Assembly: GCA_041697335.1 (NCBI GenBank)
Contig: JBGUGD010000030.1
Coordinates: forward strand, 32,001 to 96,000
Direction: 5' to 3'
DNA: 64,000 bases
From: Vampirovibrionaceae bacterium NZW_1234
Lineage (GTDB): Bacteria; Cyanobacteriota; Vampirovibrionia; Vampirovibrionales; JAGQHJ01
Shown here: piece by piece, positions 1-64,000 of the stretch
Numbering within the stretch: the stretch's first letter is position 1
Layout of the letters: every line of letters starts with the position of its first letter
The notes under the pieces: model-generated
What the model was told of the DNA's origin: nothing
What the model saw: the letters and a program-made list of their open reading frames with translations, nothing else
Databases searched by the model: none
Translations under genes and position numbers: made by a program

Positions 1-428
1 TACGAGGAGTTACTGCTGCGTTGATGGGGTTGATAGGGAGGAATGCTGCTGAGGAGGTAATGCTGATACTTCCTTTTCGTGAACCTTAAGAAATCCTTTA
101 AAAATGGCCTGAAACCCCTTTCATTAGAGCGTTTTCATCCGTAACTCCAGGGACGCAGGGCCTCTGTGGCATTGATGAGGCGTTGTGATTTATTTCAATT
201 TCAAATCGCTGTCGTGGGCACTGGCGGTGACATCCACCCTTCAGTGGATGAGCTATCGAAGGGCGGACTTCTATACTGATAGTGATCCACAACAACCACC
301 TCGTTTGTCTATCACACTGTTTTTCAGAGCGGTGTGATTTCTTTTGATTAGAGGCTTTTCTGTTCGCATTTTGGCGCACGTATAATGAAGCCAGAACACA
401 AATGTCTGATGAAAGAGGAGCAAACCGG

Positions 429-980
429 ATGTCTACCTTGTTGTCTACGGATTCGGCTTTGTTGCTGGTGATTGATATCCAGGAAAAGTTTTTGCCGGTG
501 CTGCACAATCCGGATCAGGTTGTGCAAGGTGCATCTCGCTTGATCAAGGGCTGCAATCAGTTGAATGTCCCTATTGTTGTGAGTGAGCAGTATCCTCAAG
601 GTTTGGGCCCCACTGTGGATGATTTAAAAGCTTTATTTACGCCAAGCACGGCGGTCATCACCAAAACGGCTTTTGGCTGTTGCGGCGACCCCTCGTTTGA
701 ATCTTATATTCAATCGTCGGGTCGAACCCAGATTATTGTCTGTGGCTTAGAAGCCCATGTGTGTGTTAATCAGACCGTTGTGCGACTTTTGGAGCTGGGG
801 TATTCGGTAGCTCTGGTGGAAGATGCCTTAGGGACACGGCATGCAAGCAATCTTGATATTGCCCTGCGCAAGCTGACCCAGCTGGGTGCCCTGCCTTACA
901 GTGTTGAAATGGTTCTTTTTGAGTTGCTCCGAGAGGCTTCCCATCCGGCATTCAAATCAGTGCAACAATTAATTCGTTGA
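429..980 (+). CDS. Isochorismatase-family (YcaC-like) cysteine hydrolase
   Basis: Motifs LLVIDIQEK, EQYPQGLGPT, KTAF and GLEAHVCV. GAGGAG at 415-420 favours ATG 429 over the ORF-track start at 402. Confidence 0.9.
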   Translation: MSTLLSTDSALLLVIDIQEKFLPVLHNPDQVVQGASRLIKGCNQLNVPIVVSEQYPQGLGPTVDDLKALFTPSTAVITKTAFGCCGDPSFESYIQSSGRTQIIVCGLEAHVCVNQTVVRLLELGYSVALVEDALGTRHASNLDIALRKLTQLGALPYSVEMVLFELLREASHPAFKSVQQLIR

Positions 981-992
981 GGCCTTGTTCCC

Positions 993-2069
993 ATGACGTT
1001 TCAAATTCCGATAATTGCCCAAGGGGATGTAACCCACGCCATTCCGGGGCATTACACTAGTTTCCCAAGCTTATTTCAGGATCCGGCTTCTGGTGACATT
1101 ATCTTGGTGTATCGGCGTGGGGTGTATGATGATACAGACGCACGTCCCGGGATGAGTGCTCATGGGTTAGAGGGCAACCTATACTGGCGACGCTTTGATG
1201 AGGCTTCGCTTCAATTTGGGGATGAGATGCTTTTATGCGATGGGGCCCACTATCCTCCCGGGTTGATTGATGGGAATATCACGGTTGCCGATGGGCGGGT
1301 GCATTTGTTTGTGCGTCGTTACCCCCATCCACAGCCTGTATTTTACAGTCAAGGTTCTTCGTTTTTGGATTTGTCCCAACCGGATCCGGTACCAGTGGAT
1401 CCCGGGTTTTACATGGGGGCCCAATGGGGACGTCTCGTTTCACTTCATGGGGGGAAGACCCTGTTGCAAGCCTTTTATGGGGGGGATGTAGCACTCATGA
1501 ATCGCGGGGAGTTTCCTCAGTACTATACTCGACCCGCCTTATACCGATCGAATGATGGTGGAACCACTTGGGCCATGCAGGGGTGGATGACGCCCGAGTA
1601 TCTGGAGGATAGACTTTGTGGCAATGAAACCACGCTTGTGAATATTCAGAGACGTCTTTATGCTGTCATGCGTTGTGCCGGGGAGAGTCCTGGGCCTTTG
1701 TTTATGACCACCAGTGATGATGAGGGTGAGACCTGGAGCCAACCTGTTAGGACCGGTTTATACGGCGAGGCGCCGATGTTTTATCAAGCCCCTGACGGCA
1801 CGGTTTTGTTGGGCTTTCGGGGGTATCGTGAGGCCAGTCCAAAAGAAGGCGGCACGTTTTCCCTCACGCGATTTGACCCTGTCACCATGCAATTTGCATC
1901 TCCGGTGGTCATCGAAACATATCTGGGGAATCACTATGACGGTGGTTATGGGGATCTTATCTGGTTGCCCGGGCGTCAGCAGCTTCTGGTGTCATACTAT
2001 TTTTCCAATACCCCAGTGCCCCGAAATCCCTGGATCCGTTTTGCCGTGCTGGCGCTTGGGCAGACATAA
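993..2069 (+). CDS. Sialidase-like/BNR (Asp-box) beta-propeller protein
   Basis: Asp-boxes YRSNDGGTTW and TTSDDEGETW, N-terminal FPSL, C-terminal DGGY. No clear signal peptide. Confidence 0.75.
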   Translation: MTFQIPIIAQGDVTHAIPGHYTSFPSLFQDPASGDIILVYRRGVYDDTDARPGMSAHGLEGNLYWRRFDEASLQFGDEMLLCDGAHYPPGLIDGNITVADGRVHLFVRRYPHPQPVFYSQGSSFLDLSQPDPVPVDPGFYMGAQWGRLVSLHGGKTLLQAFYGGDVALMNRGEFPQYYTRPALYRSNDGGTTWAMQGWMTPEYLEDRLCGNETTLVNIQRRLYAVMRCAGESPGPLFMTTSDDEGETWSQPVRTGLYGEAPMFYQAPDGTVLLGFRGYREASPKEGGTFSLTRFDPVTMQFASPVVIETYLGNHYDGGYGDLIWLPGRQQLLVSYYFSNTPVPRNPWIRFAVLALGQT

Positions 2070-2072
2070 GCA

Positions 2073-2105
2073 ACACCCCGATTCTGTAAAGCAAAATCGG
2101 GGTGT
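2073..2105. terminator. Inverted repeat between convergent genes, probable terminator
   Basis: ACACCCCGATT...AATCGGGGTGT, 11-bp stem just after the stop at 2069. Confidence 0.6.
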
Positions 2106-2145
2106 ATGAGCTATGGTTCGTAGTGAATTTTGGGTTAATGCGGTC

Positions 2146-2352
2146 CTACATGCTGCACCATTTGTTGTAGGGCACGCGAAGACTGTCTAAGAACAGCCCT
2201 GCGGGGGTGGCAATCATGCCTAAAAGCGTCAACATCAGTCCGCCGCCAAGTATGTTGACATACTGCCAAATGGCCCGAGTATGGTTCCATTTTCTGGCAG
2301 CCATCATGCGGCCAAATAGATGTCGTCTTTTGTGCTTGCCAACAGCCATCAT
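2146..2352 (-). CDS. Small basic single-pass membrane protein (68 aa, MMAVGKHKRR...)
   Basis: Fills an intergenic gap; basic N-terminus then a hydrophobic stretch (ILGGGLMLTLLGMIATPAGLFL). Its ATG overlaps the stop of an upstream mini-ORF. Confidence 0.45.
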   Translation of the reverse strand: MMAVGKHKRRHLFGRMMAARKWNHTRAIWQYVNILGGGLMLTLLGMIATPAGLFLDSLRVPYNKWCSM

Positions 2353-2432
2353 ATAGGGACTTCTAACCACTTCTCTTCTTCTCCTCTGGCTTCTTCTCTC
2401 TCTTTACTCTCTCTCTCCAATGTCACTATCAT
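2349..2432 (-). CDS. Putative 27-aa Glu/Arg-rich leader peptide MIVTLERESKEREEARGEEEKWLEVPI
   Basis: Translated by hand (below the ORF-track cutoff). TAGGTGGA upstream of the ATG; TGA overlaps the next ATG (ATGA). Confidence 0.35.
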   Translation of the reverse strand: MIVTLERESKEREEARGEEEKWLEVPI

Positions 2433-2626
2433 TTTGTGTTCTTCCACCTAAATAAAAACCGCGAACAGTGTGAGATTGCCTGTCTAAATATTAATAATAT
2501 CTAAATTTGATGGCTTATAGGCGTGGCTCGGATATTGTTGGCTTTTGGGCGGGACATATGCGCAATGGAAGAAAAGGCAGGTATAATGGAGAGAACGTTC
2601 CAGAGCGGTAATAAAGGAGTTGAATC

Positions 2627-2971
2627 GTGGCCGATCCGCAACTGTTGTTGTTGGTTCAGGAAGATTTGCCCGACGAGTTTAATCGGCGAGTCGAGGCCAT
2701 GGCAAATACTGAAATCGATCTGTCTGGCGGGCAGTTTCGAGGTTATGATCTGCGTCGCTTTAATCTCCAGCAGGCAAATCTGACAGACTGCTACTTGCGA
2801 AACGCCGATCTCAGGGGGCTTGATCTCAGTCACGCTCAACTGGCCGGGGCCAGCATCAAGGACGCAAAAATCAGCGGTGTTTTATTCCCGGTGGCATTAT
2901 CGGCCTCAGAAATTGAATTGAGCCTTCATTATGGCACTCGTTTGCGTCTCTCCGTAGAGGCTTTGGTATGA
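2627..2971 (+). CDS. Pentapeptide repeat protein
   Basis: Repeats of the A(D/N)Lxx type (ANLTD, ADLRG, AQLAG). AAAGGAG RBS before the GTG. Confidence 0.9.
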   Translation: MADPQLLLLVQEDLPDEFNRRVEAMANTEIDLSGGQFRGYDLRRFNLQQANLTDCYLRNADLRGLDLSHAQLAGASIKDAKISGVLFPVALSASEIELSLHYGTRLRLSVEALV

Positions 2972-4380
2972 AATCGGCTGCTACCTTTACCTGGGCCCAG
3001 TTGCTGTCTGAAACGCAAGGAGAAGCCGTTTCTCATCATCGGCCATTTGAGACAGCGGCCCTTGACTCAGACACCCGTACTTTGGATCACGACTCCTTTT
3101 TTGTTCCGTTGACGGGCGCCAATTTTGATGGCAACGATTATATTGCCGCTGCTTATGAAGCAGGAGCCCAAGGGGCTTTTGTTCGGCAGGCCTATCTGGC
3201 CAAACACCCTGATTTGAAACGTTTTCCAAACCTGATCTCGGTCGAGGAGCCTTTAATGGCCTACTTGGCTTTGGCCCGACTGCATCGCCGTCGTTGTGCG
3301 GCTCGGATTGTGGCTGTAACCGGCAGTTCCGGAAAAACCACGACGAAGGAAATGTTGTTTGCTCTTTTGAGTTCCGTTCTTGGGGATCAGGTTCAAAAAT
3401 CAGAGAAAAACTTTAATAACGAGGTGGGTGTCGCCTTAACGTTGTTGAATATACGCCCTTCAACCCATGTGATGGTCCTTGAAATGGGAATGCGGGGGCC
3501 AAATCAGATCTCTATCTTGTCGGAGTATGCTGAGCCTGATATTGGGATTATTACCAATATTGGCCCTGCTCATATTGGTTTATTGGGCTCTTTAGATGCC
3601 ATTGCCAAAGCCAAGTGCGAACTGTTCCAAGGTATGGACCCAGAAAAATCCTTGGGTATCATTAACGGCGATGATCCTCTTTTAGTGGGCGAGGCCAGTC
3701 GTTCTTGGGACGGTCGGCTCGAGTCCTATTCTCTGCATGAAGTTGATGAAATTCATACCTTTCCAGAAGGCCATCTGACGTTTAATTACGAAGATGCTAC
3801 GTTTGCCCTGTCTTTGCCGGGTAGTCACAATGTTTCCAATGCCTTAGCCGGTATTAAGGCCTGCGAAGCTTTGGGCATTCCCCTGAAACGGATTCAAAAT
3901 GCGTTGGCCGATTTTGAACCCGGTGGCGCTCGCTGGCAGAAGCGTCAGCTGGAAGGTTTAGATAATATTTGGATGATTAATGATGCCTATAATGCCAATC
4001 CTGCCAGTGTGAAAGTTGCCTTAGGGGCTTTTCTGGATGGGCACTACCCGGGTCTGACCAAAGTGGCGATTGTAGGTGGTATGGCTGAATTGGGGGCTTT
4101 TAGCGAGCATTATCATCGTGAGATCGGTCATTGGGTGGGTGAGTATGGAGGACTGGATGCGTTGGTGGTGATGGGTGATGAGGCTGCGCCTTTGGCTCAG
4201 GCTGCCGCAGAACATCAACTGCCGGTGTATTGTGTCCAGGACGCTCAGGATGTTGTGGCGTTGATCCAGAAGACCTGGCCCGCCAATGCCATCTTCTTCT
4301 TAAAAGCCTCTCGTTCGTTTCAGTTGGAACACGTGCCGGAGTTATTGACGCATGACCACCCTTCCCATGTCCTTCCCTAA
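2968..4380 (+). CDS. murF: UDP-N-acetylmuramoyl-tripeptide--D-Ala-D-Ala ligase
   Basis: VTGSSGKTTTKEM, NFNNEVG, LEMGM, INDAYNANP, KASR. Confidence 0.95.
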   Translation: MKSAATFTWAQLLSETQGEAVSHHRPFETAALDSDTRTLDHDSFFVPLTGANFDGNDYIAAAYEAGAQGAFVRQAYLAKHPDLKRFPNLISVEEPLMAYLALARLHRRRCAARIVAVTGSSGKTTTKEMLFALLSSVLGDQVQKSEKNFNNEVGVALTLLNIRPSTHVMVLEMGMRGPNQISILSEYAEPDIGIITNIGPAHIGLLGSLDAIAKAKCELFQGMDPEKSLGIINGDDPLLVGEASRSWDGRLESYSLHEVDEIHTFPEGHLTFNYEDATFALSLPGSHNVSNALAGIKACEALGIPLKRIQNALADFEPGGARWQKRQLEGLDNIWMINDAYNANPASVKVALGAFLDGHYPGLTKVAIVGGMAELGAFSEHYHREIGHWVGEYGGLDALVVMGDEAAPLAQAAAEHQLPVYCVQDAQDVVALIQKTWPANAIFFLKASRSFQLEHVPELLTHDHPSHVLP

Positions 4381-5332
4381 TCCATTTCCCATGTTTATCC
4401 CGGCGATTTTATGGCTGATGTTTGGCGCGCCGTATATTGCCTTCCTTAAAGAAAAGACATTTGGCCAATACATCCGTGAAGACGGTCCTCAAAGCCATCA
4501 TGCGAAAGCCGGTACACCAACCATGGGTGGATTACTCATCATTCTGACCGTCTTGCTCGCTATGATTGGTTTTATTTTTATTGAACCGGCTTTACAGACC
4601 ACCGAGTTGTTTCTCTGTCTCCTGGTTCTGATGGTGTTTGGGTTTCTAGGATTTACTGATGATTTTATGAAAATTACCAAACAGAAAAACAAAGGGCTAT
4701 CGGGTTGGTCTAAGCTGGCTGTCCAGGTTATTACGGGGGCTGCAATCGGGCTTTATGCCATGAGTTTGAATCACGGGGATGTATCTGTTTTCGGGTTCGC
4801 TACCTTGCATCTGGGTTGGTTGTACCCGGTCTTGGCGATATTTATCATTACGGGCGCCTCCAATGCCTATAACTTAACCGATGGGCTCGATGGCTTAGCC
4901 GGCGGTACCGGATTTATGACCTTTGCTGGATTCTCGTTTCTCTTGGCATCATACCCGTCTATGATGCTTTTGTCGCTGTTGTTGGCTGGGGGGTGCCTCG
5001 GATTTCTTGCCTTTAACCGGTATCCCGCTAAAATTTTTATGGGCGATACGGGCAGTCTTGCCTTGGGCGGTGTGATGGGGGTGATGGCTATCTTGGGCCA
5101 TGTTGAGGCTTTTTTGGTGCTTTTGGGAGGTGTTTATGTTTTGGAGACACTGTCTGTCATCTTACAAGTGGCTTATTTTAAGTTAACTAAAGGGAAACGC
5201 TTATTTAAAATGAGCCCGCTCCACCACCACTTTGAATTATCCGGTTGGAAAGAGCCGACGGTTGTGATTACATTTATTGTAGCCCAGGCCCTGTTTAGTG
5301 TACTGGCCGTTTTGCTGTACAATAGGAGCTAA
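4352..5332 (+). CDS. mraY: Phospho-N-acetylmuramoyl-pentapeptide transferase
   Basis: KAGTPTMGG, DD, NLTDGLDGLA, FMGDTGS, PLHHHFE. Confidence 0.97.
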   Translation: MTTLPMSFPNPFPMFIPAILWLMFGAPYIAFLKEKTFGQYIREDGPQSHHAKAGTPTMGGLLIILTVLLAMIGFIFIEPALQTTELFLCLLVLMVFGFLGFTDDFMKITKQKNKGLSGWSKLAVQVITGAAIGLYAMSLNHGDVSVFGFATLHLGWLYPVLAIFIITGASNAYNLTDGLDGLAGGTGFMTFAGFSFLLASYPSMMLLSLLLAGGCLGFLAFNRYPAKIFMGDTGSLALGGVMGVMAILGHVEAFLVLLGGVYVLETLSVILQVAYFKLTKGKRLFKMSPLHHHFELSGWKEPTVVITFIVAQALFSVLAVLLYNRS

Positions 5333-5333
5333 G

Positions 5334-6731
5334 ATGAGCACTTCTTGGACCCAAAAACCTGTTACGATTTTAGGACTTTCCAAAAGCGGAATGGCCACTG
5401 CACGCTATTTGGCTTCTCGCGGGGCCATATGCTTCGTCAGTGAAACGGTTCCGGCCACACCTGCCAATAAGGATAGCCGAGACGAGCTTCAGGCCCTTGG
5501 GGTTGAGATTGAAATGGGTGGCCACTCGGCCAAGTGCTTTAATCACAGTGACTTGGTGGTGGTGAGTCCCGGGATTCCACCAAGCTCTCAAATTCTCAAA
5601 GAATTGTCACTCAGCGGCAAAACCATTATCAGTGAAGTGGAGCTTGCCTACCGAGAAACCCAGGTGCCCTTCGTGGCGGTCACGGGAACCAACGGCAAGA
5701 CAACCACGACAACATTGATTTCTGAAATTTTGCAGGCCGCGGGTAAGATTTCACCCGCTTGCGGCAATATTGGGACTCCGATTATCAGCCTGGTCGACGC
5801 GCCGGCGGACTATTTTGTGGCGGAGCTGAGTTCGTTTCAGCTTACCTTCTCGCCGACCTTGCGGGCTCAGGTTGCCTTGTTTATGAATTTTCGCCCGGAT
5901 CACCTGGATTGGCACGGCTCTCAGGAAGCCTATAAGCGGGCCAAATTTTCCTTATTCGAACATCAACAGCCTACGGACTGGTCTGTTTTAAATGCCGATG
6001 ACCCGGTTTGCGTGGAATTAGGCACTTTAATTTCCTCAAAAGCCCTTTGGTTCAGTCGCACCCCGGCGTCCGTGGCGGACTATCCCAATGCCGTGACTCT
6101 TCAGTCTGAGGGCACGATAGTGATTCGAACAGACGGGGGCACATGGGAGCCGCTCTTTTCCATTCATGACATGAAGCTTGTGGGCCGGCACAATCAGGAG
6201 AACGTGTTAGCCGCAGCGGCTGCAACGTGGCTCTTGGGTATTGATGCGGCCACGATCGCTTCGGCTGTAGCCCAGTTTGAAGGCGTGGAACACCGTCTCG
6301 AGCCTGTTGGGGTCTTCAATAACATTGCCTACTATAACGATTCCAAGGCAACCAATCCGGATGCTTCTCTGTCCGCTTTGGAGGCGTTTTCACCTCGACG
6401 CGTGGTTTTGATTGCCGGCGGGCGTGACAAGAAAACCGATCTTCAGGAGTTTGTGGCTTCGGTGGCGAAAAACGCCCATCACGTTGTCTTGTTGGGAGAA
6501 GCCACCGAGCGCTTTGCTCAAGCTTTGCAAACCGGGGGCTATACTCAGATCTCGAAGGCCCAGACACTGGATGAGGCTGTACAGAAGGCTACTTCTGTGG
6601 CTTCGGCAGACACGCCGGTATTGTTTTCTCCGGCCTGTGCCAGCTTTGATATGTTTCAAAATTTCGAAGCGCGAGGGCGCGCCTTTAAACAAGCAGTGCA
6701 TCAGCTGCTTGCTGTTTCTTCACCCTCTTAA
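5334..6731 (+). CDS. murD: UDP-N-acetylmuramoyl-L-alanine--D-glutamate ligase
   Basis: VVSPGI, VTGTNGKTTT, GNIG, ELSSFQL, NDSKATN, SPACASFD. AGGAG RBS favours ATG 5334. Confidence 0.96.
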   Translation: MSTSWTQKPVTILGLSKSGMATARYLASRGAICFVSETVPATPANKDSRDELQALGVEIEMGGHSAKCFNHSDLVVVSPGIPPSSQILKELSLSGKTIISEVELAYRETQVPFVAVTGTNGKTTTTTLISEILQAAGKISPACGNIGTPIISLVDAPADYFVAELSSFQLTFSPTLRAQVALFMNFRPDHLDWHGSQEAYKRAKFSLFEHQQPTDWSVLNADDPVCVELGTLISSKALWFSRTPASVADYPNAVTLQSEGTIVIRTDGGTWEPLFSIHDMKLVGRHNQENVLAAAAATWLLGIDAATIASAVAQFEGVEHRLEPVGVFNNIAYYNDSKATNPDASLSALEAFSPRRVVLIAGGRDKKTDLQEFVASVAKNAHHVVLLGEATERFAQALQTGGYTQISKAQTLDEAVQKATSVASADTPVLFSPACASFDMFQNFEARGRAFKQAVHQLLAVSSPS

Positions 6732-6745
6732 GGAAGGAGCCTTGA

Positions 6746-7972
6746 GTGGCTATTGTGAAATCATCCTCCACGCGGCATCGCACCCGGTCACGGCGGGCGC
6801 TTGATTCGGATGAGATGCAGCCCATCAAAGAAGCCCCCCACCCTAAGGCCCAGTCGGTTTTAGCCGGGGTTGACAAGACCTTGTTGTATGTCACGGTGGC
6901 TTTGTCCTGCTTGGGGCTGATGGCAGTCTTTTCGGCCAGTGCCATGGAGGCCATGGACAAGTTTGACAATGGCTTGTACTTTGTTCAGCGCCAGGCCATA
7001 TTTTTTGTCTTAGGTTTTGCCATGATGATTGGGGTGTCCCGGGTTCCCTATTTCAAGTGGTCTAAAGGGGCCAAACTTTTTTCGATTGGGGTCATTGGTT
7101 TATTGCTGTACACCCTCAGCAATGGGGTGGAAGCCTACGGCGCCGAGCGATGGATTCGCATTGGCGGGTTTCAGTTTCAGCCGTCGGAATTGAGCAAAAT
7201 TTCAGTGGTCTTGTTATTGGCCCAAACCTTAAGCCAAAGTCTGGTCGACAGGGCTCGATCGGGTTTACGGAATCTGTCGGCACTGGCTAATGTGGCTTTG
7301 ATTGGACTTACCGTGCTTCTGATTCTCAAACAACCCAACCTCAGTATGACAATTATTCTTTCCTCCGTGACGGGAATTCTGCTCTTTATTGCCGGGGTAC
7401 CTTTATTGGTGCTGGGAGTTGGCGGGGTGATGGGAGGGTTCGTGGTGGCCCATAAGATTATGACCACGCCCTATCAGCTGCGTCGGATTCAAGGCTGGTT
7501 GGATCCCTGGAAAGATGCTCAAGACAGTGGGTACAACTTGATTCAGTCTCTGTTTGCCATCGGCTCTGGCGGGCTGTTTGGGGCAGGGCTCGGGATGTCT
7601 CATCAGAAGTTGTATTACCTGCCGTTTCAATACACCGACTTTATTTTCTCGGTCTGGGCTGAGGAATGGGGTTTTATGGGGTGTCTGATTCTTTTGGGGC
7701 TCTTTTTCATGCTTTTGTATCGCGGCTATGTAATTGCAAAAACATGCCGGAGCGCTTTTGGCCAAGTGCTGGCCATGGGAATTACCCTGATGTTTGCGGT
7801 TCAGATTATTATTAACGTCTTTGTTGCTACCGGGCTGTTTCCGGTTACGGGCGTTACCTTGCCCTTGATTAGCTATGGTGGTACATCGGTCCTTGTAACG
7901 CTGATTATGATTGGGATGCTTCTCAATATTTCTCGTTATCGGGTTAGTGTCAGCCAAATCCGGTCTCGATAG
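6746..7972 (+). CDS. ftsW: SEDS peptidoglycan glycosyltransferase FtsW
   Basis: RWI...FQPSE, TDFIFSVWAEEWG, GVTLPLISYGGTS; lies between murD and murG. Confidence 0.93.
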   Translation: MAIVKSSSTRHRTRSRRALDSDEMQPIKEAPHPKAQSVLAGVDKTLLYVTVALSCLGLMAVFSASAMEAMDKFDNGLYFVQRQAIFFVLGFAMMIGVSRVPYFKWSKGAKLFSIGVIGLLLYTLSNGVEAYGAERWIRIGGFQFQPSELSKISVVLLLAQTLSQSLVDRARSGLRNLSALANVALIGLTVLLILKQPNLSMTIILSSVTGILLFIAGVPLLVLGVGGVMGGFVVAHKIMTTPYQLRRIQGWLDPWKDAQDSGYNLIQSLFAIGSGGLFGAGLGMSHQKLYYLPFQYTDFIFSVWAEEWGFMGCLILLGLFFMLLYRGYVIAKTCRSAFGQVLAMGITLMFAVQIIINVFVATGLFPVTGVTLPLISYGGTSVLVTLIMIGMLLNISRYRVSVSQIRSR

Positions 7973-7978
7973 TCCACG

Positions 7979-9103
7979 ATGAAAGTTGTGGTTACCGGTG
8001 GTGGCACAGGTGGGCATTTATACCCAGCCTTGGCCGTGGTGGAAGCATTAAAAGCGGATTCGCAGGTTCAGGCGATAACCTATATCGGTAATACAGGGCG
8101 TAAGGAAGCCGAGTTGGTGCCGACCTTTGGTGTTCCCTTTATTGGCATGCGTTTTGCCGGGATGCCTCGGGGGCTGAACCTGTCCATTGTGCCCTGGAGT
8201 ATGCAATTACTGCAGGCGTTTTTTGACGCTCGGAGCCATCTGATGCGCCTGAAACCGGATGTTGTGTTTGGCACTGGGGGTTATATCACTGGGCCGGTCT
8301 TATTTGCCGCCCGATCTTTGGGCATTCCGTACGTGGTCCATGAGCCCGATGCTTTTCCGGGGTTGGTGAATCGGGTCACCGCACGCTGGGCTACCCAGAT
8401 GACATGTGCGTTTCCTGAAGCCAGAGCCCGGCTGAAAACCCGTCAATTAACTGTCAGCGGGAATCCCTTGCGCAGTCAAATCGGTCAGGTCTCTAAAGCA
8501 GAGGCTCTCGCTCGACTGGATTTGCCGTTTGCCTTGGACAAACCTATACTTCTGGTCACGGGTGGCTCTCAAGGTGCGCGTAAATTGAATCAAGGGCTTT
8601 TGGAAGCGTTGCCTGAGCTGATTGAATCACTGGGAATGCAGGTTCTGCATCAAACCGGGGATAAGTTGTATGAGGAGGTCCTGAGCCAATGCCCTCCTGA
8701 ATACCGAACACACCAGGCCTACGCTTGTCGGCCGTTTATTTCGGATATGGCCTCGGCCTTGGCTCTTGCGGATGTGGCCGTTAGCCGATCGGGCTCCATG
8801 TCTCTGTCGGAAATGTATCGGGCTCATATTCCGACCATTCTGGTTCCTTACCCTCATGCCGCAGCCGATCATCAGCGCAAGAATGCCCTGGCTTCTGCGC
8901 GGGCGGGGGCCTCGGTGATGATTGAGGACGCCCAGTTGAGTGGGGAAACCCTCATAGACACCCTAGCCGATCTACTCCGGTCTCCGGAACGACTCGAGGC
9001 TATGCGCGAGGCCGCTCGCCAGCTATCGGCTCCCGAGGCAACCTCCATTGTTGTGGGGATATTAAAGTCCGTTGCCTTGACACGTCCAAAGGCCTCGGGC
9101 TAA
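7979..9103 (+). CDS. murG: Lipid II GlcNAc transferase
   Basis: GGGTGGH, GTGGY, GNPLR, GGSQGA, HQRKNA. Confidence 0.97.
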   Translation: MKVVVTGGGTGGHLYPALAVVEALKADSQVQAITYIGNTGRKEAELVPTFGVPFIGMRFAGMPRGLNLSIVPWSMQLLQAFFDARSHLMRLKPDVVFGTGGYITGPVLFAARSLGIPYVVHEPDAFPGLVNRVTARWATQMTCAFPEARARLKTRQLTVSGNPLRSQIGQVSKAEALARLDLPFALDKPILLVTGGSQGARKLNQGLLEALPELIESLGMQVLHQTGDKLYEEVLSQCPPEYRTHQAYACRPFISDMASALALADVAVSRSGSMSLSEMYRAHIPTILVPYPHAAADHQRKNALASARAGASVMIEDAQLSGETLIDTLADLLRSPERLEAMREAARQLSAPEATSIVVGILKSVALTRPKASG

Positions 9104-9106
9104 AAT
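9077..9106 (+). promoter_or_regulatory. Sigma70-type promoter for tRNA-Gln, overlapping the murG 3' end
   Basis: TTGACA-N18-TAAAAT about 20 nt upstream of the tRNA. Confidence 0.75.
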
Positions 9107-9126
9107 CTAACCCTAAGCCTTAATAT

Positions 9127-9198
9127 TGGGGCGTCGCCAAGCGGTAAGGCACCTGGTTTTGGTCCAGGCATTCAGAGGTTCGAATCCTTTCGCCCCAG
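9127..9198 (+). tRNA. tRNA-Gln (anticodon TTG); CCA not encoded
   Basis: TGGGGCG/CGCCCCA acceptor stem, anticodon arm CCTGG-TTTTGGT-CCAGG, GTTCGAATC T-loop. Confidence 0.96.
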
Positions 9199-9206
9199 TT
9201 TTTTCC

Positions 9207-9236
9207 CCCTTCAATCCTTGTGTTGGAGGGTTTTTT
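9207..9236 (+). terminator. Intrinsic terminator after tRNA-Gln
   Basis: CCCTTCAA/TTGGAGGG stem followed by TTTTTT. Confidence 0.7.
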
Positions 9237-9274
9237 GTTGGCGTTCTTGGAGTGGGCTGATCGGGTTAAAGCCT

Positions 9275-9319
9275 TTTCCTGTCTCCGAGCGCGCAATTTG
9301 CGCGCTCGGAGACAGGAAA
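9275..9319. repeat. Perfect 22-bp-arm palindrome with a 1-nt centre
   Basis: TTTCCTGTCTCCGAGCGCGCAA-T-TTGCGCGCTCGGAGACAGGAAA, checked base by base. Confidence 0.95.
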
Positions 9320-9363
9320 TACACTTCATCACCTATGATGAAATTATGGGAGCCCGGTTTAGC

Positions 9364-10494
9364 TTATGGGGTTGGCGTCACGATGACCGGTGCAGCATCC
9401 AGGAATTCTTGATAACGCTCGGCATAGGCTTTACGGGCTTCGGATTGTTTTTCGCCATAGAGAAACGACAGCAGTACAAAGCGCACGCCTTGCGTCACCG
9501 GCATGGCTTCATGCAGTAACGAACATGAAAAAATGACTGCGCTGCCTGTCTCAGGTTTATACAGATAGGGGCCATACTCCGGGAAGCGCAAATGCCCGCC
9601 TTCATACTCCTCGGCGTTTAAATTCAGTGTCATTGCCCACACCCGATGTGCGGTGCTACTGACAGTGTTATCCCGGTGGGCTTTAAAATGGCCTCCTCGT
9701 GAGCCGTCATAACAGGCTATTTTGTATTCCTCCCGGCGCGAGGCATCGAAGTGAAAGCATTTGAGGATTTCCGGATAAACCCGTCGCCGGATAAACCCGT
9801 CAATCTGTGTAAGCAGTTCCGGATCTCGGACAAAATGATCCCGACGAATCTTGTTATTGTAATTAATGACGCCAATGGGTTCGCCTTGATCACCTTGCTT
9901 CATAAAGCCCGAATCTTCATTGCCCTGAGTGTGCCAAACGCTGATGAGCTTTTGGCAGAAGTCCCGACTCAAGACATTGGGAATCATCAGAACAGGGGCA
10001 TGCATGGGCATGGGAATATAGGGTTGGGGTGGGCAAAGGGTTTGAATATCCTGAATTAGTATTTTTTGAAAGGTATCAAGATTGCTGATGGCCTCGTAGA
10101 TAGCCAGGATACGTAAATTACTGTCCAGTAAGAAAGCTGTTCGGACATAATTTAAGGACTCATCCGGATTCTCTTGGCAGACGCCGTAGCGTTTGCTGAC
10201 CTGACCCGACGGGTCAGACAGGAGGGTAAAGGGCAGATCGGAGGTGGCGTTAAAAGCCGCCCTGTCTTCAGGAGTATCTAAGCTTATGCTGAAGATTTGA
10301 ACGTGTAAGCGAGTGAGTTCCGGGCTGAGTGACTTCAAGCTTAATGCAATATCCTGACAGGAGGTTAATTTGTCTTGGGCATAGAAGCAGAGAAGTGTTG
10401 GGGTACCGGCTTTATCTGATAATTTCAGGGTATGGCGGTCCTGGGTAATAGCGGTAAAATCAGGTGCCGGATCACCCATGGTCAGTTTCAGCAT
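9364..10494 (-). CDS. AhpC/TSA (BCP-like) redoxin domain fused to a 2OG-Fe(II) oxygenase
   Basis: N-half GDPAPDF...FY...C...LLSD...RTAFLLD; C-half HRD...EGG.L.FPE...H.A.PV..G.R. Start uncertain (10515/10494). Confidence 0.88.
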   Translation of the reverse strand: MLKLTMGDPAPDFTAITQDRHTLKLSDKAGTPTLLCFYAQDKLTSCQDIALSLKSLSPELTRLHVQIFSISLDTPEDRAAFNATSDLPFTLLSDPSGQVSKRYGVCQENPDESLNYVRTAFLLDSNLRILAIYEAISNLDTFQKILIQDIQTLCPPQPYIPMPMHAPVLMIPNVLSRDFCQKLISVWHTQGNEDSGFMKQGDQGEPIGVINYNNKIRRDHFVRDPELLTQIDGFIRRRVYPEILKCFHFDASRREEYKIACYDGSRGGHFKAHRDNTVSSTAHRVWAMTLNLNAEEYEGGHLRFPEYGPYLYKPETGSAVIFSCSLLHEAMPVTQGVRFVLLSFLYGEKQSEARKAYAERYQEFLDAAPVIVTPTP

Positions 10495-10613
10495 GATGAC
10501 ACTCCTGTCGCTCAAGGTCCCTTACTGTCATCATACACCGGTGCCGGATGACACAGGGTCCTGTTCCCGGAGGATTCCTGGTACCTGTCAAAGAGGAGGA
10601 CAGGGTATTGGGG

Positions 10614-11429
10614 TTAACAGATACTGGGGGTGTGGGCCGGAAGGACCGTTTCGATGGTAATCGTTCGTATGGGTTTGGCTTGGATTTCGTGTAAAGGTAG
10701 GCTTTGAATGGCTTGGCTGAACTGGGCGGCTTGGCCCGTGACCCATAATTCCTGAGAGCCTGTTCCCAGATTGAGTTGCGTTAAGATGGGAATCGCGACC
10801 TCAGCCAAGACTTCAGCGGAATCAACCAGCTCGACATCCGGCCCGACCAGAGCCTGAACGCGCTCTCGAATCAGGCTATAGTGGGTGCATCCCAAGATTA
10901 TAACTTCTGCTCCCCAGTCTTTCAGTACATTTACGTAGGGAATCAAAAGGGAATCCAAGTCAGGTCCGTCACAATGGCCTGCTTCAACAACAGAGGCCAA
11001 GCCGGTACAGGCGACCTGTTCGATGCGCCTATCCGGTGTTAAATACCTGAGATAGCGTCCACCTGTCACGGTACCGGGTGTGGCCATGATGCCCAGCTTT
11101 TTTGCCGAATCAACATGCTGGTTCACCCAATGGGCAGTGGTGCTGACGGGTTCGAGCATGGGATAGGGACGCTGCAGGGCATCTAACTCATCAAAAGCAG
11201 CCACTGTGGCTGTATTGCAGGCTAAAACAAAGGCGGCCAGCGTATAATTCGTCTCCAGCCATTGATGTACATCCAGCACCCGATGACGCACAACCTCCAG
11301 TGCCTTTTCGCCATAAGGCATCCAGGCGGTGTCCCCCAGAAACACCACGGGTGTGTCCGGCAATTGTTGTATCAATCGCTTTAATACAGCCAATCCGCCG
11401 ACCCCCGAGTCCATACAGGCTAGGGTCAT
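10614..11429 (-). CDS. murI: Glutamate racemase
   Basis: DSGVGG, PYG, ACNTA, ILGCTHY. Confidence 0.96.
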   Translation of the reverse strand: MTLACMDSGVGGLAVLKRLIQQLPDTPVVFLGDTAWMPYGEKALEVVRHRVLDVHQWLETNYTLAAFVLACNTATVAAFDELDALQRPYPMLEPVSTTAHWVNQHVDSAKKLGIMATPGTVTGGRYLRYLTPDRRIEQVACTGLASVVEAGHCDGPDLDSLLIPYVNVLKDWGAEVIILGCTHYSLIRERVQALVGPDVELVDSAEVLAEVAIPILTQLNLGTGSQELWVTGQAAQFSQAIQSLPLHEIQAKPIRTITIETVLPAHTPSIC

Positions 11430-11519
11430 CGGGGTCTTTGCATGAAAGGGTGCTTGCGGGTTCAGGGGTGTGTCCTCAGGCTATGACAGGTGTTTATAAC
11501 CGCTGTGTGGGCTTGGACC

Positions 11520-13526
11520 TTAGGGGGCTTGGGCCGTGTAGCGACTTCCTAAGAATTCTACCACACCCTGGGCAATGGCTTCAGCCGTTGCGCGTTGACG
11601 TTGTTCCGTCTGCAACTCGGCACGCTCGGCCGGATTGGAAATGTAACCCATTTCACAGAGGATTGCGGGGACGGCGGTATGGTGAATAACGTAGAATTTG
11701 GCGGTTCGGACACCTCGGTCGGGAGCAGAGACCCGATTGATGAGCTTATTATGGACCTTAAACGCCAATCCGCGGCTCTGAGGAGTGTAATAATACGTTT
11801 CTAAACCGTCAATGGCAGAATTGACGCTGGCATTGGTATGCACGCTGACAAAGGCATCCGGTTGAACCCGGTTGGTAATGCCGGTAATTTGTGACAATTC
11901 CAAAAACATGTCGCTGGAGCGAGTCATAATGACCCGAACGCCTTTGGCTTCCAAGGCTTGCTTCAGTTTTAAGGCAACCGAGAGGTTCAAATTTTTCTCA
12001 TACACCCCAACCCGGTTGGCCCCAATGTCTTTTCCACCATGGCCTGCATCCACGACAACGGTAAATCCGCCGCGCTTACCGCTGGGCAAGGAAATTGGCA
12101 GGGTGGCTAATGCTGTATCTGTGCTATCCCCGCTGATCAATTCCGGAAGCTTGCCATTTGCCTGGTTCCATCGCTGGGGTTGTTTCAATGACAGCTCTAA
12201 TACGCGACCATCTGTGCTCAGGCGGCTGTCCATGTTGACCTGACTGTCTTCCAAGGTCACGATGAGTTTGGTGTTGGGTTCACCGGCACTTAAGGGGCTT
12301 AAGCGAACCTCCTTGATTTCGGGAAACTCATCCTTATCAAACATAACGGCGGTGGGCTGAGCGGCAATGTTGACCAGATCGATTTCGATTTGATTGCCTC
12401 GGCGAATGAGACGCCGCACCATGGGCTGAGTGGTGCTGACTTTGATGGTGCTGTTATTGTCCTGGCGCAGGAAGTTGATGTCCTGAATGCTGCCAATTTC
12501 CTGATTTTCAGCGGGCAGGGTGCGAATAGAGGGGTTAATGTGGGACGCCAGAATCAGTTGGCTTTTATCCGAGCCGGGATAGGAAATATACAAGCCTCGG
12601 GGACTTGGAGTTTCCACCACCACGCGGACGGTGTCTTCATCAAATTGGCCGACCCGGATGCTGCGAATGGGATCGCCTGGGGCAATGTCGAGGGGCACAC
12701 TCATGCGTTTGTCGCTGAGGGTCGTATGGGCCAGATCGAAGACTAAACGCTTGGGGCTGGAAAGGGTAAACTGATTCTTGACCACCAGACTGCTGCCCGG
12801 GCTGCCGACGAGTTTTAAAATGCCATTTTCATACTGGGCCGATTGCAGGGTGTTGGTAGTTGTTACGGAGTTGACGGGTTGAGCTGACGGGGGGGGAGGG
12901 CCGTCCAGGAAACTAAAGCCGCCTTTTCTGGTTTTGGCCGGTGTCGGCAACACGGCCAACGGCTCGGTTACGGGCTTGCCGGTTAAGGATACAGTCAAGG
13001 TGTTGTTGTTGATCTGGACTTGAGCGGGTGCAATGACGTTGCTGTTGTCGGCATAGACCGTCATGCGGACCACCTGGTAAAAGGTTCCTATGGATTGTGC
13101 AAGTTCAATGCGTTCGATGCCGTTTTTATTGATGGGTTGTGAGCGGGTTGGGGTTTGTAACAAGGCATTGGGAATATCGACAATGTAGCGATCAGGATGC
13201 GTGAGGCGGATAATGCTATAGTCTGTCTTATAGTGACTACCGGCTTGAGCGCTCAGGGTGATGGCTTGCTGTTCGGCATCATAACTCACCGACTGAATGC
13301 GCAAGACATCCGCTGAGGGTTGGCGTGCGTCTGCCTGGCTCCAAAAGAGGGTGACGACTGCTATGGTAACCAAGACCAGCGAAAACCAGTGGCTTAGGTT
13401 CACTTGATGAAAGAATGAACGATTTATCACGCTGATGATCCCTATCTCTCTTTTGTTCCACATCTCAGTATCGGCAAAACACACCAATCTTGAATGCATC
13501 CCCCTGCGGTTGAGACGTGTCCCCAC
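11520..13526 (-). CDS. N-acetylmuramoyl-L-alanine amidase (Amidase_3) with AMIN domains
   Basis: C-terminal VVVDAGHGGKD...EK...SVHTN...PAILCEMGY; AMIN-like segments (PDRYIVDI, IRVGQFDEDTVRVVVE); signal-like hydrophobic stretch. True start probably downstream of 13526. Confidence 0.92.
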   Translation of the reverse strand: MGTRLNRRGMHSRLVCFADTEMWNKREIGIISVINRSFFHQVNLSHWFSLVLVTIAVVTLFWSQADARQPSADVLRIQSVSYDAEQQAITLSAQAGSHYKTDYSIIRLTHPDRYIVDIPNALLQTPTRSQPINKNGIERIELAQSIGTFYQVVRMTVYADNSNVIAPAQVQINNNTLTVSLTGKPVTEPLAVLPTPAKTRKGGFSFLDGPPPPSAQPVNSVTTTNTLQSAQYENGILKLVGSPGSSLVVKNQFTLSSPKRLVFDLAHTTLSDKRMSVPLDIAPGDPIRSIRVGQFDEDTVRVVVETPSPRGLYISYPGSDKSQLILASHINPSIRTLPAENQEIGSIQDINFLRQDNNSTIKVSTTQPMVRRLIRRGNQIEIDLVNIAAQPTAVMFDKDEFPEIKEVRLSPLSAGEPNTKLIVTLEDSQVNMDSRLSTDGRVLELSLKQPQRWNQANGKLPELISGDSTDTALATLPISLPSGKRGGFTVVVDAGHGGKDIGANRVGVYEKNLNLSVALKLKQALEAKGVRVIMTRSSDMFLELSQITGITNRVQPDAFVSVHTNASVNSAIDGLETYYYTPQSRGLAFKVHNKLINRVSAPDRGVRTAKFYVIHHTAVPAILCEMGYISNPAERAELQTEQRQRATAEAIAQGVVEFLGSRYTAQAP

Positions 13527-13601
13527 GACCAGCCTAGCGGCATGCCTCTAGATCCATTATACCCTACCGACTGCTTATCCTCAGAAATGTTCCGTAAAAC
13601 A

Positions 13602-14798
13602 TCAACTGATTATTGTACTGCCGTGATAGGCCCCTTTCAGGCGCTGCTTCAACGCGTTGGGGTTATTTGAGACTTTTAGGGCTTCTTCCAGGGTAACGTG
13701 GCCCAGACTGAAGAGCTGGTGTAGAGCAAAATTCATGGTTTGCATGCCCTCAAAACGGCCATCATCCATCAGAGCCACAATTTCATCCAGCTCGTTTCGT
13801 AACAGGTAATCGCGAACGGTCGAAGTAACCACCAGAATTTCGGATACAGCAGACAGGCCCTTGCCGTCGGCCCGATGATAAAGCCGTTGGGACATGGCTC
13901 CGCGTAAAACGTTGGTCAACTGCAAGCGAATGGCTTCGCGCTCATGGGGTTCGAAAAAGTCAATAATACGATTGATTGTTTGAATGGTATCCGAGGTATG
14001 CAAGGTGGAAAAAACCAAAACCCCGGTTTCGGCAGCTTTAATAGCACTCATGGCCGTTTCCCGGTCCCGAAGTTCTCCAATGAGTAGCACGTCCACGTCC
14101 TGGCGCAAGGCATACTTAATACCATCGGGAAAGCTCGGGGTATCAATGCCCAACTGGCGCTGGGTAATCATCGAGCGTTTGTTCTCGTACAAAAACTCCA
14201 CCGGATCTTCCAGGGTGACAATGTGCTTGGCCTGGGTCTTGTTGATGTGGTCTAATAAGGCGGCCAGGGTCGTGGATTTACCGGTTCCGGAGGCACCGGA
14301 CAATAAAACCAGGCCGTGGTCAAAATTTGTAAAGTTTAACAGGCTTTTGGGCAGCCCGAGGTCTTCAAGATTTGGGATGGTCGCTGGGATAACTCGGATG
14401 ACGAAGGCCATTTGCCCCATTTCATACAGCATATTGACCCGGAACCGGGCTTGGCGAAAGGGGATGGAAAAATCGAAGTCGTGGCGCTTGGCAATGAGGG
14501 GCTTCAAATTATCCGGGACCAGAAATTGCGCAAAGCGCTGCATGGCCTTGGGGGTTAACGCGGGCAGCCGAGTGGCCACAATCTGGTTATTCCGACGGAA
14601 AGTGGGTGGCTGGTCAATACGCAAGTGGATGTCTGACACCCGTTGAGCAATGGCCATGGTGAAGAAGCTGTCTAAGTCGATGTCTTCAGCTGATTTTGGC
14701 AGCAGAGCCCGATCAGGCAGAACAAATTCTTCGTTTAAAGGACCAATCGGGACTGTAGGGCGCCGACGGGCTTCAGGTGAATCAGACGATGCACTCAT
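13602..14798 (-). CDS. pilT: Type IV pilus retraction ATPase (PilT/PilU family)
   Basis: [51 protein letters not shown] 14798 overlaps the serS 3' end. Confidence 0.9.
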
Positions 14799-16074
14799 GT
14801 AGGGCGAGTTCAGTTTGGTTACCAAAGTAGGGCTGTAACACCTCGGGGATTCTAACGGTGTTTTCGGCAACTTGATAATTTTCTAAAATTGCAGCCAGCG
14901 TCCGACCGACCGCCAGACCCGACCCGTTGAGGGTATGGAGGAACGTGGGGCGTCCGGTGTCTTTGGCACGAAACTTGAGGTTGGCCCGTCGGGCCTGGAA
15001 ATCCAGGAAGTTGCTGCAGCTGGAAATTTCCCGATACACCCCTTGGGCTGGCATCCAGACTTCCAGGTCAAAACAGCGGGCGGCACTAAAGCCCAAATCC
15101 GCAGAACAAAGCTCGATGACCCGGTAAGGAATCTTTAATCCCTGAAGCACAGCTTCAGCGTCTTCAACCAGACTCATATGCTCCTGGGCGCTGGTCTCCG
15201 GGTGAACCAATTTGACTAACTCCACCTTATTAAACTGGTGCTGACGAATCAGTCCACGGGTATCTTTCCCCGCACTGCCTGCTTCTCGACGAAAGCATGG
15301 GGTATAGGCTGTCATATAGATGGGGAGTTGCTCTTCGTCCAAAATTTCATCGCTGTAGAGGTTCGTGACCGGGACCTCGGCGGTTGGCACCAGAAACAGG
15401 GGATCGTCCTTGCATTGAAACATGTCTTGCTCGAACTTCGGCAGCTGGCCGGTGCCGAACATAGCGCTGGGGTTTACCAAAAAGGGAGGAATGACTTCGG
15501 TATAGCCTTTTTGGGTGTGTAATTCCAACATGTAATTGATGAGGGCTCGTTCCAGGCGGGCTCCTTGCCCTACAATGACAGAAAACCGAGATTGTGCCAC
15601 TTTGACGCCGCGCTCAAAGTCCAAAATTCCAAGCTTGGTCCCAACATCCCAGTGATCGGTAACACCGGACCACGGCCGGTCTTTGTATTCATCTCCCCAG
15701 GTCCGGACCACCACGTTGTCCTCTTCGCTGGTACCGGTGGGCGTGTGTTCCGAGGGCATGTTGGGGATAAAGTGAAGCAGTTCCTTTTGCCGAGCCTCAA
15801 TGGTTTCTTTTTCGGTCTCGATGGCTTTGATACGATCGCCAATTAGGCGGGTTTTTTCCTGAAGCTCGTCCGCATTTTGGCCGGTGCGCTTGAGTTCACC
15901 GACTTGCTTGCTTAAGGCATTGCGCTGACTGCGGAGTTCTTCTTCTTCATGCAAGAGTTGGCGCCATTGTTCATCCAGAGCGACAACGTCGTCCACAGAA
16001 AGATCAGGGTTGCGACGTTTCAGGGCTGCATTGACGGCAGCAGCATCGTTACGGATTAAACGAATATCCAACAT
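14782..16074 (-). CDS. serS: Seryl-tRNA synthetase
   Basis: [45 protein letters not shown]. Confidence 0.98.
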
Positions 16075-16207
16075 GGCGGCTTTTAGGAACTCCCTACATC
16101 AATCGTCACCGGTGACTGTTTTCTATTATACGGAAATTTGCCCGCCTCGCCTACACTCCCTGCATGACCTATAGAAATGTGAAGGGCTCCTGCTGCCTTT
16201 CGCTTTC

Positions 16208-17530
16208 CTAGGGGGTGGTGTCTACCCCAATCAACCGATTCATTTCCTCTTGGGCTTTGGTCATGGCGTCCTCTGGGCTCAGCCGACCCAGGAGAGCACT
16301 TTGAACATAAAAATCCATCAGTTGGTTCAACCGGTTTTGCATAGGGTGAATCTGTAGCGGGGTGCGTGCTTTGAGAAGTTGTTGCGCACTGATGCGCCGA
16401 GCTTTGGCCATCAGATCCGGTTGTGGGGGGTTCTGAAATTCGGGCGAGTTGAGTGCGGCAATATGGGGTGGCAGGACTGGGGCCAATTGCGACAGTTCTA
16501 AGGTGTTTTGGGCGTTGGTTACGAACAGGGCAAAGTCGACAGCTTCTTTGGGGTGAGCTGTGCGTTTGGGAATGACGAAGAGCATTTCGGAATAGTCCGT
16601 ATAGTGACTCTTTTCCGGAAATTGCGGGGCTACGTCGGTTACAGCATAAATTTGAGGGGCGTTTTCTTTGACGATCTTCAGGAAATTGGGCCCCGTTAAC
16701 AGCAACCCCAAGGTGCCTGACTGGTAGCGGTCTACAGCGCTTTGTTGCTCGGCAGTCACCGACTCGCTTGGAACAGCGCCTTGGCGATACAGGTTGACCC
16801 AGAAGGAGAGTACCTTGTCCGCACCCTTATCGGCAAAAACCAACCGACCATCCGAACCCCAGAGGGGGATATCGCTTTTCAGCAAGGTCCGAAAAAAACG
16901 CCCGCCTTCCGTTAACGATGGCATTATGGCATAGGCCCCCGTTTTTTGGTGAAACGGGTGTGCCATATGGCCCAATGCATCTATGGTTTGAGGGGGCGTG
17001 GTCAGGCCAGCTTGGTGCAAGAGGGTTCGGTTGTAGAGGGTAACCGCCGAGGAAATGTACCAGGGGATGCCAAAGGTTTTCTCATGCAAAGTGGCTGTTT
17101 GCCAGGCGATAGGCAAGTAAGAGGCTTTTGCCTTTGCCGGGACCCATTGATTCATATCCAGTAAGGCGTCACGACTGGCCAGTACTGCTGAAAAATCCGG
17201 GTTGAGGTTGATGATGTCCGGAGTGGTATTACTCAGCATGCTGGTCAGTGCTTTTTTTTCTCCTTCGGAAAAAGGCACGTCGACCCAATGAATCTTGACG
17301 TTGGGGTGTTGATCTTCGTATTCCCGAATAAGCCCTTGGATGTAATCGGCAAAGGGCAGCATCTGAAGGGTCCAGAACTCTAAGGTGATGGTTCGGGTGG
17401 TTTTGTGTTGGCTGTTCTGAGGGCCCTGGGCCGGATGGCAACCGAACAACGGCATGATGACAATGGCTATCAGCATGACAAGACTCGTTACTACTGCTCG
17501 CCACACGAGGCTGAAGGGAGGGTGTGTCAT
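16208..17530 (-). CDS. Carbohydrate ABC transporter substrate-binding lipoprotein
   Basis: Lipobox-like LFGC, EFWT...YEDQHPNVKI, PDII, GIPWY...YN. No permease genes adjacent; start approximate. Confidence 0.85.
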   Translation of the reverse strand: MTHPPFSLVWRAVVTSLVMLIAIVIMPLFGCHPAQGPQNSQHKTTRTITLEFWTLQMLPFADYIQGLIREYEDQHPNVKIHWVDVPFSEGEKKALTSMLSNTTPDIINLNPDFSAVLASRDALLDMNQWVPAKAKASYLPIAWQTATLHEKTFGIPWYISSAVTLYNRTLLHQAGLTTPPQTIDALGHMAHPFHQKTGAYAIMPSLTEGGRFFRTLLKSDIPLWGSDGRLVFADKGADKVLSFWVNLYRQGAVPSESVTAEQQSAVDRYQSGTLGLLLTGPNFLKIVKENAPQIYAVTDVAPQFPEKSHYTDYSEMLFVIPKRTAHPKEAVDFALFVTNAQNTLELSQLAPVLPPHIAALNSPEFQNPPQPDLMAKARRISAQQLLKARTPLQIHPMQNRLNQLMDFYVQSALLGRLSPEDAMTKAQEEMNRLIGVDTTP

Positions 17531-17534
17531 CGCC

Positions 17535-17762
17535 CTAGCAAATCTCAAACTCTTTAAACACGCGCATGATGATAAAGCCATTGGCCGACAGATCCAGCAT
17601 CACCTTGTCCAGGTTGTCGCCTTGGAGGTAAATGCCTTTGGTAGCGCCGGTTTTATAGCCCAGTTCCTCCGGAATCGGCATGACATGGTGGGCAATCTGA
17701 CGCTGGGTCAGGTATTCGGAGGCGTTATCCGTGGTGGGATCGGAAGGCATTACGAGAAACAT
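17535..17762 (-). CDS. Small protein, DUF3343-like
   Basis: 75 aa filling the gap in the minus-strand run, overlapping the tatD stop; VMPIPEEL resembles the DUF3343 motif. Confidence 0.5.
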   Translation of the reverse strand: MFLVMPSDPTTDNASEYLTQRQIAHHVMPIPEELGYKTGATKGIYLQGDNLDKVMLDLSANGFIIMRVFKEFEIC

Positions 17763-18526
17763 GGCTGAAAGACCTTTCGTGCATTTTCGCCGGTAACCTC
17801 AATGACTTCTTCGACGGAGAGTCCCTTTAATTCTGCAATTTTTTCTGCCACCAGTCGAACGCGCGCCGGTTCGTTGGGTTTGCCTCGAAACGGGACGGGG
17901 CTCAAAAAGGGAGAGTCTGTTTCGGTTAAAATCCATTCCAGCGGGGTTTCTTTGGCGGCTTCATGGAGATTATGCGCATTTTTGAAGGTCACATTGCCAG
18001 CAAAACTGATGTAAAACCCTTTTCGGATCATCGCCTGAGCAAAGGCGGCGTCTCCTGAAAAGCAGTGCATCACGCCGCGAACGCCGGGAAATTCATCGAT
18101 TAAACGGGCAATATCCTCATGAGCCTCCCGGTCGTGAACCAGCACCGGTAAATCGTATTCGCGACCCAAGGACAGAAACGTTCGGAAGAACTGGTGCTGT
18201 AAATCCACATGAGTTTTGTCCCAATAATAGTCCAGACCCGTTTCGCCAATGGCAATCACCTTGGGGTGTGTCACCATGGCGCGAATCTGCTCAACCCAGT
18301 CACTCTCGGCGACATCCTGAACATCGGTGGGATGTACGGCGGCGGCGGCAAAAACGTGGGGATAGCGCTCGGCCAACGCGAGCACATCGGCAAACTTATC
18401 CGGCGTCACACTGGGATTGACCACCCAAGAAACACCCACTTCATGGGCGTTTGCCATCACCATGTCCATGTCATGGCCTTCTCGCGCAAGATAATCCAGG
18501 TGTGCATGGGTATCGACGAGGGTCAT
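17750..18526 (-). CDS. tatD: TatD-family metal-dependent nuclease
   Basis: DTHAHL, HP, IGETGLDY, HDREA, HCFSG, ETDSPFL. Confidence 0.95.
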   Translation of the reverse strand: MTLVDTHAHLDYLAREGHDMDMVMANAHEVGVSWVVNPSVTPDKFADVLALAERYPHVFAAAAVHPTDVQDVAESDWVEQIRAMVTHPKVIAIGETGLDYYWDKTHVDLQHQFFRTFLSLGREYDLPVLVHDREAHEDIARLIDEFPGVRGVMHCFSGDAAFAQAMIRKGFYISFAGNVTFKNAHNLHEAAKETPLEWILTETDSPFLSPVPFRGKPNEPARVRLVAEKIAELKGLSVEEVIEVTGENARKVFQPCFS

Positions 18527-18538
18527 GGGCTACGCCTC

Positions 18539-20092
18539 CTATTTCTTTTTGCCAGCACCCACGATTTCGCTTTCCAGGCGAGGTAAGATGGGGCTGCCCA
18601 ACCGGGTATTCTGGCCAACGGGAAGAGGCATGCCAAAGACCCAGCGAAAATCCGCCTTATTCAAGCTCCCCTGGCATCCCAGCTGATCCCAGATCCGTTG
18701 GCTGAGGGTGGGGGTGACCGGGGAAAGCAGCAGCGCTGCCTGGCGTAAGGCTTCTAAGACGCTGTACAAGACATTGGCCAGTTCCTGGAGCTTGCCTTCT
18801 TTGAAGAGGGTCCAGGGTTCGGCATCGTTGATGAGTTTGTTCGCCTTGTCCACCAGCCCCATGGTCAATTGTAAGGCCTCCGGGAACTGGTAAGTGTCAT
18901 AATGGGAGCGAATTTGGGATAAGGTCTCGTTATCCAAGAGGCTGACCATTTCTTTGTCAAACTGGGGAATCTGGCCCTCACAATATTTGTTCAGCATGTT
19001 TAGGGTGCGGTTCAGCAAATTTCCCAGGTTATTGGCCAGATCGGCGTTGATGCGGTTCTTAAAGTCCTCGTCGGTATAGCTGCCATCTTGGCCAAAGCCG
19101 GTACTGGCCATCATGTAATAGCGGATGGGATCCACTGTATCCAATTCAAAGCGTTGGGCCAGGTCCTGAGGGGAAATGACATTGCCGATGCTTTTGCTGA
19201 TCTTGGTCTCTGAAACCGTGATAAAGCCATGGACCAAGAGCGACTTGGGAAGTTCAATGCCAGCTGCCATCAACATGGCGGGCCAATAGATCGCATGAAA
19301 GCGCAGGATGTCTTTCCCGATCACATGAACGTCTGCCGGCCAAAACTGGGTGAAACGGGTTTCGTCCTGGGTGTAGCCGATACCGGTCAGGTAATTGCTC
19401 AAGGCATCGATCCATACATAGATCACCTGCCCTGGATCATTGGGGACCGGAATACCCCATGTTACAGAGTGGGTGGCTCGTGAGACGCTGATGTCTTCCA
19501 ATTCATCCAGCTGATTTAAAACCTCGTTTCGCCGGAAGGTCGGCAAGATCCACTCTGGATTTTTCTCCAGCAAGTCTTTAATGGCGTCTTTATACTTACT
19601 GAGACGGAAGAAATAGTTTTCCTCTTCCACAGGATCGGGCGGGGTCTGGTGGTTGGGACACAGGCCATCAGGAGTCAAATCTCGGGGCGAGGTGAAGGTC
19701 TCACAGCCGGAACAGTACAACCCGGTGTAGGTGGCTTTATAAATATCGCCTTGGGACAAAAGTTTGTTCCAGAGGGCTTCCACCACAGCATAGTGATCTT
19801 TTTCCGTGGTGCGAATGAAGCGATTATAGTCGATGTCAAGATACGCCCAGGTTTCTTTGAACTGTTCGGCCACGCTATCCACATAGGCTTGTGGCGTCAT
19901 GTTATGTTTCACCGCGGTTTTTTGGACCTTAATCCCGTGTTCATCGGTTCCGGTCAGGAAAAACACGTCTTTACCCACAAGCCGTTGAAAGCGGGCAATC
20001 ACATCGGCGCCAATGACTTCGTAGGCATGGCCGATATGTGGAGCGGCGTTGGCGTAATAAATGGCCGTGGTGACATAAAACTTGCGGCTCAT
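18539..20092 (-). CDS. metG: Methionyl-tRNA synthetase (short form)
   Basis: PHIGHAY, GTDEHG, YVWIDAL, GKDILRFH, KISKS. Confidence 0.98.
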   Translation of the reverse strand: MSRKFYVTTAIYYANAAPHIGHAYEVIGADVIARFQRLVGKDVFFLTGTDEHGIKVQKTAVKHNMTPQAYVDSVAEQFKETWAYLDIDYNRFIRTTEKDHYAVVEALWNKLLSQGDIYKATYTGLYCSGCETFTSPRDLTPDGLCPNHQTPPDPVEEENYFFRLSKYKDAIKDLLEKNPEWILPTFRRNEVLNQLDELEDISVSRATHSVTWGIPVPNDPGQVIYVWIDALSNYLTGIGYTQDETRFTQFWPADVHVIGKDILRFHAIYWPAMLMAAGIELPKSLLVHGFITVSETKISKSIGNVISPQDLAQRFELDTVDPIRYYMMASTGFGQDGSYTDEDFKNRINADLANNLGNLLNRTLNMLNKYCEGQIPQFDKEMVSLLDNETLSQIRSHYDTYQFPEALQLTMGLVDKANKLINDAEPWTLFKEGKLQELANVLYSVLEALRQAALLLSPVTPTLSQRIWDQLGCQGSLNKADFRWVFGMPLPVGQNTRLGSPILPRLESEIVGAGKKK

Positions 20093-21450
20093 GCAATCCC
20101 TTCCTGAAGTATGGGCACGTTTTCAGTCAGAGGTTGCACCGGGTTCACCACCTGTCCTCGCGTGCCTAATGATGTGACGGATGTTACCTGGACGGTAACC
20201 AGACTGTTTTGGGGAAGTCCGGTTTGATCCAACTGAATGGAAACCAGCTGTTCGCTCATGCCGCGATCCCCGCGTTCCTCGACAACCACCTGCACCGTTT
20301 TGTTCAACAGGTGTTGACGATAGTGTAAGTTCTTTTGCTCGGATAATGCAATAAGCCGACGGGTTCGCTCTTTTTTGACTTCTTCGGGAACCTGATCCGG
20401 AAAGTCCGCCGCCGGGGTGTCAGGGCGTTTGGAATAAGTAAAGGTGTGAAAATAGCTTAACGGGAGTTGTTCTAACGTACGATAGGTTGACTCAAAGCGT
20501 TCATCCGTTTCTTCAGGGAAGCCGGTAATGATGTCAGCCCCGATGGCACAGTGGGGAATGGCGCTTTGGATAGCCTCACAGACAGAAACCAAATCCGCCA
20601 CCCGATGTCGGCGTGCCATTCGTTTTAGGACATGATCTTCGGCACTTTGCATCGAAAGATGCAAATATGGACAAATTTTCGGGCTTTCAGCCATTAGCTT
20701 CAGCAATTCAGGGGTGACCTCCGCCGGATCCAGAGACGAGAGCCTCAGGCGAAAGGCTCCGGGAACTTGAACCAGTTCGGCCAACAGTCCTGCCAAGTCG
20801 GCATGGGTCTCAGGGTCCTCGTATTGGCCAATGTTAATGCCGGTTAAGACAATTTCCTGGTGCCCATGTGCAACCAATTGCCCCAGCTGATCTTTTAACT
20901 CGCCAATGCCGAGGCTTCGGCTGGGGCCGCGAGCAACCCAGATGATGCAATAAGTGCACTTAAAGTCACAGCCGTCTTGGATCTTCAAGCTGGCTCGGGT
21001 CCGATTAATGGCAGAAACTGAAGCACCGGCCATGACGCGGCTCTTATCCATCTCGGAGACCAAAATCAGGGGGTCGCCCTGGGCTGGCATTTCTCGGATG
21101 ATACGGTAAATGTCTTGTTTGAAGTTATTGCCGATCACATAGTTCACGCCGTCAATGGCGGCCACATCCTGGGGTGCCACTTGGGCATAGCAGCCGGTGA
21201 CAGCAATGCGAGCGTCCGGGTTCTGACGCTTGGCTTTGCGGATCATCCGCCGAGACTCGCTATCGCCTCCCGTGGTGACAGTACAGGTGTTGATGATATA
21301 CAACGATGCTTCATCTTGAAATGAGCGTATAGACCAGCCATGGTGACGAAATTCATCAGCCAGGGCCGATGATTCCAGTTGGTTGGTCTTGCATCCGAGG
21401 GTATAAAAGGCCACGGAGCGCGTATGGGCATGTTCTTGAAGTGTCGACAT
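20089..21450 (-). CDS. mtaB: tRNA t6A37 methylthiotransferase
   Basis: TLGCKTNQLES, INTCTVT, TGCYAQ, CDFKCTYC radical-SAM motif, SRS. Confidence 0.9.
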   Translation of the reverse strand: MSTLQEHAHTRSVAFYTLGCKTNQLESSALADEFRHHGWSIRSFQDEASLYIINTCTVTTGGDSESRRMIRKAKRQNPDARIAVTGCYAQVAPQDVAAIDGVNYVIGNNFKQDIYRIIREMPAQGDPLILVSEMDKSRVMAGASVSAINRTRASLKIQDGCDFKCTYCIIWVARGPSRSLGIGELKDQLGQLVAHGHQEIVLTGINIGQYEDPETHADLAGLLAELVQVPGAFRLRLSSLDPAEVTPELLKLMAESPKICPYLHLSMQSAEDHVLKRMARRHRVADLVSVCEAIQSAIPHCAIGADIITGFPEETDERFESTYRTLEQLPLSYFHTFTYSKRPDTPAADFPDQVPEEVKKERTRRLIALSEQKNLHYRQHLLNKTVQVVVEERGDRGMSEQLVSIQLDQTGLPQNSLVTVQVTSVTSLGTRGQVVNPVQPLTENVPILQEGIA

Positions 21451-21543
21451 AACACAGTTTTACAGTGTTTGCCTTGTCGGATCAAGTCTCTATGGCATGC
21501 CTTGGGGATCCCTTGAGGCAATGGGTGCGGCCGTTTTAGCAGG

Positions 21544-22245
21544 CTAGGAAAGTGTGGCCTTGGCCTTTAGCTTGGACGTCTTCTTAGGCTTGACACCCAC
21601 CTTTTGACAATAGGCTTCCACCGGGCATCTGTCACATTGAGGGTTAATGGGCTTGCAGCATTCCTGGCCATGACGCACCAGAACCCGGTTTACAATATTC
21701 CAGTACGCTTCATCCAGGCGATCTCGAAGGGCCCATTCCGTGTCCTCCGGGGTTTTGGTGGCCACATAGCCCAGGCGGTTGCCAATGCGATGGACATGAA
21801 CATCCACACAAATTGCCGGTTTGTTAAAGCCCAGGCCGACAACCAGATTGGCTGTTTTGCGTCCCACACCTTTGAATTGCAGAAGCGTATCAATGTCATC
21901 GGGGACGTTGCCGTCAAATTCGTCCAGCAGACGCTGGGAGATCTCGAGAATGTTCACGGCCTTGGTCTTGTAGAACCCCACCGGGTAAATCAGTTTTTCG
22001 ATCTCAGCCACAGAGAGTTTGACCATCTTTTCGGGGGTATCCACCTGTTGGAAAAGCTTTTCAGCCAAGGGAATGGTCATATCGTCCCGGGTTCGCAGGC
22101 TCATAATACAAGCAATGAGGACTTTATACGGATCACATTGGGTGACTTCCGACATGGGGTGATGTCGATAGGTGTCGGCCAAAATGGTGATGACGGTCCC
22201 AATGTCAAATGGGTAGTCGGGTTGCTTTTGGACGGGCTTCTTCAA
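21544..22245 (-). CDS. nth: Endonuclease III
   Basis: HhH motif GVGRKTAN, VDVHVHR, C-terminal CxxxxPxCxxCPxxxxC Fe-S motif. Confidence 0.95.
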   Translation of the reverse strand: MKKPVQKQPDYPFDIGTVITILADTYRHHPMSEVTQCDPYKVLIACIMSLRTRDDMTIPLAEKLFQQVDTPEKMVKLSVAEIEKLIYPVGFYKTKAVNILEISQRLLDEFDGNVPDDIDTLLQFKGVGRKTANLVVGLGFNKPAICVDVHVHRIGNRLGYVATKTPEDTEWALRDRLDEAYWNIVNRVLVRHGQECCKPINPQCDRCPVEAYCQKVGVKPKKTSKLKAKATLS

Positions 22246-22305
22246 GATTCAGGCTCCTTGGACGATACACACACTATAGCGTAGGGGCATTAGGTCGGCA
22301 ATGTA

Positions 22306-23511
22306 ATGTCTGCACCCGATGACATATTTAAGCAAGGGGTGAAAGCCTATCAGTCTGGTGATTATCAGTCTGCGGCCCAGTTGTTTCAGACGGTAATTGA
22401 TGAGGAACCCCAATCGCCTGAAGCGTGGCTGAACCTGGGAAATGCCCATTTCAAGCTTCAGACATTTGCCAAAGCAAAAACGTGTTTCTTAAAAGTCCTT
22501 GACCTGGATCCGCTGGAAGAAAAGGCGTATCTGAATTTGGGCAATGTCTTTTATGCCATGGGGCTGTATCGTCAAGCTGTCTACCATTGGGAAGTCTATC
22601 TGACCATGCGCCCTCGCCATTCGGATGCGTGGCTTAATCTTGCCTTGGCCTATGAAGCCCAGGACAAAATGCATGATGCCGTTGCGGCGTATGTCAAATA
22701 TCTTCGCTATGTCGATAAGAAGAGTGCCAAAGACCTGCACCTGGAGCGACATATTCAGGAGGCCCCAGAGCTTGCGGATCCCCATGTTGCCCATGCGGAA
22801 AAAATGATGGGTCAGGGAAACCTCAAAGCCGCTCAAGCTGCGTTTCAGCAAGTAACGAGTATTGCCCCTATGCCACCGAAGTTTTGCAAGCATTACGCAT
22901 CGGTGCTTTACCAGCTCCAGGCGTATACGGAGGCAGCCCACTGGTATGAAGAGGCTTTGCGGTTTCAGGCCAAAGATGTGGGTGCGCTGATTAACCTTGG
23001 GGTTATCTATGATAAGCTATCTGACCCCTTACAATCCTTGTGGGCTTTTTCCCAAGCCTTGGGGTTGGACCCTGCCGCTGGAAAGGGTAAGGTTAAGCAA
23101 CGCTATGATGCCATTTTTTCTCAAGTGGGCCCTGGACTTTGGGACACCGTTCGGGCACGATGCCAGGCGTGTATGGCGGAGCAGGATTATGGGCAAGCGG
23201 AATTGCTTTTGGAGCGCTATATGAGTGTGGAGCGTCGCATAACCGAGGGGGTTCAGGCGGAAGTCGAGATATTGCGAAGCCAACTGAAAACCCGAAAGGA
23301 TCCAAAACGGCATTTGGCTGATCAAGCCTATGCAGCGGCTGAAGTATGCTATGAACAGGGGCAGTATGAAAAGGCGTTGGCTTGGTATGATCGCTTTATG
23401 GCGCTGATGCCCACCGATGAAAAAGCCTATGATGTGCGCAAGCGGATTCGCCAGATAAACCAGGTGCTTTCTGCTGTCAATCAGGCCCCGCTTGAGGCAG
23501 AATCCGCTTAA
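22306..23511 (+). CDS. Tetratricopeptide repeat protein
   Basis: Multiple TPR units (AWLNLGNA, AYLNLGNV, AWLNLALA, ALINLGVI). Confidence 0.92.
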   Translation: MSAPDDIFKQGVKAYQSGDYQSAAQLFQTVIDEEPQSPEAWLNLGNAHFKLQTFAKAKTCFLKVLDLDPLEEKAYLNLGNVFYAMGLYRQAVYHWEVYLTMRPRHSDAWLNLALAYEAQDKMHDAVAAYVKYLRYVDKKSAKDLHLERHIQEAPELADPHVAHAEKMMGQGNLKAAQAAFQQVTSIAPMPPKFCKHYASVLYQLQAYTEAAHWYEEALRFQAKDVGALINLGVIYDKLSDPLQSLWAFSQALGLDPAAGKGKVKQRYDAIFSQVGPGLWDTVRARCQACMAEQDYGQAELLLERYMSVERRITEGVQAEVEILRSQLKTRKDPKRHLADQAYAAAEVCYEQGQYEKALAWYDRFMALMPTDEKAYDVRKRIRQINQVLSAVNQAPLEAESA

Positions 23512-24191
23512 AGTGGTGTGTTGTTCCCGGTAAAGGTGGCAGGATAGACGGGAATCTCAATCACTTCTTTGGCTTGGTTTTCAAGCGTTACCACGGCTTT
23601 TAGGGCAATGGGAAATTGATTTTTGAGTTGACTGAGATACGTTCCAAAGGCAATGGGGCTTGAGGTAAACCGATAGCGTTCATTTTTGGCCAGCATGGGG
23701 ATTGACCCGCGTTGGACTTGAAAGCAAACCCATTTGGCTGTGTGGCGAATATGTTCCTCGTCGACCAGAAAACTCTCCGATTCTCGAGAAACCTGACCGA
23801 GAAGGGCCATTAATTCGATACGAATAGGGGTTTCCCGGGAGGGATCGATGCCTTTGTTTTTGATAGTCGTTTGGACTTGAAACATCAAGGGCGCAGCTTG
23901 GCTTTTGTCGATCCAGGCATCGAGCTCAATATCGGTACCTTTGACGCTGTTATAAGCCGCTTCGTAAGCTTGACGCTCTTCATTGGGGTGTAAGTGGCCG
24001 CTGTTTTTGTTGCGTAAGACCTGTAGGGTCTCCAAATAAAAGGGGTGAGCTTCTGGACGATAGGTAAAGGTCGTTTCCTGGAGGGACAGGCTGGCATGCG
24101 TAGCCGGATGGATGCTAACCAAGACTAGAAGGCCAGTCATCGTGAGAAGACGGTAGACACGGCGTGCTAAAAAGCATGTAAATCCAACCAT
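23508..24191 (-). CDS. Hypothetical exported protein
   Basis: N-terminal hydrophobic signal-like region ending ATHA; overlaps the nuclease gene stop. Confidence 0.65.
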   Translation of the reverse strand: MVGFTCFLARRVYRLLTMTGLLVLVSIHPATHASLSLQETTFTYRPEAHPFYLETLQVLRNKNSGHLHPNEERQAYEAAYNSVKGTDIELDAWIDKSQAAPLMFQVQTTIKNKGIDPSRETPIRIELMALLGQVSRESESFLVDEEHIRHTAKWVCFQVQRGSIPMLAKNERYRFTSSPIAFGTYLSQLKNQFPIALKAVVTLENQAKEVIEIPVYPATFTGNNTPL

Positions 24192-24982
24192 GGTGAGGTT
24201 ACCTCATCTTCCAGCCCCGAATCCAAGGTGGGGGTGATGGGGAGTGTATCGACCTCGGGGATAAAATCTTCACTGTCATCCAGGCCATTCATTTGTGCCA
24301 TGTGACTTTCGATGCCGCAGATACGCCGATAGGGGCAATGACTGTCCAGGCAGCTTGGTGGTAACGAATACGTCTCTTGCTGGGTTATGCGTAGAATACT
24401 GTCCATAACCCGGGTTCGGGTGGCTTGATGACGGGTATCGTTGTAGGGGATCTGGATGGCTTTGACCTGGTTTTGATTCACTTGAACATAGGTAAACACA
24501 AAGGATTCAGGGGGGAGGGCCGTCAGGCCGAATTCATGACGACTTTCATAAAGTGCATAGAGATACAAGACGGTTTGCCAGTCTTCGTCGGCGGGAAACG
24601 GGATACTGGTACCCGTTTTCCAGTCTAAAATATGAATTTTATCCTGGACTTGAACGATGCGATCAATGCGGCCATAAAACCAGCGTCCATCCAAAGCCAA
24701 GGAGAAACCCCATTCACTGGCAATAACCGGGTATTGTGACCACTTGCTTGCCGCTAATACCCGCCAAGCAGCCACAATGTCGCTGTCGGCTTCGGCTGCG
24801 ATGGGAGCGACCGGCAGCTGTCGGGCAGTATAGTCCAGCAGTTGGTGGACACCTTTGCCCAATCGGAAATTTTTGGGGTTGGCTGGCCAAGCCAGCTTCA
24901 AAATGTAATCATAGGCGTATTTTTTTTGGCATTTTTCCCAGGTTTTAAGCTGGTTAACGGAAAAGCTATCCGGCATGGACAA
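24167..24982 (-). CDS. PD-(D/E)XK nuclease (RecB/AddB/Cas4-like) with a probable Fe-S cluster
   Basis: S...L.TW..C, G..VH, E, GRIDRI, ILDWKTG, Q..LY, C-terminal C...CPY..IC. Confidence 0.88.
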   Translation of the reverse strand: MSMPDSFSVNQLKTWEKCQKKYAYDYILKLAWPANPKNFRLGKGVHQLLDYTARQLPVAPIAAEADSDIVAAWRVLAASKWSQYPVIASEWGFSLALDGRWFYGRIDRIVQVQDKIHILDWKTGTSIPFPADEDWQTVLYLYALYESRHEFGLTALPPESFVFTYVQVNQNQVKAIQIPYNDTRHQATRTRVMDSILRITQQETYSLPPSCLDSHCPYRRICGIESHMAQMNGLDDSEDFIPEVDTLPITPTLDSGLEDEVTSPWLDLHAF

Positions 24983-27900
24983 CCTCCGTTGATGTTGGGT
25001 TGATGAGGGCTTGAGGAGATGTTGCCTGCGGCATCAGCTGGCTCAGGACGTCAAAGTAGCGAGAGGGAACTTGTGCCTCTGGCTTTCCGTGCCAGTTTCT
25101 GGCTTCCATGGGATAGGATAAAAATAACCCTTTTCGGGCACGGGTAATACCGACATAGACCAAGCGGGCTTCTTCTTCGACTTTTTTGGTGATCTGTCCG
25201 GCTTTCAGGATCTCGGATGCGATGGGGGTGGCCTGATTCAGTTGCTGCAATTCGATGGCTAACTTGTCGCTTTCGCCCCATTGTACTGATTTCGTGAGAC
25301 TTGGAAAGGATTTTTCTGACATGCCAGGGATGAACACGAAGTCAAATTCCTGTCCTTTCGATTTATGGAGGGTCATGACCTGCACAAATTGGCCCTTGGC
25401 ATTGTCTGGAATGTCAGCGCCTTCCTGAACCACTTTAAACGGCAGGCGCTTTCGCTCCAGGCATTGCTGAAACTCCTGATTGACCCATTCCAACGGTGAT
25501 CGGTCTTCTAGACCTGCTTGGGCCAGTCGGTTCACCCAGTTCTGTGCTTTTAAGGCACACAAATAGCCAATGCTCCGATGGTGGGGTTGTATTAAAAAGC
25601 GGTCCGTTACTTTAACAATGAGGCTGCAAATGTCCTGGCCAAAGGTAAATCGCATCAGGTCATGCAAGTTGTAATACAACTGGAGTAATCCTTCATGAGC
25701 AATCTGGCTGGGGTTTTGATTGAGAAAAGCTACTGTCGAGAGAGTCAATGTCTCTGTTTGGGGGGCTGCTTCCAGACTGTCTTGCGGCAACGCCAGCAAT
25801 CCCATGTGATGGAGATGGTTGCACAGCTGTTGGAAAAGCTCTGGTTGGCTGGGGTCTTCTAAAACGTTTAACGTATATACGATAGCCAGAAAGGCAGGGT
25901 TTAAGTCGGGGGAGTCTGTATAGCTAATGGCTTTGATGCCATGTTCTTGCAGAAAGCGGGTATAGGCAAGGACATCACTATTATTTCTCAAAAGCAGGGC
26001 AATACTGTTTTTAGGATGGCTTTGCTGAAGATGGCCGATCTGGTGAAGCAAGCCTTCTTGTTCTTGTGGGCTTGTGGGATAGGCGTTGGCCTGAAGTGGT
26101 TCTAACAGGCCAGGATTCATCCCGCTGACAGGAACCATGGTGACCGGTTGAAAGGCGTTTTTAAGGACTTCATCGTGACATGCCCACTGAATAAAGCGGT
26201 TAGCAACGTCCATGACCTCAGGTGCACAACGGCCGCTATGATCCATGGTGACAACCAGGCCGTTCTGGTGACACTCTTGAATAAATCCCCGAAAGACGTC
26301 GGTATCGGCTGAGCTGAACGTGGTGGTAATGGATTGGTTGGTATCACCGGTCCGGATTAAATTGCCGTGTTTTGCCGAGAGCAGATGGATAAAACGTTGA
26401 AGGAGGTGTGATGAATCCTGAGCTTCGTCTTCGATGATGTAGTGAAAGCGCGCCTGGTATTTGGCAGCGATGTCCGGGTGGGTTTCCAGCAGGCCAATGG
26501 CGTTGAGGATCAGGTCCGTAAAGTCCAGCTTGCCTTGGCGGTGGAGAGTGGTTTGATAGGCTTCGTAGATGAGCATGAATTTCACCATCTTGCCGCCCCG
26601 GATGCCACGCTCCCAACTACGCTGTTTTAAGATTTCAGGCGTCAGACCCAGGGTCTTGGCCAGTTGAATGGCAGAAATAACGGCATCGAGTCGGCGAAAA
26701 TAAGGATTTTCATCGTTATCAATGGTGTTGACAATAGGTTGTAAGGTCTGTCGCATTTCGATGTCATCCATCACTTGGAGGTCATCGGTATTCAAGCCCA
26801 GGTACAAAGCATGATCGTCTTCGGTAATAATGCGAAAGGCCAAGCTGTGAATGGTACTAACCATGGGCAGGCAGGTGGCCTGATCTCCTAATTTGGCTTT
26901 TAGACGGCTGAGGAGGGTTTTGGCAGCACTGTCCATGTACGTCAAGACCAGAATACTGTCTGGAGAGATGTTTTGGGAAATTAGTTCGAGTAGAAGCTCG
27001 ACGTTCACAAAGGTTTTTCCCGCACCGGGCACGGCGGTAATGGCCATTTTGCCCTGGCGATAGTTTAAGATGGGTACTTGATCCGGACGAAGTTTGGCTC
27101 GGGCCATGGTGGGTCTGGCCATATCTTGAGGCAGCCAAAGCATCTGGTGACACTGGCCGGTGTGGGTGTTGCCTTCATCATCCAACTCACTGGCATACAG
27201 GAAGATGCATTCCAGGGTATAAAGTGCTAAGGTTCTGGTGATATGGCCTGCTCGGGTTCGTGTGAGGAGCTGATTAAAGGAGTCTGAAGCCTGATGCAGA
27301 TCCCCGGTCCAATTAGCCGAATGAACCCAAGCATTATAGAGGGGGGCATTGTCTGTGCGGGACCATTCTCGAGAGGAAACATCCAACCACAGGTGAATCC
27401 GGCGCTCAATTTCAAAGTCGATGATCTTTTGGGGCGTTCCGAGAACAATCGCATCCGGATCCACATCGGTGGGTTTGTTGGGGGTATCGGAGATGACCCC
27501 GGTCTTGGCATGCAGAAACCATTCTCGAGCCGCTTGAACCTCTGAACCGGCTTGAAGAGCCAAAACCTTTGCTAAATTTTGGATGTACAGCGACCGAATG
27601 AGTTGATGCATGTCAAGCATGCTGTCTTGGTCGGTCAGATATGGGCTTATGATTTCGCTAAAGGCGGAGTATAGCTGTTCCTCAAGTGACTCACCCTGCG
27701 CTTTGACCAGCCAATCCAAAAGCTGTTCGTATCGATCTTGGCCTTCAGCTGAAAAGACGTCTGAGTCCGGTAGACTCATGCTGTCGGATCTCAAGCGGTA
27801 GGCCTGCATGAAAGCATCCAGGCCAGTTGGATCCACCTTGTGAAGTTGCAGGCCATGGCGTAAAATGCCATGCATTTCGACCGCCGATAAGGGGAGTTGC

Positions 27901-29162
27901 CACGCTTGCCGATTAACGAGTTGTAAGAGGAGCAGCAGCGTGCGACATGCCGGATGGTCAGTAGGACGTTGTGTACCCGTTAGAATTTGCAGGGGGATTC
28001 CACGGCATTTTAGTTGCTGCTGGAGCTGAAGGCGTGCCAATGTGTCGACCTTGGGCATGACAATAATCAGATCCCCTGGTTTTAGAGAAGGTTTGTTGTG
28101 GGCCAGTGGCTCTTGTTGTAATAGGGCTACAATGTCTGAGACCACTTGAGCAATCATCTCCATGCGAGAAATCGGCTGCGGGCGCCATTGAACTTCCTGC
28201 TTCGGAGTGACGGGTAGGGGCTTTCGATCTTCGAGGCTCAGACCTTGAGTCCAGTTCTCAAGCAGGGTTGTGCCAATCGAATACAAGGCATCGGTGCGTT
28301 CCAGAGTGATGGTTTGAATATCGGGCTTTAAGGCTTTGAGGCCGGGCCAGTCATAGGGGTAGGCATTCAAATACCCGCGTCGGGTGCCGCCTTGAATATC
28401 TGCCGTAATGGCTAGGGTTTTAAGGTGGGGAGTGAGCCATTTAATGAACTGTTGTTGGGCTGGAATGGTTTCATCCACATCATCAACCACCAGGTGCTGA
28501 ATACGACCCTTAAAATGCTTCTGAATCCTTTCCTGGCTTTCGAGAAGCTTATGAAAGGCATCAATCTGCCGACTATTGTCGAGAACCCGATACAGGAGGC
28601 TCCACTGATCAAACAGCTTGATGACCTTATCGATATCGTCCAGGCATGGCTCACCAATCAGTTCCGAACGGCTTCGCATGTCTCGATCGGTTAACCGATT
28701 TTCCGAGCGCAGCCGAATTCGCCGGATGAGCTGGGTAATGAGGCTGTGTTCGGATCCTTGAAACTCCTGAAACGCCTCTGGATGAGCTGCTCGAAGACGT
28801 TGGATGATCTTTCGGATTAGGTATTCTGAGGCCTCAAAACCGGAGAGTTCTGGGAAAATTACCGGATGACCCGGCTTAGCGCTTTTCAGAATTACGGATT
28901 CCACGCATGGCCAATATAAAGCCAACGTGTTTCGGACCAAGGCTGAATAGGTGGTGACGGGCAATTGGGCAAATCCACCGGTCAGCTTGGATTGAAGTGC
29001 TTCTAAAAATCGGGACTTGCGATAATAATTGCTGCACAGGATTAAAATGCTATCCGTGGGGTAGGTGCCAAAGAGGGTCAGCGCTTTTTCAACTAATAGC
29101 CTTGTTTTTCCCGAACGGGCGGGACCTTCGATGGCGATGGAGTCAGACACAGATGGGGGCAT
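24966..29162 (-). CDS. Fused double UvrD/SF1 helicase (degenerate N-half plus intact C-half)
   Basis: N-half GPARSGKT and LVVDDVDE. C-half AVPGAGKT, STIHS, IIEDEAQD, GDTNQSI, MTLHKSKGQEFD, EEARLVYVGITRA. Confidence 0.88.
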   Translation of the reverse strand: MPPSVSDSIAIEGPARSGKTRLLVEKALTLFGTYPTDSILILCSNYYRKSRFLEALQSKLTGGFAQLPVTTYSALVRNTLALYWPCVESVILKSAKPGHPVIFPELSGFEASEYLIRKIIQRLRAAHPEAFQEFQGSEHSLITQLIRRIRLRSENRLTDRDMRSRSELIGEPCLDDIDKVIKLFDQWSLLYRVLDNSRQIDAFHKLLESQERIQKHFKGRIQHLVVDDVDETIPAQQQFIKWLTPHLKTLAITADIQGGTRRGYLNAYPYDWPGLKALKPDIQTITLERTDALYSIGTTLLENWTQGLSLEDRKPLPVTPKQEVQWRPQPISRMEMIAQVVSDIVALLQQEPLAHNKPSLKPGDLIIVMPKVDTLARLQLQQQLKCRGIPLQILTGTQRPTDHPACRTLLLLLQLVNRQAWQLPLSAVEMHGILRHGLQLHKVDPTGLDAFMQAYRLRSDSMSLPDSDVFSAEGQDRYEQLLDWLVKAQGESLEEQLYSAFSEIISPYLTDQDSMLDMHQLIRSLYIQNLAKVLALQAGSEVQAAREWFLHAKTGVISDTPNKPTDVDPDAIVLGTPQKIIDFEIERRIHLWLDVSSREWSRTDNAPLYNAWVHSANWTGDLHQASDSFNQLLTRTRAGHITRTLALYTLECIFLYASELDDEGNTHTGQCHQMLWLPQDMARPTMARAKLRPDQVPILNYRQGKMAITAVPGAGKTFVNVELLLELISQNISPDSILVLTYMDSAAKTLLSRLKAKLGDQATCLPMVSTIHSLAFRIITEDDHALYLGLNTDDLQVMDDIEMRQTLQPIVNTIDNDENPYFRRLDAVISAIQLAKTLGLTPEILKQRSWERGIRGGKMVKFMLIYEAYQTTLHRQGKLDFTDLILNAIGLLETHPDIAAKYQARFHYIIEDEAQDSSHLLQRFIHLLSAKHGNLIRTGDTNQSITTTFSSADTDVFRGFIQECHQNGLVVTMDHSGRCAPEVMDVANRFIQWACHDEVLKNAFQPVTMVPVSGMNPGLLEPLQANAYPTSPQEQEGLLHQIGHLQQSHPKNSIALLLRNNSDVLAYTRFLQEHGIKAISYTDSPDLNPAFLAIVYTLNVLEDPSQPELFQQLCNHLHHMGLLALPQDSLEAAPQTETLTLSTVAFLNQNPSQIAHEGLLQLYYNLHDLMRFTFGQDICSLIVKVTDRFLIQPHHRSIGYLCALKAQNWVNRLAQAGLEDRSPLEWVNQEFQQCLERKRLPFKVVQEGADIPDNAKGQFVQVMTLHKSKGQEFDFVFIPGMSEKSFPSLTKSVQWGESDKLAIELQQLNQATPIASEILKAGQITKKVEEEARLVYVGITRARKGLFLSYPMEARNWHGKPEAQVPSRYFDVLSQLMPQATSPQALINPTSTEVVHAG

Positions 29163-29449
29163 GATAAAAGCCCTATGCTTGAGACTGCCTGACCATTATC
29201 TAACGGTGGCGGTTCAAAACAAAGGCCTTGGCCCGGATGATTTGTGGAAACCAATAACAAGATATTGCTTGTATATATTGTGTTTTGCTATGTTACAAAA
29301 TCAACGCGATGGCGCAATTGTAATGGTTTTGTTGTTTTTATTTTTTTGAAAATAAATACCCTTCGTGTGTCCATGTCAGCATTGAGAGAGTTAGGTGCCC
29401 AAGGCAACGGCTTTGCGTTGTTTCTGTGTGCCGAGAGGAGTTAATCGTC

Positions 29450-30058
29450 GTGGTTTTTGATCCCACAGGTATTGGCCAGTTTTTACCCTATTCAGGTTCC
29501 GGTCCCTCTTTGGCATCTGTTTTGGATGACCGAGCGAATGCACTCGCCTGGGGCTATCCTATTGGTGTGCCGTCTGCCATTACTAACCTCCTTATGCCGC
29601 AACAGTCTCCTTGGGGTGGGATAAATCCTGCTCTCATGTACGGGCAGCCTTTTGGGCAACCTTTTGGCCCCTTGTATTGGTCGCTTCCAGCATTTAATTC
29701 ACCCTATAGTTCGCCTTTTGGTCCTGGGATTCAATCTCCCTTTCCTTCGCCATATGGATTACCTTATGGCGCTTCCTATCCTGGCGCGCTAGGTTTACCC
29801 TATGGTGCCCAACTGCCTTGGGGGACAACACCTTCGTTGGGTTTACCCTATGGGGTTGCTATGGCAAGTCCCTATGGGCTTGGAGCTTCCGGGTTTGGTA
29901 ATGCCAATGGATTTCAGCCCATGAGCCCAGTCAGTGCACCCATGATGGGGGCGGCTCAATCGGGTGCGTTATTGAGTCCGTACGGATTGCCCAGTCAGGG
30001 TAATTTTACCGGAAGGCCACAAGTCAGGCCGACCTTAACCTACCCGGCTGGCTTCTAG
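29450..30058 (+). CDS. Pro/Gly/Ser/aromatic low-complexity protein (P-[YFW]-G repeats)
   Basis: GAGAGGAG RBS before GTG 29450; 11 P[YFW]G motifs; no other long ORF in this interval. Confidence 0.7.
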   Translation: MVFDPTGIGQFLPYSGSGPSLASVLDDRANALAWGYPIGVPSAITNLLMPQQSPWGGINPALMYGQPFGQPFGPLYWSLPAFNSPYSSPFGPGIQSPFPSPYGLPYGASYPGALGLPYGAQLPWGTTPSLGLPYGVAMASPYGLGASGFGNANGFQPMSPVSAPMMGAAQSGALLSPYGLPSQGNFTGRPQVRPTLTYPAGF

Positions 30059-31210
30059 ACTTTGCGTAGCGTGAACGTGCGCCTGGATTTCCGATAGGGA
30101 ATCGCCACCATATTTGCGCAAAAATGCTTGGGCCAGAACAATGGCTAACATGGCTTCACAGACAACACCACAGGCCGGAACAGCAGTTACATCGGAACGT
30201 TCAAAATGCGCTTGTTCCGCTTCTCCGGTTTGGAGGTTGATGCTGGGCAAGGCTTTTCGCATGGTGCTGATGGGTTTCATAACCGCATGAACCACAACCG
30301 GCATACCATTGGTAACACCGCCTTCCAGGCCCCCAGCTCGATTGGTGGGGCGGGTAATCTGATCACCTTCCATGACAATGGCATCATGAAACTGGTCACC
30401 CGGGAGCCGGTCTCCAAGCTCTCCTAAACCGATAGACACGCTTTTAACAGCGGGTATGCTCATTATGGCTTGGGCTATTTGCCCATCCAGTTTATAGTCC
30501 CACTGGGTGTAACTGCCGAGACCCACCGGCACCCCTGTGGCAATCACTTCAATGCGTCCCCCCAGGGTAATGCCCTCTTTAAGGGCTGCGTCCACTTTGG
30601 CTTTCATAGCGGCTAGGGTTTCATCAGACCCGGCACAACGAAAATCATTGCTCTCGGCCCGGGTACGAATCGCCTCAAGATCTGGCGGTAAATCGGCTTC
30701 GTCCACACAAATGCCACCCATGACAATCACATGACTGAAAATGTGGATTCCGAAAGCTTTTAACAATGACTGTGCGAAGGCGCCTGCCGCCACACGGGCC
30801 GCTGTCTCTCGGGCGCTGGCCCGTTCCAGGACATCACGTAAATCCTGAAGCCCATACTTGACGTGCCCTGCCAAATCGGCATGGCCAGGTCGGGGCCGAT
30901 AAAAGGCCTTTTCATCGGCTGCTTCCGTGCGCTCGCCGCTGGTGGCCATAATGGTTTCCCAATTTCGAAAATCCCGGTTTTCAATCCATAAGGAGATGGG
31001 TGCTCCAGTAGTCTGGCCAAAGCGAACACCGTTTAAAATCTTGATTTTGTCTGTTTCAATAGACATCCGCCCCCCACGTCCATAGCCAATCTGCCGACGG
31101 GCCAACTGGTCATTGACAAAGCTTTCGTCAATGGGAATACCGGCAGGTAAGCCGTCCATAAACACAGAAAGCCCCTGACCATGGGACTCCCCGGACGTAA
31201 AAAAGCGCAT
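30035..31210 (-). CDS. aroC: Chorismate synthase
   Basis: SGESHG, RPGHAD, ERASARETA, NRAGGLEGG, MKPIST, ERSD. Confidence 0.98.
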   Translation of the reverse strand: MRFFTSGESHGQGLSVFMDGLPAGIPIDESFVNDQLARRQIGYGRGGRMSIETDKIKILNGVRFGQTTGAPISLWIENRDFRNWETIMATSGERTEAADEKAFYRPRPGHADLAGHVKYGLQDLRDVLERASARETAARVAAGAFAQSLLKAFGIHIFSHVIVMGGICVDEADLPPDLEAIRTRAESNDFRCAGSDETLAAMKAKVDAALKEGITLGGRIEVIATGVPVGLGSYTQWDYKLDGQIAQAIMSIPAVKSVSIGLGELGDRLPGDQFHDAIVMEGDQITRPTNRAGGLEGGVTNGMPVVVHAVMKPISTMRKALPSINLQTGEAEQAHFERSDVTAVPACGVVCEAMLAIVLAQAFLRKYGGDSLSEIQAHVHATQSLEASRVG

Positions 31211-31247
31211 TGAGGGGCCTCAAAAATTAGTATGAACCAGTGTTAAA

Positions 31248-31445
31248 CTAGCTGGCGCGACGCACTTTGTTGGCACGAATGCACGATGTGCAAATACGCA
31301 TGCTCTTACGGGTTCCGTTAGGAAGCTCAACGTGGCATTTTTGCAGGTTGGGCTGTTGGAAGAACCGGTGGTGCTTGTTCGAGAAGCAGACTTTGTTAGA
31401 TTTATTGCGGCGTTTGCCACACATTTCACAGGTTGCCATGGACAC
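31248..31445 (-). CDS. rpmB: 50S ribosomal protein L28 (Zn-binding form)
   Basis: CEMCGK...N.V.FSN....R.F.PNLQ...ICTSCIR. Confidence 0.93.
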   Translation of the reverse strand: MSMATCEMCGKRRNKSNKVCFSNKHHRFFQQPNLQKCHVELPNGTRKSMRICTSCIRANKVRRAS

Positions 31446-31585
31446 ATTCCTTTTCTGGGAGTGAATAGATAGAAAGTAAGGTTATTTAACCACTAAGATC
31501 GTCGCTTGGCAAGTGACGCCCATTTGCAAGACAAATGATAGGTTTGATATCCCAGGACCAGATGTTTTGCGTTTGTGTTTTTAGA

Positions 31586-32758
31586 TTATCGGCTTGGGTT
31601 CGGTGCGGCCAGATTCATCGGGTGCTGCGTCCCAGTAAAGATCAATTTTCCACCGGCGCTTGGAAACGGATTAGAAGAGGTAGGCTGGATTTTTTGACGA
31701 GCTTGCAATTTTTGGAATTCCCGCTCGGTGTACCATTGGTTGAACCACGTAATACCGTAGCCCAGAACGCCGATAGAGATAGCAAACGCAGCGGCGTCGC
31801 CCCAAACACGACTGTTTTTCGCATAGCGGGAAAACATTTCATTAAAGGGAGGCAGGGTTTGACTGAACCAGCTGGTCAGCTTTCCTAACAAACCCTTGCT
31901 TGCGGTCGTATTCCCGGCACCTAGGCTTTTTAGGTACTTGGCACGATCGGCATCAAGACGCTTTAGGAAACCAAAAGCCTGTTTGGCAATATCCTCTAGT
32001 TGTTTTGGGTTATTGCTAGTCTTTACCAGCTTGATGCCCTCTTCAATCCGGCGTTTGAAACGATTTAGGAGGCCGCGAGAGACTCCTGATAAGGAACGGT
32101 TGCCCATCACTTTATCAATAGCCTGGATTAAACCTTTGTGGTTCTGCTTGTTCTTGAGTAACGATACCAGGCGGTTGGAATCCAGGACCCGGTACATATT
32201 CTCCAGTTCACTGTATTTAAACAGGGATTGGGTGTTCATCATCTGAATACCCCGAATGGGTTCGATGAGCCCCCGCGTAAGAACCCTTAAGAGGATGGGA
32301 AAGCCCATAATCAGAATGGTAATGGTCGGGATATCCCGGAAGATAATGTCTCGAACTTCGCGCTTGTCTCCATTGCTGGCCCGTTTTAAGGCATGTTGCA
32401 CCCTGCCACCCACCATGAAACCATAGGCCAGGACTAACATAACGCCAAGCGGAATCTCTGCCCCAAAGTGACCGATTTTGGGTAAAAAAGGCACTTCCTG
32501 AAAGTCCATTGAGAAGAGTCGTTGGAAATAGCCTTGGCCGAAGAAACCTTTCACCGCTTTGGGAATGCGGTTGTCTAAAAACTTGCCCATGGCTTCGGGC
32601 CAGCCAAAGAAGGGTTTAGAAGCCTTAGCCAGGGTGCTTTCAATGGCACCGGCTTGGATGCCTTTGCCGAAGCGAAGACTGCTTTCTGCCACTACTCGTT
32701 TTGTGAGTGTTGTTTGGGCAGGGCGAATTTGAGAGGTTGCGCTCGGTGTGATATTCAT
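31586..32758 (-). CDS. Hypothetical basic membrane protein, family II (here 'A')
   Basis: AGGAGG RBS; ATGA overlap with the upstream gene; leader ending LRFG; Y...R...A...EVRDIIFRD motif; hydrophobic segments including a C-terminal one (AAFAISIGVLGYGITWFNQWYT). Confidence 0.85.
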   Translation of the reverse strand: MNITPSATSQIRPAQTTLTKRVVAESSLRFGKGIQAGAIESTLAKASKPFFGWPEAMGKFLDNRIPKAVKGFFGQGYFQRLFSMDFQEVPFLPKIGHFGAEIPLGVMLVLAYGFMVGGRVQHALKRASNGDKREVRDIIFRDIPTITILIMGFPILLRVLTRGLIEPIRGIQMMNTQSLFKYSELENMYRVLDSNRLVSLLKNKQNHKGLIQAIDKVMGNRSLSGVSRGLLNRFKRRIEEGIKLVKTSNNPKQLEDIAKQAFGFLKRLDADRAKYLKSLGAGNTTASKGLLGKLTSWFSQTLPPFNEMFSRYAKNSRVWGDAAAFAISIGVLGYGITWFNQWYTEREFQKLQARQKIQPTSSNPFPSAGGKLIFTGTQHPMNLAAPNPSR

Positions 32759-34140
32759 GCCGAAACCTCCTTCCCGGCGTCAAAGAAAGAAACGGCAGTC
32801 GATGTCTGCGTCGACTGCCGTAATTGACGCGATAAGATTTTTTGAGCCAAGTGGGACGGCAAACTGCCGGCAAATTTGGGTTGTTTTGCCGGACCTTCAG
32901 GTGCCATGCCGTCTAAGCGGACTGTCCGGTTGGCTTCATAGGTTTTGCCGCGCTGGGCAATGGAGGAAATCCACAATAAGGTAAAGCCGGTCAGGAGTAA
33001 TGACGAGAGCGAGAGAATCAGCTTGGAGGACCGGGTCGATGTCAGCACTTTTTCGGCGGCTTTGTAGAAAACGTTGCGAATGTTGGGGGTACCGCTGACG
33101 CCCTTAAGATTCTTGCGAGCCACCTGAGTAATGTCTTCGGCATAAGGCTTAAATTTGCGCATGCACTCCATAAAGTGCTCTACCGACGTGGTGGCATGAT
33201 GGGCACCCTTGGGTAAGTTCAGGGTAATGTCATGCAGCTTGGCCGGGTTTTTGAAACGCAGGACTTTTTCATTAAAGTAAAAGGCAATACGGCTAAAGAT
33301 AGTCCGCATTTGCTGGGTTTGTTTGACAAACTCGGTATCAAACATCTTGCCTTTTTTCGGACTCATCTTGGACCAGCGCTCAATCCAGGCTGTGAGGGCT
33401 TCGCCGTAGGTTAGCTGGTTCAAACGGGCTTTACCTCCAGGCAAGGATTGGAGGAAGGCAACCAAGGCCTGATCTGATTTGGGAAGCGCGAGGGACGGCT
33501 TAATGCCGATAATGCGATTGAGGCCGTTTTGCTTGGTGAAGTGGCCTTTACCCTTCATCAGCAGGTTGTCCAGGAAGGTTTGAATCATTTTTTGATTGGC
33601 CTGGTCCAACTTCACGCTGCTGCTGAAATACCCTGTTTTTCGCAAGGCCTGAGACTTCATGGTTTCCATCAGTGCCGTATGGTAGGTCTTCAGGTCTGAG
33701 CTGCTTAACACCACACCTAAACGACCCAGCATTAGAGCCGAGCCAATGGCAAACATAACGGCAGGAACAATAAAGATACCTGGGCCGGTTTCGACTTCCC
33801 GCAAGGTTTCCTCAACACCATTCTTGTAGTTGAGGCCTTTGGTATTCATGTAAAGGCTATGCAGCAATTGTTCTAAAGGTTTTTTCTCGCGAATGCTCGG
33901 ATCTTCCTGCGGATCATAGGGAATACGCCCCCGACGCAGGGAGTTGATAACCCGGGGAATCCATAGCGCAATGACATCTTGTAAAAAGAAGTTCCAAACA
34001 AAGTTTTCCGTCGTCAGCTGGAAGAAGGATGCCGGTTGCAGCATCGGCATTAAGCCAAACTGAGGGCTTTTGGTTTGTGTTACCGTTGGTGCCGCAAGGC
34101 GCCCAGCAGACATGTGTATGGGTGGAGATTGAACTATCAT
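32755..34140 (-). CDS. Hypothetical basic membrane protein, family I (here 'B')
   Basis: GGGAG RBS before ATG 34140; leader ending PQFG; QDVIALWIPR and EETLREVETG motifs; C-terminal hydrophobic helix. Confidence 0.85.
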   Translation of the reverse strand: MIVQSPPIHMSAGRLAAPTVTQTKSPQFGLMPMLQPASFFQLTTENFVWNFFLQDVIALWIPRVINSLRRGRIPYDPQEDPSIREKKPLEQLLHSLYMNTKGLNYKNGVEETLREVETGPGIFIVPAVMFAIGSALMLGRLGVVLSSSDLKTYHTALMETMKSQALRKTGYFSSSVKLDQANQKMIQTFLDNLLMKGKGHFTKQNGLNRIIGIKPSLALPKSDQALVAFLQSLPGGKARLNQLTYGEALTAWIERWSKMSPKKGKMFDTEFVKQTQQMRTIFSRIAFYFNEKVLRFKNPAKLHDITLNLPKGAHHATTSVEHFMECMRKFKPYAEDITQVARKNLKGVSGTPNIRNVFYKAAEKVLTSTRSSKLILSLSSLLLTGFTLLWISSIAQRGKTYEANRTVRLDGMAPEGPAKQPKFAGSLPSHLAQKILSRQLRQSTQTSTAVSFFDAGKEVSA

Positions 34141-34455
34141 GGACTCCCGAAACCATCCATCGCATCGAATCATTCTGATAAAACCAAGTCAATAGTGCCG
34201 GTTGCTAAAATATGAATGAATATTAAGGCGAGCTATTGAAACCCTTCGGAAGGACTACAACTATAGCGAACTTGTTGCCCAAACACCAGCGTTTGGGCGT
34301 GGATCTGTGACATTTGTTAACGAGGGGGTCTATCTTGCAGATACCACTTCAGAAAAAACACTGATGCCAGTGCTGTCGAGGAGCCTACTTCCCATAGTGG
34401 TGAGCATCAGAGACGATTGCTTGTTTTAACTGTGAAATTAGGTATAGCCTCAGGC

Positions 34456-34471
34456 GTAACTATTTTGTTAC
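34456..34471. promoter_or_regulatory. Palindromic candidate operator GTAAC-N6-GTTAC between the divergent operons
   Basis: GTAACTATTTTGTTAC about 90 bp upstream of ATG 34564. Confidence 0.35.
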
Positions 34472-34563
34472 AAAAGTCACTTTTTTGATGTCCTTTAGGC
34501 ATGATTGATGCTTGAGCTGTTTTAAAGGATGTAGTCATTTTTGTGTTGGGCAACCAATAGGTC

Positions 34564-35958
34564 ATGATTCGTCAAATCCCCCCTGCGCGCCTTTCCTTGC
34601 GAGAGGCCACACCGCCAATGGAACCACGAGATCCCAAAAAGGGACTTCGGGGTGCTTTTCGCTTTCAAGGGGTAAGTGCACCCAGCCTTGCCAGTAGTCT
34701 TATCGGCCAGGGGAGTTCTGGAAACTGGTACAACTGGGTTGTTAAAGGTCGTAATGTTCTTAGTACCATTGAGTCTGACCCGCTGATTGGCTTGGGGACC
34801 ACGGATTTAATGGGGATGGTTATTCCCCGGACCGGTATCGAGCTGAAAAAACGCGGGGCCATTCCGGCTCGAGAAACGTTCTTCCGGGAAATCACCGGCA
34901 CGATTACGAATACGTTTCTGGCAGGCTGGTTGGGCATTCTGGCAGTCATGCTCTTTAATGGAAAAATTACTAATCCCAAAGGGCTGGATATGCGGGCATG
35001 GATTGATAGTCCGAGCTTGGATGCTTATTCCAGTGTTCTAAAAGATATTTTCAAGCAAGATAAAATTACAACAGCTGATGATTTGCGGCGTGCCTTCTTG
35101 AAGAATGCCTTAGGTCGCCTGGAATCCACCGATAATGTCTGGAAATTGAAGCAATACAAGACCTACTGTAATGGTCGCTTGCCTCAAAAAGAGCTGGATT
35201 ATCTGGTTAATTGCTTCCTGGGTCGTCAAAAAGGCTTTGAATCTTTAGTCTTTAATGTTGAAGACGCTGTCAAAACCAAAATGAAACTGCCGCAATACCA
35301 GGCCGAAGTGCGTGAGGCCATGGCCGCTGCCAAAGAGGCTTTTATGCACAAGCTTGGCAATCAGCCCTTGACGAAAGCCCAGCAGATTTTATTGACTCGC
35401 GCCCGCATGGCCGCTCGGCGGGTTACCCTCAGTAACCAGGAGCGGATCCTAAGGCAATTGGAGTCTCAACGGCTTCGCCTATACGAAAAAACTTTTCTGG
35501 ATCGGGTTTATAACTTTGTCATTAACAAAGGTAAGCTTTCGGAAGAAGTCTTTTTTATGGATCGGGCCGCCAAAGGCACTCCTGTGTCCAGTATTGGCGT
35601 TAAAAACATCCGGGATCATTTGGCCAAAATCAAGCGCATGAGCGCGTTGCTGGATCATGCGCTGGTGGGTCAGGAGGCCAAGCTCAATCTGGCGGCTGTA
35701 GAGAAACGCTTGTTCGGCCAACTGCCTTCCAAAGGAGCAACAAACTGGTTTCAGCGCATGCTGATGCCGAATCGGGCCGAGGGGTTAATTCCCTATCTCT
35801 GTAAGTCGAAGTATTGGCTGGTTCTGTTGCCGGTTCTGGTGGCCGGGACCTTGGGCTGCTATATGGTGGTCATCAACAACTGGCTCACCAAGCTCAAGAC
35901 CGGTGGCAATGACTTTCCTGGTGAAAAGGCCCTGATGAGTTCGGGAGGAAAACACTAA
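34564..35958 (+). CDS. Hypothetical basic membrane protein, family I (here 'C')
   Basis: Leader ending FRFQG; TDLMGMVIPR and ETFFREITG motifs; C-terminal hydrophobic helix then NNWLTK...FPG. Confidence 0.85.
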   Translation: MIRQIPPARLSLREATPPMEPRDPKKGLRGAFRFQGVSAPSLASSLIGQGSSGNWYNWVVKGRNVLSTIESDPLIGLGTTDLMGMVIPRTGIELKKRGAIPARETFFREITGTITNTFLAGWLGILAVMLFNGKITNPKGLDMRAWIDSPSLDAYSSVLKDIFKQDKITTADDLRRAFLKNALGRLESTDNVWKLKQYKTYCNGRLPQKELDYLVNCFLGRQKGFESLVFNVEDAVKTKMKLPQYQAEVREAMAAAKEAFMHKLGNQPLTKAQQILLTRARMAARRVTLSNQERILRQLESQRLRLYEKTFLDRVYNFVINKGKLSEEVFFMDRAAKGTPVSSIGVKNIRDHLAKIKRMSALLDHALVGQEAKLNLAAVEKRLFGQLPSKGATNWFQRMLMPNRAEGLIPYLCKSKYWLVLLPVLVAGTLGCYMVVINNWLTKLKTGGNDFPGEKALMSSGGKH

Positions 35959-36761
35959 TGGTTCACCTCTCGCCATTCAGCCCGGTCACTCGCCCGATAC
36001 CCCAAAAAGCTCCTCGTTTTGGACATTATCCGACCATGGGAATGTTGAATTTTCTGGATTTTAACAGTGTCGGTGCCTCTACCGTCGGGCAAAACAAGGT
36101 AATCTATGCGGCTGTTATTCTGTCTCGCTTAGCGAAAGCTCGTTCTGCCAATGAGTTTCGTGAAAACATCACTCGAGATGGTCTTGGCTGGTACAGTTGG
36201 TTTATGGGTGGCCCCCTTATGCAAACGGCTTTCGCCTTATGCATGGTGCCATTGGTCTGTAAGGCTGCACAACCCTTAATGATCACCCGCCTGAATCAGA
36301 AAGCCAACGTCGGCAAGAAAATTCTGTACACTCTTTTTAGCCCCTCCAGCTTGTGGTTGCTGGCTACAGACAAGCAATTGCATCAGCGTAAGGAACAAGT
36401 TCTGCAGGGCATGAAGGCCTCAAAGGCTGTGGCTGCTTCGCAACTCCAGCGAACAGCGAATTTGTTTGAGCGCACGATTAATTTGCGTTCTCTGACGTCG
36501 CTCTTTGGTATCGCCTTTACTATCTTCCTCCTGGGCTTTGTCATCAACCTGGTCAATATCGCCTTGACCCGGGCCAATGTGCGTAAAAAAGACCAGGAGA
36601 AACAGATGCAGTCCCAACAGTCCTCAGGCTTCAAGGCCAATGTCAACGCCGAGAAACTGCTTGATGTGCTCCAGCGCCGACTAGATACTTGGCAGCAAGA
36701 ACAAAATGCCAAGGCAACACCCTTTAAGTCTTCCTACCACGGATTTATGCAGCGGGTTTAA
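35958..36761 (+). CDS. Hypothetical basic membrane protein, family II (here 'D')
   Basis: GGAGGA RBS; TAATG overlap; leader ending APRFG; Y....SR...A...EFRENITRD motif; C-terminal hydrophobic helix then VNIALT. Confidence 0.85.
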   Translation: MVHLSPFSPVTRPIPQKAPRFGHYPTMGMLNFLDFNSVGASTVGQNKVIYAAVILSRLAKARSANEFRENITRDGLGWYSWFMGGPLMQTAFALCMVPLVCKAAQPLMITRLNQKANVGKKILYTLFSPSSLWLLATDKQLHQRKEQVLQGMKASKAVAASQLQRTANLFERTINLRSLTSLFGIAFTIFLLGFVINLVNIALTRANVRKKDQEKQMQSQQSSGFKANVNAEKLLDVLQRRLDTWQQEQNAKATPFKSSYHGFMQRV

Positions 36762-36778
36762 GCTTGCCCAAGTAAAAT

Positions 36779-37786
36779 TTAGGAATTCAGTTTGCTGCGC
36801 TCTTCGCTAGAGGGGGTATGAGCTTCTTTTAGTGAACTCTTTGGACTGGCCTTGGAAAAAAATTTCTGAAACAACTCGGTTGAAAGCAGCTCGGTGAAGG
36901 GTGTAACTCGTTTTTGTCCGGGCTGGGTGCTGGCTGTTAAGCCCATAGCCATGTCCAACTGTCGTTTCAGCTCGTCTGTGTTGGGCATCTTTTGGATGGT
37001 CCCATTGTAGACCAGCGAAATATTGCCGGTTTCCTCGGAAACAACAATGCAGCGGCTGTCTGAAATTTCGCTTAACCCGACGGCGGCTCGGTGCCGGGTG
37101 CCATATTTCCAGCTTAAGTTGGGATCCTCAGACAACGGGAGTAACACGCCGGCTGCTTTAATCCGATTGTCGCTGGGGTTAATGATGATGGCGCCGTCAT
37201 GAAGGGGAGTATTCGGGTGAAAAATGGTCAGTAGGAGTTCGGTGCTTAGGCGGGCATCCAAGCGGGTGCCTGCTTCTAGATAATTGCCACCCAAACCGCT
37301 CGTGCTTTCCAGGACAATCAAGGCTCCGGTTTTGGTTTTGCTCAATAGGCGAACTGACTCCACCAGTTCATGAACCAGGTAAGCTGCATCTTTTTCTTTG
37401 CCCCCCGGGAGTAAGGAAGAGCGGTTGAAGAGATCCGGCTGTCCCAGATAGACGAGCAGTCGCCGCAATTCCGGCTGAAAGAGAATGATAAAGCCAATAA
37501 TACTGATTTGAAGAATGGCTTGCAGAATACCGCTGATGATGGTGAGGTTGAAAATGCCGGCCAGTAGATAAAAGGCCAACACGACGGCGACGCCTTTGAG
37601 CAATTGCGCTACATAGGTGCCATGAATCTTGAAATAGAACCAGGAAACCAAGACAAACACCAGCAGAAACTGCAAGGGGATTTTCCACATCAGATACTGT
37701 GCCGCGAGAAACTGGCCCCACTCAGACCACGGGATTGTTGCAAGCAGCCAATTGCTCATGATGGGCATATCTATGGGCTTTACCAT
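36779..37786 (-). CDS. cdaA: Diadenylate cyclase CdaA (DisA_N domain)
   Basis: N-terminal TM helices, FQPELRR, GALIV, PLHDGA, GTRHRAA, VSEETG. Confidence 0.95.
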   Translation of the reverse strand: MVKPIDMPIMSNWLLATIPWSEWGQFLAAQYLMWKIPLQFLLVFVLVSWFYFKIHGTYVAQLLKGVAVVLAFYLLAGIFNLTIISGILQAILQISIIGFIILFQPELRRLLVYLGQPDLFNRSSLLPGGKEKDAAYLVHELVESVRLLSKTKTGALIVLESTSGLGGNYLEAGTRLDARLSTELLLTIFHPNTPLHDGAIIINPSDNRIKAAGVLLPLSEDPNLSWKYGTRHRAAVGLSEISDSRCIVVSEETGNISLVYNGTIQKMPNTDELKRQLDMAMGLTASTQPGQKRVTPFTELLSTELFQKFFSKASPKSSLKEAHTPSSEERSKLNS

Positions 37787-37957
37787 TCCTTAATTCACAA
37801 TTCGGGGTGAACCCGGTGTGATGTTCAATCACCCGCGTTACTGCATCTCAACGACACCACCCACCCTGTACTTTAATCATTGTAACAGGATTGTGTGCTG
37901 GATAAAAGCGCTTTTGGAATGTCTCAACCAAATAAAGCAGGTGATGAGACAAAGAGC

Positions 37958-38968
37958 CTAACAGGCGGCCATATTCGCTTCTTTAATCGCCTTGGTCAAG
38001 GCCGGGACAATCTCAAAGACATCGCCCACAATACCAAAGTCGGCAATGTCAAAGATAGGTGCGTCCCCATCCTTATTAATGGCAATGATGGTTTTGCTCG
38101 AACTCATGCCGACCTGATGCTGAATGGCACCCGAAATCCCGAGAGCCACATACAATTGCGGACTAACGGTCTTGCCGGTTTGACCCACTTGCTCGGCATG
38201 TGGACGCCATCCGGCATCAACTACAGCTCGGGAAGCGCCTACCGCTGCGCCTAAGGCTTCCGCTAACCCCTCGACGAGAGGGAAGTTCTCGGGACCTTTT
38301 AAGCCACGCCCACCTGAAACAACAATTTCGGCCTCTTCCAGCTTTTTGCCGGTTTTGGTTTCGCCTTTCACTCGTTGCGTGAGTTTGGTATGGGCCATGT
38401 CAGCGGACAGATCCGGTGTGGCAGTTTCCAAAGCTGCGCTGGCACCTGAATCGGGTTTGGCTTTGGCAAACGCTTTGGCCCGGAGGCTGACCATTTGAGG
38501 GCGGGTGGCTGTATGAACCACGGCTCTCATGTTCTCGCCATAAGTCGGACGCGTGATTTCCAACTGTCCATTGGCGCCAAAGGCCAAATCAATGGCATCC
38601 GGGGCCAAGCCAGCTTGTACACGAACGGCAACCCGAGGCAAGAAGTCTCGGGTGGTCGAGGTGGATCCGGCCAACACAATTTGAGGTTGTTGAGCCCCAA
38701 TGGCATCGGCCAGGGCCTTTGTATACAGCTCCACTTGGTATTGCTCCAGGAGATCATGCTTCAAGGCCAGGACCTTCGTAGCCCCGTATTGGCCCAGCAG
38801 GTTCTGAGCTTGACTGAGGTCGGTATTGCTGCCTGCCAGAACCACGGCTGTGATGTCGGCAGGATTGGCAGCGGCTAATTTCTGTGCCGCGGATAAGGCT
38901 TCTAATGAAATATCCAATGGGGCGCCGGATTCGGAGAGTTCGGCTACCACCCAGATTGCATTTGTCAT
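37958..38968 (-). CDS. etfA: Electron transfer flavoprotein alpha subunit
   Basis: VSGGRG, GASRAVVDAGW, QVGQTGK, GISGAIQH, INKD. Confidence 0.96.
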   Translation of the reverse strand: MTNAIWVVAELSESGAPLDISLEALSAAQKLAAANPADITAVVLAGSNTDLSQAQNLLGQYGATKVLALKHDLLEQYQVELYTKALADAIGAQQPQIVLAGSTSTTRDFLPRVAVRVQAGLAPDAIDLAFGANGQLEITRPTYGENMRAVVHTATRPQMVSLRAKAFAKAKPDSGASAALETATPDLSADMAHTKLTQRVKGETKTGKKLEEAEIVVSGGRGLKGPENFPLVEGLAEALGAAVGASRAVVDAGWRPHAEQVGQTGKTVSPQLYVALGISGAIQHQVGMSSSKTIIAINKDGDAPIFDIADFGIVGDVFEIVPALTKAIKEANMAAC

Positions 38969-38996
38969 AATCGTGCGTCTCCCTTAATTCACAATC

Positions 38997-39788
38997 TTAA
39001 ACGAGTTTTTGTTCCCGAAGGAAGCTCATCAGTTGGCTGACGGCCGCTTGGGCATCGGACCCATCGATTTTACGGCCGCCTTCTTTTTTGGGTCGACGAT
39101 ACAACTTGGTGACTTCCACACGTGCCCCTTTGGCTCCAATCTGCTCGTCAGACAGACCCAGGGCTGCTTTGTCCAGGGTGGGGATTTCAGTTCGGTTGGC
39201 TTTCATAACCCCTTTAATCGCGGGGATACGCGGTTCGTAGTCACATTTCATAACGCAGACGACGCCGGGCAAGGTCATGTCGTAATGCTCCGAACCCCGT
39301 TCGGTTTCCCGTTCAACACTCAGGGTGGTTGCATCTTTCAGTTCGGCTTTTTTGCAGAAGGTAATGCTGGGAACACCCAACAATTCGGCTAAGGCTGGTC
39401 CGGTCACCCCACTCATGCTGTCGGTAGCAAATTGGCCCAGCAGCAAAACGTTAAAGTTCGGCACGTGCTTTCTAATGCCAGCGGCCAAGGTTTGGGCTGT
39501 GGCCCAGGGGTCGGCACCGTTAAAAGCATCGTCTTGCAGCAATACGGCGTCATCACACCCCATGGCAATGGCACGTTTCAAGATGTCTTTGGCTTGAGGG
39601 CCTCCCATGCATATGGCGGTCAAGGTGGCTCCTTCATGTGCCTCTTTCATGCGGATGGCGGTTTCAACAGCATATTCGCAAAACGGGTTCATGACCCATT
39701 CTAAATTGTCTTGTGCGAGGTTATCCTGGGCATCGTATTTGAGATGCGCGGTGTCAGGAACATGTTTGATGCAAACCACAATATTCAT
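38997..39788 (-). CDS. etfB: Electron transfer flavoprotein beta subunit
   Basis: NIVVCIKHVPD, MNP...AVE.A, AMG.D, EPR. Confidence 0.95.
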   Translation of the reverse strand: MNIVVCIKHVPDTAHLKYDAQDNLAQDNLEWVMNPFCEYAVETAIRMKEAHEGATLTAICMGGPQAKDILKRAIAMGCDDAVLLQDDAFNGADPWATAQTLAAGIRKHVPNFNVLLLGQFATDSMSGVTGPALAELLGVPSITFCKKAELKDATTLSVERETERGSEHYDMTLPGVVCVMKCDYEPRIPAIKGVMKANRTEIPTLDKAALGLSDEQIGAKGARVEVTKLYRRPKKEGGRKIDGSDAQAAVSQLMSFLREQKLV

Positions 39789-39961
39789 TTGCGTTCACCC
39801 TTCCTTAAAACAAACCAATAACGCCTATGGAGAGAGGATCCCTCACACTGTAGGAAAAAAACAAATTCCTCGCAACCACGCCTGGCCAATAGTCATTGTA
39901 TCTGTCATGTGCTTAGAATGAAGGTGATCTTAGGGTGTTGTCAGCAATGTTGGAGCTGTGG

Positions 39962-40399
39962 ATGATGCATGTTTTGTTGCCAGTAGATGGGTCTGCTCTC
40001 TCTCAGGAAACCGTTCGTTGGGTCTGTGACATGATGAACCCGACAACCACACGGTTTTCTCTCTTAACGGTTATTCCTGAGGTCTTGGCTGAATTGCCCG
40101 TTGATGCGGTGCAGGTGGATGATGCCCTGGCAATTTTGAACGTTTACGAGAATATGATTGATAATGCTGGCTATGAAGTGGTTCATGCCGATTATATGAT
40201 TGGGAATCCGGTTGAGTCGATTTGCCGCTATGCCGATGAGCATCAGGTTGATCAGATCTTTATGGGGTCTCATGGGCGTAGTGCTTTGGGGCGCTTTGTT
40301 TTCGGCAGCGTTAGCTCTGGCGTTTTCAAACATGCTAACAGGCCGGTTTTTGTCCATCGAAACATGGAAGCCAAAACGCTTTCGTCTGCAATGGGATGA
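39962..40399 (+). CDS. Universal stress protein (UspA family)
   Basis: VLLPVDGS, G.P...I...A, MGSHG.......GSVS..V...A..PV.V; GGAG RBS. Confidence 0.92.
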   Translation: MMHVLLPVDGSALSQETVRWVCDMMNPTTTRFSLLTVIPEVLAELPVDAVQVDDALAILNVYENMIDNAGYEVVHADYMIGNPVESICRYADEHQVDQIFMGSHGRSALGRFVFGSVSSGVFKHANRPVFVHRNMEAKTLSSAMG

Positions 40400-40856
40400 C
40401 TGTCTGCTGTAGGCGGGTCGATCTGGTGATTTGTAACAAAATTTTGCACCTTGTGTGTTTCCCTATAATGGCTGGGCATGTTGGATCCGCCTTTGGGTTT
40501 TATTGGCATATTCCATGCTTTTGAGGTATCCATAGTATACGGACGGTCTTCATGGCAGACCATCTGTTTCCCACTCGACCCCAAATGGACTGTTTGCACC
40601 GATGCACACTGTCTTTTCCTTATTAAAGCCTCGATGATTGATTCGTGATGAATCAGAATTCAAACCTTTACGTTTACGTTAAGGTAAGATATGATAAAAG
40701 TGGTCACGCATCGTCATACCCTATGTCAGTCAAATTTGGATTCAAACTCGAATTGTTGTATAACTGCAGTCAGCATGGGCCTGTATTATAGCTAGCCCAA
40801 AAGCCCGGACTCAAAAGACATCAATCGATGGAATCCCCACCAAGAGGAACGCCGCT

Positions 40857-42299
40857 GTGAGTACGTTTGAAACGATTGCGAATCAGGAGTACAAATACGG
40901 ATTTCAGACCCAGATTGAATCGGAAGTGATTCCCAAAGGGCTCACCGAAGAGACCATTCGTCTGATTTCGGCGAAAAAGAAAGAGCCTGCTTTTCTCTTG
41001 GAATTTCGCTTGAACGCGTTTCGGCAATGGCAAAAAATGCAGGAACCCCACTGGGTGGAAGCCAACTACCCGCCCATCGATTATCAAGACATCATTTATT
41101 ATGCTGCTCCCAAGCCGAAGAACAAGCCCAAAAGCTTAGATGAGGTGGACCCGGAGCTACTGCGCACCTTTGATAAATTAGGAATTTCTCTCACCGAGCA
41201 AAAGCGGCTGACCGGTGTGCCCATTGCCGTGGATGCTGTCTTTGATAGTGTATCGGTGGCGACCACTTTTAAAAAAGATTTGCTCAAACACGGCATTATC
41301 TTTTGTTCGTTTTCTGAAGCCGTGCAGGAATACCCGGAGTTGGTGGAAAAATACCTCGGCAGCGTCGTGCCGGTGACTGATAATTTTTATGCTGCCTTAA
41401 ATTCGGCGGTGTTTACCGACGGCTCTTTCTGCTACATTCCGCCCAACACGGTGTGTCCCATGGATCTGTCCACCTACTTTCGGATCAATACGGAAGGTTC
41501 GGGGCAGTTTGAACGCACGTTGATTGTGTGTGATGCCAACTCCAAGGTTAGCTATCTGGAAGGCTGCACGGCACCCATGTTTGATACCAACCAGCTGCAT
41601 GCGGCTGTCGTGGAACTGGTTGCCTTGGATAACGCCGAAATTAAATACTCCACGGTTCAGAACTGGTATGCTGGCGACCCCAAAACCGGTAAGGGCGGGA
41701 TTTATAACTTCGTCACCAAGCGCGGAAAATGTCTGGGTGAAAATTCCCATATTTCCTGGACCCAGGTTGAAACCGGCTCGGCCATTACCTGGAAGTACCC
41801 CAGCTGTATTCTGGTGGGAGACAACTCGAAAGGTGAATTCTACTCGGTGGCCCTGACCAACAATCTGCAGCAGGCCGATACCGGGACCAAGATGGTGCAT
41901 ATCGGGAAAAATACTACCAGTACCATTATTTCTAAAGGGATCTCTGCCGGTAAATCCCAAAATTCCTACCGTGGGCTTGTGCAAATACAAAAATCCGCAA
42001 CCGGGGCCAAGAATTTCACCCAATGTGACTCGATGCTGATTGGTTCGGAATGCTCTGCCAATACGTTTCCGGTCATCGATGTGCGGAACAGCTCAGCCCA
42101 TGTGGGACATGAAGCCACGACGGCCAAAATCACCGAGGATCAGCTTTTTTACTTCCACCAGCGTGGTATTAGCTCTGAAGATGCGATGTCGGCCATCATT
42201 AACGGCTTCTGCAAAGATGTCTTCAAAGAGCTGCCCGGCGAATTTGCTGTGGAAGCCACCCGATTGCTCGGGTTGAAACTGGAAAACAGTGTGGGGTAA
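40857..42299 (+). CDS. sufB: Fe-S cluster assembly protein SufB
   Basis: [38 protein letters not shown]. Confidence 0.98.
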
Positions 42300-42344
42300 C
42301 GACCGCGTTTATCAGCAGACCACCAACCAAGGAGACTGGAACCT

Positions 42345-43103
42345 GTGTTAGAAATTCGAGACGTATACGCCCGTGTCGACGAGAAAGAAATCCTCAAGGG
42401 GATTTCCTTAACCATTAATCCGGGTGAGATTCATGCCATTATGGGCCCCAATGGTTCAGGCAAAAGTACCTTAGCCAAAGTTATTGCTGGGCACCCGGCT
42501 TTCAGTGTGACCAGTGGAGATATTGTGTTTGAAGGTCAAAGCATTTTGGAAGATGATCCCGAAGACAGAGCCCGTAAAGGCTTGTTTTTGGCTTTCCAGT
42601 ACCCGATTGAAGTGCCTGGGGTCAATAATGCGAACTTCTTGCGGATGGCCTATAATGCCAAACGCGCCTATGAAGGCAAGGACGAGCTGGATCCGCTGGA
42701 ATTCCAAGACCTCCTAGATGAAAAGCTGAAGCTTGTGGAAATGGATCCGAGCTTTACCGACCGGGCCGTGAATGCCGGGTTTTCGGGCGGCGAAAAAAAG
42801 AAGAATGAAATATTACAGATGGCCGTTCTTGAGCCTAAAGTCAGCATTTTGGATGAAATTGACTCTGGCCTTGACATTGATGCATTGCGTGAGGTTGCCA
42901 ATGGCGTTAATAAGCTGATGTCTCCTGAAAAAGCCGTGGTCATGGTGACACACTACCAGCGTTTGTTGAATTACATCCAGCCGGATTATGTGCATGTTCT
43001 CTCGGAAGGCCGAATTATCAAGTCCGGTGGTAAAGAGTTGGCCTTGCAGCTGGAAGAACGCGGCTATGATTGGGTGATTGCGCAGCAAGCTGCCGAGGTA
43101 TAA
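42345..43103 (+). CDS. sufC: Fe-S cluster assembly ATPase SufC
   Basis: [36 protein letters not shown]. Confidence 0.98.
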
Positions 43104-43116
43104 GGGGATGTTGACC

Positions 43117-44469
43117 ATGGTTCGAACCCAAGAAGCCAAGACGCCGTTTGAACAAGCTGTTCAGGAACAATGGCGTACACAGAGTTCCGTATTACAGCCT
43201 GCATGGGTGGCATCGCGTCGTATTGGTGGCTGGACTCGCCTTGAGGCTTTGGGCTTGCCGAGTCGAGCCCTTGAGGCTTGGCGCTATGTAAACCTTGAGC
43301 CTGTATCTCGCCATGGGTTCGTGCCCTTGCCGGAGCCTGCGTCACTTGACGTACTCGACCCAGTGATTTCGGCATTAACTTTACCCGAGGCAGCGGCGAA
43401 ACTTGTTTTTGTGAATGGGATCTTTCAGCCAACATTGTCGGATACTACACGTTTACCTGAAGGTGTTTTGGCAGGCTCCCTTTTTGATGTGGCTGCGCAG
43501 CTGCCACAGCCCATTGAGTCCTACTTTGCGGCAGACATCGAGGCTGAAGCAGATGCCTTTGTTGCGTTAAATACAGCGCTCTTCTCAGAAGGCTACGCCG
43601 TGTATGTTCCTCAGGGCGTGAAATTGGATACGCCACTTGAGGTACTCTTCTTAACCGATGCCCAGGGGACGTCCCCTCAAGGGGCTCATGTACGGGGAGT
43701 GGTCATTGCCGAGCCCCACAGCCAGGTAACAATAATGGCTCGTTTTGCTTCGGCAGGTGCTGCATCGGCGACACCGACCCTGACTACGGCCGTGACGGAG
43801 CTGGTGGCTCAGCCGGGGGCCCTCTTAAACTATGTCCATGTCCAGACGGAAGCCGATACGGCAGCCCATATGGCGGCAACCAAGACCTGGGTTCATGGGG
43901 ATGCTCGTCTTCATGTCTCTACGTTGGCATTTGGCAGCCGTTTTTCTCGACATTATGTACATTCGGCAATGGTTTCAGAAGAAGCCTGCTGTGAACTCAA
44001 TGGTTTGGCCATCCTTCAGGGTGAGACCCATGTGTTTGATCATACGGTCATCGATCACCAAAAACCCCACGGCGGCAGTCAACAGTTGTACAAGGGCATC
44101 TTGGCGCAACGTAGCCGGGCCGATTTTGATGGCACCATTGTTATTGCGCCTCATGCCCAGAAGTCCGATGCCAGCCAATTGCATCAAACCCTGCTTCTTT
44201 CCGATGAGGCCCGGGTATTGACTCGACCGCAACTTCGGATTGATGCCGACGATGTGAAGTGTGCCCATGGGGCTTCGGTTGGACAATTATCGGAAGATCA
44301 GCTGTTTTATCTGACCAGCCGGGGGCTGCCTTTTTCGCAGGCCCAGGCCGTCTTAACCGCAGGTTTTGCCGATGAGATTGTCGAGGCCATTCCGTGTGAG
44401 GCCCTGAAAGCGCCGTTAATCGATCTGGTTCATTCCCGTCTTGAGGCGTTGTTGACGGCAAACGCCTAA
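43117..44469 (+). CDS. sufD: Fe-S cluster assembly protein SufD
   Basis: EAWRY, LVFVNG, PQL.IDADDVKCAHGA, LFYL.SRG. Start approximate. Confidence 0.95.
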   Translation: MVRTQEAKTPFEQAVQEQWRTQSSVLQPAWVASRRIGGWTRLEALGLPSRALEAWRYVNLEPVSRHGFVPLPEPASLDVLDPVISALTLPEAAAKLVFVNGIFQPTLSDTTRLPEGVLAGSLFDVAAQLPQPIESYFAADIEAEADAFVALNTALFSEGYAVYVPQGVKLDTPLEVLFLTDAQGTSPQGAHVRGVVIAEPHSQVTIMARFASAGAASATPTLTTAVTELVAQPGALLNYVHVQTEADTAAHMAATKTWVHGDARLHVSTLAFGSRFSRHYVHSAMVSEEACCELNGLAILQGETHVFDHTVIDHQKPHGGSQQLYKGILAQRSRADFDGTIVIAPHAQKSDASQLHQTLLLSDEARVLTRPQLRIDADDVKCAHGASVGQLSEDQLFYLTSRGLPFSQAQAVLTAGFADEIVEAIPCEALKAPLIDLVHSRLEALLTANA

Positions 44470-44490
44470 GCTCCGCAGACATCCCCACCC

Positions 44491-45768
44491 TTGACTATGG
44501 TGATTACAATGACGAACATTCTAAACTTGATGGAAAAAGAGACTGTGCCTTCATTTGATGTTGATCGCATTCGGGCAGATTTCCCGGTGCTGAGCCAGCA
44601 CGCCAATGGCTATCCCTTGGCCTATCTGGACAATGCGGCCACCACCCAAAAACCTCGGGCTGTTATTGACCGTATGACGGCATTTTACAGTCAAGAATAC
44701 GCCACTGTGCGCCGTGGGGTTTATAACTTGAGTGCGAAGGCTACCCAAGCCTATGAGGCTGTTCGCCATCAGGTGGCCTCTTTCATTAATGCGCCCTCGG
44801 CGTCGGACATTATCTTTGTCCGGGGAACGACGGAAGCCATCAACTTGGTGGCTCATGCCTATGGGCGGGCTTTTTTGAAGACCGGTGATGAAATTATCAT
44901 TTCGCACCTTGAGCATCATGCCAATATTGTTCCATGGCAACAGGTCTGTGAGGCCACCGGGGCTGTTTTGAAGGTGATCCCCATTAATGATCAGGGTGAT
45001 TTGATTTTGGAGGCCTATGAGGCACTGCTCTCAGAGCGGACGAAACTGGTGTCAGTAAATTACATTTCCAACTCCCTCGGCACGGTAAACCCGGTTAAGA
45101 CCATTATTGACAAGGCTCATGCCGTAGGCGCCGTGGTGATGATTGATGGCGCCCAGAGTGCGCCGCATATGAAAGTTGATGTCCAGGCTCTGGATTGCGA
45201 TTTTTACGCTTTCTCCGGTCATAAGATCTATGGCCCCAGTGGCATTGGCGTGTTGTATGGTAAGCGCGACCTGTTGGACAAAATGCCGCCCTATCAGACC
45301 GGGGGCGATATGATCGAGTGGGTGACCTTTGAGAAAACGACCTTTGCCAAGGCCCCGCAAAAGTTTGAGGCTGGAACCCCGGCCATTGTGGAAGTCATGG
45401 GGCTGGGTGCTGCCATAACATACTTGGAAGGCATTGGCTTTGAGACGATTCAGGCAGTTGAGTCGGAGCTGTTAGACTATGCCACGGTGCAGTTGGCTCA
45501 TGTGGATGGGCTTAAAATTATTGGCACCGCTAAAGAGAAGGCCAGTGTCATTTCCTTTGTCTTGGACGACATCCATCCGCACGATGTGGGAACGCTTCTG
45601 GATCAGCGAGGCATTGCGGTTCGGGCTGGCCATCACTGCACCCAGCCTGTTATGGCTCGGTTTAACGTTCCGGCCACGACACGGGCCTCTGTTTCGTTTT
45701 ATAATACTCGCGCTGAAATCGATCGCCTGATTGACGGCCTGAATTATGTGATCAAGGTGTTTCGCTAA
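44491..45768 (+). CDS. sufS: Cysteine desulfurase SufS
   Basis: YLDNAATTQKP, EHHAN, FSGHK, EAGTP, RAGHHC. True start probably a few codons downstream. Confidence 0.97.
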   Translation: MTMVITMTNILNLMEKETVPSFDVDRIRADFPVLSQHANGYPLAYLDNAATTQKPRAVIDRMTAFYSQEYATVRRGVYNLSAKATQAYEAVRHQVASFINAPSASDIIFVRGTTEAINLVAHAYGRAFLKTGDEIIISHLEHHANIVPWQQVCEATGAVLKVIPINDQGDLILEAYEALLSERTKLVSVNYISNSLGTVNPVKTIIDKAHAVGAVVMIDGAQSAPHMKVDVQALDCDFYAFSGHKIYGPSGIGVLYGKRDLLDKMPPYQTGGDMIEWVTFEKTTFAKAPQKFEAGTPAIVEVMGLGAAITYLEGIGFETIQAVESELLDYATVQLAHVDGLKIIGTAKEKASVISFVLDDIHPHDVGTLLDQRGIAVRAGHHCTQPVMARFNVPATTRASVSFYNTRAEIDRLIDGLNYVIKVFR

Positions 45769-45770
45769 CG

Positions 45771-46226
45771 ATGTCTGAGTATAACGAACTCTATCAACAG
45801 GTTATTTTGGAGCACAACAAAAAGCCCCGTAATTTTGCGGTCCTCGAGTCGGCGAATCACTATGCACTGGGGAAAAACCCTCTGTGTGGCGATCAGTTTG
45901 CCGTTTATGTGGATGTGGATGATCAGGGTGTGATTCAGGATATCAGCTTTCAGGGGACAGGGTGTGCCATTTCCAAGGCCAGTGCTTCCCTGATGACGGT
46001 AAACATTAAAGGTAAAACCCAGGACGAAGCCCGGCAGATGAAAGACGAGTTTCAACAAATGCTCACCGGGGCTCTGGATCCCAAAACCCATGAGCATCAT
46101 CTGGGGCGTTTAAGCATTTTCCAGGGGGTCCAAGAGTATCCGGTCCGGGTCAAATGTGCCACCTTGGCATGGCACACGCTGGATGCCGCCTTGAGTGGTG
46201 ACGCTCAGGAAGTGACCACGGAATAA
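45771..46226 (+). CDS. sufU: SufU (NifU-like) sulfur transfer protein
   Basis: LYQQVILEH, NPLCGD, GCAIS, RVKCATL.WH. Confidence 0.93.
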   Translation: MSEYNELYQQVILEHNKKPRNFAVLESANHYALGKNPLCGDQFAVYVDVDDQGVIQDISFQGTGCAISKASASLMTVNIKGKTQDEARQMKDEFQQMLTGALDPKTHEHHLGRLSIFQGVQEYPVRVKCATLAWHTLDAALSGDAQEVTTE

Positions 46227-46253
46227 CCTCGGTTTTTCAGCTGAATCTTATAC

Positions 46254-47423
46254 TTAGGGGCTGTGGATGATTTCCAACACCCATTGAGTCACCTGTTCCA
46301 GTTCATCCACATAAATAAACTCACCCAAACTGTGGGAAAAGTGGAAACCCATGCCCAAGACCACGCTGGGAATGTTTTTGTGATTTAAAATATGGGCGTC
46401 AGACCCAATATTCATGGGTAAAATGCTTGGTTCAATCCCCAACTTTCGGCAGGCAGAGGCGGCTCTCAGGACAGCAGGATGGTCCTTGGGCACCACGAAG
46501 CCATCGTACTTGTGGATGGGGTTAAAGCGGATGGCCCCACGTGGAAATTGTTCCTGAATTTCCTGGCAAACCTCGTGAACCTGCTTCATCAGCCGATCCA
46601 GGGCCTCATTGTCATGGCTTCGGGCTTCGCCGCGAATTACGGTGCTGGGAGCCACGATGTTCATGGCGTCGCCCCCTTGGATGACCCCAAGGTTCATGGT
46701 GGTTTCCGGGCTCAAACGTCCTGAAGGAAGACTGCCACAAAGGTGGACCGCCATCTCAATGGCGCTGACTCCGGCCTCTGGCGCAATACCCGCATGCGAG
46801 CGGAGACCTTCGAGTTCAAAAATCAAGCTCTTTTGCGTGGGGCCGGCATGAAAAATGTCGCCGATGTTTCCTTCCCCATCCAGCACAAATCCCATGGCAG
46901 CTTGACTGGCGGTGATGTCAAAAGCTTTTAAACCGAGTAAGCCCACTTCTTCCTGGGTGGAAAACAAAAACTCCACAGGATGGCGGTCGTCTTGGGGAGT
47001 TTCATGGAGCTTTTTGGCGACCGCCAGCATCACGGCAATTCCCGATTTGTCGTCGGCCCCCAAAATGGTTTTTCCGGCCGAGCGAATGATGGGGCGTCCA
47101 TCGGTAGAATCTTCAATGGCTTCTATGCCTTCACACGGAGGAACGCTATCCATATGGGCGCTCAATAAAAAGGTATCTTTGGCGCTGTCACCCGCAATGC
47201 GAACCAGGAGGTTGCCGGCATCATCAATGATTTGGTCTGAGAAGCCCAGTGCGTTCAGGTGATCGGCAATGTACTGGCGCACCTGATCTTCCTTGCCCGA
47301 TGGATTGGCAATGGGGACCAATTCCTTAAACCATGTCGTTGTTGCCGTCATGCGTCCTGAACTCCTCGCATACATGCCTTTGGGGGTGATGTCCATCCTA
47401 TCGTTTTTTCGGCGCCGGATCAA
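46254..47423 (-). CDS. M20 family metallopeptidase (peptidase T-like)
   Basis: SAHMDSV, LGADDK, EEVGL.G, HAG..PE, GSDA, HS..E. True start likely downstream of 47423. Confidence 0.9.
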   Translation of the reverse strand: MIRRRKNDRMDITPKGMYARSSGRMTATTTWFKELVPIANPSGKEDQVRQYIADHLNALGFSDQIIDDAGNLLVRIAGDSAKDTFLLSAHMDSVPPCEGIEAIEDSTDGRPIIRSAGKTILGADDKSGIAVMLAVAKKLHETPQDDRHPVEFLFSTQEEVGLLGLKAFDITASQAAMGFVLDGEGNIGDIFHAGPTQKSLIFELEGLRSHAGIAPEAGVSAIEMAVHLCGSLPSGRLSPETTMNLGVIQGGDAMNIVAPSTVIRGEARSHDNEALDRLMKQVHEVCQEIQEQFPRGAIRFNPIHKYDGFVVPKDHPAVLRAASACRKLGIEPSILPMNIGSDAHILNHKNIPSVVLGMGFHFSHSLGEFIYVDELEQVTQWVLEIIHSP

Positions 47424-47444
47424 ACCCCTTGTCAGCGGTTGGGG

Positions 47445-49967
47445 TTAAATGCTTTGGGGCAGTTTTTTCAGTTCGCCTTCGTAGATGTAATTTTTGAGTT
47501 CCGCATGGACTTGCTGAGGATCGACTTTATGGCGGCATTCCCCGGTTTCAATAGCCGCTTTGGCCACGGCAGAGGCAACAGCCGGGGGCACTCTGAAATC
47601 AAAGGCTCCTGGAATAATCTGGCCTTCTTCGATTTCCTTGGGAGTAATGAGACTGGCAATGGCAAAGGCTGCCGAAAGCTTCATGTCATCATTGATGTTG
47701 CGTGCCCGAACATCCAGAGCACCTCGGAAAATGCCCGGAAAAGCCAGAGAGTTATTGACCTGGTTGGGGAAGTCACTGCGACCGGTTGCCACGATCTTGG
47801 CACCTGCAGCAAAGGCTTCGTTGGGCATAATTTCCGGGACCGGGTTGGCCAGGGCGAAAATTACCGGATCCGGGGCCATGGATTTGACCATATCCTGATT
47901 GACAGTGCCGGGCACAGAAAGCCCGATAAAGATGTCAGCCCCCTTCATCACGTCTTCCAGATTGCCCTTGTTTTTCGAGAGGTTGGTGATTGCGGCAATT
48001 TGGTCTTTGTAGGGATTCATGCCACCTTTTCTGCCTTGGTAAATGGCCCCTTTAGAATCACAAATCGTAATGTCCTTGGCACCGGCTTTCATCAGGAGCT
48101 GAGAGACACTTAAAGCAGCAGCACCTGCCCCGTTAATGACGATACGAACCTCATCCATGCCTTTATCCACCGCCTTAATGGCGTTGACGATGCCTGCCAA
48201 AACCACGACAGCTGTTCCATGCTGGTCATCATGGAAGACGGGGATATCGACAGCTTGGTTTAGCTTCTGCTCGATTTCAAAGCAACGGGGGGCGGAGATG
48301 TCTTCCAGGTTGATGCCACCAAACACAGGGGCAATCTTGACAATGGTGTCTACGATTTCATCAACTTCCTGGGTGCGCAAGCAGATGGGGAAGGCCTCAA
48401 CCCCACCGAAGGTTTTAAAGAGTACGGCTTTACCTTCCATCACGGGCATGGCGCCACTGGGCCCCAGATTCCCGAGGCCTAAAACGGCACTGCCGTCTGT
48501 AACCACGGCCACAAGGTTGTTTTTAGCTGTCAGCTCATAGGCTTCGTCCGGGTTGTCTCGAATGAGTTCACAGGGCTGGCTGGCACCGGGCGAGGAATAG
48601 ATCAGGTTGTACAAATGGTGATCCCGAATGGGGAGCTTGGTTTTGACTTCGATAACACCATGATAGCGCTGGTGCAGGTCAAGAGACTCTTCTTCCAAGG
48701 ATGAAAATTCCCGAGTTTGCGGGGACTCGACCCAGGCATTGGTGCCTTCATAGACGTAGTCCATGACTTTGGCTTCAATGCTTTCGGGATCGACTTTGAC
48801 CTGGGCCACGTTAGTGTCAATAGCGGCTTGGGCCACCGCTTTGGCCAGCTTGGCAGAGACCCTGAAGTCCAAGGCTCGGGGAATGATAAATTCGGGCGAG
48901 AGTTCCTGCGGGCTCACCAAATCGGCCATGGCTTTGGCCGCACTGTAGAACATGTGGTGGTTAATGTCGGTGGCCCGAACATCCAAGGCTCCACGGAAAA
49001 TACCGGGGTAAATCAACGAGGAGTTCAGTTGGTTTGGAAAATCGCTTCGTCCGGTTGCAACAATTCGTGCACCGGCTTCTTTAGCGGCCTCGTAGGTGAT
49101 TTCAGGGGTTGGAATGGCCAGGGCAAAGACGATGGGATCTTTGGCCATGCTTTTAACCATGTCCGGGGTCAGGATATTGCCTGAAGAAAAGCCGATAAAG
49201 ACATCGGCCCCTTTAATCAGGTCGGCCAGGCTGCCTTTCTGGTCTTCCGGATTGGTCAGGCGTGCCAATTCGGATTTGACCCAATTCAGGCCTTCGAGGC
49301 GGCGATAATACAAGGCACCATCGCGATCGCAGACTTTAACATTGGCGACACCAACCTGCTTCAAAAATTTTGCGGTCGCCACGCCGCCGGCACCCGCACC
49401 GGCAATGACGATGGACAGGTCTTCAAGTTTCTTGTCTACCACTTTCAAGGCGTTGAGCAGGGCTGCAAAGACAGCCACGGCTGCCCCTTGTTGGTCGGAG
49501 TGAAAGATGGGGAGTGAAATGGCACGTTTTAAGCGCTCTTCTAGGGTAAAACACTTGGGCGATGACACGTCTTCGATATGAAAGCCCCCGAACGTTGGTG
49601 ACAGATAGCGGATGATCTCGACCATCTCGTCCACATCCGGGGTGTTAATGGCAATGGGGAAGGCATCAATCCCGGCAAAGGTCTTGTGAAACACACACTT
49701 GGCTTCAAGCATGGGGATAGCGGCATAGGGGCCTGCATTGCCAAGGCCGTAAACGCTCGACCCATCCGAAATAACGGCAACGGTGTTGCCCCGGATGGTG
49801 TAATCAAAGGATTTAAGATGGTCTCGTTCGATTTCGATACAGGGTCTGGCCACACCCGGAGTGTAGACCACGCTCAAGGTGGCTCGATCCCGAATAGGCA
49901 CCTTGGGCTGAATACCAATTAACCCCCGATACCGCCGCCGATAGGCTAAACCATCTTCAAAAACCAT
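47445..49967 (-). CDS. Tandemly duplicated (two-module) malic enzyme
   Basis: Two roughly 420-aa malic enzyme modules, each with DG...GLGN, GAGA and ATGRSDFPNQ; AGAGG RBS before ATG 49967. Confidence 0.93.
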   Translation of the reverse strand: MVFEDGLAYRRRYRGLIGIQPKVPIRDRATLSVVYTPGVARPCIEIERDHLKSFDYTIRGNTVAVISDGSSVYGLGNAGPYAAIPMLEAKCVFHKTFAGIDAFPIAINTPDVDEMVEIIRYLSPTFGGFHIEDVSSPKCFTLEERLKRAISLPIFHSDQQGAAVAVFAALLNALKVVDKKLEDLSIVIAGAGAGGVATAKFLKQVGVANVKVCDRDGALYYRRLEGLNWVKSELARLTNPEDQKGSLADLIKGADVFIGFSSGNILTPDMVKSMAKDPIVFALAIPTPEITYEAAKEAGARIVATGRSDFPNQLNSSLIYPGIFRGALDVRATDINHHMFYSAAKAMADLVSPQELSPEFIIPRALDFRVSAKLAKAVAQAAIDTNVAQVKVDPESIEAKVMDYVYEGTNAWVESPQTREFSSLEEESLDLHQRYHGVIEVKTKLPIRDHHLYNLIYSSPGASQPCELIRDNPDEAYELTAKNNLVAVVTDGSAVLGLGNLGPSGAMPVMEGKAVLFKTFGGVEAFPICLRTQEVDEIVDTIVKIAPVFGGINLEDISAPRCFEIEQKLNQAVDIPVFHDDQHGTAVVVLAGIVNAIKAVDKGMDEVRIVINGAGAAALSVSQLLMKAGAKDITICDSKGAIYQGRKGGMNPYKDQIAAITNLSKNKGNLEDVMKGADIFIGLSVPGTVNQDMVKSMAPDPVIFALANPVPEIMPNEAFAAGAKIVATGRSDFPNQVNNSLAFPGIFRGALDVRARNINDDMKLSAAFAIASLITPKEIEEGQIIPGAFDFRVPPAVASAVAKAAIETGECRHKVDPQQVHAELKNYIYEGELKKLPQSI

Positions 49968-50126
49968 AACCAAACCTCTTCCAAACAATATGGTTCGTGT
50001 GCGTCGCTTCTTGTAGTATACAGCGAACCGGTGGCCCCTACCAAATCCGAACTTGTCGTGGGTTATGGCTTGGTTTCAGGCCATATGAGACATGAAGTCA
50101 ATGGATTCGAGGGTAACTTGAATGTT

Positions 50127-50161
50127 TTTCACCGTGCGGACAATTTGTCCGTACGGTGAAA
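50127..50161. repeat. 17-bp-arm palindrome (one G.T pair) with a 1-nt centre
   Basis: TTTCACCGTGCGGACAA-T-TTGTCCGTACGGTGAAA. Confidence 0.9.
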
Positions 50162-50545
50162 TCTTCCTGAAGTAGAGGAGTTTTAGTCTCGATTACGGCG
50201 GTTTTGAATGGGTAATACGAGGTCTTTAGCATTTTTTAGCCTTATCTTAGGGGGTATATTTAGTCATATTCCCATTATTCCTGGTATTTAAACTTAAGGT
50301 GTTCTAAAATCTTCTGTCTCGAGAGCTTTTGTGGGGACCGTTGAAAAATTACCATACTAGGGAGTCTTGTAGACGCCAGATCTCACTAGCACAAGGTGGA
50401 TTTCAGCGGGTTTTATGGGGATGAATCGATGCTTACGACTAGAAATGCTGCATGAATTTAAACAACTTAGGCAATTTTTCTTATCGTGATTTGTTGATTC
50501 TTCTTGAGATACAATCATTGGACATTGCATTTTGGGGAACGTGCT

Positions 50546-53500
50546 TTGAAGGGTATACCATTTACGATTCGAGGGGTGACACCGTCTGTAACAACCCCGC
50601 CATTGACACCCAAGCCGCAGCGGTTTGCTGGGTATCGTGTTGATGGCGAAGGAGCCCGATTTTTCAAGCCCATGCCCGGTCCTGATGAGGCTCCAGAATC
50701 CCGTGTTCACTTGGAGTATCGTCAGGGAAAAAGTAACGCCACCCAATCGGTTCCTATGCAATGGAACCCCAAGGTCAAGCAGTGGGAAACCCCTGAAAAC
50801 AAACGAATTTCTTTAAATGAAGCGATATACTATCGTTTTGTTCGACAGAAGCCCGGGCAGCCGGATGAAGCTGTATTGGATCATACAGAGGCCCAAAATG
50901 GCTTCAATGTCATTCCGGCTCAGTCGCCTGATCCCAGCAGTGTGGGACCGGCATTGCTGGTTTTTCGTCGCAGTCTGGTGACCCCGGAACAGCTTCAAGC
51001 CCATAATCAACACCGGGATGTTGAGGGCGATCATGTGGTGTCCAAACAGACGCATTTTAATCGATTGGGTGGTTCCGATGCCTCCAACGGCTTCTTACGG
51101 CAATTGTTTCACCAGTATGGTATTAAGATGGTCGAAGATCGGCCTTTAATTGGTGGCGATAACCTGAGCGCTCACGGCTATTGGACCAATTCGCTGTATC
51201 AGTTGAACTCCATTATTCGTCATCCATCCTCTTTTGATACCTTGGCCTTGGCCAATCTGGAAGATGGTGCCCGGATGTGTTTTGATGGCGCCTTTGTTAA
51301 CGAGGGAATGAACGGGGTTCACTACCTGGCGAATCTGTATTACGGTCAGGATTCCCCTTTTCTGAACTGGTTCGATTACGGCAAGCTGGATCAGTTTCCC
51401 CATCAGCCTCTGAAACTTGGCATTTTGCCGGTCAAGCGCGATCCCAAGACCGGTGAGGAGGTGGTCAATCATGCGGCCTGGAATTTACGCCTGATTCCTC
51501 CCAAGAACCGAGACAACCCGGAAAGCCCCTACTTCATTGAATTATACGATCCGCGCTTGGAAAACCCCGATGGGACCCTCCGGCCAGCCTCAGAAACCAA
51601 GCACCTGTTTTTAACCAACAGCCAGGATTCCATTCAGAAGTATCGCTTCCCGATTAAGCAGTCTCGGCCCCAAGACATTGAGCTCTTGCAGGAGGCCACA
51701 GAGATCAAGAATCCCAACGAGCGGGCCAAGACCCTGATGCGCCTGTTAAGCGAACATAATCGCTTTGAATTGACCACCCGCATGGAAGACAACAGTGGTT
51801 ATTGTTGGGATGGTCAGATTGATGTGAAAAAGGTCAATATTGAGAATCCTGAGGTTACCCAATACGTAGCCGATGCCTGTCGCTATTGGACGGACAAGGT
51901 CGATCGCTTGTATACCAGCCATGTGGGACGGGCCTTTAGCCGTATGGCGGGGACTGACAGCAAACCCAACTGGCTGCAGATTATTTCTGACAATACCAAG
52001 AAGGCCTTGGGCGAGGAACAGGGCGTTTTACCGGCCTTGAACCGTGGTGAGACCCTATCGGTCTCAGAGGCATCGATTCAACAGGCATTGAAAGCCTACC
52101 GGGTGAAAAAGCAAAAACAAACGCGTTCGGCTGGGGCCTTTATGGCAGACAAGATTCACACCCAACTTCCCTTAGGCACCTTGCCCGCCTCACCATGGAT
52201 GCAGATTCTCTTAAACACCCCTCGGCTCAAGCAACTGCTGAACGAGGGAGAGACTCCGCTATGGCTTGAGGTGGCAACCACGCTCTTGAAACCCGCTTTT
52301 AAACTTTTGGATTGGATGTTGCCTTCTCGCAAGCTGGGCCAACGGGCTTTGACTTGGCTCCACAATAAATTTGCCAGCCAGCGTTCTTTTAAGAATCAGT
52401 TGGCGGCCAAGCTGGATAAGTCTTTAACGCCTGCATTAAAGCAAAAACTGGCTGATCCGGTTTTGGGGCATTTGGTGTTTGAGGCTTTGGGACGAAGTAT
52501 TTTTCTTTCCTTACTGACGGGGCAGTTCAGTTCGCCTACCGCGCCGGATAAAGACTTGGCGCCGACTAAAATTGCTGCTCGTATGGCCCAGACCTTGCCT
52601 CCGGAACTGGCCAAGGCGGTGCCCAATCAAGCGGCTCGGCTGTTAAGCCGTTTTCTGGTTCGTGAACTTCAGGAGCTTGAGTTGACCCAGCTCAATGCGC
52701 CTCTCACCCAGCTTCTAAAAGAGATCACTCCGGAAGGGGCGGTTGTGGCCCGTCATGTTCTCCATGAGCGCCGTCTCGGCCTTCACTGGCGGATTGATGC
52801 CATGAAAGATCTGGGGGACATGGATGGCGTTCGGGCCGAGCCTTCAACGCAACTTCGTTATGAGCGCTTGCGGGACAAAGAGCTTCCCAAAGTGGTTAAT
52901 ATTATGTCCCAGGTGGCCCAGGGCATTCGTGAGGCTTTCCCCAATAGCATAATTAAAGCTGAAATCACGGACTTGGAAGCCTTGGCTGGGGATAAGGCCA
53001 CCGAATTGTTCAAGTATCTGATGGGTACCCGGGTCATTAACGGTATTCCCAACTATAACTGGATGTATTCCTCCGGTCACAAAGCCGTTCGGATGACGGC
53101 CAATCCCGATGGAGACTATCCGGAACAGTTAACGCCCGCAGATTTCCTTCAGCACAAGCTCAAAGCCATGTTGGAGGTGCTGCCGATGGACCAAGCCTTG
53201 CTGTTCCAGAATATGACCTCCAATCATGACAAATCCACGTCGGTTTTTGGGCTGACGGTGCATCCCTATGAGGCCCGCTTGAACTACCTGGGCTGGATTG
53301 GTATGAACTTTCAGGATAACGGCCAAGATCGGGGGCATTTCCCCTTGGCGGTCAATGAGCTTCAATCCATGCGTGCGCTTCAATGTCTACGGCAGTCGCT
53401 GCCAGATGGGGTCTATGATCGCTTGAAGTCGCTTGCTCGTGAAAAACAAGAGGCTATCCTGGCCACGGCAGCCCAAAAAGCCAAGGCCCGCGAGGATGAT

Positions 53501-54703
53501 TTTACCGAGATTGGACCTTACTTACTCAAGCAAGACCAACGTCCTGACCCGGTGACTCATCGGCCAGTTCCCTTGGAGGTTAAGCGCAATTATGTGGACG
53601 CCATGTTTGACGTGCTTCAGCCTGGAGATCTGGGACTCAATGCAGATCAGCACCAGCAATTGAAAAATGCCGTCGGAGCCTTGCTTACGGAACCCAGCGA
53701 AGTGAAAGCCTTCCGGGGTAAATTTTCTAATGCGTTTCATGCCTTGGTGAGCCATCCGGATGCCTTGGCCAATGCGCTTGGGAAAGATGAAGCTAAAATT
53801 CAAGCCGTGAAGCCGGTTTTAGAAGCGCTGGCCCCTGTGTTTGATTCGAAAGTGTGGGAGGTGACGCAACACTTTGCCAAGACCTCCGGCGCTTGGTTAG
53901 GCTATCAGCAATTGGATTATGCTGTGGGTTGGGTCTTGGATGCGATCAGAGAGTCCTTGGAAGAGACCTCGCCTTTAAAGGCCGCCTTGGCCGATCCCAA
54001 AGCCAAAGTGGCCACGACGCAAGCCATTTATACACAGATGGTGATGCCAGGCTTGGAACAGTATAAGCGCATTGTGGCCTTACAGATGGTCACTCCTGGG
54101 GATCCGACCCTGTATCTGCCCGATTTGTTGGGGCAAGCCGGGGGTGAGGACCTGAAGAACATGTATTTGGGCAATCGGGAATTGATCCGCCGGGATTGGT
54201 TGAACCCACAAAGTCCTTATCACAACCCTGTCATTCATCGCTTCTTTAACGAATTGGCCGATCTGGTGCGCTTGCGTCATGAAAATCATGTGCTCAACAA
54301 CGGTTTTGTGGAGCTGCCCTTGGATCCGGCTCGTCCCGAGGATCAGGCAAAATTGAACCAGGCCCCCATTGTTCCGCTGGTTCGGGACAATGGCACGGAT
54401 CAGGCTCTGTGTCTTGTCAATCTCGGGGCACCTGAGAGCCCTTGGAACAGTTGGGTGGCCATGCGAGAACAGCGTGAACCCAATTCCCCTTATTCGGAAT
54501 TACACTCCACCCAACCGAAGGTATCCAATTACAGCCTGGATCTGACTCACTTGGGCGTCCCGGAGGGGGCCCTTTTCGAAAGTGTGGATCCCGAGGGGCG
54601 TGGCACAAAATACGTGGTGCGTAACCGTCGGCTGGTTGATGCCGATCAGCCTGACAAGGGCATTGATGTGGCCATTGCCCGGGTTTTAAAGCGAGTGTCT
54701 TAA
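50546..54703 (+). CDS. Very large GH13 (alpha-amylase family) glycoside hydrolase with long insertions
   Basis: HGYWT, DGAFVNE, NPEV...RYW, WRIDAMKD, KAEIT, SNHD and PGDPTLY occur in canonical order. GGGGA RBS favours TTG 50546 (ORF track starts at 50504). Confidence 0.8.
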   Translation: MKGIPFTIRGVTPSVTTPPLTPKPQRFAGYRVDGEGARFFKPMPGPDEAPESRVHLEYRQGKSNATQSVPMQWNPKVKQWETPENKRISLNEAIYYRFVRQKPGQPDEAVLDHTEAQNGFNVIPAQSPDPSSVGPALLVFRRSLVTPEQLQAHNQHRDVEGDHVVSKQTHFNRLGGSDASNGFLRQLFHQYGIKMVEDRPLIGGDNLSAHGYWTNSLYQLNSIIRHPSSFDTLALANLEDGARMCFDGAFVNEGMNGVHYLANLYYGQDSPFLNWFDYGKLDQFPHQPLKLGILPVKRDPKTGEEVVNHAAWNLRLIPPKNRDNPESPYFIELYDPRLENPDGTLRPASETKHLFLTNSQDSIQKYRFPIKQSRPQDIELLQEATEIKNPNERAKTLMRLLSEHNRFELTTRMEDNSGYCWDGQIDVKKVNIENPEVTQYVADACRYWTDKVDRLYTSHVGRAFSRMAGTDSKPNWLQIISDNTKKALGEEQGVLPALNRGETLSVSEASIQQALKAYRVKKQKQTRSAGAFMADKIHTQLPLGTLPASPWMQILLNTPRLKQLLNEGETPLWLEVATTLLKPAFKLLDWMLPSRKLGQRALTWLHNKFASQRSFKNQLAAKLDKSLTPALKQKLADPVLGHLVFEALGRSIFLSLLTGQFSSPTAPDKDLAPTKIAARMAQTLPPELAKAVPNQAARLLSRFLVRELQELELTQLNAPLTQLLKEITPEGAVVARHVLHERRLGLHWRIDAMKDLGDMDGVRAEPSTQLRYERLRDKELPKVVNIMSQVAQGIREAFPNSIIKAEITDLEALAGDKATELFKYLMGTRVINGIPNYNWMYSSGHKAVRMTANPDGDYPEQLTPADFLQHKLKAMLEVLPMDQALLFQNMTSNHDKSTSVFGLTVHPYEARLNYLGWIGMNFQDNGQDRGHFPLAVNELQSMRALQCLRQSLPDGVYDRLKSLAREKQEAILATAAQKAKAREDDFTEIGPYLLKQDQRPDPVTHRPVPLEVKRNYVDAMFDVLQPGDLGLNADQHQQLKNAVGALLTEPSEVKAFRGKFSNAFHALVSHPDALANALGKDEAKIQAVKPVLEALAPVFDSKVWEVTQHFAKTSGAWLGYQQLDYAVGWVLDAIRESLEETSPLKAALADPKAKVATTQAIYTQMVMPGLEQYKRIVALQMVTPGDPTLYLPDLLGQAGGEDLKNMYLGNRELIRRDWLNPQSPYHNPVIHRFFNELADLVRLRHENHVLNNGFVELPLDPARPEDQAKLNQAPIVPLVRDNGTDQALCLVNLGAPESPWNSWVAMREQREPNSPYSELHSTQPKVSNYSLDLTHLGVPEGALFESVDPEGRGTKYVVRNRRLVDADQPDKGIDVAIARVLKRVS

Positions 54704-54706
54704 GCC

Positions 54707-55003
54707 TTAGCGTTTGTCCAAGTAATACAACAAGCCGGCATAGTCGGTCGGCTGAAGTTGGACATTGGGATCCAGGGAGCCGTAGTGGGGTACGGTGTAA
54801 TAGCCAGGTTGCAGCTTGTCCTCCAGAGAGCCTTGGCGGTCTTTACCGGTGTAACTGACGGGCACCATATTCAAATCGGTTGTGGCATCCTGAGAGCGGC
54901 TTTGCAAGGATTTTGAAATTTTGCTTACAGCAGTGGCATGGGCCCATTGCGGAACGAGCAGTGCTGAGACCAATAACAGCCCGATGAGTGAATGACGCGA
55001 CAT
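54707..55003 (-). CDS. Small exported hypothetical protein (98 aa)
   Basis: AAAGGAG RBS; Sec-type signal MSRHSLIGLLLVSALLVPQWAHA. Confidence 0.75.
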   Translation of the reverse strand: MSRHSLIGLLLVSALLVPQWAHATAVSKISKSLQSRSQDATTDLNMVPVSYTGKDRQGSLEDKLQPGYYTVPHYGSLDPNVQLQPTDYAGLLYYLDKR

Positions 55004-55290
55004 CAGAGTGACTCCTTTTCTGGTGAACCTGTCTCTGTGACTTGTGAGAAACACTGTATCCAACGGTGGCATGGCAGTTGTTTCATCCACGCGGACCGCA
55101 ATTCCTGTATTGATGACGAAGATATCGACCATTTCAATCAAATCTGTAGCCCAGATCTTTCTTGATTTGCCTTTCACGTTAGAAGCGGTTTTCACCGGAT
55201 TTTCGCGGAAGGGGTGGGGATTATTGATTTGAATTTCTAAAACGGATACTTCACACCATTGAGACGCCGGGCAAGAACCGAGACGGTGTT

Positions 55291-55743
55291 TTATACGGTT
55301 TTACCGATACCATATTTTGCATCACGCTGCGGCGTATCGGCGATGGTACGAACAGCATCATTTGTAGGCGTTGGTGACGTTGCTTGAATCTTTTTTAGCA
55401 CACTGTCGGCACAGCGGGTGCAAACAAGTCGCTCATGGGGTCTTAATTCTGTATTGCAGGTTTTACAGCTGGGTTTTTGTTCTTCTTGCTCGCCATGGAG
55501 GGCATCACCAAAGCGACCTTCTTTGACCAAGAGCACAAAAAATAGTTCTGGAACTTCGGCTCCTGCTGCAATTTTCTCTTTGTCCGTGAGCTTGTATACC
55601 CCAGGATGCTCCCGTAAGAAGTCCAGGATTTTGAGATGGGCCATGTTACATTGCTTGATGCATTGACGGCATAAGGCAGCCTGCAGGCCAGTGTAAGCCG
55701 CATTATGGGTGTTCTTGCAATGTTCGCACTCTTGGATTGGCAT
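55291..55743 (-). CDS. Cys-rich protein resembling the YvyF flagellar-region family
   Basis: CxxC...CxxC, then DFLREHP...I.....V......LVKEGR, then CxxC...CxxC; GAGGAG RBS. Confidence 0.65.
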   Translation of the reverse strand: MPIQECEHCKNTHNAAYTGLQAALCRQCIKQCNMAHLKILDFLREHPGVYKLTDKEKIAAGAEVPELFFVLLVKEGRFGDALHGEQEEQKPSCKTCNTELRPHERLVCTRCADSVLKKIQATSPTPTNDAVRTIADTPQRDAKYGIGKTV

Positions 55744-55967
55744 GTGTGGGGCTTCTCCTCGGACAGAACAGATCGCGGTGGTGAGGTGGATATCGACCAA
55801 TTGGAGGAAAACCTAAGTGATAGACCTGTTTTGTTACATTTTTGCAACAATTGCCAGAACAGCGTTACTGCGACGAGGAGCAAAGACAGTGTTGTTAGTG
55901 GCCTTAGGCCACTAAATCATTGCACTTAGTGACAATGAGCCATCTTATTGATTTGAAGACTTAAAAA

Positions 55968-56044
55968 TGGCGGGGCGGACGGGGCTCGAACCCGCGACTT
56001 CCTGCGTGACAGGCAGGTACTCTAACCAACTGAGCTACCGCCCC
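55968..56044 (-). tRNA. tRNA-Asp (anticodon GTC)
   Basis: Reverse complement GGGGCGGTAGCTCAGTTGGTTAGAG...CTGTCAC...GTTCGAGC...CCGCCCCGCCA. Confidence 0.97.
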
Positions 56045-56059
56045 AAAGCCATGTACCTC

Positions 56060-56089
56060 CTTATAGCATAAGAGATTTGTACGAGACAA
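56060..56089 (-). promoter_or_regulatory. Sigma70-type promoter of tRNA-Asp
   Basis: TTGTCT-N18-TATAAG with TGn extension on the minus strand. Confidence 0.55.
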
Positions 56090-56164
56090 GAAAAAAAATT
56101 TTGAGGCCAAGTGGAAGAACCTCATTTCTTTGGTATAAAGTGCCTGGTCCTGTCGCTTCGATGA

Positions 56165-56518
56165 CTAGCGATCGCTGAGGAAACCCAGGACCCCGTATGC
56201 CGCTCTTCGGCGAAGGTCGGGAGAGGCTTTTTCCAAGAGGAATAGTATTTCCCGGATCAGCGGATCCTGATCAAACCATGGGGAATTGGGGTTTGTGTTC
56301 AAATCTTGCTGTGGCGCAAAAAACCAGTCCAAGGGCTTGTTGTACAACTTGCTTAAGTAAAACAATTCCAAGGCATCTACTTTGCGCTGGCCGCTTTCGA
56401 TGCCAGAAATTGCCGACGGGGTGACCCGTAGGTAACGGGCGGCTTGCTCTTGCTTGAGCTGAGCTTCCTGTCGCGCTTGCTTTAGCCGAGCGCCTAACGA
56501 TGTACGCGTGTCTTCCAT
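56165..56518 (-). CDS. XRE-family helix-turn-helix regulator
   Basis: LGARLKQAR....LKQEQAA..L.V..SAIS.IESGQR; ATG 56518. Confidence 0.9.
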   Translation of the reverse strand: MEDTRTSLGARLKQARQEAQLKQEQAARYLRVTPSAISGIESGQRKVDALELFYLSKLYNKPLDWFFAPQQDLNTNPNSPWFDQDPLIREILFLLEKASPDLRRRAAYGVLGFLSDR

Positions 56519-56605
56519 GACGATGATGTCGGTGATTCTGGAGTAAACTTTAAGAGGGGGTTGTTTGACACTCTGACCAACGGGTCGTTTTTTCGAGGAC
56601 AGGTT

Positions 56606-57205
56606 ATGCAAGGTTTTGGGTCCATCGAAGTGGCAGGAAAAACCAAAAAACAGCTTCGCCAAGAGGCTAAGGCACGTCGGGGCCTGTTGGATATGGTTTC
56701 GCTGAGTGATGCACTGGCTGCTCAAGTCGCCAAGTGGCCGGTCTTTCAGGAAGCCCAGGAGGTCTTGCTGTACGCGGCCTTAGCCCAGGAAGTGAACTTG
56801 CTGTCTCTGACAGACGCCTTCCCCGAGAAAGCATGGTATCTGCCCCGAGTGGATAGGTCAGTGATTCAGATGACCTTCCATCGGTATCAGCCGGGTGATG
56901 TGCTTGTTAAAAACCGCTTTGGCATTGAGGAGCCACAACCGCATTCGGAGCAATGGCAGCCATTATATGGGCGAACAATACCAGCCTTGATGTTTGTTCC
57001 TGCCTTGCTCCTTGATTCTCGGGGAATACGCCTGGGCTTTGGCCAAGGCTATTACGATCGCTATTTGGCACAACACCCAGAAAAGCTCATAACGGCGTGT
57101 GTATTGCCGTGCTCATTTTTGGTTGAAGCGTTGCCCAAAGACCCGTGGGATGTTTCGGTCGGCTATGCTATTACGGAAGCGGGGCCAATGGCTCTTATGG
57201 ATTAA
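56606..57205 (+). CDS. 5-formyltetrahydrofolate cyclo-ligase
   Basis: KKQLR, YLPRV, FGIEEP, G.RLGFGQGYYDR.L, WD. Start approximate. Confidence 0.92.
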   Translation: MQGFGSIEVAGKTKKQLRQEAKARRGLLDMVSLSDALAAQVAKWPVFQEAQEVLLYAALAQEVNLLSLTDAFPEKAWYLPRVDRSVIQMTFHRYQPGDVLVKNRFGIEEPQPHSEQWQPLYGRTIPALMFVPALLLDSRGIRLGFGQGYYDRYLAQHPEKLITACVLPCSFLVEALPKDPWDVSVGYAITEAGPMALMD

Positions 57206-57412
57206 TGGGTTTTGACATCTTGCTTTGCTCTTTAATGGCTCTATAGAAAAGCCTGTTTTGTGCCTTTTGGAAAAAACAATCTTGTAAAGCCTTATGCTGA
57301 GCTGATTATAACGTTAAGAAACGTTTCAGTTTTGGTTCAAGGCGCAATTTTTCGGGAAAAATAGTTTTAAAATCTATATACTTATAGTGCGTGAAATAGA
57401 AGGAGTCGACGA

Positions 57413-57868
57413 GTGTCCAATACGAGTATTGAAACACCCAATACCGATCTGACGCTGACCCTGGAGAACAGCCCCAAAACTTTACCGGGCTTTGTACACG
57501 CGGGCGATCGCTTTGAACACCAAGGGCAATTTGCCAAAACGCTGGCTTCGGCGTTTATCAAGTTTACTGCAGAAGGTCAATACCATTCGTCGCAAGATTC
57601 GGTCGACAGCTTTATTGCCTTGGCCGATTTGCACCGGGAACTGACCGATGAAATCCGGGCGTTTATGCACGATGAGGTTCCCTTTGTGTATGAAGATCAA
57701 CAAATCCAGCCTCTTTTGCTGAATTTTGCCGTCTATCGATTGACCCAAATCAGTCGGCGCTACTATTTTGCCACCTTGCAAAATCAACCCCAAGCGATAT
57801 TAGAAGATTTAAAAACCGTGATTCGGGCCCGACAACAGGAATACGATTTGTTGTTGCATCACGCTTGA
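57413..57868 (+). CDS. Hypothetical protein
   Basis: GAAGGAG RBS before GTG; 151 aa; followed by a terminator. Confidence 0.75.
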   Translation: MSNTSIETPNTDLTLTLENSPKTLPGFVHAGDRFEHQGQFAKTLASAFIKFTAEGQYHSSQDSVDSFIALADLHRELTDEIRAFMHDEVPFVYEDQQIQPLLLNFAVYRLTQISRRYYFATLQNQPQAILEDLKTVIRARQQEYDLLLHHA

Positions 57869-57888
57869 GCCTAACAGGCAACCAATTT

Positions 57889-57924
57889 AAAGCCCTCAAG
57901 CCAAAGACGGCTTGAGGGCTTTTT
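57889..57924. terminator. Bidirectional intrinsic terminator
   Basis: AAAGCCCTCAAGCC...GGCTTGAGGGCTTTTT between convergent genes. Confidence 0.85.
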
Positions 57925-57937
57925 GCTTCAGGCAAGT

Positions 57938-58798
57938 TTAAAGTGCCAATTGTTGCTGAGCTAAAGGCGATAAGAAATCGTCCGAGCCCAGATCTTTAAT
58001 CAAATTCACTCGCCTGACGTGAACGCAATTGCCGGTTTTGACCTCAATGGTGAATCGACTGGCATTCACCTGTACGACCGATCCCTCGGCAACATCCATA
58101 CGGGTAGGGTATAAGGTTTTGAGGCGTTCGATAGAAGGCTCTATGGCCATGCCAATCACACTGTCATAGGTGCCGCAAAAACCGGAATCGGTAATATATC
58201 CGGTTTTCCGATTTAAAATCCGCTCGTCGGCGGTTTGCACATGGGTGTGTGTCCCGGTAAAGGCGCTAATGCCAAGAGCGCTGGCATAGCGGGCAAAGGC
58301 AATTTTTTCGGCCGTGGCTTCGGCATGAAAATCCACAAAGAGAATGGGGGTTTCGTACAACATCTGCGAGACCAAGGCTTCAATCTTATCCCACGGGGAG
58401 TTGTAGTTGTTCATGAAGACCTGGCCAATCAGGTTGATGACCCCGACTTTGAACCCCGGAAAATCAAACACCCGAGCGCCACAACCCAGGCTGTTATCGG
58501 GGAAGTTGGCCGGTCTCAGCAATTGATCGGCGGCATAAATGTAATCAAAAATTTCCTTGCGATCCCAGATATGGTTGCCGCTGGTGAGAATATGGACCCC
58601 ATTCTGCAGGAGTTCATGGTAGTTCTTTTCACTCAGGCCAAACCCGTGGGAGGCGTTTTCGGCATTGGCAATGACCACATCCGGTTTTTGTGAGGCATCC
58701 AAGGTCTGCAGGTACCATTGGACCGCCCGCCGGCCTGGCCGACCCACCAGATCACCGAAGAATAAAATATCGATCGTTTCCGGACAACCTTCACCCAT
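57938..58798 (-). CDS. YmdB-family (TIGR00282) metallophosphoesterase
   Basis: GD.VG.PGR, NAEN, TSGNH.WD, RPAN, DFHAEAT.EK, GTHTHVQTAD. Confidence 0.94.
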   Translation of the reverse strand: MGEGCPETIDILFFGDLVGRPGRRAVQWYLQTLDASQKPDVVIANAENASHGFGLSEKNYHELLQNGVHILTSGNHIWDRKEIFDYIYAADQLLRPANFPDNSLGCGARVFDFPGFKVGVINLIGQVFMNNYNSPWDKIEALVSQMLYETPILFVDFHAEATAEKIAFARYASALGISAFTGTHTHVQTADERILNRKTGYITDSGFCGTYDSVIGMAIEPSIERLKTLYPTRMDVAEGSVVQVNASRFTIEVKTGNCVHVRRVNLIKDLGSDDFLSPLAQQQLAL

Positions 58799-59114
58799 GG
58801 TATGTGACGTCCTTTCTAAGAGCTGTCGTGCTCGGACAAGGGCTTGTGAGGGACTCGCGATGACTGACTTATCGCATTGTTATTGTACCCTACGCCTATT
58901 TGCTACTGCAAGCAGCGAGGGCAATGCTCAAGGGTAGTGGCCAGTATAAGGCGTGGCTAAGGGGTTTGGCAGGTACCCCTTGCATAGACCATGGTGAGCG
59001 CGATGAGCAACTGCGTGAAGTGTATCCATCAGGCCAATGCATTTCTGAATATCGGATCTTTAAGATGAAGTGTTACTAGTCTAATGCGTGGGCTGAATCA
59101 GGAGGTACGTTCAC

Positions 59115-59321
59115 ATGGCTGCACAGGGCAGAGGTCGCGGGAAGACACCCCAGAAATCTAAGGCAATGACCGTCCAAGAGGCGGGGCGAAAAGGGGGCAA
59201 TGTGGTGAAAGAAAAGTATGGGCCTGAATTTTATTCGGAAATCGGTAAAAAAGGCGGCGAAAAAGTTCAGGCTGAAGCAAAACGCTATCGCGAGTTGAAA
59301 AAATCGGGACAGTTGGATTAA
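59115..59321 (+). CDS. KGG-repeat stress protein (YciG/GsiB/con-10-like)
   Basis: MTVQEAGRKGG...YGPEFYSEIGKKGG; AGGAGG RBS. Confidence 0.9.
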   Translation: MAAQGRGRGKTPQKSKAMTVQEAGRKGGNVVKEKYGPEFYSEIGKKGGEKVQAEAKRYRELKKSGQLD

Positions 59322-59352
59322 GGCACGCATTATCATAAAAGGAGAATTCCTC

Positions 59353-59580
59353 ATGGCGGAAAGAAAACATCGGAAGTCCACCAAAACAGCGGAGAAAGGC
59401 AAAAAAGAAGCCATGACCGTTCAAGAAGCCGGACGTAAAGGCGGCAATGCTGTTAAAGAGAAGTATGGCCCTGAGTTTTATTCCAAAATCGGACAAAAAG
59501 GTGGTGAAATTCGTGGGCGTGAGATTTCTGAAGCGGCTAAGTATTTTCGTGAGCATCCCAATGTGTCCAGCAATGCCTGA
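59353..59580 (+). CDS. KGG-repeat stress protein (paralog)
   Basis: MTVQEAGRKGG...YGPEFYSKIGQKGG; AAGGAG RBS. Confidence 0.9.
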   Translation: MAERKHRKSTKTAEKGKKEAMTVQEAGRKGGNAVKEKYGPEFYSKIGQKGGEIRGREISEAAKYFREHPNVSSNA

Positions 59581-59782
59581 TTGGCCGACCTTGTCCATGA
59601 CACCACTGGAACGCTTGTTGCCGTTTCCTGGAGTTGGGGGCTGCAATGGACTGTAAACCCCCCAGTGGAGCAGTGTTTGTTCGGGAAACGCGACAGTAAA
59701 CTGAATCAGCATCTCCAGATTGGACTTGGCAGATGCTTTTGATGGACCCCAATGCCCTGTCTTGGGAAGGAGAATTTGTTGC

Positions 59783-60082
59783 ATGGCAACGCAGAAAAAT
59801 GAAGATTATGTTGGTGAAGAGCACGATTCGCGGGGTGGTTCCCTTATTGTGACCCAGGAGGAATGGTTGCATCTGGACTCGCTTTGGGAGCCTGAAACGG
59901 TGGACTTGATCCAGGAAAAGCTTCAAGGCCGAGCCACGTTGACTTTGGATCATCACCATCATGGCAGCTTTCAAGAGTCTGACGGAGCTGGTGCCCACGA
60001 TTTTTACCTGGCTTTTGAACCTCAGCGGGTTGTCTTTCATATGAATCGCCATGCGTTTCACCGGATTGAGGCGGTGAAGTAG
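59783..60082 (+). CDS. Small acidic hypothetical protein
   Basis: AAGGAG RBS before ATG 59783; 99 aa. Confidence 0.65.
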   Translation: MATQKNEDYVGEEHDSRGGSLIVTQEEWLHLDSLWEPETVDLIQEKLQGRATLTLDHHHHGSFQESDGAGAHDFYLAFEPQRVVFHMNRHAFHRIEAVK

Positions 60083-60158
60083 CGATGTGGCAGGGCATTA
60101 TTTTATGAATTAGCGATATTTTTTGGGTAGGTATCAAACAAGGAGGGGGACCGAGGTT

Positions 60159-60362
60159 ATGGCATGCATATTTACGCCTTATGCCGGGGTATTGTCTAAG
60201 CAAAAATCTTTGGCGTGGATTCTAACCTTGGACGACGAGGGGGAGTCCGAAAATGCCTCGCGAGCGATTGAACGCTTGTCCCATCTGGGTTTGTCTCCCT
60301 ATTGGGATAAGAATGGGTTGGATCTGGATGAATGGCAAACCGATCCGGAAGTGGACGATTGA
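60159..60362 (+). CDS. Small acidic hypothetical protein
   Basis: GAGG RBS before ATG 60159; 67 aa. Confidence 0.55.
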   Translation: MACIFTPYAGVLSKQKSLAWILTLDDEGESENASRAIERLSHLGLSPYWDKNGLDLDEWQTDPEVDD

Positions 60363-60495
60363 TTTGCTTGTCGAGTGATTATTCAGAGCAATAGCCTTTA
60401 GAATGGCTCCGAGACTAAATTGTCAGGGGCCATTTGGTTTTTAGCCAGCGATTAAGCGAGTTGCAGCCTCGATCGATTTTTACGTGTCTTCATTC

Positions 60496-60524
60496 TTGAC
60501 CCGGCATTTCACTTCAAGTATAAG
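60496..60524 (+). promoter_or_regulatory. Sigma70-type promoter upstream of tRNA-Val
   Basis: TTGACC-N17-TATAAG. Confidence 0.65.
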
Positions 60525-60576
60525 TAAGGGGCAGGTGTATTCACCGTCCATTATTTCACCCTGGCCACATTGATGT

Positions 60577-60652
60577 GGGCGCTTAGCTCAGTTGGTAGAG
60601 CGCCTCCCTTACAAGGAGGATGTCGGGAGTTCGAGCCTCTCAGCGCCCACCA
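60577..60652 (+). tRNA. tRNA-Val (anticodon TAC)
   Basis: GGGCGCT/AGCGCCC acceptor, CCTCC-CTTACAA-GGAGG anticodon arm, encoded CCA. Confidence 0.97.
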
Positions 60653-60852
60653 TTTTTCAGGCAATTCTTTGTCTATCGATTTCGAGTTCTAAGGGGATTG
60701 AGTGCATAATTGCTTAATTCATTGGCCTGAGAATACTCGCTTACTGCCGAAAGCTTTATGAAACCGGTGATTATCTCCTGTGAATAGAGGGTGTCGGCTA
60801 TTTGCGCTATCGATACAATACAAGATCGATGGGTCATTGTAATGAGTACTTC

Positions 60853-61923
60853 ATGTTATTTCCAGTTATTCTTTCTGGTGGAATAGGTAGCCGTTTGTGG
60901 CCCTTATCACAGCCTCAACTGCCCAAGCAATTTTTGCCCTTGAACGGACAGCATAGTATCCTGCAGGAAACGGTGTTACGTTTAAAGGATTTTCAGGATA
61001 TTGCACCTATCACCTATGTTTGCAATCAAACTCACCAGTTGCTCATTCAATCGCAATTAGAGCAGATTGACGCTCAGCCCCATATCATTATTATTGAGCC
61101 TGAAGCCAAAAATACGGCTCCGGCCATAGCCAGCGCCGCATTTTATCTTGAGCATGTTCCTGATGATCCGTTAATGATGGTATTGCCTTCGGATCACATC
61201 ATTCAGGATAAAGACGCTTTTTACCGCTACATTCAGCAAGGAGCAGACCTGGCTCGGGAAGGTTATCTTGTTTCCCTTGGCATCACTCCGGATCGGCCCC
61301 ATACGGGCTATGGGTATATTCGGCCTGGCCAAGAAATTGCCGGGTTTGAAGACGCATTCATGGTGGATCGATTTGTTGAAAAACCTGACTTGGCCACCGC
61401 AACCTCTTATGTGCAAGAGGGCAGATATCTTTGGAACAGCGGTATTTTGATCTTTCGGCCGAGTGTATTTTTGGAGGAACTCAAGCACTTTGCACCAGGG
61501 ATCTTTACGGCGTGCCAGCAAGCGGTTCAGCATTCAAAGCAACGGCCTTACCAGCATATTCTGGATCCAGCTGCCTTTTCTGCCTGTCCTTCAGGTCCCG
61601 TGGATGTTGAGATTATGGAGAAAACAAAGCGCGCTGCTGTTATCCAGGTGAACATGGGCTGGTGTGATGTGGGATCCTGGAGTTCGTTGTGGGAAATCAG
61701 TCCCAAGGATCAACAAGGCAATGTGGCTAACCGTAAAGTCTTTTTTAAGAATGCTGAAAATTGTTATGTTAACGCTGAAAAGGAATTGGTGGTTGTGATG
61801 GGAGTGAATGACCTGATTATCATTGATACTGGAAACGCGCTTCTCATTGCGCATAAGGAAAACGAAGCCGATATTCGTGAAATGTCCAAGGTTGTCCAAA
61901 AGACCTCGATCTCACAGGAATAA
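60853..61923 (+). CDS. manC: Mannose-1-phosphate guanylyltransferase (no C-terminal cupin/PMI domain)
   Basis: PVILSGG.GSRLWPLS, PKQFL, NTAPAI, PSDH, FVEKP, WNSG, W.DVGSW. Confidence 0.93.
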   Translation: MLFPVILSGGIGSRLWPLSQPQLPKQFLPLNGQHSILQETVLRLKDFQDIAPITYVCNQTHQLLIQSQLEQIDAQPHIIIIEPEAKNTAPAIASAAFYLEHVPDDPLMMVLPSDHIIQDKDAFYRYIQQGADLAREGYLVSLGITPDRPHTGYGYIRPGQEIAGFEDAFMVDRFVEKPDLATATSYVQEGRYLWNSGILIFRPSVFLEELKHFAPGIFTACQQAVQHSKQRPYQHILDPAAFSACPSGPVDVEIMEKTKRAAVIQVNMGWCDVGSWSSLWEISPKDQQGNVANRKVFFKNAENCYVNAEKELVVVMGVNDLIIIDTGNALLIAHKENEADIREMSKVVQKTSISQE

Positions 61924-62109
61924 CCCGCGAACTTTTTTGGATCTGTGCTTCTCACTTTGTCTGATTACAGTGCTTTGTATCGAAATACTTCTCTATGTCG
62001 CGGGTAAATAACAGTCACTTTACTTACAGGAAAAATCCATTGTCCATATGAGGTTGTCGAGTTTAAAAATTAGGACAATACGGGTACATCAGCATAGCTA
62101 TGAATTGCA

Positions 62110-62922
62110 ATGAGCTCACTACCGAAAATCTCTATTGTAGTGCCTTCCTATAATCAAGGCGAGTTTCTGGAAGAGACTCTGCAAAGTATTTTCACCCAAA
62201 ATTACCCTAATATCGAGTTAATTATTATGGATGGTGGGTCAACGGACAATTCGGTGGAAATTATTCGGAAATATGAACATGCTATTGCGTCCTGGGTTTC
62301 CAAGCCTGACAAAGGGCAAACCGATGCTTTAATTCAGGGTTTTAAAATTGCAACTGGTGATATTCATTGTTGGTTGAATGCTGACGATCTGTGGGAACCC
62401 AATACACTGTTTGAAGTTGCAGAGTTCTTTCAAAAACATTCCAAGTATGACGCTGTCTTTGGCAATGCGCTTATGGTGGATAAACACAACCGGCTCATTT
62501 CAACTCGAATTGAGCATCCCTTTTGCAGGTTTATCAGCATCTACTTAGGGGCAAATATCCTAAGTCCTGCCATGTTCTGGCGTCCAGAAATTTATACCCG
62601 TGTTGGTGGTTTAAATCCAGATTATAAAATTAGCCTTGATACTGATCTCTGGCTTCGCTTTGCGAATGCGGGTGGGCGAATAGGCCATGTGAAATCAATT
62701 TGGGCTCGGTGTCGTGTACATAAAAATACGAAATCGAGTCGCCTTGGCAAAATGTCAAAAGAATGGGACGAAATTTGCGAGCGCAACCAGCATAAAAATA
62801 AACTCGTTCGATTTTTCTGTAAGGTAATTGCCAGAATTATGCGCGTCATTTGGAAAACACTTGTTGGGGGATATGGGAAAGGATATCGGTATCTCGATTA
62901 TGACTACCAGCTCGATGATTAA
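62110..62922 (+). CDS. Glycosyltransferase family 2
   Basis: ISIVVPSYN, DGGSTDNS, WLNADD. Confidence 0.93.
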   Translation: MSSLPKISIVVPSYNQGEFLEETLQSIFTQNYPNIELIIMDGGSTDNSVEIIRKYEHAIASWVSKPDKGQTDALIQGFKIATGDIHCWLNADDLWEPNTLFEVAEFFQKHSKYDAVFGNALMVDKHNRLISTRIEHPFCRFISIYLGANILSPAMFWRPEIYTRVGGLNPDYKISLDTDLWLRFANAGGRIGHVKSIWARCRVHKNTKSSRLGKMSKEWDEICERNQHKNKLVRFFCKVIARIMRVIWKTLVGGYGKGYRYLDYDYQLDD

Positions 62923-64000
62923 TACCCCAAGAGCACAATTCTCCAGCCGCTCTATTACCTCTTTCTTTACCGCGGAGCGTCTTGTCTTTATTGTCGCCTT
63001 TTTACAAGGCGGTTACAATGTTTTGCTCTTTTTATTTTTACGACATCATGCTGACTCCATCCGAGGAAGCCTCCACATTTTGGTTGATATTATCCTATTG
63101 GCGTTGACGTTACTCCTGTATAAGCAGAAATACACGCGCTTTGATCTGCAATCACGATTTAGACAATGTCCCCTTGAGCTCAAAGTTCTATTTTTCTATA
63201 TTCTTTGGTCATTAATGACTTTTTTATGGAATAAAGGCGGGAATGTTTATATGGAGACTGGGGTTTCCGACAAGCTACGATTCTTTTTTATGGTAGTCGA
63301 AGTTGCAATTCAAACCATAACTGTTTTCCTTTTGATGTATTTGCTCGATATCAAAAATGCCGTTGTGAAATTTTTTCAAGGGTTGAGCTTGAGTGCGATT
63401 TCGATGTGCTTAACTATTTTGGTATTCCGTGATCAATTTGGGGATAGATTGGGCGATTTAGAACACCGAACGATTGCAGCCACAGAAGTCTCTACTTTGA
63501 CGGCTTATGTACTTTTGGTTACTGTGTGGTTGTTTATCCATGTGGGTAAAACATACAAGCAAAAACTATTTTATGGGTTTGCTATTTTATTAGAATTCTA
63601 CAGTTTGTTTTCCGGGCTGGGTAAAACAGCATTAATTTCGGGTTCTCTGTTTACCCTTATTTATATTCTCCTAACGAAGCGTATTTCTTTTAAAGCAAAG
63701 CTTTTTAGTTTTGCTGGTTTACTTGCTGTTTTTGGTGCAGTACAAGATCGTGTTTTTACGTACTTTACTCAGTACGCACTGGAGATGGAGAGAATTGGAG
63801 AGAGTGTGACGGGACTTTCTGGGCGCACAGAGTACTGGAAAGACATGCTAGAGCGCATACCTCACAACTTGCTCTGGGGTCATGGGCTTAATTTAGAGGT
63901 GGGCGGTCATAATGAAATTTTAGGTGTTTTATATTCATATGGCTTGATAGGACTGCTCTTAATGTTATGGATAACATGGATTTATGTTCAAAGGTGCTTA
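62900..64000 (+). CDS. O-antigen ligase/Wzy-like polytopic membrane protein (truncated by window end)
   Basis: Translated by hand from ATG 62900 (MTTSSMINTPR...); many hydrophobic segments; near the end LSGRTEYW...LWGHG...GHNEIL..L..YGLIG. Absent from the ORF track, presumably because no stop lies inside the window. Confidence 0.8.
   Translation, partial: MTTSSMINTPRAQFSSRSITSFFTAERLVFIVAFLQGGYNVLLFLFLRHHADSIRGSLHILVDIILLALTLLLYKQKYTRFDLQSRFRQCPLELKVLFFYILWSLMTFLWNKGGNVYMETGVSDKLRFFFMVVEVAIQTITVFLLMYLLDIKNAVVKFFQGLSLSAISMCLTILVFRDQFGDRLGDLEHRTIAATEVSTLTAYVLLVTVWLFIHVGKTYKQKLFYGFAILLEFYSLFSGLGKTALISGSLFTLIYILLTKRISFKAKLFSFAGLLAVFGAVQDRVFTYFTQYALEMERIGESVTGLSGRTEYWKDMLERIPHNLLWGHGLNLEVGGHNEILGVLYSYGLIGLLLMLWITWIYVQRCL

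Follow-up and report, generated by a model that had tools for sequence, protein, structure and literature searches.

The SWEET, semiSWEET, PQ-loop and mitochondrial pyruvate carrier (MPC) proteins are built of two three-helix units, which are connected by one inversion-linker helix when they are fused. SecD and SecF contain six helices each and large periplasmic domains, and the conserved charges in the SecDF membrane part couple to ion flow. Toxins of the ClyA kind are secreted in soluble form, and their head domain conceals a hydrophobic hairpin. Here we describe a locus that invites comparison with these systems, from a member of Vampirovibrionia, the closest non-photosynthetic relatives of cyanobacteria. 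To our knowledge, almost none of the genes specific to this lineage has a known role.

The locus encodes two pairs of proteins, each pair with one member of what we call family I and one of family II. The likeness of such a module to the SWEET and MPC proteins is an analogy of layout: three-helix units occur as products of adjacent genes or as one chain with an extra linker helix, and, as in these carriers, helices from the two subunits are predicted to pack in parallel. The module proteins are, however, far larger, with helical domains of 100-230 residues inserted before the third helix, and their first helix is only a putative transmembrane helix. They have no Pfam match to the SWEET, PQ-loop and MPC proteins, which are also absent from the Foldseek and VIA-align lists for the models of protein D and of the fused form described below. 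The likeness to SecD and SecF is likewise an analogy only, comprising adjacent genes for two subunits related by layout, a fused form, and conserved Asp and Arg residues near or within membrane helices. In contrast to this, neither sequence nor fold similarity to SecD and SecF was found for the module, and the SecDF periplasmic domains are of a different fold.

The locus and its four proteins

The locus is located in a 64,000-nucleotide stretch of contig JBGUGD010000030.1 of Vampirovibrionaceae bacterium NZW_1234 (the window, by which we mean the whole stretch that was analysed). A check of open reading frames (ORFs) confirmed the layout A<-B<- spacer ->C->D that the initial annotation had given, with all four ORFs at the coordinates claimed for them:

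31586-32758, minus strand: gene A, assigned to family II, 390 aa (ORF, hydropathy, family alignment)
32755-32758, minus strand: B/A ATGA junction (sequence read)
32755-34173, minus strand: gene B, assigned to family I, 472 aa (ORF, hydropathy, family alignment)
34174-34563, no strand: divergent spacer, 390 bp, counted from the first ATG of B
34564-35958, plus strand: gene C, assigned to family I, 464 aa (ORF, family alignment)
35956-35960, plus strand: C/D TAATG junction (sequence read)
35958-36761, plus strand: gene D, assigned to family II, 267 aa (ORF, family alignment)
36779-37786, minus strand: diadenylate cyclase gene (DAC domain, CdaA type; Pfam DAC E 7e-40), convergent with D and outside the module

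Both overlaps that had been claimed, ATGA between B and A and TAATG between C and D, can be read in the sequence. On the minus strand, the B/A junction is GGAAGGAGGTTTCGGCATGA, where the stop codon TGA of B overlaps the start codon ATG of A and a GGAGG is found 10 nt upstream; the ATGA junction suggests that B and A are translationally coupled. The C/D junction is GGGAGGAAAACACTAATGG, where the stop codon TAA of C and the start codon ATG of D have one base in common, with a GGGAGGA upstream. A spacer of 423 bp, the length originally proposed, is obtained if B starts at Met12 (34140), which is possible, but not if the count begins at the first ATG of B, which leaves 390 bp. The promoters of both arms are presumably located in this spacer. 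It contains one weak sigma-70-like site (34307-34336, plus strand), and the number of such sites is no higher than in shuffled sequences. An Rfam scan of positions 31000-38000 gave no match except for one lncRNA model (E 0.14) outside the spacer.

Each of the four proteins has two or three hydrophobic segments and is rich in basic residues (K+R 12-15% versus D+E 5-9%), which are found on both sides of the hydrophobic helices. The segments (by hydropathy for A and B) and the residues that are invariant in the family alignments (21 members for A, 21 for B, 20 for C and 20 for D) are as follows:

A: segments at about 95-113, 138-156 and 318-336; invariant D85, R119, A123, R126, E134, D137, R141, D142, G333, N340
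B: segments at about 58-76, 132-150 and 385-403; invariant F39, D66, R74, G82, D91, N115, E121, R125, E126, P131, N301, K384, Q407, Y412
C: segments at about 110-128 and 408-437; invariant P40, D81, P88, R89, R97, E104, R108, E109, G112, N137, L214, T442, P452
D: segments at about 43-59, 82-100 and 183-203; invariant Y50, R57, E66, E69, R73, D74, G77, Q140, G193, N200, T204

An R[DE] motif ahead of a hydrophobic helix had been described as common to all four proteins. The family alignments extend it to E-x-x-R-[ED], which shows little or no variation in any of the four.

Two families, a probable mirror duplication and a fused form

Pairwise BLASTP shows no similarity between B and C (best E 2.4) or between A and D (best E 0.21). 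At the profile level, the B family aligns with the C family (hhalign 95.9%, E 5.1e-9, 111 columns), pairing QDVIALWIPR with TDLMGMVIPR and EETLREVETG with RETFFREITG, and the A family aligns with the D family (hhalign 97.8%, E 7.4e-13, 197 columns), pairing the R..A..R / E.R[DE]...RD core and the C-terminal helix. The resemblances of B to C and of A to D, both noted in the initial annotation, are therefore borne out by profiles while being invisible to BLASTP, and the alignments support a family I consisting of B and C and a family II consisting of A and D. The family I core would read D..PR..RG ... E..RE, followed by a hydrophobic helix and a C-terminal hydrophobic helix, and that of family II R..A..R ... 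E.R[DE]...RD, followed by a C-terminal helix with N..T[KR]. Comparison across the families gave 6.5% for B/A and 5.5% for C/D; a common ancestry of families I and II is only suggestive.

Matches in related genomes were found for A in 42, B in 47, C in 38 and D in 41 of 61. In all 20 of the related loci that we fetched, which belong to three families of the order and were picked because their B- and C-type matches were close together, the four genes have the mirror layout with family I preceding family II on each arm. The pairing is thus conserved in the synteny check that had been proposed, and the profile similarities and the 20 mirror loci together uphold the earlier suggestion that the arms are an old inverted duplication of a I+II pair. 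The alignments, hhalign and these loci agree in placing a family I core before a family II core, adjacent or fused.

This layout could also mean that B, A, C and D form one obligatory hetero-tetramer or a larger assembly, with the mirror arrangement under shared control keeping the stoichiometry equal. The short common spacer of the divergent genes in all 20 loci fits such an assembly, as does the fact that the arms have been together since before the three families split. However, the two pairs are separated in related genomes G006, G008 and G010 (by 35-93 kb or on different contigs). With the queries used, the genomes of one genus (g6) have B (10/10) and A (7/10), but neither C nor D (0/10 each), and one family (f7) has fused forms only. 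In addition, single-chain models of I+II are self-contained folds. A single obligatory complex of all four proteins is weakened by these observations, and we consider it improbable.

The fused forms are proteins of about 500-650 aa that follow the operon order, with family I first, then an additional hydrophobic helix and then family II, and the genome studied here contains two of them (F7 and F34). In a family alignment of 32 members, the N-terminal part matches C (hhalign 99.0%, E 9e-18) and B (97.0%, E 1e-10), and the C-terminal part matches D (98.8%, E 5e-17); the A family has no profile match to the fused family (17%). The linker helix (residues 328-344, mean hydropathy 1.89) is present family-wide. 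For the fused protein, AF2 gave a single, compact and confident fold (pLDDT 86.2, pTM 0.82), and the AF2 model of D has a pLDDT of 80.2. In both models, long helices of 46-92 residues reach beyond the thickness of a bilayer. The split and fused forms constitute a natural experiment, in which two membrane subunits are joined while their orientation is unchanged.

Predicted pairing and comparison with known folds

In the predicted complex of B (30-425) and A (60-365), ipSAE is 0.63 (0.62-0.65 between runs), as opposed to 0.00 for the best of three controls, at least 80% of the contacts agree between runs, and the partner pLDDT is at least 74. This score is the model's own confidence. Among solved complexes 116 of 157 attained the passing mark, and among mismatched pairs 2 of 215 did so; both counts are approximate, since our own alignments were used. 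B+A hence passes the complex prediction that had been suggested as a check. Together with the profile similarities, the conserved layout and the natural fusion, this result argues for the membrane complex of families I and II that the initial annotation had envisaged, and the two families probably bind 1:1. No like complex was found among solved structures by PDB fold and sequence comparison.

Invariant positions are enriched at the predicted interface, both in B (6/14 versus 69/396 residues, P = 0.02) and in A (7/10 versus 69/306, P = 0.0015), and include D66, R74 and R125 of B and D85, R119, R126, E134 and D137 of A. These invariant charged residues are precise targets for mutagenesis. In the prediction, the C-terminal helix of B (392-407) packs parallel to and in register with the first helix of A (106-122), and such parallel packing fits the extra hydrophobic linker helix of the fused form. 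One C-D protein encoded by a single ORF (L084) is without the hydrophobic linker helix. This conflicts with the parallel packing model unless it is an assembly error; the genome in question is 83% complete and in 450 contigs.

The explanation that we favor, and consider reasonably probable, is that B+A and C+D are two paralogous copies of a two-subunit integral membrane module with a polar pathway. In each module, a family I protein would be bound 1:1 to a family II protein via their hydrophobic helices, both being products of a translationally coupled gene pair. In each subunit, the first helix would be moderately hydrophobic with conserved charges, and the second would begin at the invariant E-x-x-R-[ED]; next would come a middle domain, helical and variable, and then a strongly hydrophobic C-terminal helix with a polar motif of the N..T[KR] type behind it. 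Both pairs would go back to one I+II unit that was duplicated in inverted orientation long ago, and elsewhere in the genome the same unit exists as single chains in the order I, one hydrophobic linker helix, II. Residence in the cytoplasmic membrane, the topology and a transport or coupling activity are inferred: the interface Asp, Arg and Glu residues would form a polar pathway or a binding site, and the module would conduct ions or solutes or be coupled to ions. Each paralog may owe its own regulation or partners to its middle domain, which diverges from the others, and to short conserved motifs in its disordered tails.

No result is specific to transport, and for the fused and D models neither Foldseek nor VIA-align gave a confident match to a transporter or channel fold. 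The fold tools themselves caution that a fold may be present even when no match to it is listed. If the transporter or coupling reading is true, the module represents a new structural class. A bolder version is rather doubtful in our opinion: a new fold forming a pseudo-symmetric device, in which the I and II halves derive from one ancestral half and are split 3+3 or fused 3+1+3, the interfacial Asp, Arg and Glu residues provide a conducting or ion-coupled pathway, and the whole was invented and multiplied in the non-photosynthetic relatives of cyanobacteria.

The searches agree with the initial annotation in that no known family was recognized in Pfam, NCBIfam, PADLOC, PDB sequences or PDB folds. 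For the four proteins, the best Pfam match has E 0.067 (13.5 bits versus a cut-off of 29.8) and the best NCBIfam match is FraC (14.9 bits versus a cut-off of 100). When the members of all five family alignments were scanned individually, no Pfam family was touched by more than two members and none fell below E 0.001. No family of the anti-phage defence library PADLOC-DB 2.0 matched A-D, F7 or F34 at E <= 0.01, and the module proteins matched neither PDB sequences nor PDB folds. Insertase heterodimers of the Oxa1/Get1-Get2 type have a three-helix core with a cytosolic coiled coil, and their matches here are at noise level: both WRB/CAML (6so5_D) versus the fused model (Z 3.8, rmsd 6.5, 96 aligned) and the Get1 cytosolic domain (3sjb_C) versus the D model (Z 5.9, rmsd 2.9, 59 aligned) are inside the noise range for helical models. 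We conclude that families I and II constitute a previously undescribed protein superfamily, one that is multi-copy and strongly conserved. Its predicted structure is confident, and no relative could be detected in known families or solved folds.

In a look-alike search of the ESM Atlas, the nearest named cluster to both A (0.82) and the fused protein (0.77) was one from Melainabacteria, whose proteins are 381 aa long and carry Pfam MTP18 (PF10558) in a third of cases. Membership of the four genes in MTP18 was rejected, as the model matches other genes here and in relatives, but never A-D. A genome-wide search with PF10558 matched only C25 (G000:C25:86327-86773) and C34:224196, and the module family profiles gave no match to PF10558 proteins at E <= 10.

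Alternatively, the I-II modules could be membrane anchors or scaffolds, such as envelope tethers or membrane-shaping or protein-recruiting platforms, in which the middle domains and tails matter more than a pathway and the tail motifs recruit partners, for instance the protein of a neighboring TPR gene. The low-confidence N-terminal tails carry [RKQ]F[GSQ] in 18/21 members of B, 16/20 of C, 9/21 of A, 10/20 of D and 20/32 of the fused family, for an estimated chance expectation of about 13%. The last 12 residues contain GG in 15/21 members of B and 16/20 of C (0/21 of A and 0/20 of D), and the variable C-terminal tails in the B and C alignments are rich in proline and glutamine. The helices longer than the bilayer also suit this role, as does a TPR gene adjoining A in 12 of the 16 A-side flanks submitted. 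However, no TPR gene is found beside A in the window itself, and conservation is strongest at charged residues that lie within the hydrophobic helices or adjoin them, as opposed to the tails or middle domains. Moreover, no scaffold or coat fold rose above noise: the Z scores of ESCRT-III, BAR and flotillin (3.8-6.6) are in the range that the tool itself gives as noise for helical models. We regard a scaffold as a rather unlikely role, which, if true, would point to a lineage-specific organisation of the envelope.

Distribution and genomic context

The superfamily was found in parts of the class to which the window belongs and nowhere else: 174 genomes from the phylum's other classes gave no match. 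Within the class it is near-universal in some families, among them one with genomes of about 1.9 Mb (24/24 and 115/123 genomes); the matches in three families amount to 24/24, 10/10 and 2/2 genomes. The D-family profile found nothing in four other families of the class (0/23, 0/23, 0/9 and 0/12 genomes), hence the module does not represent an essential core function of the whole class. In the genome studied here, four units are clear, and another three, which are divergent, are probable.

The conserved neighborhood of the cluster is a housekeeping one, with cdaA, aroC and the TPR gene; cdaA adjoins D in 11 of the 15 D-side flanks submitted from the 20 loci. The genes flanking the cluster include no secretion system. 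Across 31 flanks from 18 of the 20 related loci and across 11 further neighborhoods, neither a secretion gene nor an immunity-like gene was recurrent, and the other paralogs have mixed housekeeping neighbors. A transporter gene of the two-partner-secretion type (ShlB/POTRA) was found only around F34, among the other paralog neighborhoods examined, with F34 two genes downstream of it.

This context bears on the earlier proposal, which linked a pore, translocon or membrane-inserting effector to a predatory or host-associated life. The pairs would then be two-component pore-forming or membrane-inserting effectors, like binary alpha-helical toxins, or a translocon acting against prey or host. Like the ClyA-kind toxins (XaxAB/YaxAB/PaxB, Hbl, Nhe), the module consists of two unlike, mostly helical proteins with hydrophobic and long helices encoded side by side. 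Predatory life is conceivable in the hot-spring or microbial-mat metagenomes, as the runs containing DNA of the organism are labelled, and the position of F34 near a secretion-type transporter gene also counts for this reading. None of the runs in which the stretch was found is an RNA run. Of the direct matches, both at noise level, Pfam Bacillus_HBL was touched by 1 of 21 A-family members (E 0.014) and PaxB (6ek4_D) appeared at Foldseek rank 50 (E 0.39, TM 0.08/0.12); VIA-align listed no ClyA-type toxin at Z >= 3.7. However, by hydropathy none of the four N-termini has a signal-like hydrophobic segment, the first peak lying at residues 58-110, and in the models the hydrophobic helices near both protein ends form a single bundle, whereas a soluble toxin would keep its hairpin hidden. 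These features and the lack of a recurrent secretion gene do not match a soluble, secreted toxin of the ClyA type. The flanks, the PADLOC result, the syntenic housekeeping context on the chromosome, the near-universality in one family and the number of clear and probable units in this genome also speak against the proposal. A secreted pore or effector is therefore unlikely, and a weapon against prey or host in particular seems scarcely credible to us; its weakening bears on how such clusters are annotated in metagenome-assembled genomes.

A resident membrane protein, as in the two-subunit module that we favor, fits the lack of a signal-like segment and of secretion flanks, the housekeeping context and the near-universality better than a weapon does. 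Conserved neighbors, the mixed housekeeping neighbors of the paralogs and family-wide presence characterize a resident, vertically inherited gene set. About 480 clusters (50% identity) match the superfamily among 1.84 billion representatives.

Two protein families in a mirror-image cluster

ORF calling confirmed the four genes that the initial annotation had placed in a mirror-image cluster, and reading of the sequence bore out the translational overlaps proposed for them, ATGA in one arm and TAATG in the other. The cluster consists of the following features.

Genes and junctions of the cluster (window positions)
31586-32758, minus strand: gene A, 390 aa
32755-34173, minus strand: gene B, 472 aa
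34564-35958, plus strand: gene C, 464 aa
35958-36761, plus strand: gene D, 267 aa
B/A junction, minus strand: reads GGAAGGAGGTTTCGGCATGA; the stop codon of B (TGA) overlaps the start codon of A (ATG)
C/D junction: reads GGGAGGAAAACACTAATGG; the TAA stop of C and the ATG of D have one base in common

The sequence around both junctions reads as having a GGAGG-type site upstream. The B-C spacer measures 390 bp if B starts at its first ATG; the 423 bp given previously corresponds to a start at Met12. The spacer contains no Rfam element, riboswitch or other RNA element, a promoter scan found no more sites in it than in shuffled sequences, and the G+C content is even throughout the cluster region (0.45-0.52).

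The two first genes (B and C) and the two second genes (A and D) had been proposed to resemble each other. Pairwise BLASTP gave no significant match for either B/C (best E 2.4) or A/D (best E 0.21). Comparison of the four family alignments (20-21 sequences each) as profiles by hhalign made both similarities significant, and the segments it aligned are those originally quoted as similar.

Profile comparisons between the four families (hhalign probability, E-value, aligned columns)
B vs C: 95.9%, 5.1e-9, 111
A vs D: 97.8%, 7.4e-13, 197
B vs A: 6.5%, 0.0057, 43
C vs D: 5.5%, 0.0069, 66

As the scores are high for B/C and A/D and low across the pairs, the four proteins fall into two families, B and C making up family I and A and D family II, and the arms are old paralogs. 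Hence, at the level of sequence profiles, the cluster is an old inverted duplication of a family I + family II pair. In region-restricted comparisons of family I with family II, the N-terminal cores of C and D aligned with a probability of 34%, and the C-terminal helix with its motif reached 72-88% (25% in one reversed-sequence control), which is suggestive only of one ancestor common to both families.

All four proteins are basic (K+R 12-15% vs D+E 5-9%). In family I, the first helix is moderately hydrophobic and carries an invariant Asp and a P-R (D66/R74 in B; D81/P88/R89 in C). A basic loop follows, then an E-x-x-R-E at the opening of a hydrophobic second helix, ~230 aa of variable helical sequence in the middle, and a hydrophobic C-terminal helix, behind which comes a polar motif. 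Family II has the same plan, with R..A..R, E.R[DE]...RD, a shorter middle and a C-terminal helix ending in N..T[KR].

Each protein was searched singly against 61 genomes (the window's own and 60 relatives), and a match was present in 38 genomes for C, 47 for B, 42 for A and 41 for D. We fetched 20 loci, picked because B- and C-type matches lie close together in them, and classified their ORFs by phmmer: the layout A<-B<- ->C->D, or its mirror image, is kept in 20/20, in agreement with the expected conservation of pairing. The two pairs are separate in three genomes (G006, G008 and G010), and the mirror layout is therefore common but not obligatory. A complex that requires all four proteins, as the joint layout could imply, appears improbable.

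Single-chain relatives and the predicted complex

The N-terminal core of D also matched longer ORFs elsewhere in the window's genome. Two of them, of 563 aa (contig C7) and 645 aa (contig C34), served to define a family of proteins ~500-650 aa long, with 33 matches in a large protein database, all unnamed or 'hypothetical' and devoid of any Pfam domain; two of the 33 carry an organism label, Melainabacteria or Cyanobacteria MAGs. The N-terminal part of this family's profile aligns with C (hhalign 99.0%, E 9e-18) and with B (97.0%, E 1e-10, 276 columns, as far as the C-terminal helix), and its C-terminal part with D (98.8%, E 5e-17); no alignment to A was obtained (17%). These proteins are thus natural single-chain versions of I+II in the order of the operon. 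Between the two parts lies one more hydrophobic helix, at residues 328-344, whose hydropathy averages 1.89 over the family. From the fused-family alignment, AlphaFold2 predicted a single fold with confidence (mean pLDDT 86.2, pTM 0.82), nearly all helical, with helices 35-59 residues long.

The proposal that families I and II form a heteromeric pair was examined by predicting a complex of B(30-425) with A(60-365), the pair that has diverged more, and the prediction favours it: ipSAE was 0.63 (runs 0.62-0.65) against 0.00 for the best of 3 controls, the runs share at least 80% of contacts, and the partner pLDDT is at least 74. The same mark is reached by 116/157 solved complexes and 2/215 mismatched pairs, a rough calibration since our alignments were custom-made. 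No similar complex has been solved, which makes it unlikely that the pass stems from model memory; it remains the model's own confidence and not a measurement. In the model, the first helix, the start of the second helix and the C-terminal helix of B contact the corresponding three helices of A, with B 392-407 running parallel to and in register with A 106-122. Invariant positions are enriched at the interface: in B, 6/14 of them lie there vs 69/396 of all residues (hypergeometric P = 0.02), and in A 7/10 vs 69/306 (P = 0.0015); those at the interface include D66, R74 and R125 of B and D85, R119, R126, E134 and D137 of A. Binding of family I to family II at 1:1 through their hydrophobic helices, with invariant charges at the interface, is therefore supported by prediction.

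With such parallel packing, family I would end on one side of the membrane and family II would start on the other, which would account for the additional helix in the fused family. The resulting arrangement, 3+3 when split and 3+1+3 when fused, recalls by analogy only the SWEET/semiSWEET and PQ-loop proteins, which follow the same logic. The positive-inside rule gives no decision on topology, as the helices have basic residues at either end. In one relative (genome G046, locus L084, 5634-7664, plus strand), C and D form one 676-aa ORF which, unlike the fused family, joins them by a 115-residue hydrophilic linker without the extra hydrophobic helix. That genome is 83% complete and in 450 contigs. 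Either this fusion is an indel artefact of assembly at a TAATG-type junction, or the parallel-topology model is incomplete or contradicted.

Search for known relatives

The initial annotation had recognised no known family, and we likewise obtained no match in the family, sequence and fold libraries searched. Pfam and NCBIfam gave nothing near cut-off for the four proteins, per-member Pfam scans of all five family alignments revealed no recurrent family, and PADLOC returned no match. In profile searches of the PDB, the fused and B families retrieved designed helical proteins only (E 0.013-0.28), and two 755-805-aa relatives retrieved nothing. The A family matched CyanoQ (Sll1638), a four-helix-bundle lumenal protein of photosystem II, over profile positions 193-275 in the middle domain (E 0.004, 19.6 bits). 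The same list contained apolipophorin, designed bundles and one receptor fusion; because of the designed helical bundles we read this weak match as probably one of helical-bundle composition.

In fold searches, the top matches to the fused model had E 0.065 in Foldseek and Z 5.5 in VIA (1u84, rmsd 3.1, 76 aligned), and those to the D model E 1.1 and Z 6.7 (5uh7_B, rmsd 4.1, 64 aligned), all within the tool's stated noise for helical models, which by itself does not prove the fold novel. Searches with the fused-family and D-family alignments revealed no fused relative of greater length that carries a known domain, evidence that the tool rates as weak. Titles and abstract openings in the literature on Melainabacteria/Vampirovibrionia proteins pointed to no paper on the family.

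The ESM Atlas listed unnamed Melainabacteria clusters and a single named lead, MTP18 (PF10558), a eukaryotic mitochondrial fission-protein family. This lead was rejected, as it belongs to other genes and has no profile relation to families I and II. The window's genome encodes one such protein of 278 aa (G000:C25:86327-86773; locus L099 1222-2058, plus strand; PF10558 31.4 bits, E 3.7e-7, above cut-off), and PF10558 matches over cut-off occur in 17/61 related genomes.

The cluster is real, conserved and without known relative.

Distribution, neighbourhood and possible role

The superfamily is restricted to one lineage. The fused-family profile retrieved 480 cluster representatives at E <= 0.001 among 1.84 billion (104 at E <= 1e-30). 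In a phylum sample of 301 genomes, the window's included, it matched 117, all of the window's own class (115/123 in one family, 1/3 in another); the 174 genomes of other classes gave no match. The D-family profile matched 5/14, 10/10, 2/2 and 24/24 genomes in four families of the class and 0/23, 0/23, 0/9, 0/12, 0/2 and 0/1 in six others; in the family with a patchy distribution of D-type proteins, B-type ones occur in 19/19 genomes. Besides B/A, C/D and the two fused copies, the window's genome contains three probable divergent members, none with a Pfam domain.

Probable divergent members in the window's genome (G000)
C12:36427-37656 (L107 428-1657), plus strand: single chain, 409 aa; hhalign to fused profile 62%
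C29:117610-118899 (L109 611-1900), plus strand: single chain, 429 aa; hhalign to fused profile 80%
C13:187529-190132 (L108 530-3133), minus strand: 867 aa, two family-II-like halves

We favour, with moderate confidence, a resident heteromeric membrane module present as two paralogous I+II copies. The two families, their inverted duplication and the I+II pair all stand as first described. The suggestion of a secreted pore or membrane-inserting effector does not, and we consider it very improbable: none of the four N-termini has a hydrophobic signal-like segment, the synteny around the cluster is of a housekeeping kind, no secretion gene recurs in the neighbourhoods examined, and the superfamily is near-universal in one family whose genomes are small (about 1.9 Mb). 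In a resident module of the cytoplasmic membrane, the interfacial Asp/Arg/Glu cluster might form a polar pathway or binding site, serving ion or solute conduction or ion coupling. Such a transport or coupling mechanism is a tentative proposal. The residues and constructs for functional tests of the module are now defined.

A rather unlikely alternative is a scaffold or organiser built on the tails and middle domains. All five groups carry, in N-terminal tails of low confidence, a short [RKQ]F[GSQ] motif (9/21 to 18/21 members; ~13% estimated by chance), and GG is found near the C-terminus only in split family I (15/21 in B, 16/20 in C, 0 in A and D). A TPR-repeat protein of about 455-505 aa, a candidate reader of short terminal motifs, is convergent with A in 12/16 of the A-side flanks submitted (e.g. 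L068 632-2038, plus strand) and absent from that position in the window.

On the other side, D faces a convergent DAC-domain diadenylate cyclase gene (cdaA), both in the window and in 11/15 D-side flanks submitted. A functional link to c-di-AMP was discarded: the genes are convergent, with neither co-transcription nor a riboswitch, and we regard the association as synteny only. Chorismate synthase (aroC) adjoins A in the window and in the closest relative, and the other paralogs have mixed housekeeping neighbours. A ShlB/FhaC-type two-partner-secretion transporter gene (POTRA + ShlB, E 1e-28; L088, that is G000:C34:113000-130000, 4802-6547, plus strand) occurs two genes upstream of the fused paralog of 645 aa and was not seen beside other paralogs; a 1135-aa ORF without Pfam match (L088 10273-13680, plus strand) follows the same paralog. 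A protein with a C-terminal AMIN domain adjoins gene A in one relative (L085 6477-7736, minus strand), and in the window's own genome another lies ~2.3 kb downstream of the fused paralog of 563 aa (L087 11670-12653, minus strand).

The window stretch is found in DNA runs labelled hot-spring or microbial-mat metagenomes, with no RNA run among the runs listed as containing it. Beside the cluster, the window contains an ORF of 1398 aa that has two P-loop-like GKT motifs and looks like a UvrD/AddA-type helicase-nuclease (24966-29162, minus strand), a putative ORF of 210 aa with PYG/SPYG-like repeats and a high content of Pro, Gly, Tyr and Ser (29426-30058, plus strand) between this large helicase-like gene and aroC, and a 65-aa Cys-rich basic ORF resembling ribosomal protein L28 (31248-31445, minus strand).

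Follow-up and report, generated by a model that had tools for sequence, protein, structure and literature searches.

What does a malic enzyme (ME) do when two copies of it, each altered in a different place, are joined in one chain? The question is raised by a gene on the reverse strand of the window (the whole stretch of 64,000 nucleotides analysed here), and it can be divided in two: whether the copies would build one working active site between them, and what the other pocket is for.

The tandem gene and its distribution

The open reading frame runs from 49967 to 47445 on the reverse strand, starts with ATG and spans 840 codons (840 aa) with no internal stops. A Shine-Dalgarno-like purine-rich stretch lies 7 nt 5' of the ATG; translation might instead begin at an in-frame TTG (49988), but no such alternative start is needed. 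A first-pass annotation of this DNA had described two small-type ME modules in the frame, without the phosphotransacetylase (PTA) domain present in MaeB, and all the motifs that it quoted were found in the translation. Its description agrees with the Pfam analysis, which assigned both PF00390 and PF03949 to two stretches and detected no PTA domain in the 840-aa protein, and with the alignment of the protein against itself, in which the halves were 49% identical across 406 residues (E 8e-144). Moreover, a search of the whole genome (94.75% complete), of which the tandem gene is the sole PF00390 locus, gave no match to the PTA family PF01515. As the first-pass annotation had suggested, sequences across the module junction were sought. 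The search comprised four runs, all of one sample, and a single 898-base contig (run X3) bridged the junction with zero differences, which lends slight support, this sample being possibly the window's own source. The gene and its main parts are the following.

47445..49967, reverse strand: tandem small-type malic enzyme gene (P0001), from the ORF, motifs, Pfam and half-versus-half alignment.
48732..49967, reverse strand: module 1, residues 1-412, predicted Tyr-arm donor with a degenerate catalytic pocket, from conservation and the match to 1vl6.
48699..48731, reverse strand: inter-module linker, approximately residues 413-423, modelled with a pLDDT of 84-91 by 10-residue blocks.
47445..48698, reverse strand: module 2, spanning residues 424-840, with an intact catalytic core and a degenerate arm, from conservation and the match to 5cee.

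Similarity searches showed that the arrangement is shared. When proteins of 462-1470 aa were searched, each of the best 120 matches had two modules and a length of 780-928 aa, with 55-88% identity once the query is set aside. The names on the matches and clusters were Vampirovibrionales, Vampirovibrio chlorellavorus, Armatimonadetes, NC10, Syntrophobacterales, Desulfobaccales and Ca. Sulfotelmatobacter, the named-species homologue being V. chlorellavorus WP_303675167.1; going by these names, the host is probably a relative of the cyanobacteria that does not photosynthesise. Within the order, 31 of 32 other genomes carried the tandem in a single frame of 844-889 codons and no other match to the query; most other families of the class, sampled with 151 genomes, had single-module MEs. 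Because the tandem is the only PF00390 locus here and the only match in those 31 of 32 genomes, it most likely supplies the malic enzyme function in the genomes that carry it. In 30 loci no conserved partner gene was found within 1.5 kb, apart from a divergent gene in nine of them, which from a motif we take to be leuB-like. Split two-gene forms were also considered: the best 120 short matches to module 1 were 117 ordinary single MEs, two module-1 fragments and one module-2-type protein (P0136). Since a cluster-mate of P0136 has the upstream linker, truncated gene calls are more likely than split genes.

A predicted composite active site

In small MEs the catalytic Tyr is supplied in trans to the site of the partner subunit (PMC7902834; PMC11944484 in its available part), as the first-pass annotation had stated. 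The available part of PMC11944484 also describes the small ME dimer as entangled and gives the Entamoeba triad as Tyr65' (of the partner), Lys120 and Asp193. We followed the corresponding residues in 144 distinct tandems, drawn from 120 proteins and 29 loci with five duplicates and the window's own locus dropped, and in 196 single small MEs. The latter comprised 79 from a GTDB scan and 117 from the short matches to module 1, with the two module-1 fragments and the module-2-type protein left aside. In the 1 of 64 parts that the scan covered, all the matches were single MEs; they served as controls, a usable ORF being obtained for 79 of the 80 loci. The tandem modules were entered in the alignment separately, alongside the single MEs. 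The positions concerned are these.

49851..49865, reverse strand: swapped arm motif of module 1 with the putative catalytic Tyr35; Y[TS]PG in 144/144, trans role as in PMC7902834 and PMC11944484.
49497..49499, reverse strand: Ser157 in place of the module-1 triad Asp (triad according to PMC11944484); Asp conserved in 3/144.
48582..48599, reverse strand: module-2 arm, Y457-A462, with a one-residue insertion after the Tyr in 149/149 rows; Tyr in 128/144.
48225..48431, reverse strand: module-2 catalytic core, K513, E555, D556, D580 and D581, each in 144/144.

All 196 control MEs had the seven core residues, and 195 had the arm. In the tandems the pattern was complementary: the module-1 arm and the module-2 core were present in 144/144 and the reciprocal set was complete in 0/144, counts that have to be taken as non-independent trials, since these are the best-scoring relatives and kin to one another. 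Mean pairwise identity flipped between arm and core, as predicted: it was 66% in the arm region of module 1 versus 45% in that of module 2, 63% versus 80% in the d2 core, and 56% versus 66% in the Rossmann region. P0316, a full-length representative without Y[TS]PG in either module, runs against the composite-site reading.

The core motifs of module 1 had been described as altered in the first-pass annotation. This holds for the triad Asp (S157) and for the Asn residues of the nicotinamide/substrate end, which are lost (H130, I285, S316), but the Lys of 'LEAK' (K90) is the catalytic one, and 'FHIEDV' still contains E132 and D133, both of them metal acids. In none of the 144 tandems did the module-1 core have more than five of the seven scored residues, and 17 copies had only zero or one. 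The equivalent of Asn739 was kept in one tandem, that of Asn553 in none and the Asn of the ANP motif in 27. Lys, however, persists in 117 copies, and 127, 107 and 101 copies keep the respective metal acids, which speaks against simply calling module 1 dead; a new Tyr appeared at module-1 position 73 in 131 of 149 rows. In module 2 all seven core residues (Lys513, Glu555, Asp556, Asp580, Asp581, Asn708 and Asn739) were present in every tandem (144/144). Its Tyr loop, also annotated as altered, does bear the insertion, but the Tyr itself (Y457) persists, still in register with the upstream helix, and the extra residue comes next. Y[TS]PG was found in module 2 of two of the 144 tandems, both times out of register.

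AlphaFold2 folded the whole chain as one unit from a 119-row alignment (pLDDT 93.8, pTM 0.92). Superposition of such a model on small ME dimers had been proposed as a check, and the modules, arms included, fitted small-ME protomers at 1.2 A, module 1 matching 1vl6 over 3..382 (376 residues) and module 2 matching 5cee over 424..812 (387/387 residues). Large-type MEs, with the Tyr in cis, aligned on model residues 20..832 with approximately 380 residues at 2.4-3.1 A (for 1gz3_A, Z 39.9, rmsd 2.6, chain 93..563); as read off the ends of the ranges only, this suggests that large-type chains would superpose on the module-1 arm plus the module-2 core. When the halves were folded as separate chains, the score was 0.94 versus 0.00 for the best control, a result that may reflect likeness to solved ME dimers; this mark was attained by 116 of 157 solved pairs and by 2 of 215 mismatched pairs. 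Contact agreement in the two-chain runs was at least 96%, and partner pLDDT at least 92. In this model the arms contacted the Lys helices in both directions (P508-C43 and C466-P85), module 2 contacted module-1 residues 285-286, 306-309, 315 and 317, which surround the changed nicotinamide end, and the reciprocal contacts on module 2 were narrower (709, 731). We take the pass, which such likeness would lead one to expect, as an indication of geometry, not of binding; both predictors may copy solved dimers.

Conservation, the published trans Tyr and the predicted geometry agree with the original proposal that the module-1 Tyr plus the module-2 core make one site. We believe that a single-chain pseudo-dimer with one composite working site is a highly probable description of this protein. 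Two diverged small ME copies would form an internal arm-swapped pseudo-dimer in which Tyr35 of module 1 is predicted to complete the module-2 pocket (Lys513, the metal acids and the triad Asp). The one working site would turn malate and NADP+ into pyruvate, CO2 and NADPH, and the indispensable role of module 1 would be that of arm donor and scaffold.

The second pocket and the shortened relatives

The cofactor residues lie at the following positions.

49275..49400, reverse strand: adenosine-2'-phosphate half of the module-1 NADP site, G190, G192, G195, D214, R223 and K231, in 143-144/144; the last three correspond to MaeB D233/R242/K250.
49113..49115, reverse strand: Ile285, standing where the ANP motif has its nicotinamide-contacting Asn, from conservation (Asn in 27/144), PMC7902834 and PMC11944484.
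48006..48059, reverse strand: module-2 D637, R646 and K654, the NADP+-type specificity residues of MaeB, from the mapping on MaeB and conservation.

The NADP+ specificity of MaeB has been explained by K250 and by the neutralisation of D233 by R242 (PMC7902834). In the alignment D233/R242/K250 correspond to D637/R646/K654 in module 2 and to D214/R223/K231 in module 1 and, since those of module 2 are the MaeB specificity residues, the working site is likely NADP+-dependent. The module-1 residues were each present in 144/144; elsewhere, the set was found in 144, 142 and 129 of 144 module-2 copies and in 192, 159 and 165 of 196 single MEs.

The second pocket, made of the module-1 core and the module-2 arm, would be unable to run the malic enzyme reaction because the Lys-tuning Asp and the nicotinamide Asn are lost and the Tyr loop has an insertion. 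A reciprocal site that is dead or allosteric had been foreseen in the first-pass annotation, and the rarity of the triad Asp, the insertion and the never complete reciprocal set all bear it out. Catalytic residues lost and ligand residues kept, the mark of a pseudoenzyme, are both found in module 1 (Asp in 3/144; D214/R223/K231 in 144/144). The adenosine-2'-phosphate half appears to be kept and the nicotinamide/malate half remodelled, as those of an effector site would be, and full-length module 1 has likely retained binding of NADP(H) at its adenosine-2'-phosphate end. The earlier suggestion that module 1 may sense nucleotide gains from the conservation of D214/R223/K231 and of G190/G192/G195, but the motif ATGRSDFPNQ, on which it had drawn, is not family-wide (Arg kept in 70/144). 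For the pocket as a whole, the chances of an NADP(H) effector site and of a vestige seem to us about even.

Shortened relatives came from a profile search of all 50% representatives. The 150 listed, sorted by Tyr-to-Asp spacing, were 89 canonical proteins, 36 fragments or proteins with a motif missing, two full tandems, 15 intermediate forms, seven reduced forms and one with the arm after the core. Full forms have about 840 aa, intermediate forms 660-812 aa and reduced forms 479-535 aa. The intermediates keep the module-1 arm, part of the d2 domain and often the C-terminal helices, with the nucleotide domain lost or eroded; the reduced forms are additionally without most of the module-2 arm. 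This shows that module 1 can apparently dispense with its nucleotide domain but not with its arm. Neither P0318 nor any shorter form has the module-1 D/R/K set, a loss that seems to argue against an essential sensor. Since the shorter relatives lost the module-1 nucleotide domain, the sensor idea is confined to full-length forms. A family of 720-aa proteins comprised at least 114 full-length clusters (one arm motif in 113, one HDD-type core motif in 113), and gene-sized contigs hint at a protist (ciliate) source for it; the ciliate ME literature, in its available parts, gives no architecture. In one family within the window's own class, two of the 73 genomes had forms of about 500 aa. A single-sequence model of a 493-aa reduced form was set aside (pLDDT 33.5).

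To place these forms and the duplication itself, two trees were used. In the tree of 22 tandems and 26 single MEs, the module-1 copies formed one clade (SH-aLRT 100) and the module-2 copies another (91), both separated from the singles (98); a phylogeny of the halves had been called for in the first-pass annotation. These clades are consistent with one old duplication; the nearest singles in this tree were from Bacillaceae, and closer ones may be unsampled. The core tree, in which 30 of the 94 rows were omitted, had a weak backbone and an unsettled bootstrap; in it, a cluster (85/95) of eight forms, intermediate or reduced, lay near the main tandems, and P0321, P0406/P0461 and P0316 were placed apart from that cluster. 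Several origins of the shortened forms are possible; the tree did not show a single origin of all of them, and the starred branches force at least two origins, on a backbone that is weak. In profile scoring, the module-1 profile was the best for 21/23 N-terminal parts and the module-2 profile for 17/23 second parts, while the single profile was the best for 21/21 single MEs used as controls. As to the ancestry of the shortened forms this is only suggestive, because a degenerate profile favours degenerate sequences. Finally, in P0334 (848 aa, three full-length cluster members) the intact core comes first, and it is the second, degenerate copy that bears the arm motif. Its position among single MEs that have N-terminal extensions (95/95) makes it probable that this protein arose by a fusion of its own, with the polarity reversed.

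The best surviving alternative, to which we give a serious but less than even chance, is that module 1 is a purely structural arm donor whose nucleotide fold is a ligand-free vestige being lost; it departs from our reading solely in the role of the second pocket. The erosion or deletion of the nucleotide domain in the 15 intermediate and seven reduced forms among the 150 listed representatives fits it well, as do the lower identity of the module-1 Rossmann region (56%, below the 66% of module 2) and the disappearance of the nicotinamide-end residues from module 1. It is harder to reconcile with D214, R223 and K231, which are stricter in module 1 than in module 2 or in single MEs, and an invariant Lys at the 2'-phosphate position would be difficult to ascribe to folding alone.

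The fuller version of the preferred reading is one that we put forward tentatively and doubt more than we believe. Module 1 would donate the catalytic Tyr and also read the NADPH/NADP+ ratio at its 2'-phosphate site, and the relatives would represent steps from an entangled homodimer, through the tandem, to a 500-aa monomer with the Tyr in cis, repeated by independent fusions, one of them with reversed polarity, and replaying how the large type may have gained its self-sufficiency. The metabolic gene context fits but does not prove the sensor part: G6PDH was found in 0/41 genomes of the order searched and the transhydrogenase PntB in 2/41, and the window's genome has PEP carboxylase and PEP carboxykinase as well as three genes of the Iso_dh family.

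That the second pocket runs another reaction (oxaloacetate decarboxylation, a malolactic-type reaction or a slow ME reaction) by means of K90, the metal acids, Tyr457 and the new residues Y73, H94 and H130 is improbable. The Lys and metal acids do occur in most module-1 copies, Y73 in 131/149 and Y457 in 128/144, and B. subtilis YtsJ, a small NADP-ME, switches reaction with NADPH (PMC8092299, available part). None of these residues, however, is invariant, 17 of the 144 module-1 copies hold at most one of the seven core residues, and the pocket is missing from the shortened relatives. Pairing between chains, of module 1 with module 2 of another chain or of like with like, would give oligomers or filaments and might be favoured if the entanglement of small ME dimers (PMC11944484, available part) hampered folding within one chain. 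We consider it very unlikely in view of the confident single-chain model, which includes the linker, and of an anchor-to-anchor spacing of 41-46 residues in 114 of 120 tandem proteins; pairing like with like would, besides, leave no canonical site. An assembly artefact, already thought unlikely in the first-pass annotation, is ruled out because 119 other full-length tandem clusters exist at 55-88% identity, and a recent neutral duplication has next to no chance with halves only 49% identical and module clades at SH-aLRT 100 and 91.

Meaning and relation to known malic enzymes

The tandem is an apparently undescribed architecture in a core metabolic enzyme family, fixed in most of one order and present in several other phyla. 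No description of it was found in the literature searched, which took in few subscription papers, and the available parts of PMC5958461 and PMC12704298 name no tandem class. It would be a natural asymmetric counterpart of an obligate arm-swapped dimer, with halves that can be mutated separately, and its module 1 may act as a built-in sensor of NADP(H). With the length series, real intermediates are at hand for testing how composite inter-subunit sites become single-chain sites, and the shorter relatives without most of module 1 suggest a route from a two-subunit to a one-chain enzyme. An entangled dimer fused head to tail might be a putative natural knot; nothing on a knotted tandem ME was found in the literature searched.

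Small (class II) MEs, such as those of Ca. Phytoplasma (5cee), T. maritima (TM0542, 1vl6), P. horikoshii (1ww8/2dvm) and E. histolytica (3nv9), have the same fold and motifs, and their arm-swapped site with the Tyr in trans is the one predicted here. The tandem has PF00390 and PF03949, the fold and, for one site, the triad, metal acids and NAD(P) motifs that characterize them. Small MEs, however, are homodimers of approximately 390-490 aa with two equal sites, whereas the tandem holds both protomers in each chain and has one canonical site; it is not a single module of about 400 aa acting as a homodimer with two equivalent sites. YtsJ also differs, being a single-module enzyme whose response to NADPH takes place without a second module (PMC8092299, available part). 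MaeB (B. bacteriovorus 6zn4/6zng, E. coli 9krw) likewise joins to a small-type core an added non-catalytic module derived from an enzyme, and has the same NADP+ specificity residues. Its added module, in contrast, is an acetyl-CoA-binding, hexamer-forming PTA domain, whereas that of the tandem is a second ME copy predicted to donate a catalytic residue; the tandem fell below the NF009501 cut-off (709.5 versus 1178), and the alignment showed a gap in module 2 opposite the hook insertion of MaeB. A catalytic unit with an inactive paralogue is also found in the C4 Cleome NAD-ME alpha/beta1 pair, in which, according to the available part of bioRxiv 10.1101/2021.06.16.448762, beta1 is inactive, with Y132S and D297V (the triad Tyr and Asp being lost), and has a stabilising or regulatory role, a precedent for a dead ME copy that regulates. 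This enzyme, however, is of the large type and encoded by two genes, each subunit has its own site and the dead subunit gives no catalytic residue.

Large (class I) MEs (human ME2 1gz3, E. coli SfcA 6ags) have Tyr, Lys and Asp in one chain, as do the relatives of 480-535 aa. Unlike the tandem, they are tetramers with a different N-terminal domain, their identity with it is about 27% (26-30% in structural alignments), and the tandem is below the NF010052 cut-off (225.4 versus 326 bits). In the available part of PMC5958461 class I MEs and those of class II form well-separated branches, and the tandem can be a model for larger ME monomers by analogy only. The tandem would operate like a small class II dimer, and is neither a MaeB nor a class I enzyme.

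Surroundings of the malic enzyme gene

The gene encoding the tandem malic enzyme (49967-47445, minus strand) lies among the following features of the window.

40857-46226 (+): sufB-sufC-sufD-sufS-sufU-like operon, converging on the peptidase T-like gene
46254-47423 (-): peptidase T-like M20 gene (TIGR01883, 238.7 bits, below the cut-off)
50127-50162: near-perfect 36-base palindrome, upstream of the malic enzyme gene
50504-54703 (+): ORF of 1399 aa, divergent from the malic enzyme gene

The peptidase T-like gene is directly downstream of the malic enzyme gene on the same strand, and the related malic enzyme loci that were compared showed no conservation of it as a neighbour. The operon that converges on it, whose genes we named from their sequences, is presumably devoted to Fe-S assembly. 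The product of the divergent ORF had no match in Pfam or NCBIfam, and by eye we take it to resemble a very diverged glycoside hydrolase or amylase-like protein. The palindrome looks like a dispersed REP-like repeat: about ten similar copies, some of them in close pairs, are spread over six or more further contigs of this genome.

G6PDH and transhydrogenase in the Vampirovibrionales

Among the 41 genomes searched in this order, G6PDH was found in none and the transhydrogenase beta subunit in only two.

Variants of the tandem and other fusions

In P0334, P0465 and P0466 (848 aa), the tandem has the reversed polarity: an N-terminal extension is followed by an intact core lacking the arm motif (the Y[TS]PG segment with the catalytic Tyr) and then by a degenerate copy that carries it. 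They probably represent an independent fusion. The full-length tandem P0316 (860 aa) lacks the arm Tyr motif in both modules, and the TGRS loop of its second module is altered, while the D/R/K set (residues matching the NADP 2'-phosphate contacts of MaeB) is kept in both; it is possibly a wholly non-catalytic variant.

Shortened relatives were also found. Those of about 480-535 aa, namely L114 and L115 (loci in genomes G322 and G283) and proteins P0328, P0352, P0357, P0366 and P0379, combine an arm at the N-terminus with a vestigial domain and a core that has no arm of its own; they are candidate cis-Tyr monomers. Tandem-derived enzymes of about 720 aa (P0326, P0495-P0611) form a large family, encoded on contigs that hardly exceed the gene in length and possibly originating from protists.

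Finally, small-type malic enzymes fused behind another region are represented by P0459 and P0436, in which we take this region to be EF-hand/cyclic-nucleotide-binding-like, and by P0388, in which it is presumably an exonuclease-like domain.
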